A DNA stretch of 64,000 nt from Lepidodermella squamata (GCA_047495785.1 JBLDXI010000019.1:1984001-2048000); one strand, 5' to 3'. Counted from the stretch's first letter, positions 1 through 64,000 are shown. The notes: generated from the letters alone by a model not told the origin. Translations and numbers: made by a program.

Positions 1-1890
1 TGTCAATAAATGCCAATCAAGGTAGGTCTTCGCCTCGTCGAACCAGGTTGCCTCGTCGAAAACAGCCTTCGAAGCCATTTTATCAAGGTGTCTAATGGTC
101 AAGTTGTGCCGGCTGTCTGTTGTGAAGATTTTTATCGTGGCCAATGTAAAATTGCTCATAATTTTGGTAAAATCGGTGAAAGCTCCGGCCCAGTCTGTTG
201 TCATGAAGATGGTGGCATCGCGGCCGGCGATTTCCGGCGAATTCAAGAACTTTATGACCTCATCCGCAAAGCAATGCATGATGTCGATCTTGTAGTTATT
301 CGCGCTATCCAAATCTGAAATGATTATAATGATTAAGAAATTCGCTCTGTAGAAGGGAAGACGTAACTCTGCACCAGAAAAACCGGGGAAAACTTTTTTC
401 ATTCCATCAATGTCTTTTTTTTAATAATTTGTGGGTGTGCCAAGTGCGCATCCTCAACATAACATAATGATCTGTTATCTTTATAAGTGCCCTCTCTTTC
501 CACCAATACTTGGGGTTCTAGCACTAAATGTGAGACTCTAGCACTAGATTCCCCTAAATATGGTTTTTCGAGTTTCCACTCTTCGCTAGAATCTCACATT
601 TTTTGTTATTGCCTAACCCCTAACCGCTTGACCTTCATATTACGCGCATTTCCCGCTATGAGCGATAACTTTACGAATTATACTGGTATGCTATAACATG
701 AGTTAAGAATACATCTCTGAACGGAGCCGGCCGAGATTTACGAATCGAAACGAGTCGGAGACGAGTTGAAATGAGTAAATCGAGTACGGCGAGTTCAGAT
801 ATAAACGATTTACGAAAATTGAAAATTTCGGGAAATTCGAAGAAGTAGCAAGCTTACCAAAGCTTCGATACTGAACGCCGATTTTAATCGACCGCCGCCA
901 AAATTCTAGGCCGACAGAGTCTGAAATGACTCGATCCCGCAACTTGCTCAATTTATCGCCTGGCCTGTCCAAAATAACGCGTAGAGCCACCGAAATGGCG
1001 ATGTTAAGGTCGTCGACGTTTTCCATCAATCCCGGCGCAAATTTGTCGAAATTGCCTCGAAATTCCTGCTTCCGTAATAAAGCATCCAAGCCATTATGCC
1101 TATTGGACATCATCTTGAAATATCGGAACTTTTCATACTTGCCAGTAAAATTTTCTTTTAACATAAAATCGTGATAAGGCCCAAATGGCTTGTCCATGTT
1201 TAGCATGCTGTTGAAAGAAAACCATTTCGTACTCTCGTGGTTATATTGCTCGCCGAAAGTGCCGCGAAACGCCTCACTTCCGACGTTGTAGTACTTTTCG
1301 TTGACATCAAAATAATCGGCAACATCGCCCGGTCGGTGCCATTCGAAGGTGAAAGCGCGATCGGTGGCTAGTGCCAAGTAAAATGCGATAACAGTTCCGC
1401 GCAATCTATCGCCGAATCCGGCGCAACTAAAAACCGAGGAATACCGACAACTACCGCCGCCCGAGCTGGTGAACGGTGGATACATGAAGTCGAAACAGGT
1501 GATACTGCTAGGAATAACAGATCGCTTGCAGAATGACGACGAAAATTTAACATCTTTTCGGGTTTTGGGTGATTGAAATTTTTCAGTGATCCGTTTCATA
1601 TAGTTTCGTCTTATCGATCCAGCGATTGCGATGGCTTTAGCTTGTCTGGGTGAAATAGCGATGCCATTCGGCGGTAAGCCATCGTCGAAGTCAGAAGTTG
1701 TCGTATCGTCGATCGATGAGCTGTTGCCCAGAATGCTAAACCGATATCGAAATCGCTGCAAATCAGGAGGATATAGCACTAGAACCGGCAGAATAACTAA
1801 AGACACTAGCCCTATCGTTACTTTAACGAAGAAGGTGCGTGGTAGAGCAGTGTGTAACATTCTAAAATTTGGAAGAAAAAATGATTTCAA
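1..1890 (-). CDS. Putative fucosyltransferase (alpha-1,2/alpha-1,6/O-FucT superfamily, GT-B), type II membrane protein, copy 1; runs off the window start
   Basis: Exon 1 (858-~1890; first ATG ~1860): N-terminal TM anchor, GFGDRLRG, motif I KIGVQYR. Phase-1 intron 315-857 (GTAAGC...TTTCAG). Exon 2 (<1-314) reads DLDSANNY...IFMTTDW (motif II)...KTYLDW (start of motif III). Paralogous to 2795-4333. Confidence 0.75.
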
Positions 1891-2794
1891 CGCATCAAAG
1901 CCCGGCTTCTATTACCAAACAGCACGCGATCGGTCGAGAAAAGTATAGCATCAATGAATAAATGAATGAAATCTCGCGATTTTTAGCAGCTATTGATAAA
2001 TTAAGAAAATGAATTTCGAATCACTCGCGTTAATATTCTTTCATCTTTAGCATTAATCAGTTTTGGCATATTCCAATAATGATTTTACTCCATAAACATT
2101 ACTGGCAGCAGATTTATACCCGCATCGAAATTTTGATCTTGTGACGTTAATTATTCACATTTTTCTTAATAAGGGAGAAACATAATAATTTTCCTCCAAC
2201 CTTTTGCACGCAAATAATTCCTCCTTTCTATGTTTTACAGAAAAAATTTGCATAATTAATGATTATACTGATGGAAATGTTGCTACTGGTATTATTAGCG
2301 TTACTGTTAGCAAGAAATACGTGTATGAAAAATTCATTTGGATCTCAGTTGACGGCTGTGAACGAAAGATAACTGGCAGATGTATATCCACTAGCCAGCA
2401 TCCGGCTGAGCAATATGACACTTACAAAAGCTCATAGTTGACTGCTAATTATGTTTTTATCATAGCAAACTTTTACTCATTCTCTTATCTCTATTTTTTG
2501 ATGAGATCCAGTCTACAAAGCTGATATCGATTTTCCAATACAGTGCTCCCACGCTAAATGCTCCCTGGCTATATGTGCATTTCCCTCGTTATCTCCCACA
2601 AATTTACAGCACCCTCAAAATTGGAAATAACATTTTTTTATTAGTGAAAGAAAAAATTATTTACAAGATTAAATGAATTAAGGTTCAAACAATTAGCTTC
2701 ATCAGCAACGCTAGCTAAGCCACAGCTATTTTAGCAATGAAAAGGCGGTGCCGGTTAAGCCTCGATCGACACGGAATTCGCCAAAATATTTAAG

Positions 2795-4333
2795 CTATAA
2801 TTGACTTGCTCTAAACGAGCATATCTGTGGGTTTGTATACGGTCGAAATCGGCTTGTTTTAGCCAGCGAATAGTGCGCAGCCGCCTCGCCAAATCCGCTT
2901 CGGCTAATCACTAGCACGTCCATCTTCACCAAAATCAGCCAATCCAAGTAGGACTTGGCCGCTTCAAGCCACGTCGCATCATCGACAGCCTCTGTCTCCG
3001 GTATTTGGTCGAGATGTCGAATGGTTAGATTTTGCTGCTCATCGGTTGTGAACATTTTTATCCGAGCCGAATTCGTCACGCCTGACCCAAGTAGGGATCG
3101 CATCTCATGGTGAACCAGGACCCAGTCTGTCGTCATGAAAATTGTGACGTTTCGGCCCAGAAATTCGGGAGAGTCGAGGATACGACGAACCTCCTCAGCG
3201 TAACATATCAGCTCGTTTGGCTTGTACATATTATCAATCTTATCAAGATCTAAAATATATTGGTTAACAACGCCATGTCATCAGTGGAAAAGGCATTACT
3301 CACAAAAAGTTCGAATCTGGATTCCCAGCTTCAAGGAATTTCCCCAAAACTCATGACCAACTGTTGTAGTTATGGCATCATAAAAAAGCCGCTTCAATTT
3401 CGTATTCGGTGATCCAAAAATGAGCTGAATCGCTGCTGAAATCGCAATGTTGAAGTCTTCGTTGTAGTTCAGCAATCCAGGGGCTGATTTGTTGAAATTT
3501 GCTTCGAAGGCCTTGTTCCGTAGAATTGCATCCAAACCAGCGTGTCGGTTGGTCGTGATCTTCAAATCGCCATAACTTTCATGCTCTTTAATAAAATTTT
3601 CGCTAGAAAACAAGTCGATGTATGGTTGGTCTGGGATGTCGCCTTGATGCAATAGCCATTTGGTGCTTTCTGATTGTTACCGAAAGGCGTCAAGATACTT
3701 CTCCGCAACGACACCATAGAAGAGCTCGTTAACTTCAAAATAATCAGCTACATCTGTTGGTTTTCGCCATTCTAAGTTGAAAACTCGATTTGTTGCGATT
3801 GCAAGATAGAAGGCTATCACTGTGCCACGAAGTCGATCGCCAAGCCCGCGGCATTCAGGCCTAGTTATTTTGCATTTAGCCGAAGGATCGCGGCCTTTTA
3901 GAGCTGGGAACATAAAGTCGTAACAGCTTTTGCTTGAATTCGAAAGGTCCGGGAATCTACAGGCTGATGTAACAAATCGAGCGGTTTTATCTCGAATTTT
4001 TCGCCTCATTGTATGAAAATAGTGTTCTCTGATTGATGCAGCTAATGCTTTCGCTTTCGCCTGTTTCGGTGACAGTGTTTTGTTTTCATTTGATAAGGCC
4101 CAGTCTTCTTTCCTTTCGCCTAGGGTAATCTGATCATCAAAGTCGAAGCTGACTTCATCGACATCGCGCGAAGGGCTGACGATGTTCAACTTGAAAAAAA
4201 AGTCAATTGCAGATGAAAAATTCAGGTGCGGACTGTGTAAACCAGGAAGTGATGCGTATAAACTAGCAATGGCGATTAAAATGCATACAGCCACTGTCAC
4301 TGCAATTAAGAAAACTGTATTGCCTCTACCCAT
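2795..4333 (-). CDS. Putative fucosyltransferase copy 2, with an in-frame TAA at 3677-3679
   Basis: TM anchor, GLGDRLRG, KLGIQIR, 54-nt phase-1 intron 3250-3303 at the same position as in copy 1, IFMTTDW, DWLILVKMDVLVISRSGFGEAAA. The ORFs on both sides of the TAA are in the same frame. Confidence 0.72.
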
Positions 4334-4691
4334 TATTGCAGATGTTGTGTTGCAAAGCTTAGAAAATAAGCCACTTTATTAGAAAAGTGTATCAATTATT
4401 GATAAATAAGCTGCGAAGATTATCGCGAAATGCATTTGACAGCGGAAAAGGGGAGTTTGAAGATGGTTTCTAAATTAATATTAATAAAATTATTTCAAAG
4501 CATATTCATTGTCATTTTTATTGTTAATAATATCCAGTTGCTTGTCCAGAAATATTTGCAAACCCCCTTTTTCCTTTGTCAACGGTCATTTCCTTCAGGG
4601 ATCAAACAATTACTACCATACTCATTTTTTACTTCTCAGCTTAACTATAACGGCAATAATCAATAAATTAGTTCGTAAAATGATTAGACGC

Positions 4692-6770
4692 CTACAAAGG
4701 ACAGTTAGCGCGATAGAATAAATGCCTCTGGTATCTAACATCAAGTAAGCCACCACTAGTGTCATTACTAGACGGCAGTTGAAAGTCAAGCCTTCTAGGA
4801 TTGATTATCCCGTCAACATTCCGTTCCTCTCGATCGCAATCGTGCAGGCTATGGTGGTACCAAATCACCTTTGACTGCAGACCGGCCCAATTGTGCCGCG
4901 AGTAAATATGATTCTTCTCATCTGGCCCAACGGTCAGATGGAATAAGTAAGAAACTCCGAGGATGTTACGAATTTCAGAAGCACTGTAAGCACGAGCCGC
5001 CAGTTTGAAGCACCTTTTACTAGGATCTTTAAGACAATCGTTTACTTGGGAATTTAAAGACTCGATATCCTGAAGCGAATCACAGGATGACCAGAATATA
5101 GCGATGTTCCGTTTATGTAGGTTTCTTATCACGAAAACACCATCCATCGCTGTGTTTTTTTCGCTTGAAGCTCCGCTGTCCCACTGTTCATCGCTGTAAA
5201 TAATTACAGTAAAATTGACGCCAACGAAATTGAACCTCGTGTTAAGTTCTCGATGTATCGCATAAGCCTGGTCATCACGGCAATAAGCTTGATACCGAGA
5301 CATTTCTTGCTGCACGATTTGTTCGTATTTTCGCTGTTTCTCGATAAATTTGATGAGATTCGTCCGCCGAAATGGACCTAGAACAGTCGATAATAGGATC
5401 ACACTGCTTGCCAAATTCTCGGCTGTACTTCGAATTTCCAGCTCTCTTGCAGACTGATGGATAGATGAATCCCCAATCAAGAGACAATCAAAGGAAACTC
5501 GTGTAGAAAGCAGAACCAAGTATTCTAAATATGTCAGAGCGTTATTGACATTCTCGATGCGAAAATCAACTGCTTCGAAAAATCCGCTCGACTTCTTTTC
5601 ATCTTCGAAAAATGTGGTGATTGAGCTTAGCAATGACGCAGGTGAATAATGCTCGGCTAAGCGACAAGCTTCTTTCAACTCTTCTTTGTTTGCAAGATCT
5701 GTAGGGGCAGGAAACGAATCTGCTTTCCGACGCACGTTCTCGAAGATTGCGGAATACCTTTCAAGTTGAAGTTCCTCCACGTGGGAAGACTTGAAAGCAG
5801 GCAAAACTTCTTCAAACAGCGGAGCGACTGCTCGGCTTAAAACTTCGAAAACAAGAGAAAGTTGCTTGCGAACAATTTGCAGAGCAAACACTTCAGACTT
5901 CGTGGAAGTTTGCCAAAAGTTCAGGGTAACAAAGGGAAGATTCATCGTCATGAACTCTTGAATAGAGTAGAAAACCGACCCAGATCTTAAGAAGCCGTCA
6001 TAGCAATTCAACACTCCATCGTACTTAGGTAGTTTAATCCAGTCTATAGAGAGCAAAGTTTGCGAGAAAATCTCAGTTTCTGGTGATCGCCAATCATGCT
6101 CAACGAGTCGATTTAAACCCTCATCGGAAGGAATTGCTTTTTCGATACCACGGAGTAAATCTATAACCGTAACCATAGTTGAGTTGAATCTCCTATCCTC
6201 TTCATTTGATGCCGGATATTTCGCCCTGGTTAGGATGTAAAATGCCTCTGTTTTGCCTTGTTTTGCCGCTAAATCTGAAGCTGTCAAGTAAAAAGCATCT
6301 TTCGCTTCAAAATTGGCTCCCAGGCGAAGAAGCAGATTTATCAACGAAACTTGGCCATTTCGAGCAGCGTAATGCAGCGGACTACGGCAGTACTCATCCA
6401 ATGCATTGATGTCAGTTTGATGTTTGTGAAAATGACTCAAGAAGAACTCGTTATCATAGCTACCAGCCTTGGCCGCCGCAAGCAGCACATTGGATTCTGG
6501 AGAAACTTTCTAAAAACGGAGAAAAGGAGACATTTTGTTAGGCCTTGAAGGATATTTCATTACATTTTCGCTGCATTCTCGGCGCTTTTTCCAGAATTCA
6601 ACAGAGCCGGGTATTCTATTCACGACTTTGGTCACGCTGTTCGTCGTCCGATCTATTTTCCGGCAATCTGCTGAGTCTTCTTTTACCTTTGGTCTACACT
6701 TTCGACAGGCAGTCGAAATGTGGAAGATGCTGAGGCAGAATATTGAAAATATGAACAGATTACGCAGCAT
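4692..6770 (-). CDS. Signal-peptide-bearing ankyrin-repeat protein with a large uncharacterised C-terminal region
   Basis: ATG 6770 MLRNLFIFSIFCLSIFHISTA (signal-like). A 54-nt phase-0 intron 6510-6563 (GTAATG..CTAAC..TTTTTAG) joins it in frame to the 598-aa ORF. Ankyrin motifs DINALDEYCRSPLHYAARNGQVSLINLLLRLGA and TASDLAAKQG. Confidence 0.75.
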
Positions 6771-7320
6771 AATGAAGTTCAATTCAGTTTTACAAAAATG
6801 AGTGAGGCGTTCAGTTCATTTCCCAATTAGTTTGCTTGTTTATTTGTGGAACAAACGAGTGATTTCATGGAAGAGATACGATGCACTGGAACAGGTGTGC
6901 ATGGTTTTTTTCCACTGAACACAAATTTAAATAAAAACTCATTGATAAATTCAATCTTTTATTTTAGTGAACCTTAATCTGATTTCCGAGCTCATTGCGG
7001 CGGGTATTAATAGTCACGATATTTGAGAAAAACAAAAGTAGTTTTCCAGCTACAACACAAATATCCTTAGTGTGAAATAATGATGTGCCGACGTGATAAC
7101 AAGCACTCGCAACACCTCAAAAAATATTATTGTGCGGATGAAGCAAGCAATACGTATTGCATACCTCATGCGGTGTTAATTCACTGCTAGCGCGAAAACT
7201 CACGCAATATATCCACGCGCGTACATATTGCAAATTATAGAGTTATACGCATTTTCAATACAAACAAGCAACAATATACCAACCGATAACTCGAAAAATG
7301 GTTCGATAACTCCGGGAGAC

Positions 7321-9347
7321 ATGCGAGAGAACTTCCTCAGCGCAGCATTATCTCTTCCGTTCTTTTTTGCAGTGACAATAGACTGTCGAGGTAATTATTG
7401 CATTGAACATCCGCTATGGATAATACTTTTGTATCTCAGGTTTTGTTTACTACCCTCCATACGTTCAACCCAAGGGACTTACAATCGGAAGACCATGCCC
7501 TAATCTCAACCAATGGGTTATCTCTCTTCCTGAAAAGTGAGTGAATTGAATCAATAAACTTTGATGGAATTTCTCGTTTAGATTTACTTCACCAGTCCTT
7601 GGCAAAGACATTCAGTGCCGCGGATCGGTGAATAACATTGATTTCCTCGCGCCAATGAAATCTGCAAAGTTCATTGCTCCCGAAGCTGTTGAAGAGCTTA
7701 TAGCATCACCTAGCTCAAATGAAAAAAAGATGCTGATATTCACATGCCGGGATGCTATCAATCGCGTCTTCAAAGACTCGTTGTATTCTTGGATTCACAT
7801 CTGGGAGCAGAATGGAAAAACTGGTTTTAAAACTACGCTGCCTCAAGATTCGAACGGTGAGCTGCTTCCCATTCCAATTTGAGAAATATTGCACCTCCTT
7901 TACTTCAAGGTCGGATGTTTTTTCCCGGACCATGGCTCGGAAATGACACAATAGCTTGCAGTCGATACGATTCTAATCATGGGTACCTCGTTCCCATCAG
8001 AACTTGGAGGGTGACCTCTAAACCAATCGATCCTCAGCTCAGTACCCGAACTGTCAAAAATTCTCCATGCGATGCAACAGATGTTTCGGTCACATCTAAA
8101 GTTGAAGTTATTGCCATATCAAGGGAATTGAGATTCGACGCATTCTGCCCTATTTCTGCCGTATGCTACGACATGCCCGCCGAAACAGCGTAAGTTTCGA
8201 GCCCATATTCCGAGTTTATATGACTTTCCTTCATCTCAGTTTCTATGAATTCTCGATTCCGGGAATTTGCAAGAACGCTGAGTCACGTGACGCGTTACCA
8301 AGCTGCATTCTCGATCCAGTAAAAACTAGACATTTCAGTTACACCTGTAGATGGAACAACGGCGCTTCAGGAACTGTTCTAATGATTATTCAACATGGTG
8401 CTCGTTTCAAGAATGAATCACAGTTCCGAGCGGTTTATTTCCGAGAAAATGACAAGGACATCACCCTGCCGTGTGACGTCGATAGCGGTGGCCTGCCCAG
8501 GTGGGAAAGGTACGATGAAATCCTGAATTCTTATCAAGGTTAAGTTTTGCTGAAAATAGCAACCTGAAATCACATTTTTTTAAATAGAAATTCGCAATGG
8601 ATTGGATTGAAAGGGATGATTGTTGAAGGGAATACTCTGAAGTTCGAAAATATCACGAAGGAGCATCAAAGCAGCTATCGATGTGTCCTCCCTCAACCGG
8701 GCAATTTGGCTCCCGATCCTGTCTATGGCTACTATTTCGTCAAAATCTACTCCGCCTCGAATAACTGCTCAGCTTCAACTGGAAACAAAGAAGAAAATAC
8801 TCAAATGATAGATCTTGACATGGTCTCGATTCTAACAGTATCATGCAAAGGGGCGGAAGATTTATCAAACTGTTCCCCATACGATCCGTTATGCACCCCG
8901 CAAGACGCCGCCCTACTGAAAAACGGGGGTGTATGTGCAACAAGCTTCGAAAACTATGACTGCCGGCAAAACTTGAAGGTCAAGTCGAAAAACCCGCTCG
9001 AAATCGAAATCTACTTGCGAGGGAATGATACGCAAGTTCGAAAAGCTGCCTCTCTAGTCGAAAATTACGAACGATTGGTCCACGAACTAGCTGAACTTTC
9101 AAATGATGCTGGAGTATATTCTATCGAGCTGTGGTATGGAGATCCTGTAAATTTAAGACTTCAAATCCCTTTGAAAATCAAAGCCATCGTGCCTGAGAAG
9201 CCCTCGATGCCGTTTTCTGTGTTTGTAGCAAAATACTGGCTTGAACTGTTGGTTGCATGTTTTGTACTTATCAGTATTTATTTCGCATTAGCAACCGGGT
9301 GTTTTCAAAGATGTTTCAGATCAAGAAGAAGCATGAATTTGTTTTAA
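7321..9347 (+). CDS. Single-pass type I membrane protein with an Ig-like domain (6 exons)
   Basis: Signal peptide MRENFLSAALSLPFFFAVTIDC. Five short GT-AG introns (first 7391-7439) join the ORFs in frame. Ig signature ITLPC...W...GNTLKFENITKEHQSSYRC. TM YWLELLVACFVLISIYFALATGC and a short basic tail. Confidence 0.75.
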
Positions 9348-9373
9348 ATGTGGAGTTAATAAATCGTTATAAT

Positions 9374-10652
9374 TCAACTCATCATACCACTCAAGAAGTA
9401 ACTATCAGCTGCTACCCCAATCAAGGCGAAGGCAAACGCGAATGCACCATCGATAACTCGAGCTTTGTTCCTTGACAAGAATTTAGCTAGCTTTGACTTC
9501 GAGCTATCGTCCGCCCTCACCCTTTGTGATTTAACGCTAGAAAAAGCGAATGTGATAAGTTCGTAAAGAGTAAGGGCCAATCCTGAGATGAATTTGAAGA
9601 TGACCATGTTGACGAGATGAACTGATTCAGAAGATCGGGGAATCTGGCTGAAAATTGATTCCAGCATGAAAGAAAACGCTAACACCAGTGACACTCCAAA
9701 ACAAGGCCTGTCTGGCACATCTGGCGGTAGGATTAACGCTGCTATTTGAGTGATGTAAAGCGAGAAAATCGGGAGAAAAACATTCGCGATGTAGTACTGA
9801 TAACGTCTTTTGAACGATAGAGTAAAAACCATTCGAGAAGTTGGAGCGTCCGCATTTTGACTAGAATTTTCGACTTGGCTCGTCAAAGGTAGGACAAGTT
9901 GCCATATATCGGTATCCCCCATGAATGTTTCATTCGCAGACGGGTCAATGTTGAAGAATCGAATTTTGAAATACAGGAAGGTCGTAACCTCATCCGCGTC
10001 GCAGATTATAGAGCAAGTGAGTGTGTCGAATGGAAATTTACGGAATTCGAAGCCGTCGCATAACGACACGAATCGATTCAGCGAGTAAATTCCAGCTTTG
10101 CTACTCAGTGGGTAAAGGTAAATGACGTTATTGAATTTCCTAAGAGATCGTAAAAGTACTTATTTAACCGCCTAAAAGTGATAAGATACTTACTCTTCAA
10201 GGGGCCTAGGTTGACGCAGAGCGTTCATGTGAACTAGTCTAGGAATCCATTTTCCTTTTGCTGAGAAGCTGATCATAACCCTTTCTTCCGTATAGTCGTG
10301 GAGAGTCGAGTAGGTCTCGCATAAGCCGCTCTGCATCAATATTTCAGAGCACAGAGGGATGCGGCAAGGATATTTCCATTCAATTACCATTTGGCCCCAA
10401 ACTGTCATGCTAAAAGAAATATCCCGCGACAATTGACAAATAGCCACATTGATCCTACCTTTGATCCAGATCGTCGATCCCAATCATTCGGAAGAGGGAA
10501 AAGAAGATGTTCACCTTCAGCGCTTCGCGCCAACCCCTTCTGGCATGTGTATCGAAAGGTAGGCTGGTAGAATTCACCTCAGGGCATATCTTAGCAAAAT
10601 TTGAGAAAATGAGGTCAGTTGGGGGTAGTGACACGTTATACGCAAGAGACAT
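9374..10652 (-). CDS. Divergent Cys-loop ligand-gated ion channel subunit (LGIC-1); no evident signal peptide
   Basis: 3 exons (introns 10410-10458 and 10140-10193). Cys-loop CDGFEFRKFPFDTLTC, pre-M1 FKRR, four TM helices, M2 DRPCFGVSLVLAFSF. Confidence 0.85.
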
Positions 10653-10737
10653 TCTTTTTAGATCATTTATTTAGCTAAAAAATTCCATTACTGAATTATT
10701 TATTTTGCTTTATCATGTTTGATAGGATGATGTAGGC

Positions 10738-12106
10738 CTAATCATTCGCCATCATCGAGAATAAAAAGTAAGCATCCGTCGCTATTCCGATAGCAATCAT
10801 CGCTGCTGCGAAAATCAAATCGGCCTGCCTGCCTCGGCTAAGAGTCGAAAGCGCTCGATATTTGACTGGGATGAGATCCTGAGTTGAAATAACAGACTCC
10901 TTCCGGCCTAAAGGTTCACTCTCAGTCACGCAGCACGCAGCGAAAACGATCAATTCATAGAATGTCAGGACCAATCCAGACACAAATTTGAATACCACCA
11001 TGTTGATCAAATGAACACTTTCCGAAGTCTTAGGAATCTGGTTTAGGACCATCGATAGAGTGAAGGAGAAAGCAAGGACCAAAGTGACGCCAAATGAAGC
11101 TCTATCCGGAACATCTGGTGGCATGATCAAAGCTGCGATTTGCATAACGTACAGGGATATCGTTGGCAGGAACACGTTTGCGATGAAATATTCATATCTC
11201 CGCTTAAAAGTTAGCATGAAAATCATTCGAGACAACGGCGCATCTCCATTCTGAGTTGAATTTTCAACCCTATAGGACAGTTCTTCGGCCTTATAGATCC
11301 AAATATCAGTTTCGCCGAGGAACGACTTCTGTGCCGATTCGTCGACTATGAATAGGTCAATCTGATAGCGGACGAAGTAGATATTTTCGTCAGAGTCGAA
11401 AATCAGTGAGCAGCGAAGGGTGTCAAATGGAAATTTTTTGAATAAAAAACTGTCGCAAACAGCGTCGAATCGACCAGTCGCAAAAATGACAGATTGACCA
11501 TACAATGCGTAGAGATAAATCAAATTATTCCACTGCCTGTAAGATGAAACCATCAATAGAGTTGTAGAGGGATATTTTATTCAACTTACTTGTCAAAAGG
11601 TTTAGGGTCGGATAAAGCGTTCATAAGGGCTATGCTCGGTTTCCAGATGCCACCGCTGGGCATGATAATCATAGTCTTATCCATCAAAGCTAGTTCGTCT
11701 TCGCTCTCGCATATTTCTGAATCTGGGAAAAGTATGGTGCAGTTCGGAACTGGGCACGGATAATCCCATTGCATTAGCATGATACCCCACAGAGATAGAC
11801 TGGAAAATAAAAAATGATATTCCAAACGCAAAACATGTCTTATGCGCACCTTTGCTGCAAATCATCGATTTCTATCATTCGGAACAGGGTGAAATTCGTT
11901 AAAACTTTCACAGGTTGCGCGAAGTCTGATTTCATTAGGGAATCCATTGGCAAACTTTCGGAAAGTATGTCCGGGCATATTTCTAGATATCTCTGGAGCA
12001 CTTCAGACGAAACTGGTGATGGATAAAGATTGGGCACATCCACTGTGACCCCGGCAGATGACCCGCCGACTAAGACTGTTAAGAAAACAATTAATTCAGT
12101 AAGCAT
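10738..12106 (-). CDS. Divergent Cys-loop LGIC subunit (LGIC-2)
   Basis: Signal peptide MLTELIVFLTVLVGGSSAG, FRMIEIDDLQQ, CDSFLFKKFPFDTLRC, M1-M4, same 3-exon structure. Confidence 0.88.
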
Positions 12107-12229
12107 TCTTTTTGACCAAAGAGTTTGGGAAAATATTTTATTTTGAAAAACAATGCCGGATGTTTGATGATTAGAATTGCTCGAAAAATTAAGCCGTCTG
12201 GATTGAGTAAACAAATGGTTTTAGATTTT

Positions 12230-14022
12230 TTAATTGATAGTGCTGTTAGGTGGATTTGTTGCTCCGGAAATGAATCGACTACCTCTGGGCCCGAATAATG
12301 GCAAGCCAGAGAGGATTTGAACGAGTGGAGGCGTAGTAGCTTCAGGCTCCGGGTGATGGTGATGTTCCTCGTTTATCGCTTCATGTAATGCCGCAGTGGA
12401 ATAATCGATCAGAACGATGAAGTAAGTGCACATGGCTCCGAAGAGCTGCGAGAAAAAAGAGAATAATAAATTGGATTTCAAAATGATTAGCAGGACGCAC
12501 TATGATCGCAGTTTGCCGACGTAGGGGCAATAACCCGACTAGAGTTAAAGCGACTTGCTCTCCTGATAGCTGATTCAGCAATACCAATAGCTTTGAAAAA
12601 AATGAATACAATTATTGACTGAAATTGCTAGCATATAAATCAAACCTCTGTAGCTCCGAGAGGATTGGTCGGTAGCATACGAGCTGATACACGGTGTAAA
12701 CTGCGGATCACCGATAAAGAGGCAACATTTAGATACGCTGATGCTACGACGTGTACAAAAAGTAGATGAAACGAAGACAGTACCCAGACCATCCAAGTCA
12801 TACGGCCGAACAGGGTATCGCTGCCTAGAATGATATGATGCGCGAGAATTAGCATGCCAAAGAAGCCGTGAACCATCGACATGCATATCGGAACTCGTGC
12901 CAATCGATCCGTTATTTTGACAGACTTCAACAGCCGAAAGTAGATACGACGAATCATTGATAAGTCGACTTTCGACAAAACCGAGCGGTATGGATTCTTA
13001 ACCCCGGCGTAGATCGATGAGCTGAAGTCGTCCAAGGAATCAGTTTCCGCGAATTCATCCAAATAGTGAGGCCTGTGATCTTTCTCGCTTGTTGTTGCAA
13101 TAGGCTCGTAAACACTATCGTCTGATTCGTCTTCGCTGAATGCTTCTTTGATCTTTTTCTTGGGAATCCGCGAAGTTTCTTGAGGGCACATTTCGCTGAT
13201 TAAACGTCGCAGCTCCAGGAATTGCTTCCCTTGAACTACTGCGAGACAACTTATCAAAGCACTCGCGAAAAACACCCCACTATCATTGATAGCCTGGAGG
13301 AAGGTGCCGCATAATGCAACAGCTTGCGGCCACGCCATGTATCCCTCGTATTCTGGCGTGTGAAAGGGGGTTGCGAACACACCGAACTGCTCCGGGTATA
13401 TCAGCATCAGCACAGTGATAGCACAAACTGCAATGGCTAGAATGATCCAAGAACAAACGACAAAAGTGACGAGCCAAACTCTAGTCCTAGCTGTTTTTTG
13501 CCTTGCCATAGATGTATCTTCGCCTTCTCGAGTAGTCGGCCCATTTCCGCTGATGTTTATGAAGGCGGTTCCTAGTACCAGGTCGTTTGAATTGAGACGA
13601 TCAACTAAAGCTTGCCATTTCGAGCTGCCAAACCAGCAAGCCACTACGACACTCGTTCGTAAAATTGCCCCGACGAAGTAGTACATACAAATAGCGGTTA
13701 TGTAAGTTAAATCTGTGACGAGACCCACCGGGGCGAGTTGGTAGAGAGTGGCGAATCGGAAGGCGTTCATCCAAGATAAGGCCATCATTACCGCCGAGTA
13801 AGTGATGGCCAACATAATCCAAAAACATCGATATCCATCCATCATCACGTTCCTTGGCAGTGAAATAGCATTTCCGTTGATTGACATGCGATCCTCCGAG
13901 CCTTCTGGGTCATCGACGGCATTGCTGAATGTGTATAGTGCGGAGAAAGATGGCGGGAATAGGCCCCAGATTTTCAAGGATACAAGCAGCAAGTTGACGG
14001 ATTTATCCTTGGGTGCATTCAT
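12230..14022 (-). CDS. Gustatory receptor-like (Grl, 7tm_7 / insect chemoreceptor superfamily) protein
   Basis: About 7 hydrophobic segments and N-terminal LKIWGLFP. Two phase-0 introns near the 3' end (12591-12645, 12446-12500) flank a 90-nt exon (LLVLLNQL..ALTLVGLLPL). The last exon has LFGAMCTYFIVLIDY, matching the TYhhhhhQF TM7 motif. Confidence 0.85.
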
Positions 14023-14689
14023 TTTTTATGATGAGAAATAAATACTGAACAAATTTTGGCAGCGATGGGGATTATCGGCAAAAAAAGCGACGGCGCGTGA
14101 CTCTGGGAATTGAGTGATCCTAATCTGTAGACAAAGGGACTCATTGTGTCCGGTGCTTTTCCTAACAATGCCTAGTAAATTATACTTTGCGGCGGGTAGT
14201 ATATACCTAACAAATAAGGCAACGCGATAGGTTTAGATCACGTTGAGCTGGATGTTTAGGATTTTGAGTACGTGTGAAGAGAATATCCTAGGCAGTAGGC
14301 AGATCATTGAGACTTTAACCTGGGAATTCGGTGCGATTGATTAAATAAAGCAAACACCCCTTGATTTTGGACTGTAGCATTGGAACGGAAAAGATTTCAG
14401 CATTAGCTTGGTTCTGCTATCGATCAGAGTCATTGTTGGTTTTAAAATGCACTCGTCTGCTGTGTAAATAATATCTCAATTTCAATGCTATTTCTGTGGA
14501 ACAAATTTTTCACGACAGGTCACATTTTATTTTGAAATTATCAGACTTAAAACAACAAAAATACAGATATAAAAGTTCAGCATGCCAAAAAGTATAGGAA
14601 AGGTGCCCTCAGACTAAAGAAAATTATCATTGCTTCACTACAGCTGGACCAATTAAGTCTGTAATTTAAATTCGAAATTGCTGCGATTT

Positions 14690-15983
14690 TTAGTCGTCAC
14701 TCGTCATTCTCACGAAGTAGTAAGCATCAATTATGATACTAATCAGTATCACACATCCACCAAAGGCGACATCGGCGATTCGAACCGGTGCGAGGTCTCG
14801 CTTCCGCTCAATGAAATGGGCTGAGACAGCAAAAGTCACCAACTCATAGAAGCTCAGTACCAGACCCATAGTAAATTTGAAGGTAACGACGTTAACCAAA
14901 TAGACCTCCTCAGATGTTTTCGGTATATTCTCGAAAACAAGTGAGAGAATTACGGAAAAGGCTAAAACCAGCGTGACTCCAATGCTGGCCCGATCCGGAA
15001 CATCGGGTGTCATGATCAAGGCCGAGATCTGGAGGCAATACAATGAGATCACCGGAAGGAAGATGTTGGCTCCGAAATAATAAGGCCGGCGCTTGAAGGT
15101 GATTGGGAAATTCATGCGATTAACAGTAATGTTACCGCTAATTATTATGTCAGTAATTTCGGCTGGGCCTACACTTACGAACTTCCATATATCAGTATCG
15201 CCCATAAAAGTGCTTTTAGTTGATTGATCAACATCGAAGAATGTGACGTTATATTTGACAAGCCCACTGCTGACGTCGCTTACAACAATAATTGTGCATT
15301 CAAGCGTATCGAAAGGAAATTTTTTAAAGGAAAATTGATCGCATGCCGTGACTAGACGAGTACTTTCGAATGCGTTGAAGTTTTTTCCGCCTTGTAAGAA
15401 GGGGTATATCCACATTATCAGCTGCTGCGGCTGCCTACAAATAAGATACAAATACGAATTATTTTTACTCCACAAAGTTACTTCAAGAATGGCTTCGGAA
15501 TTTCGAAGTAATTGGCATGAGTGAAAGATGGGTACCATCCAGCATTCACTGGCCTGAATATGATGGACTCATAGATCAGTCCAGTGTCGGTTAGGATCTT
15601 GCAGAGTGTCTCATTTTGGTACAGGTCAACACAACTTGGAGTTGGACACGTTGTCGACCAAGAAAATGTCATTGAAGCCACAAGCGACATGCTTGAATAG
15701 ATCAATTGAAAATGTTGAACAACGAAGTACCAAGTTACCTTTGTGCGAGATCATCTATCCCAACGAATCGAAAGAGGACTAAGTCGACAAATATTTCAAT
15801 TGGTTGCAGTTTCTTAGTCAGCCAGACGTTTGGTAGCGATGAAGAAGTCGACTCTGGGCAGTAGCGCTGGTAAGCCTCTTCCAATAAAGGAATCTGGAGG
15901 CTGCCAGTGTCCTGCGATCTGCATAAAGCTGCGACACAGATGGCTACGTAAAAAAGAGTTGCAGTTCTTGAGACGAGCCCCAT
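14690..15983 (-). CDS. Divergent Cys-loop LGIC subunit (LGIC-3)
   Basis: Signal peptide, YCPE, FVGIDDLAQ, WYPSF, CDQFSFKKFPFDTLEC, M1-M4, 3 exons. Confidence 0.88.
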
Positions 15984-16942
15984 ATCGTTCGACTGTGAGC
16001 GAAAATGTTCCAAACTGAATGCTGACAGAAAGTTGATGGTGTGTTATTTTAATTTTTAAAAAGCAATAGCCTGATGAAGAGATTCCTATGAACTCTGTAG
16101 CTTGTAGACTGATCGAAAAGTCCAGAAAAGTCAAATATCTGGATTTTTCTTATATCCGGTAACGAATAACGCGTGGTGCTAATGAAAAATTCGGTGTTGT
16201 TTACATTTCTCGCCATTTTCAGCGCAAGAACAATGGTTATCAGATGTTGGAGCAGGGAATCAAAATCGAAGCAGCCAACAAACGACAAACATTAAATTAA
16301 TCCAAGTATCTAAGAACCAGAAATGCAATAAGAACATTTCGGCTGAAGACTTTGAGTCCCGCTGGTGTACATACTCAACAGCGATTTCGACAGTCGAAAG
16401 ATCCAAAGGGGAAGAACAAATAATAGTGAGGGCCTAAGTATAGATATAGTACTCTAGAGGAACCTACATAGTAAACATAGTAATTTTGCATAATAACACT
16501 TAAGTTGGAGTATTCAAAAGACGCGATCGAAGCGAGATAGGCCGAACGTAGCGAGAAGGCAGTGTGCTATCGAACTTGAATAGCGAGAAAAACTATTGAC
16601 AACTGTGTTGCGACCGTCGAACGCCCTATCGTCCGATTATTTCGGTAGAGCAAAGCTAGATTGATAATGTTTACTGCAAGGTCAACACCTTGCCATCACG
16701 AGAAAAGCGCTCTCAATTTCTATTCCAGAATCAAATAGAAAATGCATTTTTGGAAATCATCAAAATAATTGAAATCCCTGCTTGGATGAGTTGTAGCGAA
16801 TGATTCTCAAACATTCGCTCATGTTGTTATGCTTCAGACAAAGAAACCGGCTGAGAAACTCCGAAAATTGTGCATTTAGCATCGCGCAAAGCGGTTCAGC
16901 GGTTCAGGATAACCAGATTGCAAATGTTGCTTTTTTGTAGTA

Positions 16943-18351
16943 CCGTATTTGCCTGAAAATAAGCCCAGTCTCAAACACAAGCCCATGGGCTTCTATAACG
17001 GGGTGGGCCTTAATTTCGGTACCAAAATCGAAATCAAAACCTGAGGCGATATATTGACATTAATGCATTAAATATTGAATCATTTTGAACTTATTTTCAA
17101 TAAATTCCACTGAAATTAATTTAAATGTATTAAAATGGGGCGATTTTCACATCCAACGCTCTCTCTCTCCTCGTGTTCTCTCAAGCTCAGAGACTCATGT
17201 GGTACTTGGGAGATGTGTTACCGTTTTACAAACCGTTTTACATGCCGCCTGATATCATTTGACGTATTCCAATGTGATTTTATCCTGCTAGCGATGGGCT
17301 GCGGTCCGTTTAAATGACGAATGAAGATGTTTGAATTGAATCAAGTTCATTTTCCGAATATTTTCTGCCAAAACCGAAAAGTACTTATAGTGCGTTCACA
17401 AACTACTTCGGAGAGGCGTCCGAAGTTTTCGGCCACCGAAGTTTCGTAACAGGCCTCAGAAGTTGCGTAATCGCTGCCCGAAGTTTAGATTTTCGTTCAC
17501 AAACGCGCGCACTTCGGCCAGCGCGGCCGAAGTTTTAACAATAGTCGGTGCGCACGCACCGAACAAAGGACGCCATCGATAATGAAAATTATAATTGAAA
17601 ACAAAATAACCGATCTTTTCGCGACCCCGCCGTTTTCTTTAAGATCGAGATCTTCAGGCCACTGCAAAAAACTGATCTTTGCGTAAATACGTGATTTTCA
17701 TGAATGAGATTTTTTGCTGGTCGCAGAAGAAAAATCACGATCGCTGCTAATGAGGTTATTTTTAGCCAAAACGACCTTTAAAAAAAACTATTAAAAAAAC
17801 ACAGAAATCAGGCATCTAAATCGAAGCGCCGCGTCCTGGTACGTCTCATGGAAAAAGTGGTTTTGATGAGAATGCGCGAGAATATTTTAGCAAATATTTT
17901 TTTTTATAGCGAATCTGGTGAACTGAGCGCTGAAATTTAGCTTCTTTTTATCCTCATCAGAAGGCGCGTCTCACTATGCAAACAATTCGGAGAATTAAGG
18001 TAAAATGGAAAAAATTGCATTGACCCTGAGCATATATAAGAGCCATACCCGCGCGTGGTGTGTGAGCGCGCGGCCAAACTTCGGCCGCGAACAGTAGAAA
18101 CTTCGGTCGTCACGCTGCGCGCGCGCGTAGAAAAGCCACTGATGAGGCCGCCGAAGTTTTGCTATTTCTCTCCGAAGTTTCTACTTCGCTCTCCGAAGCG
18201 GTCGGTCTCCGAAGTAGTTTGTGAACGCACTATTAGCTATAGGCCCGGGGCCATATTAGAAGCCCGGGCTTCTAAATTTATTTTGCTGAAAACGCGTAAA
18301 TTTTGAAATAGTACTCGAATATAAGTCGGGCTTATTTTCAGGCAAATACGG
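16943..18351. mobile_element. Non-autonomous Tc1/mariner-pogo (Tc2-like) DNA element
   Basis: TIRs CCGTATTTGCCTGAAAATAAGCCC / GGGCTTATTTTCAGGCAAATACGG flanked by TA on both sides; no transposase ORF. Confidence 0.85.
17388..18232. mobile_element. PIF/Harbinger-type MITE nested in the previous element
   Basis: TIRs TAGTGCGTTCACAAACTACTTCGGAGA / TCTCCGAAGTAGTTTGTGAACGCACTA, TTA duplication on both sides, many subterminal CCGAAGT motifs. Confidence 0.85.
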
Positions 18352-18697
18352 TAATATGGATTTTTATTTTCGTGAATCACTCTTCCTCTGTGATTTTTCG
18401 CATTTTTTAGGACTTCAGGAGTATTTACCCACGTATAACGGAGAGGGTAAAAGCTTCCTCTCGATTACTATGTAAAAGAGAGTTTTTGAATTGAAGGGAG
18501 GGGTTTTCGGACCGTTTGAAATAAATGTGGAAAAACCTCATCTTCTGGTATATGCTGTATATTCTATCTGTGGGTGATTCAGAAGAACCCTCATTCAGAT
18601 TGACGTCCCTATAAAATCCTCATTGGGAAGGTCATTAGATCGATTTCATTAACGTTGAAATTTTTTCAGATTGTTCTTTGAATTATCAGCATTGAAT

Positions 18698-20018
18698 TCA
18701 TGCAAGGATCAAAGCGAAGTAGTAGGAGTCAACAGCCACACTAATTACTATAGACAGGAATGCAACAATAGCGTCAGCATATCGCACATAATTAATAGGC
18801 AGCTTCCTATCGAGTAGCTCCACCGAGATGGCGAAGGTAATGAGCTCGTAAAAATTTAAAACTACCCCGAACGAAAATTTGAAAGTCACAATTTCAACCA
18901 AATAAACAGTTTCAGATGTTTTCGGAATGTTTTCGAAGACAAGTCCAAGGATTACCGAAAAGGCTAGTACAAGAGTGACACCGTAACTAGTTCGCTCAGA
19001 GATATCAGGAGGCATGATCAGAGCTGATAATTGAAGAATGTACAGGGTGATGATGGGAAGAATAATCGTCGCGGCGTAGTAGTCGGGCCTGCGTCTGAAA
19101 ACCACTGTGAAAACGAGCCTAGTTAGGGTGACATCCACAGTCTGCACCGCCTCAACAACTTGGCCCGGTTTGCTGCCTTCGAATGCCCAAATGTCAGTCT
19201 CGTCCATAAAAAACTCGCGAGAAGCAATCTCGACTTCAAATCCGGTTATATTATATCTCACCGACAATATTGAGTCGTCAGCTTCGAAAATCATGGAACA
19301 TTCAAGACGATCAAACGGGAAAGTTTTGAAGGAAAAGTTGCTGCATGAAGAATCAACTCGAACAACGATGAACAGAAGGATGCTTGGATCAAAGAATGGC
19401 CATAATGTCATAATAGATCTGGGATACCTAGAATAATTTACAAATATTCAAAAGAACTAATGGTAATTATATGTTTCACATTTCTAAAGGCCTTGCATTC
19501 TGCATTGCGTTCATGTGGCTCAAACGAGGAATCCATGAATTGCTGACTTGCTTTGAAATTACCAGATCAGTCAAGAAATTGCTACGCTGCCAATGACTAC
19601 ACCGTGTTTCATTTTCTCCTAACAATAGTTGGCACGACGGTATCGTGCAAGGCGCACTCCAGTAGAAATAGGCTCCTACTAAGAGGGACATACTAAATGA
19701 CAAGCAAAAGCAATTTTTAAGCAATAAAAACATAAACAAATAAAGCAACCTCTGTTCAATATCGTTGATTTCTATCATTCGATTCAGGGTCATGTTAACA
19801 CTGACAGTCATCGTGGTGTTCCACTTCAGGATCCAGTCCATTGGCAGATTCGGGGACCACGCCTCCGGGCAGTATTCGAAATACTTTTGCTCGAAAGCTA
19901 TCGCCCGTGGTACCTGGCTAGGTGGCAACGTCTCAAAATCGTGCGTGACAGTGGAATCAATTTTAAAAGCCAAAACTGTGATAAATGTCGTCAGCAACAT
20001 GACCATTTTCCCAAGCAT
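18698..20018 (-). CDS. Divergent Cys-loop LGIC subunit (LGIC-4)
   Basis: Signal peptide MLGKMVMLLTTFITVLA, YCPE, WIPRL, CSNFSFKTFPFDRLEC, M2 ERTSYGVTLVLAFSV, 3 exons. Confidence 0.88.
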
Positions 20019-20896
20019 GATCAATACGTAGTTGCGATTCGATGTGTCAGACGACTTTGCATTGAATAGCGAAACAAGTATATTGCCGAGGTTTCCTGTA
20101 ACTAAACCGGAGGTATGGGTAAATACCGCGTGCGATTTTATCACAGCGAGTAAAACATGACTAACCTTCGAAAATCGAAATACGCGATTCAATCATCTCA
20201 ACAAATAAACAAATGTTTCGGATAAAATTATGGACTCAGCAATTTGATTTTTTCTAGGATCGACTCTCATTTTCAGTATCAAATCATTTATGGCTAGAAA
20301 TTTGTTACACCCACGATATTGTTACAATCAGGTCTCGAACCCAAAAGTAGAAAGACGTCAACTATGCGGAATCTTTTTGAAATGGCATTTATTTTGTTGT
20401 TAGTTGCGGAAAAACCGTAAAATTAGGATTGTGTTCAGTGAAAAGTTGCCGCCAGCAAATTATAAGTCATTTCTGGGCAAAATTTCCATTAGGCATCTTC
20501 TAGCACAGGAATTTTCGGCTTGCATGGACGAGGATCCAGCTGCACAGCTACAGAGATAAAATGTGTGAATTAATCGCTGCCCAGTCACAATTTTTCAGTT
20601 TGAAAGTGGCGAAAGTTAGTAGCAGGATGTGTCTATGCGGAGGATGGCGTCTATGTTGGTTTGTAATGCTTGGCAAAACAATATCTCTAACGAACACATT
20701 TTTCATGACAAATCAAATTGTATTATAAAATTAGTAGAATTTTGAACAGCTTAATTACAGGAAATACAGGAAAAAGTCTCAGAACGCCATAGAAACATGG
20801 GAAAAAATGTGCCATCAGCGTAGAGAAACTTATCCTTATAACAAAAATCACTGCACGAATTGGGTCACTTAGTAAAACTCGAAATTGCTGTTACCT

Positions 20897-22218
20897 TCAG
20901 GCGTCACTTGTCATTCTCACGAAGTAGTAAGCATCAATTATAATGCTAATCAGTATCACACATCCACCAAAGGCGACATCAGCGATTCGAACCGGTGCGA
21001 GGTCTCGCTTCCGCTCAATGAAATATGCCGAGACTGCAAAAGTCACCAACTCATAGAAGCTCAGTACCAGGCCCATAGTAAATTTGAAAGTAACCACGTT
21101 AACCAAATAGACTTCCTCTGAGGTTTTCGGGATATTCTCGAAAACAAGTGAGAGAATTACGGAAAAGGCTAAAACCAGCGTGACTCCAATGCTGGCCCGA
21201 TCCGGAACATCGGGTGTCATGATCAAGGCCGAGATCTGGAGGCAATACAATGAGATCACCGGAAGGAAGATGTTGGCTCCGAAATAATAAGGCCGGCGCT
21301 TGAAGGTGATCGGGAATTTCATTTGAGCAGTAGTAAAGTCACCGCTTAAATTTATGTCAACGATCTCGGCCGAGCCTAGACTAACAAGCTTCCATATTTC
21401 AGTATCTCCCATAAAATCGAGTTTAGCTGATTGATCAATATCGTAGTATGTGATATTGTATTTGACAAGTTCACTGGTGACGTCGCCTACAACAATAATT
21501 GTGCATTCAAGCGTATCGAAAGGAAATTTTTTGAACGATTGATCGCATGCCGTGTCGAGACGGGTCGTTTCGAATGCGTTGAAGTTTTTTCCGCCTTGTA
21601 AGAAGGGGTATATCCACATAATCTGATGCTGTGGCTGCCTGAAATTGCAAATAAGCAAATACAGATACGAGTTGTTTTCACTCCCCGTTATGTTACTTCA
21701 AGAATGGCTTCGGATTTTCGAAGTAGTTGGCATGCGTGACCGTAGGATACCATCCCGCATTCACAGGTCTGAATATGATAGCATGTTTGATAAGTCCCTT
21801 GTCTCTCAAGATCTTGCAGAGTGTCTCATTTTGGTACAGGTCAACACAACTTGGAGTTGGACACGTTGTCGACCAAGAAAATGTCATTGAAGCCACAAGC
21901 GACATGCTTGAATAGATCAATTGTAAATGTTCAATATAATCAAGCACCATATTATACATGCTCAAGAAGTTACCTTTGTGCGAGATCATCTATTTCCACA
22001 AATCGAAAGAGAATAAAATCGACGGTAATTTCAATGGGTTGCAGTTTGTTAGTCAGCCAGACGTTTGGTAGAGATGAAGAAGTCGACTCTGGGCAGTAGC
22101 GCTCGTAAGCCTCTTCCAACAAAGGATTCTTAAGGCCGCCCGTGGCCTGCGATCTGCATAAAGCTACGACGCAGATGGCTACATAGGAAAGAGTTGCAGT
22201 TCCTGAGATGAACCCCAT
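20897..22218 (-). CDS. Divergent Cys-loop LGIC subunit (LGIC-5), close paralog of LGIC-3
   Basis: Near-identical TM region to LGIC-3; CDQSFKKFPFDTLEC; 3 exons. Confidence 0.88.
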
Positions 22219-22547
22219 GTCAATTGTCTGTTAGCAAACAATGCTTTATGTACTGAATGCAGCCATGTGAAGAGAATTGTGATGCGTATTTTGTGAGTTT
22301 TTATTTTACACAAGCATTATTCTGACGTTTGGGAGTCCCATGAACGTCATAGCGTGGAGAATAATCGAAAAGTACAATATCTGGATGTTTTTTACATCCG
22401 GCTACCAATATTTTCTAGTGAACAAATCGTCGTTGTTTACATTTCTCGCTGTTTCCATACCATAGTACTTCAATGCCCTTCGTGTTCATTAAGCGTGTTC
22501 ATCGTGTTCAGCGTCCTAAATTAGGAAAGATAGCGCTAGAGAAGGTT

Positions 22548-22619
22548 GGTTCGCTGGCTCAATGGTTCAGCTCGCTCTTCCCGGTCAGGAGATCCCGAGT
22601 TCGAATCTGAGTGGACCCA
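22548..22619 (+). pseudogene. tRNA-like sequence (tRNA pseudogene or tRNA-derived SINE head)
   Basis: A-box TGGCTCAATGG, B-box GAGTTCGAATC, acceptor stem GGTTCGC/GTGGACC, anticodon-like stem CTCTT/AGGAG with a non-canonical loop (CCCGGTC), T-rich sequence downstream. Confidence 0.55.
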
Positions 22620-22818
22620 TTCTTTTCTGCGCTTTTCTTGTACACTCTTCTGTCATACGAAAACTCTCCTTCAGGCTCTAATTAGAGTTCCGGCAGTATA
22701 TCTGTTCATCACTAATTTTAGACAAGGGTGAAAATAACTGCGAGCTAACTATGCATTTTCAACAAATCACTAAGAATATTGGACAAGTAGTTGTTATCAA
22801 AAGTTATTCATTTACTTC

Positions 22819-22919
22819 TGTTTCAAGGTGACGGGTGACAAGTAAAAAAGCGGCTTTTATACGTGAATGGAGAGGCAAAAACAAATGACTTTTTACTTGT
22901 CACTTATCACCTTGAAACA
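22819..22919. repeat. ~100-bp inverted-repeat element (small MITE-like hairpin)
   Basis: TGTTTCAAGGTGACGGGTGACAAGTAAAAA pairs imperfectly with TTTTTACTTGTCACTTATCACCTTGAAACA. Confidence 0.6.
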
Positions 22920-23082
22920 AGCTTAAATCTGAGTTATCAACGACGATACTAAGTAAATGACAAAAAGAAAATGATTTCGAAACCTTGACAACAAATAATC
23001 TGTAAAACCGTGGCACTATACAGTGCTGTGCCTGAGCCTCATTCAACAAAGCAGAATAATTATGTATTGGTATTGGTCTCAG

Positions 23083-24379
23083 TCAAGCTATCATAAGGGA
23101 GTAGTAATATGAGTCCACAATGATACTGATGACGATAGCCATCGATGCGAATGCTACGTCGGCGATACGAACAATCTTGATTGACTGCTTTCTGCTTTCA
23201 AGTTCAGACGCCGCAGCGAAAGCGACCAATTCATAGAAGTTGAAAATCAGGCCAAATGTGAACTTGAAAGTAACGACTTTTACTAGGTAAACTGTTTCTG
23301 ATGTTTTGGGTATGTTCTGAAAAACCATCGACAGGACAACGGAGAAGGCTAGAACCAATGTAACGCCGTAACTAACTCTGTCAGGGCTGTCGGGAGTCAT
23401 TATCAGAGCCGATATTTGAAGAATGTAAAGAGACAGGACCGGCAGTAAAATAGTTGCAGCAAAGTATTCTGGTTGGCGTCTGAAAGCCACAGGGAAATGC
23501 ATCCTGCTCACGTAGACATCGCCACTTTGATGCGAATCTTCGACGCGACCTGATAGCTCCCAGCTCTCCAGTGTCCAGATATCTGCATCGCCGATAAAGC
23601 TATCCCTGTCAGACAACTCGATTTCAAACCCAGTCACGTTGTACCGCACAAGCGCGGTAATATCGTCACTATCGAGGATGAAAGAGCATTCCAATGTGTC
23701 GAATGGGAATTTTCTGAACGAAAATTGGTCGCAGGATGTGTCTATGCGGATGATGGCGAAGAACGAAATCGTCGGGCTGTAAAACGGCCAATACAACATG
23801 ATGTCGTCATTCCGCCTATAGGCAGAGTATCAATATTACGACGCTTCGAATTTTGAAGAGCTTACCGATCGAATGGTCTAGCGTTCACCATTGCATTCAT
23901 GTGGCTAAGCCTTGGTAGCCAAGTATTGCCGATTAATTTTGAAATTTTGAGATGTGTTACTAAATCACTTCGGATCCATTCATCACAGCGAGATTCGTTG
24001 GTGCCGAAGATTTGCTGGCAAGTAGGGGTTGGACACGGTGGATCCCACATAAAATTGACTGTCGCTAGCAGTGACATGCTAAGATTTTAGATCATCGGAA
24101 ACACTGAATCATCACAAAATTGAGTTTCTCTCACCTTTCAGATATATCGTTGATTTCGATGAGTCGGTTGAGATAGATGAATACGTCAACCGTCATAGTT
24201 TTGTTAATCTTCATCAGCCATTCTGTTGGCAGGGAAGAAGACAACGCTTCCGGGCAATATTCGAAGTATTTCCTTTCAAACGAAGCGCCTTGGGTTGGAT
24301 AGCTCTCCGAAAAGGTGGCATCCTGATAGGATACGGTTTGAACGACTAGGCCGAACATCACAAGCAGTGGGAAGAACAT
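23083..24379 (-). CDS. Divergent Cys-loop LGIC subunit (LGIC-6), closest to LGIC-4
   Basis: Signal peptide MFFPLLVMFGLVVQTVS, KYFEYCPEA, WLPRLSHMNAM, CDQFSFRKFPFDTLEC, M1-M4. Confidence 0.88.
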
Positions 24380-24497
24380 TACCGTCCAAGGACTAATTAA
24401 ACGCGCTAAAATACTAAATGAGCTCAATATATGAATAAAATGAGTTGTCTACATGGAATGCTAAACAAGCAGTTCCGCAACTTTTTGAGGGGTCTTA

Positions 24498-24731
24498 CTT
24501 TTAGCGGAACCAAGTTTTCGAATTAAAACCACTTTTCGATGTCATGATTGATCGGAATTTTTAATCTTCGGAATTTTTAATCGGAATGAATTCAGCGTAA
24601 AATTCTGTATACGAAGCATTCCTCAGTATAGAAATCATACATTGCATTAATTTCGTAGAAATATTCGAATAGCGACCATTTGCTGATTTAAAATTAGGTT
24701 CCGCAACATGCGGATTTGGTTCCGCTAAAAG
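24498..24731. repeat. Degenerate inverted-repeat element
   Basis: CTTTTAGCGGAACCAA ... TTGGTTCCGCTAAAAG inverted pair, with extra GTTCCGCAAC copies; termini unclear. Confidence 0.4.
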
Positions 24732-24927
24732 AAATTTCTACTTTTTGAGAGAATAGGATGCCATAAAATTTGGACAAAGTTAGGATGTCCGTTATATTCA
24801 TTGTTATGCTTTCGGTCTTGCGGTGTTAGAAAATTCTTTTCAGGGGATCTTGTAAAATCGAAGCCAAGTTGCCATTCCGAATGGTTGATTTTCTACAATT
24901 TGAGTTCTGAACAGCATGAAATCACTA

Positions 24928-25113
24928 CAGTGGAACCCCGATTTCCCGTCACCTGATTTTCCGTCTGACGGGAAATCGCGATATGTAAATATTAGGAGCG
25001 ACTTGGACCCGCAGAGGGCAATTAAAGGCAAACTACCTGGATTTCCCGTCAATTTGGATTTCCCGCCAATATTTTTGTGGAACCGTAGATGACAGGAAAT
25101 CGGGGTTCCACTG
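24928..25113. mobile_element. pogo/Tigger-type MITE
   Basis: TIRs CAGTGGAACCCCGATTTCC / GGAAATCGGGGTTCCACTG with flanking TA; internal GATTTCCCG repeats. Confidence 0.85.
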
Positions 25114-25496
25114 TAGGTAAGCTTTTGCGCTCGAGCTTGCCCCAATTTTGCGCTAAGTATTCGGCTAATATTTTCGGTCCGAATTAAGGATAAATTCTGC
25201 GTTTCAGGAAGTGCGCTAATTCAGCAATATTTTATTATATGGATTTTAATATCTCCCATTAAAGTGCAAGTTTATTTGCATATTGGATTAATTCCAGAGA
25301 AAAAAAAAGAAAAAATACGCAACAAAATCGATTTTGCTAAAAGGATGTCCCTTTAGGCACCGAATAGAAATCATTTCGAGGCAGATCTCATAATTGACAA
25401 AAAAATAGATGATTTTTATTCGCCTTTTTATTCTAAATTCAAATAGATTCAAATAGATTTAACAGTGAAAAATTTTCTGAGCCCTCTTACGGGCCA

Positions 25497-27231
25497 TCAG
25501 TCATTAGAAGTAACTGATATGAAAAAGTAAAGATCTGTAATAACTTCAACAGCAATCAGGATGGCTGCAACAACGCAATCTATAATTCGACTGCCTCGAA
25601 GTAGCTTAGCTTTGAAGACCTTTTGGTCGCTCTTTGACATTTCATTCGCCTCCTTCTCGCTACTGCTTGCAAAGCCACATGCGATCATTTCATAGGTCGT
25701 TAGACACAGCCCGGTTAGAAATTTTATAATGACGAATTCGACGAGATAAATCCGCTCGGAAGTTCGAGGAATCCCTGCGAATACCATGTCCAAAATGACG
25801 GAAAACGACAAAACCATGGTGACGCCAAACGTGGCTCGTTCAGACTCGCCGGGCGGTATTATAAGCCCCAGCATTTGTAGAAGATTCAACGAGATTACGG
25901 GGATAAAAATATTTGTTACAAAGTAATTTGCCTTTCGCTTGAAAGCGATCGGGAAAATTAGCCGGCTCATGTTGTAATGGTCACTGGTGCCTTGCGCCGA
26001 CATCTCCATTCGGCCATTGCGGACACCGACAAGTTCCCAAATTTCGGTTTCGCCGATGAATGTATCGACCGCAGATGCGTCTAGAGCGAAGCTGGGCTGC
26101 GAGAAATGAGCTACGTCGGTGATTTCGTTAGCGTCGAAGATCAGTGAACATTCAAGGGTGTCGAATGGGAATTTCGCGAAGGAAAATCCGTCGCAGGCGG
26201 TGTCGAATCGTCCCATTGATACTATCAACGCCCAACTCGTCGTTGGTAAGATCGATATGAAACGTCCGGAATTTCTTAAGAGAAATTTAAAAATTTAAAA
26301 AGATCCGCCTGCGACTGATCCTAATGAATTGTTCCATAATTTTTTTAATAAAACATTTTTTTGAAATTACGAAGTATATTTGAAGTAGTCTCAAAAATAT
26401 TTAATTTGGTAATTAACTTGTTACCGTCTTTTTAAAAATTTTACACGGGCTCTCATTGTAAATTTTCAATTCAAGGGAATTAAATGAAATTCTCGGTTGC
26501 ATGCTTTTAAAACTTAGTTCACTGAATTTTCCTTGCTTTTTCAGAAAAATTTGAAAATTCGGGACCATGAGATGATTTTGCCACAGCTCATTCGATATAG
26601 AGGGCAAAATCTGCTAGGTATTTACGGGTTAAAATTAAAAAAAAATATTTATTTAAATTATTTAAATTTAATTTTAAATTCGAAAATTCGAAAATTCGAA
26701 AATTCTGAAATTTTTCAAACGAAAATAAGAATTTATTTAAATTATGTAGAGCTTACGCTTCAATAGGATACGAGTTAGCCACGGCGTTGACGTGGGTCAA
26801 AACCGGCCGCCATATGCTCGTTTTTTTACTGACGCGTATAACGAGTTCGCCCAACAAGTTTTCTTCCACCGACAAGCATTGCGTAGCGTTGAATATATCA
26901 GAGCAATTTAACGGCTCGCAAGGGTAATTCCACGACAGGTAGATTAAACCGTAAAGCGACATTCTGCGAGAAGAAAAATCTATTATATGATTATCAAAAT
27001 TATTTTTCAATACGTTTGAGCAAGGTCATTGATTTCGATAAATCTGAACAAGTCAAACTGAGTTTCGATTGTCAGGGTCTGGTTTTGATATGGCGAATTC
27101 CACCACTCGAAGGGTAACGCCTCCGAAAGTGCTACTGGACATCTTGCAAAGAATTTCTCGCGAGCAATATCGGAAATTATGGCCGCTTCTGCGCCGCCAA
27201 TAAATAGCAGAAAATACGGCCATAAATGCAT
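25497..27231 (-). CDS. Divergent Cys-loop LGIC subunit (LGIC-7)
   Basis: Signal peptide MHLWPYFLLFIGGAEA, ARCP, FRFIEINDLAQ, WRPVL, CDGFSFAKFPFDTLEC, M2 ERATFGVTMVLSFSV; second intron expanded to ~480 nt. Confidence 0.88.
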
Positions 27232-27947
27232 ATCGAAAACTGCTCAAAATCCGTGAAACATTTCCCACCAAAACTCTCAGGCCGATTGACAAATCGTTAT
27301 AGGTTTGTAAACTTTTCGTTTTCGATGTAAACAGCGTACATTCAAGCCTCGGAATACTGAAAATATTGAAAAAAGGAGATACTTTCGCAGCCATCAAATA
27401 TAACGAGCCCTTCTGTCAATATCGTTGGCGAAACCGCAACTTCGGGAGCTCATTTGTTTTGCAATAAGTTGGAAATAATTAGGGTTTTTGTGTTATTATA
27501 TTAAAATCAACTCTGAAGATAAAAACAGCTGTTACCTATCCTTTATCCTATATAACGACCACCAGGTATTTTTGTAGCTGATATTTATCAGATTAAGAAT
27601 GCAGGTAGCTTTTTATCTCGCAATTTTAATTTGACTTACCATCGGCCATGACCTACTTTTTGCCAGCGGCCCCTTTTAGTGCTACGTTTTGTAATACAAG
27701 TAGGTCACCACGTGCTATTAAGGTCAAAGCGTTCAGTTTCGAACGAAAATAGGTCGACAAAGTGCTGAAGGGACTGAAGGGCCAGTTTTATTGCCCGTTT
27801 TAAGATCAAGTTTTCGAGAGAATGTCAACAATATTCGCGAGGTAAAAGAAACACTCATTGATGGCTTTTGTTCTTTTCCATCTCACCTGACCGATGTCAC
27901 TGGCAATTAATAATTCTTATATTTAAAAATAAATAAATAAAATCACA

Positions 27948-28421
27948 TCATTTTATTTTGAGGCGATACAGCCAATTTTTCGTCTGGCCAGTAGCTCGAG
28001 TTCCTTGCATAGTTTGAACGTCCGATTTGTAGTAAATGAATGGATTATTATAATAACTAGGCACAAGCTTTTCCTTGACAACGTGGCCGCATGCCATAAC
28101 AGCAGGTTCGTTCGAAGCTGGCCCGCAATAGATGATTAGAACTGCATCTGAACTCGACGCTCGTGGGTTTTTGTACCTAGTTGAAACTTTCATGTGCAAC
28201 ACGCCAGGTAGTTGACCGTCGTTGTACAGTTGTTTGGCTGTGGGCCAAAGTTTATCCATTTCAGGTATGGGTAGAAAAATCATCCATTTTCCAATATCAT
28301 TGCGACATTCAGTTGTAGCTATGTTGAATAGCGGGCTCGATTCGTAGAGCCATGGAAAATTTTCGACTTCGGATGGTAGCAACGTGGAATTTGTGTATTT
28401 AGAATAACCACCAACGGCCAT
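27948..28421 (-). CDS. DUF1917 / Bles03 (C11orf68-like, eIF4E-like fold) protein; coding region intronless
   Basis: Motifs GKWMIF, MKVST, VLIIYC and IYYKSDVQT, recognised as typical of the family; a splice acceptor lies just upstream of the ATG (28441). Confidence 0.65.
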   Translation of the reverse strand: MAVGGYSKYTNSTLLPSEVENFPWLYESSPLFNIATTECRNDIGKWMIFLPIPEMDKLWPTAKQLYNDGQLPGVLHMKVSTRYKNPRASSSDAVLIIYCGPASNEPAVMACGHVVKEKLVPSYYNNPFIYYKSDVQTMQGTRATGQTKNWLYRLKIK

Positions 28422-31400
28422 TTCACGGTTAATCCAATGGCTAAAAAGGAAAGAAAGTTTCAACTTGAAGTGGGTTTACTCTTGAGCAGAAAGCGGACTC
28501 GAATAATGGTGAAAATGTAGCGACAATAATAATTAGTCAGTGAGAGATGGATAAAACAACGTGCCACGTGCCAGCTCATATAAATAAGTATAAGAGAGAT
28601 CTGACATTGTAGTATATATTCATGCTATATACTTATTCATGTGTGCCGAAATGATTCATCCCTAGTTTTTATGGTCGCGTGGTCAGTTTATCACTTCTCG
28701 AGAATACTTTACTGTGTTGTGGGGTATGGGTATCTTGACCCAGAAAGACATTATACATTACCCAACATTACCCGACATTGTTTACATTTTACAGCGAAAA
28801 AATGTATTTTCCTTCAAGTTTGTTGACAGGTAGTTGACCCGTATTCTGCAACCTCTATTTTTCCAATGATGCGAAGAGTATTCTCCCTTTGAACTTTAAC
28901 GTTGATTGGCAGCTCGGAATTCGGAACGTAAAAATCCCGGAATTACGATCGATCGCAACTTCAAGCTCGGCACCTTGGTTTCGGGAATCTAAAGAGCTCT
29001 AGTCGCCTGGATTTTATGGGTTATGATTTTTACGTTTGAAATGAGTGGCATAAATCAGGGGTCATGATGATAATAATAAAATTGTCTTGGTATTTATATC
29101 GCCGCACCTTCATTTCGGAAAATTCCTTTTCAATAGCTCGAAATGAGTGCTTTGAAAATAAAAATAATTGAATTTTAATGACGAAACAGGGAATTGAAAA
29201 CAACTGCGCGTTGAATCCTCACTTAAATCAGATCAGTGATGCAAATCGGGGCACTATAATGGATGTACCTTATCACACCTTATCACCGTATCACAAGTCG
29301 TTGGCGGATTTAGGAGAATTATTGATAAGTGAATGGCTTTCGACCGGTGTCGTCAATTGCTAATTGAAGCAGGTTTTTATATATTTTTCCAAATTTTTTT
29401 TCAATTTTCTTTGGGAAATTTGCGTTGGCTTCTGATTCGCCAGCCAACGTGGTTGTTTGTAAAAACTATGATACGGATTGCGAACGAACTATGTATAAGA
29501 AAAATACGAGGCAAAAATGCCGCAGATCCGTGATTAAAACCCATTGCATTGCTTAATGATGGAAAATAAACTATAGATAAAATTGAGTTCAGTTCAGATT
29601 TTTCATTAAATTTCAGATTTTAAATTGTAGCGTGACAAGGCGCGGTAAAACTTTGACGCCACAACACACTTGTCTTCACGCGCCATTAACGGCGGAATTA
29701 TTGCAATATAGTCGACGCCGCTTTTATTGGTGCCACCACAGGACGACGCGGCCCGGAGTGCGGACGGGCGGGCGCGATATCAAAGCCGCGCCATCAACAC
29801 GCAACGGTGTTCCGAGTCAAGAGTCGCCGAGTTATACATAGAAGGAAGCCCATTAAGGCGGCGCGAAGAATTTTCCGCCTCATTGTCCGGGCGCGCGCGC
29901 AGGTGAGTTCATTTCGGGTTGACACGTAAAGGCGTGCGCGGTTTGATGAACAATCGCACATAATAGAGGTTAATTGATGACCTCATTCAATAACCGGCGG
30001 CATGGGGCGGGTCGGTTGAAAATTACAGGTCTCAGGTGTGCATCCGAGGTATGCGGAACCACTCAAGACAATGCGGCCGATCGTCTCGTGAACGCTGCAG
30101 AGTTCTTACGATCGGCAGAGGCCACTTTCAACATTATCGAACACGCAAAGATTAATTTCATCGTTTTTAACTCATTAAGTTGATAAACATTCAAGTAGTA
30201 TTCATAGCAAAGCTAATGGCGGTAATAAAATTATCCAAGTAACCGGATGCATAATGCTCTAAATTTTCATAGAAAGTTTCGTTTTTTCTCACTTGATTTC
30301 CAGGCCAGAATATCCTCTTAATTATTTTATTTTATAGCATTTTTATGTCAATTAATTTTTCCAAATTTTTTTTAAATAATTTGGTTTTTTAAATATCGAT
30401 AGATTAGTCATTAGACTTTGACAAAATTGCTCTAAATTAAATAGTGGGAATTTTAGAAAAATTTACGTAAAAATTGTTTTCAAAAATTAATGATAAATTT
30501 GAATTTGAATTTGAATAAACTAAAATAAAATTCGGCAATATTTTCTACTCAATGCCTTTGAGAACGCGATTGAACCAGAATATTCGAAAAGTGAGAAAAT
30601 TTGAAATTAAATTATATTTTCCTGCTTCCATCCAGGTTTCATCATGTTTTGCCTTTCCCCTTCTTTGAAACATTTTCTCTCTTATTTTTAATTCAACGAT
30701 TAATCTTTGACACTGCTATCATGAAGCTATTTCGCGTGCGTCTTATTCTAATTTTTCCCATCAAATTCCCATAATTTCTCTAAAAGCTATTCATCGTGAT
30801 TTCGGTTAGCGATAAACACACGCTAAAATTGGTAGGCACGAACGGGTGATAGCAATCGATTTTTCCCAGCTCAAGTGGATCGTCTTCACCGTTCCGTTCG
30901 CCAACTGGTGTCCGCTTATCGCTTGTTTTCATCTTTGCCTGACTCTGGTTAAATTTCGTACAGGTACTGCTGCTGAAGAGCGCGCGTGTAGTTTTATCTA
31001 AACTAGCCCATCATCATCGAAATTCATACCAACAACGAGTGTGATTACGTAGCCACGGTGAGTGAGCGCGTCTTTGCGTGACTACAAGACGCGCGCTTGT
31101 GATTGGCCGCCGCGCGTCAAGTGCGCGTCGCCGTAGTAATGAGAGGCACACTCGCGCAGTGTAGCGACTGCGAGAAGGGGCGGGGCTTCCTGTTCTTCGC
31201 GCACAAAATTTGCCCTTCCTCACTCTTAATAATAATAATAAGCGCGCGCACACTCACTTGACTTCAATCTTCCGACTTTAATTCCGATTGTCTAATCATT
31301 ACTTACCAGTTACCAGTTTTAACTTTCTATTAAAATTGTTTAATTGTTCATATAGAAATTAACGGCTACAGTTAATTTTTTGGACACGCTGTTCATTTTC

Positions 31401-31450
31401 AAGTCGACTTTATGGTTATCGAAGAACCCGATCAGTGGCTAGCTAAAACC

Positions 31451-34400
31451 ATGTACGCTACCAGGCGTCGTAAGCGCAATACCAGAAAGTGAGTTTTTTG
31501 CTTCGATTTTTCTGCGGAATCACGGAAATCAACGTTACCTGCAGCACGCGATTTTTATTGCAACGCGCACGCACTGTTCGAAAAAAGATGCGCGCGATTT
31601 TTAGGGTGCTGACACGCAAAAAAGTTTACGTGCCGTGACCTTAGTGTCCCTCGAAAAAACTCGCGTACAAAAGTTATCTTCCGATTTTTAGGCTCATCCT
31701 ATGAAATTTTCAAATTTTCGAAATAATTCAAGCGTCCTCAGCTGTTGCGACGGCTTAGGTATGCTATACTATCTGGGAGTGATGATTAATTAATGAGCTT
31801 GATGACTTGTTATAAGCCATTTGAGGGCTGTTATTGCGCGATTTTTATTGCCTCATCACCGTCGCATTTTCTTGCGCCGACGACGACGACAGCGGTCCCG
31901 TGAGGCGAAGCCGCCGAGTTGGTACTCGCGCAGCCAGCTGGAGTCATTAAAATTTCATTATTATTATCTCATACAAGCCACCTGGGCGCGCGTCATAGGT
32001 AAGAGTAATTACACCGTGTGGAGCGTTCTTGGCCATAATAAGTCGGTAAATAACATTTTTCATATTATTTGAACGGTTCCGCTCCGAGGCGCTTTCATTT
32101 TCACGCGCGCAAATAGCGTAGAGAGAAACAAAAAAATAAACCTTTTTATGCCTAACCAACTTGATGAAACCGCGTCAATATTTGCCAATAATCTGCCGTA
32201 AATTTCCAGCTTGAAAATAATTAAAAAATAATTTCATAATTTCTCTCAAAAATGCGCAGGTCTTCTGGAGGCAACAGCAATGCGAGCATCGTTAAACCGT
32301 CGCCTCTGCCGAACCCGATCGCAGTTCGCGGGCTTCATCATCTCGAACCGGGTCAACTCGTGGCGCCCAATTCGAGCGCGGCCCTCGCGTCCAGCGGCAT
32401 TCGATCGAACCCGTCGAAGCGGCATCGCGAGCGTCTTAACATCGAACTCGAGTCTCTGGCTGAATTGCTGCCATTCGACTCGACTATCGTTCAGAAACTC
32501 GACAAACTCTCCATCCTCCGCCTTGCCAGTTCTTACCTCAAGTCGAAATGCTATTTGAGAAGTGAGTAGTAAATTTTTTTTGAAAATTTAATATATACAT
32601 TTTCTTAATAGCTGCTGCGGAGAGCTGTCCAAGCTTGTCAGAGCAACTCCCTTATTATTACATGATGGAAGACCCTGTTCAGGTTCGTTTTTCTTTTTTT
32701 TAATATTTTAAATATTTTTGAATTATTGTTTAGAATTTGGACGGATTCTTGTTGATCGTGACAACTGATGGCGAAGTTTTCTACTCATCAAGCAACGTTG
32801 AGACGTATCTCGGCTTTCATCAGGTACTAGTCTTTTGATTTTTCTGGTCTTCGAAAAATCGCTGCTAATTGCGTGCGCTATTATTGATGTCGCGGCGGCT
32901 TTTTTTTGCGGCTGTCGAATTAGTGCGCGAAAATTTTTGCGCCGCACATGTGACACACACACATAATTATTATTAGGCAATGATGATGATGATGGTATAG
33001 CATATGGCGCCTGCGCGTCAAATTTCACAAGTTTCGCCGCGCAATCATCAAGGTCAGCCCGTCGCTTTTTGGGTTTAATGGGACACCCTGGGCTAGCCGC
33101 GCGCTGCGAAGATGCTCGTTCGCAGCTATTACGACCAGCTGGCGCGCGCTTTCTTATTACCATAGCCAGCTCATCATACCAATAAAATTGGCCGAATTTT
33201 CGAAAAAAAATGCAAAGAAGTGCGGGAATAAAAAATCATGAATTGAATAATGAAGAAATAAAATATAATTTATTTAAATTTTTCAGTCTGATATTCTTCA
33301 CCAAAGCGTGCTTGAGTTGATTCACTCCGAGGATCGGGACATGTTCAAGGAGCAGCTCGAGTGGCGCCATCGCAACGCACGCCACGAGGCCCTTTCGACA
33401 CCCCGCCGTGCGCCTGTCCACGGCGATGATTTCTACCTTCAACGCTCGTTCACCGCCCGTTTCCGCTGCCTGCTCGACAATACTAGCGGGTTCGTCACCA
33501 TGGACGTAACCGGGCGTCTTCAACCCTTCCCACCAGGGTTCCCGAACAGTTTAACTGGGGGTAACAATCTCGCCGCGGCTTCTGCCGGCATTCGAACTCG
33601 ACCATCGCCGACTAGTACCTCGAACAACTCGGCGAATTCCGGCGCGAATTCCAGCTCAGTCTCGCCGCCGAATACCAGCCAGGCCTACCCATCGCTCGCG
33701 CTCTTCGCCTATTGCCAACCATTCGGCCCGGGTGCTTTTCCAGTCGCTGCCGGTCAGATCGATCTGGCGAAGACTTTCAAGTCGAAACACGGCCTCGATC
33801 TCTCGTTCATGTCCGTCGATCCCAGGGTTCGGCAGGTCATCGAAGGCGTCGAAGAGTCGGATTTCTATCAAAAGCCGTTCTACAACATCGTCCACTTGCC
33901 TGACCTTCAATACGTTTCTCAAGCGCATCAAGAATGTGAGTTTCGAAATTCCTATTTTTCGAAAATTTCAACATTGCTAAATTAATTTCCATGTTAAATT
34001 GGAATTTGAAATACAAATTTTGAAATTTTGAAATGTTTCTTTTTAAACTTGAAATTTGAAAAATGATTTTAAATTAATTTTGAAATTTTTTTATTTAGTG
34101 ATGAAACGCGGTTCCTGTGGAATTTTGGCCTACCGCATTGTCAACCCCAACTCTACCGTTGGCGGTCTGATTTGGCTTCAAACAAGCGCTCGAATCATCT
34201 ACCGCTCGAACAAGGCAGACACCATTCTATGCATCCACCGCCGGCTCACCGACGACGAAGGCGAGGGTCTAATCGTGAAACGCGCCTCGGAATTTCGCCT
34301 GCCCTGCGCTCTTTTCGACGCCGTTGAAGCCGCATCGGCAACTGCTCAGCAAAAATCGGCCGAAATTCCTCTACCGCCTATGCCGTTTCAAGACCAACTG

Positions 34401-35270
34401 CTCGACCAGGGTTCGAACTCCAACTCGCGGAATCCGACCTTCTCCGAGTGCGGCCTCGCTCCGCCGGCGAAACGGGCGAAAGCTGCTCCGAAGCGTAGTG
34501 CGAAGAAGCCGGCGAAATCCGCGTCTCAACCCAGCTCAGACCCGGCGATGGTTGATAACCAGGTGTTGCTGCCTCATCAAACGGGTGTGCCGTCAATCGA
34601 AGGTATCTGGCCGGGTGTCACACCGAGCTCGTCGTGCTACACCGCCGGGGTGACTGGCGGGTACCCTTACTACCCGACCTCGACCATGGCCGAGCAGTTT
34701 GGTTCGCAATTCGGCGGGGCGCAGCAATTCAACCAGATCAACTACCCGCAAATGGGCGTCGAAGGCCTGGCGTCGTACTACAGCCAATATGCCGGCAGCT
34801 ACCCGGCGTATGATAACCCGGACTGCAGCGCCGCCACCCCGACACCCTGCGCGTACCAAGCCGGGTCGAATCTAGCCACCCTGGCGACCTCGACCTGGAA
34901 CCCTCGAGGTGTCAACAACTTCCCGCCCATCGCGAGTGAGAAACTCCTGTCCCAGTACGGCTACCGGCTAATGTACGGCGGCGACCAGCAACAGCAACAG
35001 GGTGACTCATCGGCCCAGGCGGGTGGCGCCGATCACCAGCAGTCACCCTCGCACTCGCTGGGCGGCGGCACCTCAGACGAATCTCCGCAGTCAACGTCCG
35101 TCATCCGCCACACGGCCGGCTATTCCGGTTCGGCGGCCGGCGCTAATTACGCCAGTGCGTATGACCTAGTTTCCGGCTATGTGACACCCACGATGCCGGC
35201 CTCGCACCCAGCCATGTTCCAGGCGCAACCGCTCTACGCCGCAGCTCCGACCACGCAATTCATGTCCTGA
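31451..35270 (+). CDS. AHR: Aryl hydrocarbon receptor / spineless ortholog (bHLH-PAS)
   Basis: Exons 31451-31488 (MYATRRRKR), 32260-32561 ([22 protein letters not shown]), 32612-32682, 32734-32823 ([18 protein letters not shown]), 33286-33935 ([22 protein letters not shown]), ~34099-35270 (WLQTSAR, Q/Y/P-rich tail). AATAAA at ~35527. Confidence 0.95.
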
Positions 35271-36743
35271 AAATATTACCATGTGTCTGTTATACCGTAA
35301 TTTATTATATAATAGGGTTGTTTCTTGACTTTTGATTTGCCAAATCGATCTCTTCTTTTCGACCTGAGTTATACCCGTTCATTTCCTGCGACACGTTTTT
35401 CTGTACAGCTGTGTATATTCTTTAACCACCTCGTTTAGTTCGTGTATTATTATTATTTGAAGCTCTATTGTAGTTATTGCGACTATTTTTTTCGTCTCGT
35501 GTCCTTACCATCAGCTATTAACGTATAATAAAAGACTGAAATGTTGAATTTGATCGATTTTTATTCTTTTTTTTTCATCAACATCATTTGATTTTTTTCG
35601 CTTTTCAGTTATTTCATCCGTCATCAATTTCCCACGGTTTCAGCACACTAGCTCCAAAGAGTTAGTCGAATAAGAATATTATAATATTATATAGCAACGA
35701 CGCAGTAGTAATAAGAGAGCGAGAGAGATGGCTTGATTCATCAAATTTTTTTACAACACAGAAAAAAGGTCGAAATAATTTTTCATCTCAAGTTCATCAT
35801 TGGTGTGAATTAGTAGAATTAGGCCAATATTTTTCGTATGATCCATCAATGTAACGATTTTTTGAAGACGATGCACACTTTAATAAAAAGCTACACACAA
35901 CACGCAAAAATCAATCGAAATTTGCTATTGAATATTTCAAAGGATTGAAGCAATTTTTTCGGACATGAATTTTTTTCCAACAATTAGGTTCGATTTTGTA
36001 ACGGTGATTCATGATGAAAAGGCTTAATAGTGGAATGCGATAACTGTTGTATAATTATTGTAGTCAGAAAAATTCGAAATAGCGCGCATTAAGGTGGATT
36101 TTTTCATCAGTCGAGGAGTTGATTCAATTTTCATCTTCAAATTGCAGTAATTAATTTAAAATCAAAACTGAAATCACCTAGGTCGTAACCGGGATGCTTT
36201 GCTCCAACAGTGCGATATATATAATTTTAGATATAACAAAGAAAAGAAATTGCTAAATTAGTACATATCAGGAGATTCGCGGCTACGGTCTTGCTGCTAA
36301 AATTGGGTAGAGTGACTCAATCGTAAATATCAACAACTTTTTTATTATGCAAATCATTTTTTTTGATAATATTATTTTTTAATATAATCAAGTTCGCTCT
36401 AGGTTATTATTACTATTTTTCTCTTAATATAATTAATTTTTTGAAAATCACAGATGGCCTCTTGTGTGTGTTGCAGGTCTCCGATAGACATATACACTCT
36501 GTACAATATTATCATCTATCAAAAAATCAGCCCGGCGGCACTTTTCATTTGTACGTGATGAGAGAGCGAGAGAAAAAATTGACGACCGAAAAAACACGCA
36601 ATTTTTGTCTATTATATATAATATTTTTATAGCCACAATTTAATCAGGATATTGATTCTTATATTGGGACATTTGTGTGTACGCATGTGTAGTATCTAAT
36701 GTTGAAAGAAGCGAGATGAAGTCGGTTGGTCTAGTTGATTTTA

Positions 36744-39700
36744 CTAGTTGACGAAGGCTTCGACTGACGGCTGTTGTTTAGGCGCGGTCGACTGCGAGAC
36801 AGCCTCGCTTTCGAGCCGTATCACCTCGTCGAGCTTGCGGTCCTCGTTGCCGCTGTCGTTATCGCTATCGTTATTCACGATGGTCATACTAGCGTCAATG
36901 TTACTGCTGTTATTATTGGTCGCATTGTCGATAGTACTTTCCAGCAGGTGGTTGCCGTTTATCGAGTCGCTCGACGACAGCATGAGGAGGGCGGCCGAGG
37001 TGCCGTTCGACGCGCTCCGAGGCAGCGGCGACTGCGAGGACTGCAGGTCGGGCACGGTCAGCCCGATGCCGTTCGAGGGCGCCGAGGCTGTGCCGTTATT
37101 GTCCTCTTTCGAGTCTTCTTTGCCGAGGTTGAAGCGCACTTTTGAACCGGAAGACGCCGCTAGTCTGAAAATAATCAAATAAAATTATTAAAAGAAAGAA
37201 AAAGTTAGCCGATTTTTATTAAATGCTAGTTACGGATTTATAGAATTATTCTTATTTGATGAAAATCCTAGTGCCACACTTTAGGGTTCCTCCTTGATCG
37301 TTATTCTTGATTTGGAAGGAAAACTTCCAACTAGGCGAAATTCACTTTTATTTAAACGCATGGCAAAATAAAAATAAAAAATCCATACCCGAAATTTAAG
37401 GCTCCATCACTTTAGGCAAAATGTGAAATTCTCAATTTTTGTATAATTTTTGTATAACGACAGATGTATTCCAACAATTACGCTCAATTCGTGATATCAT
37501 CAGTTCGGTCGGGATTCGAGTAATAATTCAGCGTGCTAAGCCGATATCGATTAATAATATCGATTTGACAAACTAGTGATTTTTCCGATATTAGAAGTAT
37601 TGGAAGGCAATATTTCCAAACTATGTAAAATAAATTATTCACGGGTTGTAGGGTAAATTATGATGGGATAAAGTGAAATCATTACCAAAATATTGAATTC
37701 CGTACCAAATTATTACAATCAGTTCCAAATCCCAAATTTTAAGCCGAAGCCTTCAACTCTAACCTAACCCCAGCCCTAACCCCAACCAGTTAAATAACGG
37801 ATAAAATGGTTAGGTATTGAATTAAATGAAATTTGGTACCGGCGTCAGATTTTCCCAATTATGATCGACCAAGAAATGAAAATTACATTATCTTCAAAAA
37901 TTCGCTCTAAGCTCAAATTTTATGGCTGGAACCTGGTGGCGGAAATATTCAGTCCAAAATTGAGTGAAAAGTTGACAAAATTGACAGTTCATTGAGAATG
38001 TAGAAAATCCCAGGGTATCAATGCGGTCTATTAAGTAAATTATCCATTGTGTAAACATCCCATGTTTTTTCAGCTGTAACTGCGAAACAAATTTACTGGA
38101 GATTCATTCTGAAACCTAAAACTACCCACCCAAGTAATTTTCATAAAAAAATAACCGAAATTAAAAATTTGAAAAAATTAAGGAGGATGTAACGTACCGA
38201 TTAGCCAATATTGATTGCACCTTTTCTGACTTGATTTTCGACAGGAGAACATCAGCAGACGGCACCGCGTACGCTGACGTTGTCATAGCCGCGTTATTCG
38301 AGGACGACGAACCGTTATTATTGTTATTATTAGTCACCGCCGACTCGGTCAGCGCCGACGTCGACTCAGCAGTCGCAACCGAGGGGGTGGAGCCAGCAGC
38401 AGCAGCGGGTAAAACCGGCATCGAGTGAATCGGGCCGGACAGGTGCGGGCTGCCGGGCGCCGCGCCAGCCGCCGGTTTCACGCGGCTCATAATCGCATCG
38501 AGCCGCTTCTTACGCTCCGCCCGTTCCTCCTCCTGCTTCTTCGCCCAGTCGTCAACAACGGGTGTCTTCGAGCCGGAGCTGGGCAGGGCGGTTAGACTGC
38601 TCGTCATCAGGTTAGTCTGAGACCCGGTCAGCGAGGCCAGCCGGTCTCGAACCGCATTCACGTCCTGGGTCAGTTTCGTCATAGACCCGGAGAGTTCTGA
38701 AGATGTCGAAAGCGGCCGGTGTTGCTGTTTCGGCGTAGACTGGTCCGAGGCGACTTCGTTCGTCGGCGACGGGGTTGAGTCGATCGGCGGCGAGACGGCC
38801 GCGGATGAGGTCTGAGACTCGGCCCGACTGCTCGCGTCTGAATGGAAGCCGTTGCTGGTGGTTGATTCTTGTTGTTGAGCAGCTGTTGCCACAGGTTGGT
38901 GCTGTTCCTTGGGCGACACCATCGAATCGGCGCCGGTGACAATAACCGGCGGCGAGACGACGATGGTCATGTCACGGGTGAGTGATTTTGTGATGTGAGG
39001 GTCGTCGGATGTTGACGAGGTGCCCGTTTCGCTGATGGCGATCGCCGACTCGGGCGAGGCGGAGCTTGCGACGGGCGAGACGGGCTGGTTCGGCTGCGGC
39101 GACTCGCTCGTCGACTCGCTCGCCGAACCGTCGCCGTCCAGCGCCGAGGCGATAATATCAGGCGGTGCACTGCGGGCCATGACTGAAGGATTTGTTACTA
39201 AAAATGAGAAATAAAACATTAAAATTGAAATAAAATAATTAAGAAATTAAGAAAATTTTAGATTAGGAAAATAAAAATAACCACCTTAACCCTTAGCCGC
39301 CGGCGCAATGACGTGTTAACTCGAGCACCTTTCAGAAAATCCCAGAAAATCAAGAAGAGGCTAAAATCAAATTCTGAGTCGGCAGAAAGTCTTAAATTTA
39401 GCCTTAGATTGAAAGCCGAACCTCTTTTTCAGAAGAAATTTACCTGAGTTGCCGTTGCTATGACGTGTTAACGCGTTTTCATGACGTGTTAACAAGTCAT
39501 TTAAAATTTTTCTCACTATTTTCGACCTGGTCAGAATGGCTTTGAAAATTTGGATTTTCGGGGAGTGCTTGTTTCTTGCTATTGATTTATCATAATTTAT
39601 GACGCAACAATGGGTTCGATAGCCCAAATCCTCCGACCACGGTGAATTCTCTCCGGAATTAACGCGTGTACACGTCTTCGGCGGCTAAGGGTTAATAAAC

Positions 39701-42700
39701 TAATTAAACATGAAAAGCGCTTCTTAGCTACTTTCCATTGAAATTCGTATTTTCGGACGCTAATCTCATGTTAAAGGAAGATGAAATTGGAGCCTCTAAA
39801 TGTGAACGTTTTTATAGGTGAAACACTTGTACATCTAACTTTGCTCAACTCAGATTGACCCAAACTAAAATTGAAAGTGAGTCACAATTTTGATGGTTAC
39901 TGACGCTCATGAAAAAAAATTTACAATGAGAAATCCTCTTACGATGATCATTGAGATTTCTAGCATAGATGGTAATTTCTAGATTCTATTTCTTCTATTT
40001 CCATGAAATCTAGCCTTTCACTTCATAGCTTTCCACCCAGCAATTAGCCTACCTAATATTCAGAAATAAAATAAAGATAAAGTTAAGCCTATGTGCATAA
40101 GGTCGTGGGTTCAACGCCCGCTGACGCCCGACGGTGGTTTAGCAATCCACTGGTGAGACAAAAAAAATGCTACTCGAGTAGACAATGTGAAACCATTGCT
40201 CGAGGCCCCTTGACGCTAGAGGTACGATAGAGTACATTATCCATGAGTACGCTGTACGCTCTAGAAGGGGTGTAAGGATCTGTAGGTGCGTCGTGTGACC
40301 CAGGATAGCGCCATGTGAGCGCGGTCCTCCCTCAACACTTACGCGCGAGGCTAACATCGAGCCTCGGCTAGGTATCATGAGGTGAAGTTATATGCCGACG
40401 TTAAATGCATATAAGATAATGTAATGTAAAAAAAAAAATGTAAAAATAAAGATAATTATAATTCTTGAAGTTCCTCGAGTTTGCCATCGCCCAGCGAAAG
40501 TTTTCGATAGAAAATCATCGAAATCTAAATATGTTCGTAATTAAACTGTTTGATTGATGTTCGAGCCATTCTACAATTTGCCGAAAAATTGTTTGACATC
40601 GTGAGAATTTGATGCTAATCTCGCTGAATATTTCAACAATTTTATTAGGGTTGTCTCTACAAGCATCACTCTGACGAATAGGGACTACTCGCAAATATAG
40701 CAGGGATTCCCGCCATTTACGGAGGATCCCAGGAGTTCGAAAGTAACGATTAATATCTAAAAGAAATAACAGGTTCAGGGCTCAATGAAAGCCCTTAGTT
40801 GGCTTGAAAAACCCCACATCTACACTTCACTTGTTAGCAAGTGAAATTTGATGAAAAATTATCTCTCTGAGAATGAGTGAAAATAATCCAATTGTAAGCT
40901 CACCTGTTAGTTCAGTAAGTTTAGATTTTTCAGCGTCCGATTTCTCCTGATCGATAACAACAACAGGCGCGGAAATTTGCGGCTGCGGCTGCGGCACTAC
41001 GACAGAAACCGGCGCGGTCGCGAGTTTCTCCTCGGCCGCTTTCGCCGCTTTGGCAGCCGCTGCCTCGCGAGCCTGCCGCCGCTTCTCGGCCAATTTTCGC
41101 TGATACTCGCGCTCAGCGTCCGCATCGAGTGTTGTATCAACCCGGTCGTTCCCACTCGCCGCAGCATTCGACGAGTTCTGAGCAGAGGCCGGCGCCATGG
41201 ACGACCTCGACGAGGGCGCTGAGGGCGCTGAGGGCGTCGCTGGCAGGAGGGCCGGCTTGGTCGGCGGGTGCGCCCGCGCCATCGAGGGTGTCGACGCCTT
41301 GGACGAGGTGGCGGTTGGCGCCAGCGACTGGCGAGACGAGGCCGTCGGCTTTTTCGCCACCAGCTCGTTGTTGCCGGTCGAGGGCGCGACTGAAAGGCGG
41401 TTGAGATGCCGCTCCGATTTCGCCCGCATCGAAGAGGTGCGCGAGACAGAGGCCGACGACGCCCCGCTCGGCGGTTGTGGCACAATTGCCGCTGTCACTG
41501 AGGCAGTTAGGGTCATCTCACTCGCGCCACCGTTAGCTATTTAGAAAAAAAATAAAAAATTAAGGCGGACGTAAAAAAAAATGAATTTCAGCAAACGAAA
41601 TATCAAACATAAAATACAAGCACGATATTTATAATATGAGAACTTCCGTTATAACCGAGTCCAAACTGATGAAATTTATTGGACTCGGCCTCACGGAAAA
41701 TCTCAATTATGCAAGCTCGCATAAACATTTTGATTATAGAGGAAAAATTAAAAACCGAAAAATTTGACAGGAAAAAGCAGCACGCGATGAAATAAAAATA
41801 GGAAAGGTAAAATAAGCGATGATTTTTTAACCCTATAATCCACCTTAATAATAAATTCGATTTTTTAGTCACTTAATCAGGACCCATTAACCGGAAATAG
41901 TTCACACGAGAAAAACGAGCACGAAGTTACAAGACAACGTTTTTTACGCTACTAACAGGACAACACATGCTCTTCGTATGTTTTGTGTGCTACATGTATA
42001 TTATACCCAATACGGAGGAAAGCTCTTCATGGAAGGAGATGGACATTCGCACCGCAGCGGCTGCCACCGTTCTTTGGTTAGTTTTTCGCGGCGATCTAGC
42101 GCCGGCGTTATTACCGTGTTGGTGCCGGCCGGCGACGGGCGACGCGGTGCCCGGGTCGCCGGCGCCATGAAACATGGTGGGGGCGTCGCGGCGCACCCGG
42201 GGCCGCGCCGGCACCGAGGACGGGCGCGGCTGGTAGCGCTGGTACATCGACGTCGTCGTCAACGCCGTCGTCATTTGCCGACCGCCGGCCGTGCGACGCG
42301 ACAGTGTCTGTTGCCACGTCACCAGCGACGCTGATGATGTCATCAAACAATTGAATTAACAAAAAATTTCCAATGATAAACATAAAAAATCTCCCTTTTT
42401 TCCACAAAAAATATATCAACCATTATATATTCAACTCTCCACTACCCAGGGCCTCTTAAAATAAGGAGTGGAATATTATAAGGACGCTTCGTATCATATT
42501 TTCCGTTCGTTAGTGAGTGAAAAAATTAAAGCGATTAGTATAGCTGTGAATTGCCAGGCACACCGCGGAAAGATTGTTTGAAAAAATCGGGGTGGAAATG
42601 TATGCAAGCTTTAGTTTGGTTAATTATGCCGTGCGGTAAGGTTATTCATGATTTTTCATAAAATAAATTGTGATTTTTATACGAAAAAATTCATAAATTA

Positions 42701-45700
42701 ATATTATAAACACGCAAGCGTTGTTTTTCGAGGCTCAGCAGGCGGTATTTTTTTTGTATGTGATATGCGCGTATTTCACATTGATGTAGTAATCTACCTC
42801 TAGATGCCATGAGGCGGCGCTTTGACGCGCTGTCGATGTTACGATGGCTCTTCGACGTTGCGGCGGACTTGGAGGAGCCGGTGAGCAACGGCTCTTCCTC
42901 TGGGATGTTAACGAGACTCGCGCACATCCGCGCAGCCGCGTTTTGCAGCGACTGCGACGAATCCGACGCGGAATCTGCGCTACTGTCTCCGATCTGGTGC
43001 AGCGCTGATTTTTCATGACACACACACATTATCATCATCATTTTGTTTCGTAAATACAAATTTTATAGGTAAGAAATTCCCGAATCTAATAATGAAATTA
43101 CCCGAAAAAGCGGAAAAAATCAATATATAAAGGCAAAATAATCTAAGAAAATTTTGACAAACATGCCACTCTCACATTTTAAAATTATATATATTGAAAT
43201 TCGAGGTAAAATTTGAAAAAAACTAAATTTTTTCATTCAAAATGGGAAATCAAAAATGCGAGGAAATTCACTATCAGTATTAATCGAGTCAATCAGTGAA
43301 TATTTAAATTTAGCTTCGAATTTTATCGATCGACAAGTAAAAAGTGGAATTAAGCGAAAAGCCGTTTTCACGTTATATGACCGATTGTAAATGACATAAA
43401 TACAAGGTTAATCAGGTTTGCTAGCCAAATGGGCTTCAATGTCTACTAGCGAAGGTTCAGAAACTGAGCCCTAGAGCAAGTTCAATATTTAGCCAAGCTC
43501 TACGCTTAAAACTGATGTTTTCATTCGATTTACTATGAAGCTAAGGTACTTCGCTAGAATTTCAGAGATTTGGACTAAATTATGCCAAAATCAACCAGAA
43601 GTAGAGTTTTCTCGAGTTTTAAGGTGGATGAAAGCATCCCAGACGTCTAAAACTTGGAAATTAAAAATCCAAGCCGAAATTGGTTTGAAACATGCTAAAA
43701 GCTAAGAATCGTTAGGCCTATTTGAAGTACAAAAAAACCACTTTTCACTTGTCATTTTCATGATTAAATTTCAAATTAGAAATGGAGAGAATAGCAAATT
43801 TTTCACTGAGTGACTCGTATTTTTGTAGGAGGATTTCTTTAACGGGTTGTTTTCTTGACGAGACAACACAAATACTCACATGCATGCGAGGCAGACGAGT
43901 TTTCGGCTTGTTGCTTGCGAGACCGGCGCATCGAAGCCGACGAGGTGGAGCGAGCGACGGCCGCCGCGCTCGCGACCGTCGACGGCGGCGGCGGCGGTTG
44001 GCTTGCCATCACGTGGCTCGGCTTCTCACTCGGCGATAAGCAAATCATCGAAACAGACATGACGCCGTTGGGCGCAACTCCGGCGCCGCCCGACGACAAG
44101 GCGCCGCCGCGGGCAGCTAGCGCCGTCGACGACTGGCGGTGAGGCGATTTTTCAAGCGCTAGATGGCTACTATTTATCCCGCCGGCCACACCTATGATCG
44201 AACGTGGCGATGAAGTAGGTGATCACACGCGCATTCCACGAAGCAGCGATGCACATAGACGAAGGTTGAACAAGGGAGGAAGCAGAAAAAACACAAAGCT
44301 CGGATTAAAAAATTGAATCTTCATGCGTTAAAAATTACAACATAAATTAAATCATGTTATAGGGATTAGTAAAACTTAAAACTATATACAATTTTTTGTT
44401 AAATTTTGTTATACGGTGTTATGTTACGTTGAGTGCGTAAAAAAGGTCCTTTCCACTTGTTGAATACGAGCTACAATACGTAAAACTAGAGACTATATTC
44501 TGGCCGAGGTGAGCAGTGTGGTTTTGGGAAAAACAGCCCTACCCTACTTCGCCCCGGTCCATTGGCTTTCGCGGGTATGTATAGAAGAAGATAGGTACGT
44601 ACGAGTGTAATTAGAGACAAATCAAAGTGTATGTGAAGGATACGCTAAGGCTGCGCGATGAGAGCGAGCGAGGCCAAAGACAATAAATAATGAAACGCGA
44701 TTATAGCCGCCTTAAAAATGCGAGACGCGCAAAAATAATTAGCCAGAGCAGCATGACGGTGAAACGAAGCGCGCAATGATGATCATAATAATATTAAGGC
44801 GGCTGACTCTGAACGCACGCGTATATATAACTCGGACAGACTTTTTCGACAGAATAATAATGATAGTAGTATGAGAATTCCTGATACGTGCGTGGTCGTA
44901 AAACACAACATCTCCCGCTCATTATTACAACCGGTGCCGGTGTGTGTGTGATACCATCATCATCATCAGCAGCATCAGCATGCTCATCAAAGCGCGTAGG
45001 CTCGAATAAACAGCCGCGGATATCTTACAGCTAAGCTGATATATATCCTAGATATTCACAGGTATCATCTTTATAGCACCGGTAAGCGCGTGCGTTTTCC
45101 TAATATATATCACAAGCGCGCCTCTCGAGTGGTAGCGCGCGATGGTAAAATAATAACCGGTTCTCGCACCAAACGGGTGCGATGGATAAATCACGGCCGG
45201 TAAGGTGCCGGCCGCCGCCGTCGGACACGAAATCGCGCTTGGGGTTACGAAAATAACAATCTTCGATTTTAACTAATAGCGCAGAAAAACGCGATTTTTG
45301 TAGCCAGTCTATAATATTGTAATAATTCCTATAAGAAATTTCGCACTCGAGCCAACGGCTCAGTACATTAGGCATCAAAAAGTGTCAGTAATATAGCGCG
45401 AGAAATGAAATCAGTCTCTATAATAAATAAATAATGAAATAGACGGCGCATATATCATTTAACGCGGATCAAGATCGGTCGGCTACGCAAAAAATGGATG
45501 CGACATAATCCGAGTGAATTTCTCTCTCGCTCGCATCCTTAATTCATCAGAATTCCCAGCACAGACTTGCACACATGAGGCAAGGCGTGTGATGTTTGCT
45601 AGAGGCAGTAAGTTTTTTTCAGCCACGCTGAAACCGGCCAGCAACAACAGCTTGCTTGGCAAATAAACAGGCGATAATAGCATATCGTAAAAATATTTTC

Positions 45701-48700
45701 AGATTACTGGTGTTATTATTATACAACAACAGCCGGGCGCTGTATAATAAAATTCAAAAATTATGCGCCTAACACCTTTGACGCGAGACAATGCGCGCCA
45801 TATCGCACTTTAAGGTGGAAAAAATGTACCTGAATTAGGAGTCGAGTGCCGCTTATTAAGACTGCCAACATTGAGGCGGGACGACGGTTTCATCGAAATT
45901 TCGGCATATATGTGAGTATATCACAGAGTTGTACGGTATAAAACGTAAATGGCGACCTCGTTGGTTATCTTTAACAAATAGCCAGCACAAGTTTATAACA
46001 AATATAATGCAACATATTACTCGACTACTAATATTTTCGCTTGTTTTTAGTCATCACGCGGCCATCACGATAAAAGCTTCGAAAACTACACGCATAAAAG
46101 GCTGCTACTATTATTACGCGTACACAGGTGGAATGCAGCACAGCAGCGTTATGTACGCAATAATATGTTTCTTTCACCTTATCATAGACTATACGAACGT
46201 ATACCATAAGGCCGGTATATAAAAACAGGGATTTTACGCGGACGAGTCAAATATAACAACCTATCTATTGAAGCGAGATGAATAGAATGAATTCGACCGT
46301 TGCGCGCGCGCAAAAAAACTACACTTGAAACGACACAAAAAACGTTAATTATGTTTACGGTATTAATTAGGTATCAAACAGGTTCAGGCAAGAAGACCCA
46401 ACGCCATGCAGGGAAAAAGAGCAAGAGACCAAAACCACGTCATCACCTTTCACCAGAAAAAGTCGAGTATAGTAGCCAGGCATTGCAAAGTAAAGAAATA
46501 GCGTCTCTGGGGCAAATTTTAAATTGCTTTTTTATCGGCCCTTTTATTCTTCATTAATTTTCCCAATTAATTCTCAACCGGGGTTTTTTAATTAAATATT
46601 AGCGTAGATTTCGGTTAACACGCGAAAATTTCCATGGTCGAACAAAGCAACCCGTTTCCTTGTCCTACTCCCGTAACAACACCGGCATCTGATCCGATTT
46701 TTCACCACTTCACGAAAAAATATTAAAAAAATTCCGAAAAAATTGGAATTTCAAATTATTAATCACCTAAAAATTTGGGGAAAATATTTCGGAAAAAATG
46801 ATTCAGAAACGTACCATGTCGATCACAACTAGCAGAACGAGCTCCGTCTCCGCGGCGCAGGCTGGCGATCGAGTAGGCCCGGTGAACGTCGGCTAGAGGA
46901 CGACCGACGAGATGATTATTGTTAGCGTTATTACTAGTGCTACTGAACGTAGCCGAGGTGGTCATGCAAAAAACCGAACCTGATAGTTTTGCATTCGCGA
47001 CACCGTTCGCGCCCATTACAACACCGCTTTCAAGGTGAGCCGCCGATCGCACGCGAGTTTCGCGTAACTTCAATTCGCGTTCTTCTAACCGCCTTAATAT
47101 CGCTTCACGTTTGGCCTGTTGTTAAAAAAAAACATGAATTAAAATAAAAGTAAAAATCATAGAAAAATTCATAAGCGTAAACAATCAAATCTAGCATATA
47201 TGAGGCATTTTTAAAAGATATTATAAAATTTTTGGATCCGCCTTAAAATTGTTTTTCCGAATACCTTTCTAAAAAATGTCTCATATTTATATTAATTATT
47301 GATTATTTTAATATTGCGCAAATCACACGAGCAATTGTAATATATGAAACACGTGCGAGAAAAAATTAGAAATTAACCTGAAAATTTGCGAAATAAATTG
47401 AAAAATCAGGACGGCTCATCGACAACATGTTTGCTCTTGTTAGACGGTTTTGTTAAAATTAATGCGCGATCAAGGGGTCACATCACGTGCGGGTTTGTTA
47501 TTCTTGTTATTATAGTTATATAAATATATATAAGGTAGACAACTCAACGCACTCTGACAGCTTCCTATTCCAACGAACGAAAAATGCGAGAAAAATTAAG
47601 GTGGGGTTCATGCAATGGAATAAGAATAGTGCGATAGTATAGTAGTAGTAGACTGGGATTTCGACTTTATTCAACTTTTGAAGGCGCGGGATTTTTCACG
47701 CCGCCGTTGCGTATGAAATAACAGCAATTAAACCGAGCACGTCTTTTCAAGTGTCAAGTCTCAATGCGCGAATGAAGTTGAAAAATAGGACGCGAGCGCG
47801 CGGCAATTGAGGACACGGTGAAAATCACGTTTGTTGTTATTGTTGTGTTGATATGCATGTATTAGCACTCGAAACTGACCTGTTCGGCCTCGAATAGCCG
47901 CCGGCGTCGCTCTTCGACGGCGCGCCGGTGCTCCTCCTCGCGCTGCCGCCGTTCTTCCATCATGCGGCGCATCTCGGCGCGCCGCTGCTCGTACGACGAC
48001 TGCTGCAGTCTCAGCGCTTCGGCGAGTTCGGCGAGGCGACGGGCGCGTTCCGCTTCCTGGCGTTCCCGCGCTGCCTTAACCGCGTTCAACCGGTCTTCGA
48101 CGCGCTGCGGCGAGGACACTTCTGTCAGAAAAATAAAAAACGCAAGACATAAAAAACTGATAATATAGTATATCACAGGACGGAAAAAACCGCCTAATAC
48201 CTCTCATGGGGGAAACCGATTTTGACAGCGGGGTAATTTAGTGTGAAATGTCTAGGCTAGATATTCATTTAAACCGCTACGGAATTGGAGTCGTAATCGA
48301 CCCGTAGCATCATAATCAATAACCATTGTGACGGCGTAAAATATATATTATGGACTCAAACGGCTCTACAACAATGATATAATATATATATACCCATTCC
48401 ACTCACCAAATTTGCCAATTTTAAACAAGGTAGAATCGTAGAATTTTAGCTAAATGCATACCCAATACCTTCATTTAACCACATAATATAAGGGATTGGA
48501 TAAAAACATGATAAGAGGAATAACGAAACCCAAAATCCAGAATTAACGATTTATTCAACATCTGTTACCAACCTTTAGCAAATGTTATAGTCAGATGAAA
48601 TATTTCTGTGGTAAAAAAATTCAAGAATATAAAATGGCAACGCCAAATCAGAATTTTGAAATGAATTTTGAATCGATTGCGGCGGATCTCATGAATTAAT

Positions 48701-50627
48701 TGGTGTTCTAATAATTGATCAGAAATTTCCAGAAAATTTAAGCGAATCAAATATTTAAAATTAGGTTCCGCTAGTTTTGATTCACATAACTCCATCATAA
48801 AAAAATTGATTAAATAATAACAAATCGCTGCTCTTCAATAAAATCCCGAATTGATAACTTTTTCAGGAATTTTTGTAAAATCAGAAAAATTAAGAACCTG
48901 TTTCAGTGATACTGGTAAATCTGATGCACAGAATCAGCTGTTTCACGTAATATCGCATTTTCTAAGGCTCAACCTATTATTTGCTCGACTTGTATTCGAC
49001 ATGGAAAATTCTATAGCTATTTATTCGCAATTACAGCGGAAATGATTTCCTTCAGCGGAAGCTTCAAGAGCCAAAAAATCACAATTTTCCGTTAAAAAAA
49101 ACTTCGTTTGAACAAAGAAACTTTTAATAGCCATTGATTTACCTCAATCAAACGACTCATTAATAACTCTTGGAAATAATGAGAAATATGAAAAAAAATT
49201 ACCGTAATCGCTTGAATTGGTCCCGTTTTGATCGTCGCCATTCTGATACTCCTTAGCGAGCGGTGACTTGCTAGGCGTCGTTTGTTGCTGCGGCAGTTGC
49301 TTCGATTTCGTAGTCGAGTTTGACGAGAACGAGTCGAAGCGCCGCGATGGCGAAGTCATCGTGTTGAAACGCGACGATGAGTTCGCCATGCCGCCACCGC
49401 CGCCGGAATTCGAATTCGAGGTCGAGGAGGTTGCCGACGTTGTCATGACGTTATTATAATTTCCATTAATATTGTTGTGATTACCACTACTTGTATTACT
49501 GTAGTCGGAATTCAGCCGTTCAGGGCCGCCTTCTAGCGTCGTATTTGAGCCGTCAATTTCAGGTATTGCAACATCACAAGATGGGTGGTCCAGGTTTTTG
49601 GTCGCCGTCGACGACGCGGCTGAGGTCGAACGCGCCGAGTCGTCTTCAGAACGCGGGCTGAAATCCGCACTTTGAACGCTACTCAGCAGCGTATCTATAC
49701 ATTTAGCAAGAAGAAGCATATTTAGTCAACGAAAAAATCAACGAAAAATGAAATCGAAAGGGGAGCAATAAAAGTTTTTTTAATAAAATCCACCTTAAAA
49801 ATTGTGTCACGCAATCGCGATTGTTAATTAGCGTGAGTTTGCAATAAACGCGGCCGATAAATGAGCAGCAGCAGCAGCAGTGGCCGATTCTGTGTAGTAT
49901 ATTTCATCGGACGTCCGGGTGTGATACATATATATTGCTTGTGCCCTGATGTACCACACCATCTTTTGTTGACACGGCCCGGCCGGTCGCGCGCGCGACC
50001 AAAATGATTCTAAAGCGTTTGTTTATTAAGGCGGCGCGTGAGCGGCTAATAAATTATGAATTGACGACAATCTCTCGCTTGATCACCACAATACTACTAC
50101 TGCTGCTACTAGACTAGATGTGGCCGGCCAGCAGCAGCATCATTTTCGCCTGCTAGCGTGTAAAAATTCGCAAATAGCCGAAATTTACAGCGTAAACAAT
50201 GCGTAAAAACAGGTAACTTATGTGCGGCAATTTCGCGGCCAATCAATCAAATCGCAGGGTCTCAAATTCATTACTCCCACCGCAAAATCTAGAACGCAAA
50301 TAGCTCATCAATATTGAATACATTCAAAAAGATGTGAAGTTCATAATTAATTTTCTTAGATTTATTGCCATATTTTCGCACAAATTTGACCTAGAAAATT
50401 CCTAATTCCAAATAATTAAACGTTTGCACCCGTAAAATGTGATCTAAAAAATAAAGGCTAGCAAATCTGACAGCCATAAGGTACACTATTTTAGGCTTTG
50501 CCCAATTTTTTTTCGAGGCGGAAATACACTTACCGGTACTGAAAGAAGGCTGCTTGTCGTCCGTTAAGTATCCGTTCGACCCAGGAACATGCACTTCAAG
50601 CATGTTAGAGCCGCCGTCTTGAGCCAT
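36744..50627 (-). CDS. MAP7: MAP7 / ensconsin-like microtubule-associated protein (multi-exon, probably alternatively spliced)
   Basis: Coiled coil EERRQREEEHRRAVEERRRRLFEAEQ|AKREAILRRLEER (47880-48121, 46814-47117). MAP7-domain motifs KLAEKRRQARE (~41080) and EERAERKKRLDAIMSRV (~38500). Approximate exons 50532-50627, 49203-49690, 43880-44191, 42797-43004, 40904-41538, 38198-39198, 36744-37164. Confidence 0.75.
39290..39691. mobile_element. piggyBac-type MITE in a MAP7 intron
   Basis: TIRs CCCTTAGCCGCCG / CGGCGGCTAAGGG flanked by TTAA on both sides; internal GACGTGTTAAC repeats. Confidence 0.85.
40081..40442 (+). mobile_element. tRNA-derived SINE, 5'-truncated
   Basis: 13-bp TSD AAAATAAAGATAA (40068-40080 and 40443-40455), B-box-like GGTCGTGGGTTCAACGCCC, 3' hairpin TTATATGC...GCATATAA, and an (ATGTA)n/A-rich tail. 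Confidence 0.7.
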
Positions 50628-53600
50628 AATTTGTAGAAGTTTTTATTCAATAATACGGTGTATATTATATATATATTGCGCTAAATTTCTCCAACAAAGA
50701 TCAGGACAGGATCGAATCAGCGCGAGACGGGGCTGGGTTGCTACTCATCGAGAATAAATTATATCGACGTAATATTCTTAAAAAAAATCTAGAAAAACAC
50801 AGGAATTTGTACAAATGTAAATACGTGAACTTTTTCAGTGTAAACGAACTGGATGGCGAGGGAAACTGGCTCAATTATAAGTAGTAAAGTAGACGCCACA
50901 ACGCAAATCAATGGCCGGATATTAATTTCGCTGTAGGGCTTTTGCTAGAGCTACCTACCTAGGTTTTAGTTATTACAATTGCGAATGAATGACGGCATGC
51001 CACTTCCGGCCGAACGCTAACAATAATACACAAAGGGATCAGGATCTGCTTTCTTCGCTATATCAAGGCTAAGGGCCATATCTCGCCAGTAAGCATGTGC
51101 GTTATTGAGGTAACGAAAAATCGGCCCGGCAATCATCGTATCGAAATAAACCTCGGCGGCACAAGTGCGGTTTGTATACAGTTATCTAAGCAAGGGGGCG
51201 TCTGGTCTAAGGTTCGCTCCAATGGTTAAATGCGCATATTATAATGCGATATATATATCGCTTGGTATAAGTATAATAAAACTGCATTAGGCGCCGCTTT
51301 TCGTCGAGAATACTCTATAGCAAATTATCAGTCAACCACTACTAGTATATTGACTGGAGATATCAATCTGAATTTAGTCCAGCGCGCACGCTCAGAAATC
51401 TCCCACACCCGCCGTTGTTGCAACAATGAGCGCATGTAAATGAATAAATATTACGACTAATATTATAGAGCAGAGTTATTATTATATCGGAACAACGCCC
51501 CGGAACAACGATGAAACAAACTTACATAGCTTTGATCATAGTAAGTGATGTTTTTCCGCGGCAACATTTCAGCAGTGGTACTACTAGGACTACGACGACT
51601 ACTACTACTACAACAGTGTATTAATAGGGCTTAGCGCTGCGATGCACTGCCGAAATTGCAAATAAATACGCATACATCACAGGGTGAAAGACGCGGCTCG
51701 GCCTGCGCGCTCGGATCCTCTTCGATTTTTAGCGACAAATACTAGTTAGCATTAGTACATTCACGACGCGCAAATTATTTCCCCGAAGGTAGTAGTAGTA
51801 GTAGGTAAATTGATAGTTTTGCCATCGTCAATTTTTCGGAGAGATAAATTTCGCTAAAATCAAAACGAACGAAAAATGTTGTTATTTACCTGTGTGTTTG
51901 CATCACGAGTGTAATTATTACCTATTCGCAGCAAACAAAATGGACGCGAACAGGAAATGCGAGATCTAACATAATGTGTGTGTGTGGAGGACGACTTAAA
52001 TCCGATATGATGAAAAACGAATGTGACAAGCGGGCGCAAAAAGACGGCGAATTTCCTGGCAAGAAAAACGTTGCTTTTAACAAAAAGCACCGAATTGTTT
52101 ACTCAAGTGCAACAAGTTTCGATCAATAAATTAATTCAAACAAAATAATATATTGTAAACCCACCAGATTGGGGAGCAAAAATTTCGGCCACGGGGACAA
52201 GAAAGAACCCAAATAGTCAAAAAGCAGTGACTAATTTTCGATTTTTAAGCCACTATACTATACAAAAAATTGAAAAATTGTGGGAAGTCGGCGAAGTAAG
52301 CATCATTATACATCATTCAAGATGGGATTGACCGTCATTGAAATTTTTTGAATTTTCATGATTTTTTTAACAAATGTAAATAATGTAATCTAAAAATCGA
52401 AATTTTCTTAGAATTAAAGAAGTAGCTCATGGTAATTTTCAATTGATTAAGGTGGATAAATATCGCTGATTTCCATTTCTTCGATATTGATAGAATCCAT
52501 TTCTTCGATTTTTTCCTAATTTTCTTGCAACTGCGATTCCATGTCAAACAAAAATAAAATTGACCCACTACAAACATTTAAAAAATAGAAAATTAGTAAT
52601 TCGATAGTGGGTCAAAAAAATCGAAATTTTCACGATCAAATAAAGAACAAATCTTGTATCTCAATTCTCTGAAATTCCAGTATGCCATCGTCATTCAAGG
52701 AAAAAACAGCATAAAAAGACCAACTGTTAATCCTAAAAATCCCAGAGGACACGAGAGGAATACTAAAACGGTTTAAGGTGGATTAAATACTTTTCTCTCA
52801 CCCGCTTTCCCATTAGCCATGTTATGCGATGCCAAGTGATGAAAAAAAGCAGCTGCCCTAGCGGCAGCAGATGTGACAAGAAGTGGCGGCGTGTTATCTT
52901 GGCGAAGAAAAGATCATCAGTTCATGTTAATAATATTAAAAACACAGATACATCTACAAAACTCGTGTGAATAGACTCTTATTAATGTAATGATGAATAA
53001 GAAACACCTCCATGTGTAGAGTAAGAAATTGACGACGAAGAAGACGACGACGATGAACCAGCAATGATGCGACACGTTTTTTCCCGTCGAGTGGTAGTAT
53101 ACATACTTGATGATGTTAAAATAATAATAATAATTTTTTGGATGGTTTGTTTGGCCACGGTGAGTGCAAATATGAAGATGGAAAAAGTGAGTATATAAAT
53201 ATACGTATTTTTAACAGCGGAAAAAACTGCCCCTATATCCAGGTATATAGTCCTATCACGCTTGAGACGTGCCATTTTCGCTAAAAAATGGTTACAGAAA
53301 CCAGCCTACCAATATTTGCCCACATTTTTACGGCGAAGAATATTACGCGAAGAAGCTGCAATAATTCGGCATGCGACACAACGACATGTTGGGATGGATG
53401 CACATTTTAATGTGCTTGTTCACACGAGAAGAATTAATACAACAATATTATTATCATAATTACTAATGATAGTGTTAAACGATGATTACGCGATAACCGA
53501 TGAGGCAAATTTAACCTAGTCACGCAAAACAGGTGAACTTTTATAACGCCGAATAATTTATAATACCTAAAAAATAATGACATTACTTGTGTCTGCGGCG

Positions 53601-56600
53601 GCGTTAATAAAAAAATTATTTCAATGAAATAAAAATAACGCTCCTTTTAAAAACAAAAACAGGCCTTTGCGAGAAAAGTACGTGAAACGAAAACAGCGAA
53701 AAATAACAACAAAAATGATACTATCGCGCGCTCAGGAGAGGGAACGGCGCAGAGCGAGCGAGAAAATGTGTTACTTTTGCGGTTGTGTTGAAAAAATAAT
53801 GCATTTTTGACGCTGTTTTATTTACGCCTATATAACCGGCTTTTACTCTCTGGCTGCTGCCTGCTGAATAATAAATGACAATATCAACATGCGTAAAAAT
53901 AGCAGTAGCCCGCGCGCGCGCAACTAGGTAGTAGTGGTAGGAAAAATGTTAATGCTGCTTTGTCCGGCGAGGTATATAGGAAGACGGCGGAAAGATGACC
54001 ACGCCTCGTGTTATTTACGCGGGTCACATGTGGCGTCTGACTGACTGACACCGCTGCTGAACGGCGCCGACACAAGTGCAGAATGTGTGAAGCTACAGAA
54101 GCCGGCTGTGTAAAACACCACAGCCAGGGTCGTTTAGATATCGTCGTCGCGAGTAAAACATCGAGACATCGAGCACTCGAATCATCATCATCGTTGCAAT
54201 GCAACTCAAGCCTGGCAATAAAACGGAGACAAAAGCCGGTGCTACACAGCTGCGACAACAATTAGCGGCGCCACAACAAATTATAGGTAGGTATAAAACC
54301 AGCCACCACCATCATTGTGTCCATCTATCGGCTCCTTGACACAGCGGTTCCGTGCCAACTGCGCTGCCCCGGAAAACAATTGGCAAATATTGTCAGAATT
54401 ATTATTGCCATTACTTAGCGCTTGTCGTTGTGGTGGTCGTATTGAAAGGCTCGCATGGACAAAGGCATGACAAAGCGCCGAAAAACCACCACCTCTAATC
54501 CGTCGCTATCGTTGCGGATAAGTAAAAATAAGGTCACTTGGCGGTGAGCGAAAACGGCACTCGAGCGCTTGTAAGCAAACACTGCTACCTCTATTCACGC
54601 TCCGTGACACGAATTGACTGCCCGCCTTTTCAGCAGCATCAATCACCATGTTTTTGTTGTGTAATAGCTAGTAAAAATTCTAGAAAACATTAAAAAACAT
54701 TGAGAGATAACGCAAATCCTCCTTAAAATAAACGTTTTATATAATATATAAAAAACCCATCATCTAAATAAGGCGCCTGGTGGCAAGAATGACCGTTGTT
54801 TCGCCATCAGTCAATTTTTCGCGTATTGTCGTTAGGTATCAAAAGCACAAATGAAGAGTAGCCGAATACAAAGAAAAAAGCATGTGTAAACACGAAATAA
54901 TGCGCATCCCCCGTGCAAGTAAACATACATCGGCATGAGTCGATGACGATGATGGTTTTCAATAAAACAAAAAAAACCACTAGCCACGCAGGTGCAAATG
55001 GGCGTTGTTTATCGAAATACAGAGTAATAAACTTGACCGCATGGCTTCTTGAGTTAAGACTAAAAGCGAAACAGAAACTGAACCTGGGAACTTGTGGTCA
55101 CTTTCAAGCCCCTTTCAAGGTATTTTGCAGAGAACGAGAAATTATTTGAGAAAAATATGAATAGAGGAGAAATTTAAAAAAGATCTACCCCACTCATGAA
55201 AATCCGCTTAGCGCCACATCGCTGCGCATCAAAAAATCCCATAGTGAACTTTAAAGCTGCAAAAAACCCAGAATTATATTTTAATGGCTCATACTATTAC
55301 ATGTAAAACTTTCAATACGTACGAATTCATCGCTCAATTTAGAGAAATGTAATATTTTCAACAAAATTTTCAAAAATTACCAGCAATTTTAACGAGAACT
55401 TTCTTGATAGCATTGACTAGCAAAAATTCTAGTAAAATTATATACATCAATCCATATATTGATAAAAAAAATGGCAAAATTTTGTGAATAGAAAAAATCG
55501 AGAACTAGTATAGCAAAAATGAGCGAAAGTTAAGGCAAAACGCTATGTCAACTGTGGATGCAACTAAAAATGAGAAAATACCATGACAAAACCAAGTGCG
55601 ATGAATTGCCTAGGCACGACAACAAAAACGCCGAGGGTTGGAAGGGCCGGCAATAGCCGGAGAGTTCATTAACATAAAAATGGGCGTTTTCACTCGCTCG
55701 CTTGTGTTCAATTCCCACCTAGCAACAACCTCGGGAGAGAGAGAGAGGGTAGGTACATGTAGTGGAGAGGCGCGATGTGACTGCTGAGCTAATTAGTCGC
55801 AGCTGGATGATGACCGCGAAACGAATGAAACACAACATACATACTAGAGCTAGAGCGCGCGGCGGGTTGTAATTGCAAATCACGAATAGAGCGCGAGAGG
55901 TGAGGAGAAAATAATATATTATATAGTAACTACTGGAACTAGAAAACAGCCGCCGAGCTGCTGTCGGACGAAGAAGAACACGCCGCTCTATCGAACTCTC
56001 GTTACAACGGCAATCTGCTGAAATGGGGCAATAAATAATGCTATTCGGTTGTCTGGGGGCGAAAATAATAAAAAATACCAATACAAATCACGGCCCCTGA
56101 TGTCTGCCTGCCAGCAGCTAGGCGCGGCATAAAACTCTGCTGCTGCGGCTAAGTAGATCATCGTTACACGCGTGAAGAACATGAACGAGCTTACGGGTAT
56201 AGCGCGTGCATAAAAACAGCGCACCGAATAATGGTATATATAGAGGCCGCAGACTGGGCGGGGGAAGGGTTAGCTCCACTACTACTACACACAATGGCAC
56301 TAAGCACACACGTGTTTATAAAGACTCGAGATCCGTCATTTTTTCGTAGTATATTGAACAATAAAGCTCGAGGCGCCGTTTATTGCGATGATGATGCTGC
56401 TGATGATAATGCGTGATGGATACTGCTAGTTGTAAAAACGCCGCCGCCGCGGTCAGCGAGGAAATCTAGCGATCTGAACCCCAGCTTCCGCGCCACCGGT
56501 TCGAGATAAAAGCGCACGCACCGCGGGCAAAACAGGTTTTATCTTGACGGTGATTTCACCATCCACCTCTATCGCATGAAAAATAAATCAATCAGAATGT

Positions 56601-58780
56601 AAGAAGAGCAACCGAGGCGTCGTCATCACCATCATCAAATTCCAATATGTATGAGGCCATTTCGCACCCATCAACGCAAACAATGGGGATAACAAAAACA
56701 AATAGTAATAATCATCGGCGCAGAAGATTTTGCCGAACGAACGAATGAACAAGGTTGTGAATAAATAATAACAATAATTACCGTGCTATAAACGCGTGTT
56801 CATTGCATATATCAACAAGCAGTGAAACACAATAAAGATACATCGTTTCTGTTGCTGCTGCTGCGCCACACAACAACAAACATACCGCGTTGAACCGTGC
56901 CGCCTGCATGCGAGGTGGCGTCTGTTTATACGCAGTCTGATGATAAATACCCCTTGTGTGCACCTCACGCGCTATAAATAGTGCACGATAAAGAAGGCGG
57001 CGGCGAGTTACTTACCTATCAAGCGAAGGTATGGCCATTTTTACAACCACTCCACTTACAAGGAACGCGATGGCTACACCGCACGAGAAAGTGGTTACCA
57101 CTCGACGATATCTACCGTAGTAAACTAAGTACCGTTAACAGTCAAATAATTTACTGTTGAAAGAGTTTGTAACACAGAATTATTGCCGTTCGACGAGTAA
57201 GAAAGCTCTCCATAGATAAAAGGTGCTGGGAACTAGAGCAAGTTAGTTAATGGTCATTCAAACAAGTTGACGCCGAGCGTGCGGTATAAAAAGATAAGAT
57301 AACGCTACTCATTATGAGAAGTATTAAAAGAATAATATCAAAATAAAACATTCATACTCAACGGCTCTAAATGCAATATTTACAGTTAAAACATGTCTTA
57401 AATAAACAAGCTGGAGAAAATCATCTTAGTTACCAACTTGGAATTTCAGTCAAATGGCACGTATGACGCGGGATTTTGCTGACCGAGACTAGGCCCAGAG
57501 TTACAATTCAGAAAAAATAGTAAAAAGCTGTACTAAATTGCGTAGCAAACTGCTCATCCACTTGAAGCAAGAGGGAGGACATAGAAATACTTAATAAGAT
57601 GTTGTGCGGTATTGCGTTGAGTTATTAATTGAGGTAAATGGTAAATCAAAACTACGTACATAAGTTCAAGTATTTACACATCAATACATATTACATATTG
57701 CTATAAAAGGCTCCACGAGCTACCAATTGAGAAAAAGAATCCGCTAATCTACTCGAGACAGTATACAGTGGGCCCTTGTCAGATAATTGTCCTAAAATAC
57801 TAAATGCCAAGATCAACTTGTTGATTGTAGCAAGAACACTGTTGGATGGTCACGCCTAGCTCCGAAACAAATTATCGATAGCTACAAATATAGACACACG
57901 TTAGCCTCCCACTTTCAATATTTCTGCTTGAATGCATTGATTGAAATGATTGAATTGAACGACAGATATCAAAAATAATGCCAACAATGGCATTCTACAA
58001 AATAATGAAACGCACAGCCAGTTACATCTATTCATCAACTAGCCGCACTAATCCCAAAGCATTGCTGATTCTAACAATTGCTAATTGCTAATATAAGCAG
58101 ATCTACTCTGAGAGGCATTCGTCATCGACTTCTACCAATTAAGAAAATGAACCAAACTTTCTTTACATAACAGAATGAGATGATGAAGTTGAAGTAGCCA
58201 ACGAATGGCTGATTGTTGACCAAAAGAAACAAGATCCATTCAGAATGCACTCTTAAGAGATGTAAAGCCATAAAAAATAGGTGAATCTCATCATCGGGCA
58301 GCGGCCGGCTGTGAAACGACTTGAACTTCCCCTTTATCTTGTATCTTGCTATTCGCCTTGCTCAGGAGACAATGAAAAACACAAGGTGCGAAATGCGAAA
58401 TAAAGGCACTCAACCCTGTGATTCTGCGCGATTCACCAGTACTATCGGCCAACTGTACCAACCTGGACACCCAAGGAGGGACCAGCAAAACAGGACCAAG
58501 CGGAAGGCGAAGGACACCCAAAAGCTAACTCTAGGAGGGTGCCAAAAAGCAAAAAGCTCAAAGGAAAGACTGCGCGGGCTTTTTATGATTCAGAAAATTT
58601 TGAGACTAATTCAAATCATATAAATTTGTTTTAAGCTAATTTATTAGCATTTTCATTATTTTCTGTGAAAGCTAGAATGATACCACGTGGTATGTTTCTC
58701 CGGTTTTTTGGCCCCGGACTTCGCCCAGTTTCGGAGAAAACCACGGATTCACGGAAAAGGTGTAACTTGTGAATGTGAAC

Positions 58781-60089
58781 ATGAGCTTAAGAAGCCTCCA
58801 ACAATGGAGAACGCTCTCTGTGATTACACAGCGGCGCTCCCTGAAGCAACTTACTTATGCTGCCTACGGCAATCCTGTCGATGTTTTGAAATTGGAGGAT
58901 GTGCCTCTGGGTAGCTCGTCAAAAAACAGCTCTCAGGTCAAGGTATTAATGGCACCCATAAATCCAGCCGATATAAATACGATTCAAGGTAACGCCTGGA
59001 TTTTGTTCACTCATTGCTCTAATTTGGATCATGGCATAAGGTGTCTATCCAATTAAACCACCCCTACCAGCCGTGCCCGGAGGCGAATGTGTTGCCGAGG
59101 TTATTTCCTCGGATAAGTTCCGCCAAGGTGACAAAGTTATTGTCTTGAAACTTGGCTGGGGTTAGTCTCGATTTTTGCATGTTGTGGCCCTTGAATTATG
59201 AATATTCGCGTAGGTTCTTGGAAAGAAGGCGGATTGATTGAAGATAAGCATCTTTATCCCATTTCAAAAAATCTACCTGTGGAAGCCGCCGCTACTTTGA
59301 GCGTTAACCCGTGCACTGCTTACCGGTTTGAAGAATAATTTTCTTCACTCTTCTTTATTGATTAACTGGACCTCTGAAATCAGAATGCTGAAAGATTTCG
59401 TTGCATTGAAGCCAGGCGATGTTGTAATTCAAAATGGTTCGAACAGCGGAGTAGGCCAGTTTGTTATACAGCTCTGCAAGGCTTGGGGTTTCAAAAGTGT
59501 TAATATTGTTCGCAACCGACCGGACATTGCCGATCTCAAGAAATACCTTGTTAATCTCGGGGCGGACATTGTTCTCACGGAAGAGGAGCTGTCCAAAGGT
59601 TAGATAGTACTTATGACTTATATCGAATATTTGAAAATTGCGATGTAGGATTTTCTAAGCTCGGGTTATCGCTGCCCAAACCTAGACTTGCTCTAAATTG
59701 TGTTGGTGGCCGCAGTGCAACTGAATTAATTCGAAGCTTGGCTCATGGCGGATGCGTGGTTACCTATGGTGGCATGAGCAAGCAACCGATCATAATTCCT
59801 ACTGCCCCGTTCATATTCACTGACATCAAAGCCTATGGGTTTTGGATGTCAAGGTTCGAACCGCATTAGCGTTGAGAAATTGCTTAATGTTTTCTCTCGC
59901 AGGTTCAAGGAAGAGAACGAAGGGAAACCCTGCATGGGTCAAATGTTCGATGAATTGAGCGATATGATGATATCGGGAAAGATTGTCCAACCCAAGTTCA
60001 AGCTATACCGTCTAGAACAATGGCGCGAAGCTATTGAGCAAACATTGAAGGGCTTTTCCAACGAAAAACACATGTTTTCAATGCAATGA
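58781..60089 (+). CDS. MECR: Mitochondrial trans-2-enoyl-CoA/ACP reductase
   Basis: Targeting-like N-terminus, MAPINPADINTIQG|VYPIKP, AATLSVNPCTAYRML, GDVVIQNGSNSGVGQ, LALNCVGG, VTYGGMSKQP; five short introns. Confidence 0.93.
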
Positions 60090-60142
60090 TATATCTATTA
60101 TTCATCTCCTTTAAATCGAATGTTGACCTTGTGATAGATTTT

Positions 60143-62745
60143 ATGTTGAAACTATCATCAGAGCTGTGGCGATGGTCGCTTCAAGCCAATACTTTGTTGA
60201 TAAGATCATCGTCAACCGCTATCAAAAAGCGCCAGCCTATCAATCGACTTTTAAACAAAAGGAAGGACCAGTATAAGCAAGTTACGATTCACGCTGGAAT
60301 GACTCTCCAACAATTAGCCGATTCAATGGAAAGATCAAGAGAACACGTTATTGAATGCTTATCTACAATCGGAAATCACGGCTTTTCTCGCAATAGACCA
60401 AATCAAGGTAATAATCTTTTTAATTGAGGACAATTTATATATTGTTGTTGAATGTTTGTTCCAGAAATTAACGATATAATGGTGATCCAAGAAGTCGTGA
60501 AAAGGTCTGGAATGAAACCTCTCCACGTCTCAAAACCGAAGGATGAAGTTGAGGAAATAGAAGAGATTGTCGATTTATATCCGCGACCTCAACCTGACCC
60601 GTTGATATTGCAGAAACGCCCGCCTGTTTTAGCGATTCTTGGCCATGTAGATCATGGGAAAACAACTTTATTAGACGCTCTTCGCAAGAGTTCTATAGCT
60701 CAAAACGAACCCGGAGGAATAACACAACATATCGGAGCTTTCCGAGTAGCGCTGCCTAACAATGAATCAATCACTGTTTTAGACACTCCGGGCCATGCTG
60801 CATTCAAATCGTTGAGGGCAAGAGGAGCTAATGCGACTGATGTTGCGGTACTAGTCGTAGCTGGAGATGACGGTGTTATGCTTCAAACGAAAGAATCGTT
60901 AGAGTTATTACGAGAGGCTGAGTGCCCGATAGTTGTTGCGATTACTATGACAGATCGGCCTAATTATGATTTGACGAGAACGAAAAGGCAACTACTTGAG
61001 GTCGGTCTGATTCCTGAAGACATGGGTGGCGAAACTCAGGTAATCTTGAACACTCCACATTTTATAACAAAATAATTCATTTTTTTCAATAGGTCATTCC
61101 GATTTGTGCACCGAAAGGTCAAGGCCTGAAAGAATTGGTCGAAGCGATAATCGCCGAGGCTGAACTGATCGGGACTAAAGGTGACCCGACCGGGCCAGTG
61201 GAAGGTTTTATCCTCGAGTCAACAGTCGCTGTTAATCGCGGCTCAATGAAAGCTGCTACCCTTCTAGTCCAACGTGGAACGTTGAAAAAAGGCGACGTTG
61301 TAGTCGCTGGAACTGCGTTATGCCGCGTCAAGTTAATTCTTGACGATAAAGAGCGGCAGGTGGATAAATTAGGCCCAGGCGAGGCTGGCGTGGTCTTTGG
61401 GTGGAAAGATATGCCCCCCGCCGCTGAACAGGTCCTCCAGGCCGAAAACGAACCTCATGCTGGTCGGGTAATAGCCTTCAGACGAAAACAAAAAATTGAG
61501 GAAAAAGCGTTGTCAGACTCAGTTTTCGGCCGAAGAAAAGCTGCGGCTGCATCAAGAACAGTACCGGAAAGAGCGAAAAGAACGGCTGGAGATGGGTTAT
61601 TTCCGTAAAAAGCCGAGTCTTGTTCAACGGCAGCCCGAGGAACGGATGGACTCGACGACTGGCGGCAGGCCAAAGTTGAATTTAGTCATTAAGGCGGATA
61701 CGGACGGGTCCATCGAGGCGTTACTTGGCGTGTTAGCGACTTATCGGTCTCAGAAATGTGATTTGTCGATAGTCCACTATGGAACTTGGCCCGATTTCGC
61801 CTTCAGATATCGAATTGGCGACTCCATTCAATGGTAAATTCAGATTTATGAGTTGAAAGTGAACAAGCGAAAATCGGGAAATATGCATATGTTCCACCGC
61901 TTTTAAGAAGAGAGACAACAATTGATTCACAGAGTTGGCTGGCTGTGAGACATTTGCAGCCAGCTTCACTCTTAAAAACATGAAAAAAACTCCTCTACTG
62001 TAAAATTTATGGGTCTTCCTTTGGAAAAAATGAAATTCAATTTGACAGAAATTTTAAAATTTTCGGGAAATTGACTAGAGCCTTGCAATTTGGTTACGCA
62101 ATAAATATTCTGATTTTTCCATTTTATTCATGTAAATCCCATTTCATTTATTCATTTTCTCAAATACTGATCTATCGTATTAAATTTTTATTGAGCTGAA
62201 ATTAAATCCTATTTCCATTAATTTCGATTAATAATTGATTTATTTAAATGTGAACAAAATGTATATTTTCAGCCATGATTGTGTCTTTCAATGCTGCGAT
62301 TTCGCCTCAAATGAAGGAGCAAATCGAAAGCAGAAGCCTGAAACTGCTCCACCATAATATAATCTACCGACTCATCGACGGGATTCGGGACGAACTAACA
62401 TCTCGCCTGCCGATGAAAGTTGTCGAAGAAAAACTGGGCGAGGCCACTGTGAAGCAGGTCTTCAAACACATCTCTCGTGAGAGTGAAGAAGGACAAATGT
62501 GGCCGGGTCACATGTCGACAACGGCCAATTGACCCGAAATGATTTGTATCGAATAACCCGCGCGGCGAGGTGGTTTTCGAGGGCCAACTTGTTTCACTGC
62601 GGCATTTCAAGCAAGACGTGCCGAGTATTTCTTCGGGGCAGGAGTGCGGCCTGCGATTCGGCGATGCTGTGATACCGGAACTGGCGATACTGTGCTTTGC
62701 TATCGAAAATCGTCGGTGCCAGATAAAATCGACTGGGAACCTTAG
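60143..62745 (+). CDS. MTIF2: Mitochondrial translation initiation factor IF-2 (several apparent frameshifts in the 3' half)
   Basis: [67 protein letters not shown]; N-terminal presequence-like segment. Confidence 0.92.
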
Positions 62746-64000
62746 TCTCTGAAGATTAGAATTTTTGTATTTTTTTGCCGTGATTATATGTTAAATAGGA
62801 AACGCTCAATTACTTGTTCAAGTTTGAACATGGCTGGAAATAAAAAGTTTTTGATTGCTTAACTATTTGCGTTTATTTTGTAGTTTATTTTTTTTAAATG
62901 AGCGAGGATAATAAGGAGGCTGGTTCTCCGACTAACCTGCTGGTCCGAATGTGAAATTTACGATTCAGCAGTGTTTGAAGGCTTCGCTGAAAATTGTCGC
63001 GGATGAAAATGAAGCTGAACATGTAATCGAGGTTGGTTATCAAATGAATCACTAATTGCTGGAATATGAGAATATGCGAAACAAATATATTATTGAAAAT
63101 TAGCAAAGGACCGATTCAGCAAAATCAATTTCAGAATAATTTAATCGTAAATTTATAAGTACTTGAGAAGACAAATTGAACTTGGTTCCGATTGGACGCC
63201 ATAAATTTAGCGTTCCATCACATTTCCAAAATATGGTTTTTGAATTTCGGATTAATTTGTTTTAATTTCGATTTTTCTGAATTGAAAATTTGAACTTTTG
63301 AATATCTATAGAATTTAGCCCGAAACGCCTAAACTTGGTGCTGGAGTCTCAAACTGTAGACCATTTTTAGTTGAATTACGCATTCAACTGCCCGATTTCA
63401 ATGCGATATGCTAATGCAAACCATCCCTCAACTTTTTGTTCATCATTTTAAATTTTCCAAAAAAATCCAGATCGGCCGTGGTATCGTAATTTTGCTGTGT
63501 TTCACCGCGGTGCGACGGAGCAAGCTGTCGATAAAGCAGGTAAAATATTATTGCTAAAATTCAAATATTCCGCCTTAATAATTTACGCCATTTTTTAAAG
63601 CGAAACTGGTTTTAGCGGCTAAATTGAGCGAGCCGAGTGAAGACGGATCCGATGGTTCGAATCAGGTGAAGTCGAAAACTCGAGGCCGGGTTTTCGATCG
63701 TCGAATTTGCCCGGCGATATTCTCGTCGTACCGCAGGCGACGCTAGGCGGCCGTTTCAAAGGCAACCAGCCGCAATATCACGCAATTGCGAGGTGACAAT
63801 TGCGAAACAGCTCTACGACAGATTGTGAACACCCTGCGCGAGGCCATGGCGAAAAGGCCGCAAAGTTGAGGCGGGTCGATATGGCGCTAGGCAGCCGTTG
63901 TCTATGGAAACCGACGGGCCTTATACGCATCTCATTGAACTGTGATTTTTTTGAATTAATCTTTTTCGTTTCGAGAAATAAATCGAATATTATTGAACAT

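What the first reader, a model, noticed from the sequence alone, without database searches (positions are those of the whole stretch)
9374..27231. Tandem array of seven highly divergent Cys-loop channels with an embedded gustatory-receptor-like gene: candidate novel chemosensory receptor system
Seen: seven same-strand, 3-exon pLGIC genes with shared intron positions in 18 kb, with a Grl between copies 2 and 3; all seven reading frames look intact. Established: neurotransmitter pLGICs are conserved and rarely arrayed like this, whereas cephalopod chemotactile receptors are tandem, fast-evolving nAChR derivatives that lost the ACh site, and GR/Grl proteins belong to the insect chemoreceptor superfamily. 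Inference: an independently evolved family of sensory pLGICs clustered with a second class of chemosensory ion channel.
Basis: partly seen in the sequence, partly recalled or inferred. Interest (0 to 1): 0.9.

Follow-up and report, generated by a model that had tools for sequence, protein, structure and literature searches.

The report
Orphan Cys-loop channel array with GRL
Seven neighbouring, transcribed genes of an unidentified invertebrate encode stripped-down relatives of nicotinic and serotonin-gated ion channels that lack the usual transmitter pocket. A taste-receptor-like channel gene sits among them, and also next to a related channel in a second species, but whether any of them senses chemicals is untested.

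Summary
There are exactly seven minus-strand genes at 9374-27231. Each has three exons, GT-AG phase-2 introns at identical positions and an open frame of 391-421 aa. They are divergent pentameric ligand-gated channel (pLGIC) subunits of the cationic nAChR/5-HT3 branch. All have a minimal M3-M4 loop, four extra extracellular cysteines, a P-(D/E)-R pore entrance, and Asp/Asn where loop B normally has Trp. Six have a 14-residue Cys-loop.

Two caveats apply: copy 1 has no signal peptide, and copy 5 has a 13-residue loop.

The embedded gene is a three-exon, 560-aa seven-helix protein that I read as a GRL at about 85%. RNA contigs confirm both of its introns and one pLGIC intron.

Purifying selection is clear (g3/g5 dN/dS 0.27; 25 synonymous against 6 nonsynonymous variants in g1+g2).

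The seven copies form one clade inside an unnamed C-x14-C subfamily found only in metagenome and Logan assemblies. One relative also has a homologous GRL 1.2 kb away.

The chemosensory reading is untested. Tandem arrays of divergent nAChR-like orphans are already known in lophotrochozoans. First readers of this scan noted similar arrays elsewhere in this genome.

The parts
9374..10652 (-). pLGIC copy g1, 391 aa. Exons 10652-10459, 10409-10194, 10139-9374. No signal peptide. Its start lies 85 nt after the g2 stop.
   Evidence: Gene model and alignment; hydropathy; RNA-run depth of 10-36 over exon 3; 9 synonymous against 3 nonsynonymous variants.
10738..12106 (-). pLGIC copy g2, 421 aa. Exons 12106-11850, 11799-11590, 11536-10738. 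Its start lies 123 nt after the GRL stop.
   Evidence: Pfam Neur_chan_LBD and Neur_chan_memb, both below the cut-off; 16 synonymous against 3 nonsynonymous variants.
12230..14022 (-). GRL (seven-transmembrane ion-channel family candidate), 560 aa. Exons 14022-12646, 12590-12501, 12445-12230. Two phase-0 introns of 55 nt. The TM7 motif TYFIVLIDY starts at 12427.
   Evidence: Model; spliced joints 12590>12646 and 12445>12501 in run X1; language-model hits to GR families only; topology; motif unique in the window; homologue in L006.
14690..15983 (-). pLGIC copy g3, 399 aa. Exons 15983-15739, 15691-15482, 15434-14690.
   Evidence: the exon 2/exon 3 junction sequence is present in an X1 contig (loose end at 15352); dN/dS 0.27 against g5.
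18698..20018 (-). pLGIC copy g4, 403 aa. Exons 20018-19750, 19692-19480, 19427-18698.
   Evidence: Pfam.
20897..22218 (-). pLGIC copy g5, 398 aa. Exons 22218-21974, 21906-21697, 21638-20897. Its Cys-loop has 13 residues.
   Evidence: Pfam.
23083..24379 (-). pLGIC copy g6, 396 aa. Exons 24379-24135, 24078-23866, 23815-23083.
   Evidence: Pfam.
25497..27231 (-). pLGIC copy g7, 400 aa. Exons 27231-27014, 26963-26757, 26274-25497. Intron 2 is 482 nt.
   Evidence: Neur_chan_memb at 30 bits, above the 28.1 cut-off.

Best explanation
This is a lineage-specific tandem expansion of one subfamily of orphan pLGIC subunits, with a genuine GRL gene as a conserved neighbour.

Shown:
- Each gene encodes a complete subunit: an extracellular beta-sandwich with a Cys-loop, helices M1-M4, an M2 with 9' Leu and 6' Thr/Ser, and an acidic -1' residue.
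- The genes are spliced and transcribed, and are kept under purifying selection.
- The seven copies arose by duplication within this lineage.

Inferred:
- The subunits assemble into homo- or heteropentameric channels that are probably cation-selective.
- The channels open on an extracellular ligand that is not acetylcholine or serotonin. The cation-pi Trp of loop B is Asp/Asn, the loop A Tyr is absent, and loop C has neither a Cys-Cys pair nor a conserved aromatic residue. A conserved His in loop A and an acidic loop B would suit a cationic, metal or proton ligand.
- The near-absent M3-M4 loop argues against classical synaptic anchoring.
- The most divergent parts are the binding loops (22-31% identity) and the most conserved is the pore (57-66%), so the copies probably differ in ligand rather than in conduction.

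The GRL, spaced 123 nt from g2 (which is spaced 85 nt from g1), may be co-transcribed with g2 and g1. A sensory role is possible but not shown.
For: - Gene models.
- Family assignment: Pfam hits to both halves in the right order. A profile of exon 3 matches 160 solved chains; all 60 shown are cationic pLGICs, with 5-HT3A at 3e-21 and alpha7 at 3e-14.
- Fold: the AF2 model of relative P0002 has pLDDT 88 and pTM 0.81. Foldseek places it with nAChR and 5-HT3A at E of about 1e-20 and TM up to 0.83.
- Pocket and pore residues.
- Transcription: RNA contigs cover the genes, depth is zero over intergenic 13974-14373, and three spliced junctions are seen.
- Selection: dN/dS 0.27 for g3/g5, with all older pairs saturated at synonymous sites yet still open. 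pN/pS is about 0.07 and P = 9e-12.
- Phylogeny: the seven copies are monophyletic (SH-aLRT 95) inside a 25-row clade (96) whose members largely share the C-x14-C loop.
- GRL.
Against: - There are no functional, tissue or ligand data.
- g1 lacks a signal peptide, so at least one copy may not insert as a normal subunit.
- Spliced joints were shown only for the GRL and g3. X1 is labelled 'RNA?'.
- Pro at -2' is the hallmark of anion channels, so ion selectivity is uncertain.
- The tree lacks this genome's other pLGIC arrays, which could break the monophyly.
- The GRL has no significant HMMER or Pfam match to known GRs, and its AF2 model failed.
Confidence: 0.6

Rival explanations
1. One reading: the seven pLGICs and the GRL form one chemosensory receptor system. 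They would be co-expressed in sensory cells and detect external chemicals, an independent parallel to cephalopod chemotactile receptors.
For: - The transmitter pocket is lost and the binding loops are the most divergent parts.
- The array is a tandem, lineage-specific expansion, as in chemoreceptor families (PMC11526382).
- The GRL is embedded with operon-like spacing of 123 and 85 nt to g2 and g1.
- A homologous GRL lies 1.2 kb from a related pLGIC in a second species.
Against: - There are no expression-site or ligand data.
- Six of seven relatives' pLGIC loci have no GRL within the contig sequence held on each side, up to 10 kb and less where the gene lies near a contig end.
- GRLs are not necessarily sensory.
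- Strong purifying selection (pN/pS about 0.07) is not the diversifying pattern reported for octopus receptors.
- Expanded nAChR-like genes in molluscs were linked to development, immunity and stress, not only to sensing (PMC6896357).
Confidence: 0.17
2. They are conventional synaptic or extrasynaptic receptors for an endogenous non-cholinergic signal (an amine, peptide, proton or metal) that simply expanded in tandem. The GRL is an unrelated neighbour.
For: - The pore and gating elements are intact and purifying selection is strong.
- Nematode and lophotrochozoan orphan pLGICs have repeatedly turned out to be transmitter-gated (PMC8536830; PMC9962794).
- The GRL is absent from most related loci.
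Against: - The minimal M3-M4 loop leaves no room for the usual clustering and trafficking motifs.
- The GRL neighbourhood recurs in two species.
Confidence: 0.2
3. The 560-aa protein is not a GRL but another multi-pass membrane protein, and the TM7 motif is a coincidence.
For: - No HMMER or Pfam hit.
- The AF2 model has pLDDT 42 and gives meaningless Foldseek matches.
- The motif departs from the canon at two of four positions, and I loosened the search pattern after seeing it.
Against: - Two sequences only 23% identical (the window protein and the L006 protein) each draw their named nearest Atlas clusters only from GR, Trehalose_recp, DUF267, DUF3537 or OR sets. The remaining 32 of each 100 hits are unnamed clusters.
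- Topology is N-in with long inner loops.
- A phase-0 intron lies six codons before the motif in both genes, as described for the GR family (PMC9998090).
Confidence: 0.13
4. The array is decaying: some or all copies are transcribed pseudogenes.
For: g1 lacks a signal peptide. g5 has a one-residue Cys-loop deletion.
Against: - All frames are open and all 14 splice sites are canonical.
- Synonymous sites are saturated while the proteins stay alignable.
- g1 itself shows 9 synonymous against 3 nonsynonymous variants.
Confidence: 0.05

Closest known systems
Expanded nAChR-like orphan pLGICs of lophotrochozoans (Jiao et al. 2019, PMC6896357; Alpo4, PMC10338036)
   Same: Both belong to the cationic nAChR/5-HT3 branch and form lineage-specific tandem arrays with high sequence diversity. 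Both lack the loop C Cys-Cys pair and have no known ligand. The only named sequence hit is a Capitella protein. By my reading of the accession prefixes, the top AlphaFold DB matches look molluscan, rotifer and flatworm.
   Different: Here the M3-M4 loop is only about 10-35 residues. The Cys-loop has 14 residues, there are four extra extracellular cysteines, and loop B is acidic rather than carrying the Trp that Alpo4 keeps. These genes have two short introns, whereas the molluscan expansions are mostly intronless.
Cephalopod chemotactile receptors (summarised in PMC11526382)
   Same: Both are nAChR-derived pentameric channels that no longer bind acetylcholine, arranged in tandem and expanded in one lineage.
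   Different: No special sequence or structural affinity was seen: no such receptor appears among the 60 sequence hits shown or the top 50 Foldseek hits. Selection here is purifying. Sensory expression is not shown.
5-HT3A receptor (best solved relative) and alpha7 nAChR
   Same: The fold, the FPFD Cys-loop, the M2 pattern with 9' Leu and an acidic -1', and the IP.TS motif after M2 are shared (alignment).
   Different: Identity is about 14-19% for the modelled relative P0002. Loop B Trp is replaced by Asp/Asn. There is no MX/MA intracellular domain. Pro is at -2'.
Gustatory receptor / GRL seven-transmembrane ion channels (PMC7746228; PMC9998090)
   Same: Shared features are seven helices with an intracellular N-terminus, long inner loops, a TM7 motif of the T-Y-h5-x-x type, and a phase-0 intron just before the TM7 exon. 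The language-model neighbours are GR families, including plant DUF3537.
   Different: The motif ends in D-Y (D-F in the relative) rather than Q/K/E-F/L/M. The protein is long at 560 aa, because of a 113-residue inner loop and a 51-residue tail. There is no HMM-level similarity to described GRs.

Membership tests
pLGIC (Cys-loop receptor) superfamily | Extracellular beta-sandwich followed by four transmembrane helices | tested here: met
   Pfam LBD and memb hits fall in the right order. The profile matches 160 solved pLGIC chains. The model of relative P0002 (pLDDT 88) superposes on nAChR and 5-HT3A.
pLGIC (Cys-loop receptor) superfamily | Cys-loop of two cysteines separated by 13 residues, containing F/Y-P-x-D | tested here: not met
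   FPFD and both cysteines are present in all seven, but the spacing is 14 residues in six copies and 13 only in g5. The top-scoring relatives P0001-P0014 and several more share the 14-residue spacing. This is a variant, not an exclusion from the superfamily.
Cation-selective branch (nAChR / 5-HT3 / ZAC) | Closest to cationic members, with an acidic residue at M2 -1' | tested here: met
   All 60 solved-chain hits shown are cationic channels. The -1' residue is D or E in all seven. Caveat: Pro at -2' is typical of anion channels (my own knowledge).
Acetylcholine-gated nAChR subunits | Aromatic box: loop A Tyr, loop B Trp, loop C Tyr residues, and Cys-Cys in alpha subunits | tested here: not met
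   The loop B position aligned to the 5-HT3A Trp is D in six copies and N in g7. The loop A position holds M, A or V. There is no vicinal Cys-Cys in loop C.
Cephalopod chemotactile receptors | Membership of the molluscan nAChR-derived clade, a hydrophobic ligand pocket, and sensory-cell expression | tested here: inconclusive
   No chemotactile receptor appears among the best sequence or Foldseek matches. No reference sequences were available for a joint tree. Expression site is unknown.
Lophotrochozoan expanded nAChR-like families | Tandem, lineage-specific, highly divergent nAChR-like genes | tested here: met
   Array and monophyly. Placement in a named family of Jiao et al. was not tested, and the organism is unidentified.
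GR/GRL seven-transmembrane ion channels | Detectable similarity to known GR or GRL proteins | tested here: inconclusive
   HMMER and Pfam find nothing. Language-model search scores 0.96, and every named cluster among the nearest 100 is GR-related; 32 are unnamed. This holds for the window protein and independently for its L006 homologue.
GR/GRL seven-transmembrane ion channels | Seven helices, intracellular N-terminus, inner loops longer than outer loops | tested here: met
   A Kyte-Doolittle scan gives K+R counts of 7, 20 and 3 in the inner loops against 1, 0 and 1 in the outer loops. The TM4-TM5 loop is 113 residues. The method is crude, not a trained predictor.
GR/GRL seven-transmembrane ion channels | TM7 motif (T/S)Yhhhhh(Q/K/E)(F/L/M) | tested here: inconclusive
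   The window has TYFIVLIDY: T, Y and the five hydrophobic residues fit, while D and Y are conservative departures. L006 has TNFFIMMDF. The loosened pattern occurs once in all six frames of the window.
GR/GRL seven-transmembrane ion channels | Phase-0 intron(s) near the 3' end, one immediately before the TM7 exon | tested here: met
   Two phase-0 introns are confirmed by RNA joints. The last one is six codons before the motif, at the same position in L006. The criterion comes from PMC9998090.
GR/GRL seven-transmembrane ion channels | Fold superposes on Orco or GR structures | tested here: inconclusive
   The single-sequence AF2 model has pLDDT 42, and its Foldseek matches are meaningless.

The most novel reading that the evidence does not exclude
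A GRL and a clade of minimal, non-cholinergic pLGICs form an ancient linked pair, kept adjacent in two divergent species. In this lineage the pair grew into a GRL-plus-seven-channel locus, part of which (GRL>g2>g1) is transcribed as one operon. That would be a new ionotropic sensory module built from two unrelated channel families.
Probability: 0.12. Interest if true: 0.8.

Novelty: new variant of a known kind. Interest (0 to 1): 0.5.

Why it matters
Orphan nAChR-like channels are the largest unexplained part of the invertebrate ion-channel repertoire. This subfamily is unusually tractable. The subunits are about 400 residues with almost no intracellular domain, which suits expression and cryo-EM. 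The binding site is clearly re-tooled, with an acidic loop B and a conserved His in loop A.

None of the 20 closest clusters I looked up carries a name in the protein collections, so the subfamily has probably escaped earlier censuses. The recurring GRL neighbour gives a concrete, testable hypothesis about co-expression of two ionotropic receptor classes. If it fails, the locus is still a clean example of a tandem pLGIC expansion under purifying selection.

Tried and rejected
- Word-index protein searches found one relative for exon 3 of g2, none for GRL exon A, and three for a family alignment. The exhaustive HMMER search was needed to find the family.
- Pfam on the GRL exons found nothing.
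- AF2 on GRL exon A without an alignment failed, and its Foldseek run was meaningless.
- I could not identify the organism. Rfam and tRNA scans of the window were empty, run and organism names were coded, AlphaFold DB organism names were masked, and none of the 20 relative clusters I looked up carries a name.
- I considered a sponge, placozoan or ctenophore origin, which would matter because Jaiteh et al. (PMC4795631) found no pLGICs there. I could neither support nor exclude it. The short introns and operon-like packing fit several phyla.
- The 452-aa ORF directly upstream of a relative's pLGIC (L012) looked like a second GRL candidate, but it is not a multi-pass protein.
- A simple single two-gene block duplication (g6-g5 to g4-g3) does not fit. 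Synonymous difference (pS) is 0.22 for g3/g5, but g4/g6 is saturated.
- Spliced full-length window proteins could not be handed to the structure or search tools, so P0002 served as a proxy for the fold.
Full report
**What is there**

The ORF list shows a repeating triplet of minus-strand ORFs. The nucleotides at each boundary give one consistent model for seven genes:
- Exon 1 ends two bases into a codon after a conserved (I/V)(D/N)D(L/I)xx motif.
- Exon 2 also ends at phase 2.
- Exon 3 runs to the stop codon.

All 14 introns are GT-AG. Thirteen are 47-67 nt and one (g7 intron 2) is 482 nt. The products are 391-421 aa with no internal stop. A tblastn of the models against the window finds these seven copies and nothing else.

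**What the proteins are**

- Pfam finds Neur_chan_LBD and Neur_chan_memb in the right order on the exon 3 translations. Most hits fall below the curated cut-offs; one is above.
- A profile of the seven exon 3 products plus one relative matches 160 solved chains. All 60 shown are cationic pLGICs, led by 5-HT3A (3e-21) and alpha7 (3e-14).
- The closest full-length relative, P0002 (about 33% identical), gives an AF2 model with pLDDT 88. Foldseek matches it to muscle nAChR and 5-HT3A at E of about 1e-20 and 14-19% identity.
- The language-model search agrees: 82 of 100 neighbours carry both Neur_chan families and the other 18 carry one of them.

Family features, from the alignments:
- The Cys-loop is C-x14-C around FPFD in six copies and C-x13-C in g5.
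- There are four extra conserved extracellular cysteines: one in exon 1 and three in exon 2.
- The M3-M4 loop is only about 10-35 residues.
- M2 has 9' Leu and 6' Thr/Ser, and the intracellular pore mouth reads P-(D/E)-R.
- The residue aligned to the loop B Trp of 5-HT3A is Asp in six copies and Asn in g7.
- The loop A Tyr position holds Met, Ala or Val, next to a His conserved in six copies.
- Loop C has no Cys-Cys pair.

The acetylcholine/serotonin pocket is therefore absent. The binding loops are the least conserved parts (22-31% identity) and the Cys-loop and M1-M3 the most (57-76%).

**Are the genes alive?**

Contigs of run X1 cover g1, g2, the GRL and the part of g3 that was laid. Depth falls to zero over intergenic 13974-14373. 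The contigs carry spliced joints at both GRL introns and the exact exon 2/exon 3 junction of g3. Only 9374-15373 could be laid, so g4-g7 are untested, and no joint was shown for g1 or g2.

- g3 and g5 differ with dN/dS 0.27.
- Every older pair is saturated at synonymous sites yet remains open and alignable.
- Of the 40 best-supported differences between the window and runs X1/X2, 31 are coding in g1 or g2. Of these, 25 are synonymous and 6 are not. That gives pN/pS of about 0.07 and P = 9e-12 against neutrality.
- This also holds for g1 (9 synonymous, 3 nonsynonymous). That is puzzling, because g1 has no signal peptide and starts 85 nt after the g2 stop.

**Relatives**

The exhaustive HMMER search finds 5233 proteins at E up to 0.001, 879 at E up to 1e-10 and 25 at E up to 1e-30. 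The closest relatives (P0001-P0014, P0017-P0019) share the 14-residue loop. The 20 clusters I looked up come only from ENA metagenome assemblies or Logan contigs, and none has a name.

The contigs of these relatives are clearly animal. They carry Sushi, Band 3, Fringe, an SH2 tyrosine kinase and INTS8, and they are compact. Some relatives have no introns; others are split like the window genes.

In a tree of 90 sequences the seven window genes form one clade (SH-aLRT 95), with topology (g7,((g1,g2),((g3,g5),(g4,g6)))). That clade sits inside a 25-row clade (96) whose members largely carry the C-x14-C loop. The array is therefore a duplication burst within this lineage, with one caveat: this genome's other pLGIC arrays, noted by other first readers, were not available for the tree.

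**The embedded gene**

The 460-aa ORF continues through two 55-nt phase-0 introns into a 30-aa exon and a 71-aa exon, giving 560 aa. Both introns are confirmed by RNA. HMMER, Pfam and single-sequence AF2 give nothing.

Four lines of evidence point to the GR/GRL channel family:
1. All 100 nearest Atlas clusters are 7tm_7, Trehalose_recp, DUF267, unnamed clusters or plant DUF3537, with a top score of 0.96.
2. Hydropathy and the positive-inside rule give seven helices, an N-terminus inside, and long inner loops. These match criteria iii-v of PMC7746228.
3. The last exon carries TYFIVLIDY. This is a close variant of (T/S)Yhhhhh(Q/K/E)(F/L/M) and is the only match to the loosened pattern in all six frames of the window.
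4. The last intron is phase 0 and lies just before the TM7 exon, as is typical of the family (PMC9998090).

A fifth, independent line came from a relative's contig. L006 carries a 433-aa homologue. Two collinear BLASTP segments score 5e-5 and 9e-5 at 23% identity. It has the same intron six codons before the variant motif TNFFIMMDF. Its Atlas neighbours are again only GR/OR-type families, with recognition 2468. I put GRL identity at about 85%.

**The link between GRL and channels**

In L006 the GRL lies head-to-head about 1.2 kb from a pLGIC that carries the 14-residue loop. The pairing therefore occurs in two species whose proteins are only 23-35% identical. It is not a general property of the subfamily: the six other distinct relative loci I examined (L002, L003-5, L007-8, L009-10, L011, L012) have no GRL.

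In the window the spacings GRL>g2 (123 nt) and g2>g1 (85 nt) each contain an AATAAA. A strong acceptor-like TTTTTTAG sits before the g1 start. This fits the operon-like packing that other readers noted across this genome, but I could not test it.

**Comparison with what is known**

Tandem, lineage-specific, highly divergent nAChR-like orphans are well described in molluscs and annelids (PMC6896357; PMC10338036). Cephalopod chemotactile receptors are a functional analogy only (PMC11526382), and nothing here shows affinity to them.

The variant features are:
- the 14-residue Cys-loop, for which no paper in the searched library holds the phrase 'separated by 14' together with Cys-loop;
- the near-absence of an intracellular domain in an animal pLGIC;
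- the acidic loop B;
- the four extra cysteines;
- the hybrid P-D/E-R filter;
- the recurring GRL neighbour.

**Verdict**

The sensory claim remains a hypothesis at about 15-20%. I could not identify the organism, and that limits how surprising the locus is.

Noticed in passing
window 8607-9347 (+): A 246-aa plus-strand ORF with cysteine-rich extracellular-looking sequence and one C-terminal transmembrane helix ends 27 nt from the g1 stop on the opposite strand. The two 3' UTRs must overlap. It has no Pfam family.
   Followed up: partly
window 10652 (g1 start) and 10653-10737: g1 lacks the signal peptide that its six paralogues have, yet it is under purifying selection (9 synonymous, 3 nonsynonymous variants). 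All introns share phase 2, so splicing of g2 exon 1 onto g1 exon 2 would stay in frame. This was not tested.
   Followed up: partly
window 9546-11582 versus 11737-14518: Run X2 differs from the window at about 1 site in 50 across g1 and most of g2, partly as half-depth alleles. Its contigs over the 5' end of g2, the GRL and the intergenic region show no differences. There seems to be a haplotype boundary near 11.6-11.7 kb.
   Followed up: no
window 14566-14645: An X1 contig ends at 14645 with 18 untemplated A on the plus strand, in the spacer between the g3 stop and the GRL start. It may be a plus-strand polyadenylated transcript or a library artefact, since X1 has many strand-switch joints.
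   Followed up: partly
window 15984-18697: A 2.7-kb gap between g3 and g4 has no pLGIC remnant, no Pfam hit on its ORFs, and only a short 21-nt repeat.
   Followed up: partly
window 14690-24379: g3/g5 are 86% identical (synonymous difference pS 0.22), but their partners g4/g6 are saturated. A single two-gene block duplication does not fit. Either g3/g5 is a later duplication or gene conversion has homogenised the pair.
   Followed up: partly
L007 8006-10750; L012 10001-12583; L003 4103-5751 and 10001-11191: Relatives' contigs also carry two pLGIC genes of this family close together, in tandem in L007 and L012. Intronless and split copies occur side by side in one genome.
   Followed up: partly
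window 33308-35270 (+) and 60452-61608 (+): A PAS-domain gene (probably bHLH-PAS) and an EF-Tu-type GTPase gene lie elsewhere in the window. I did not study them further.
   Followed up: no
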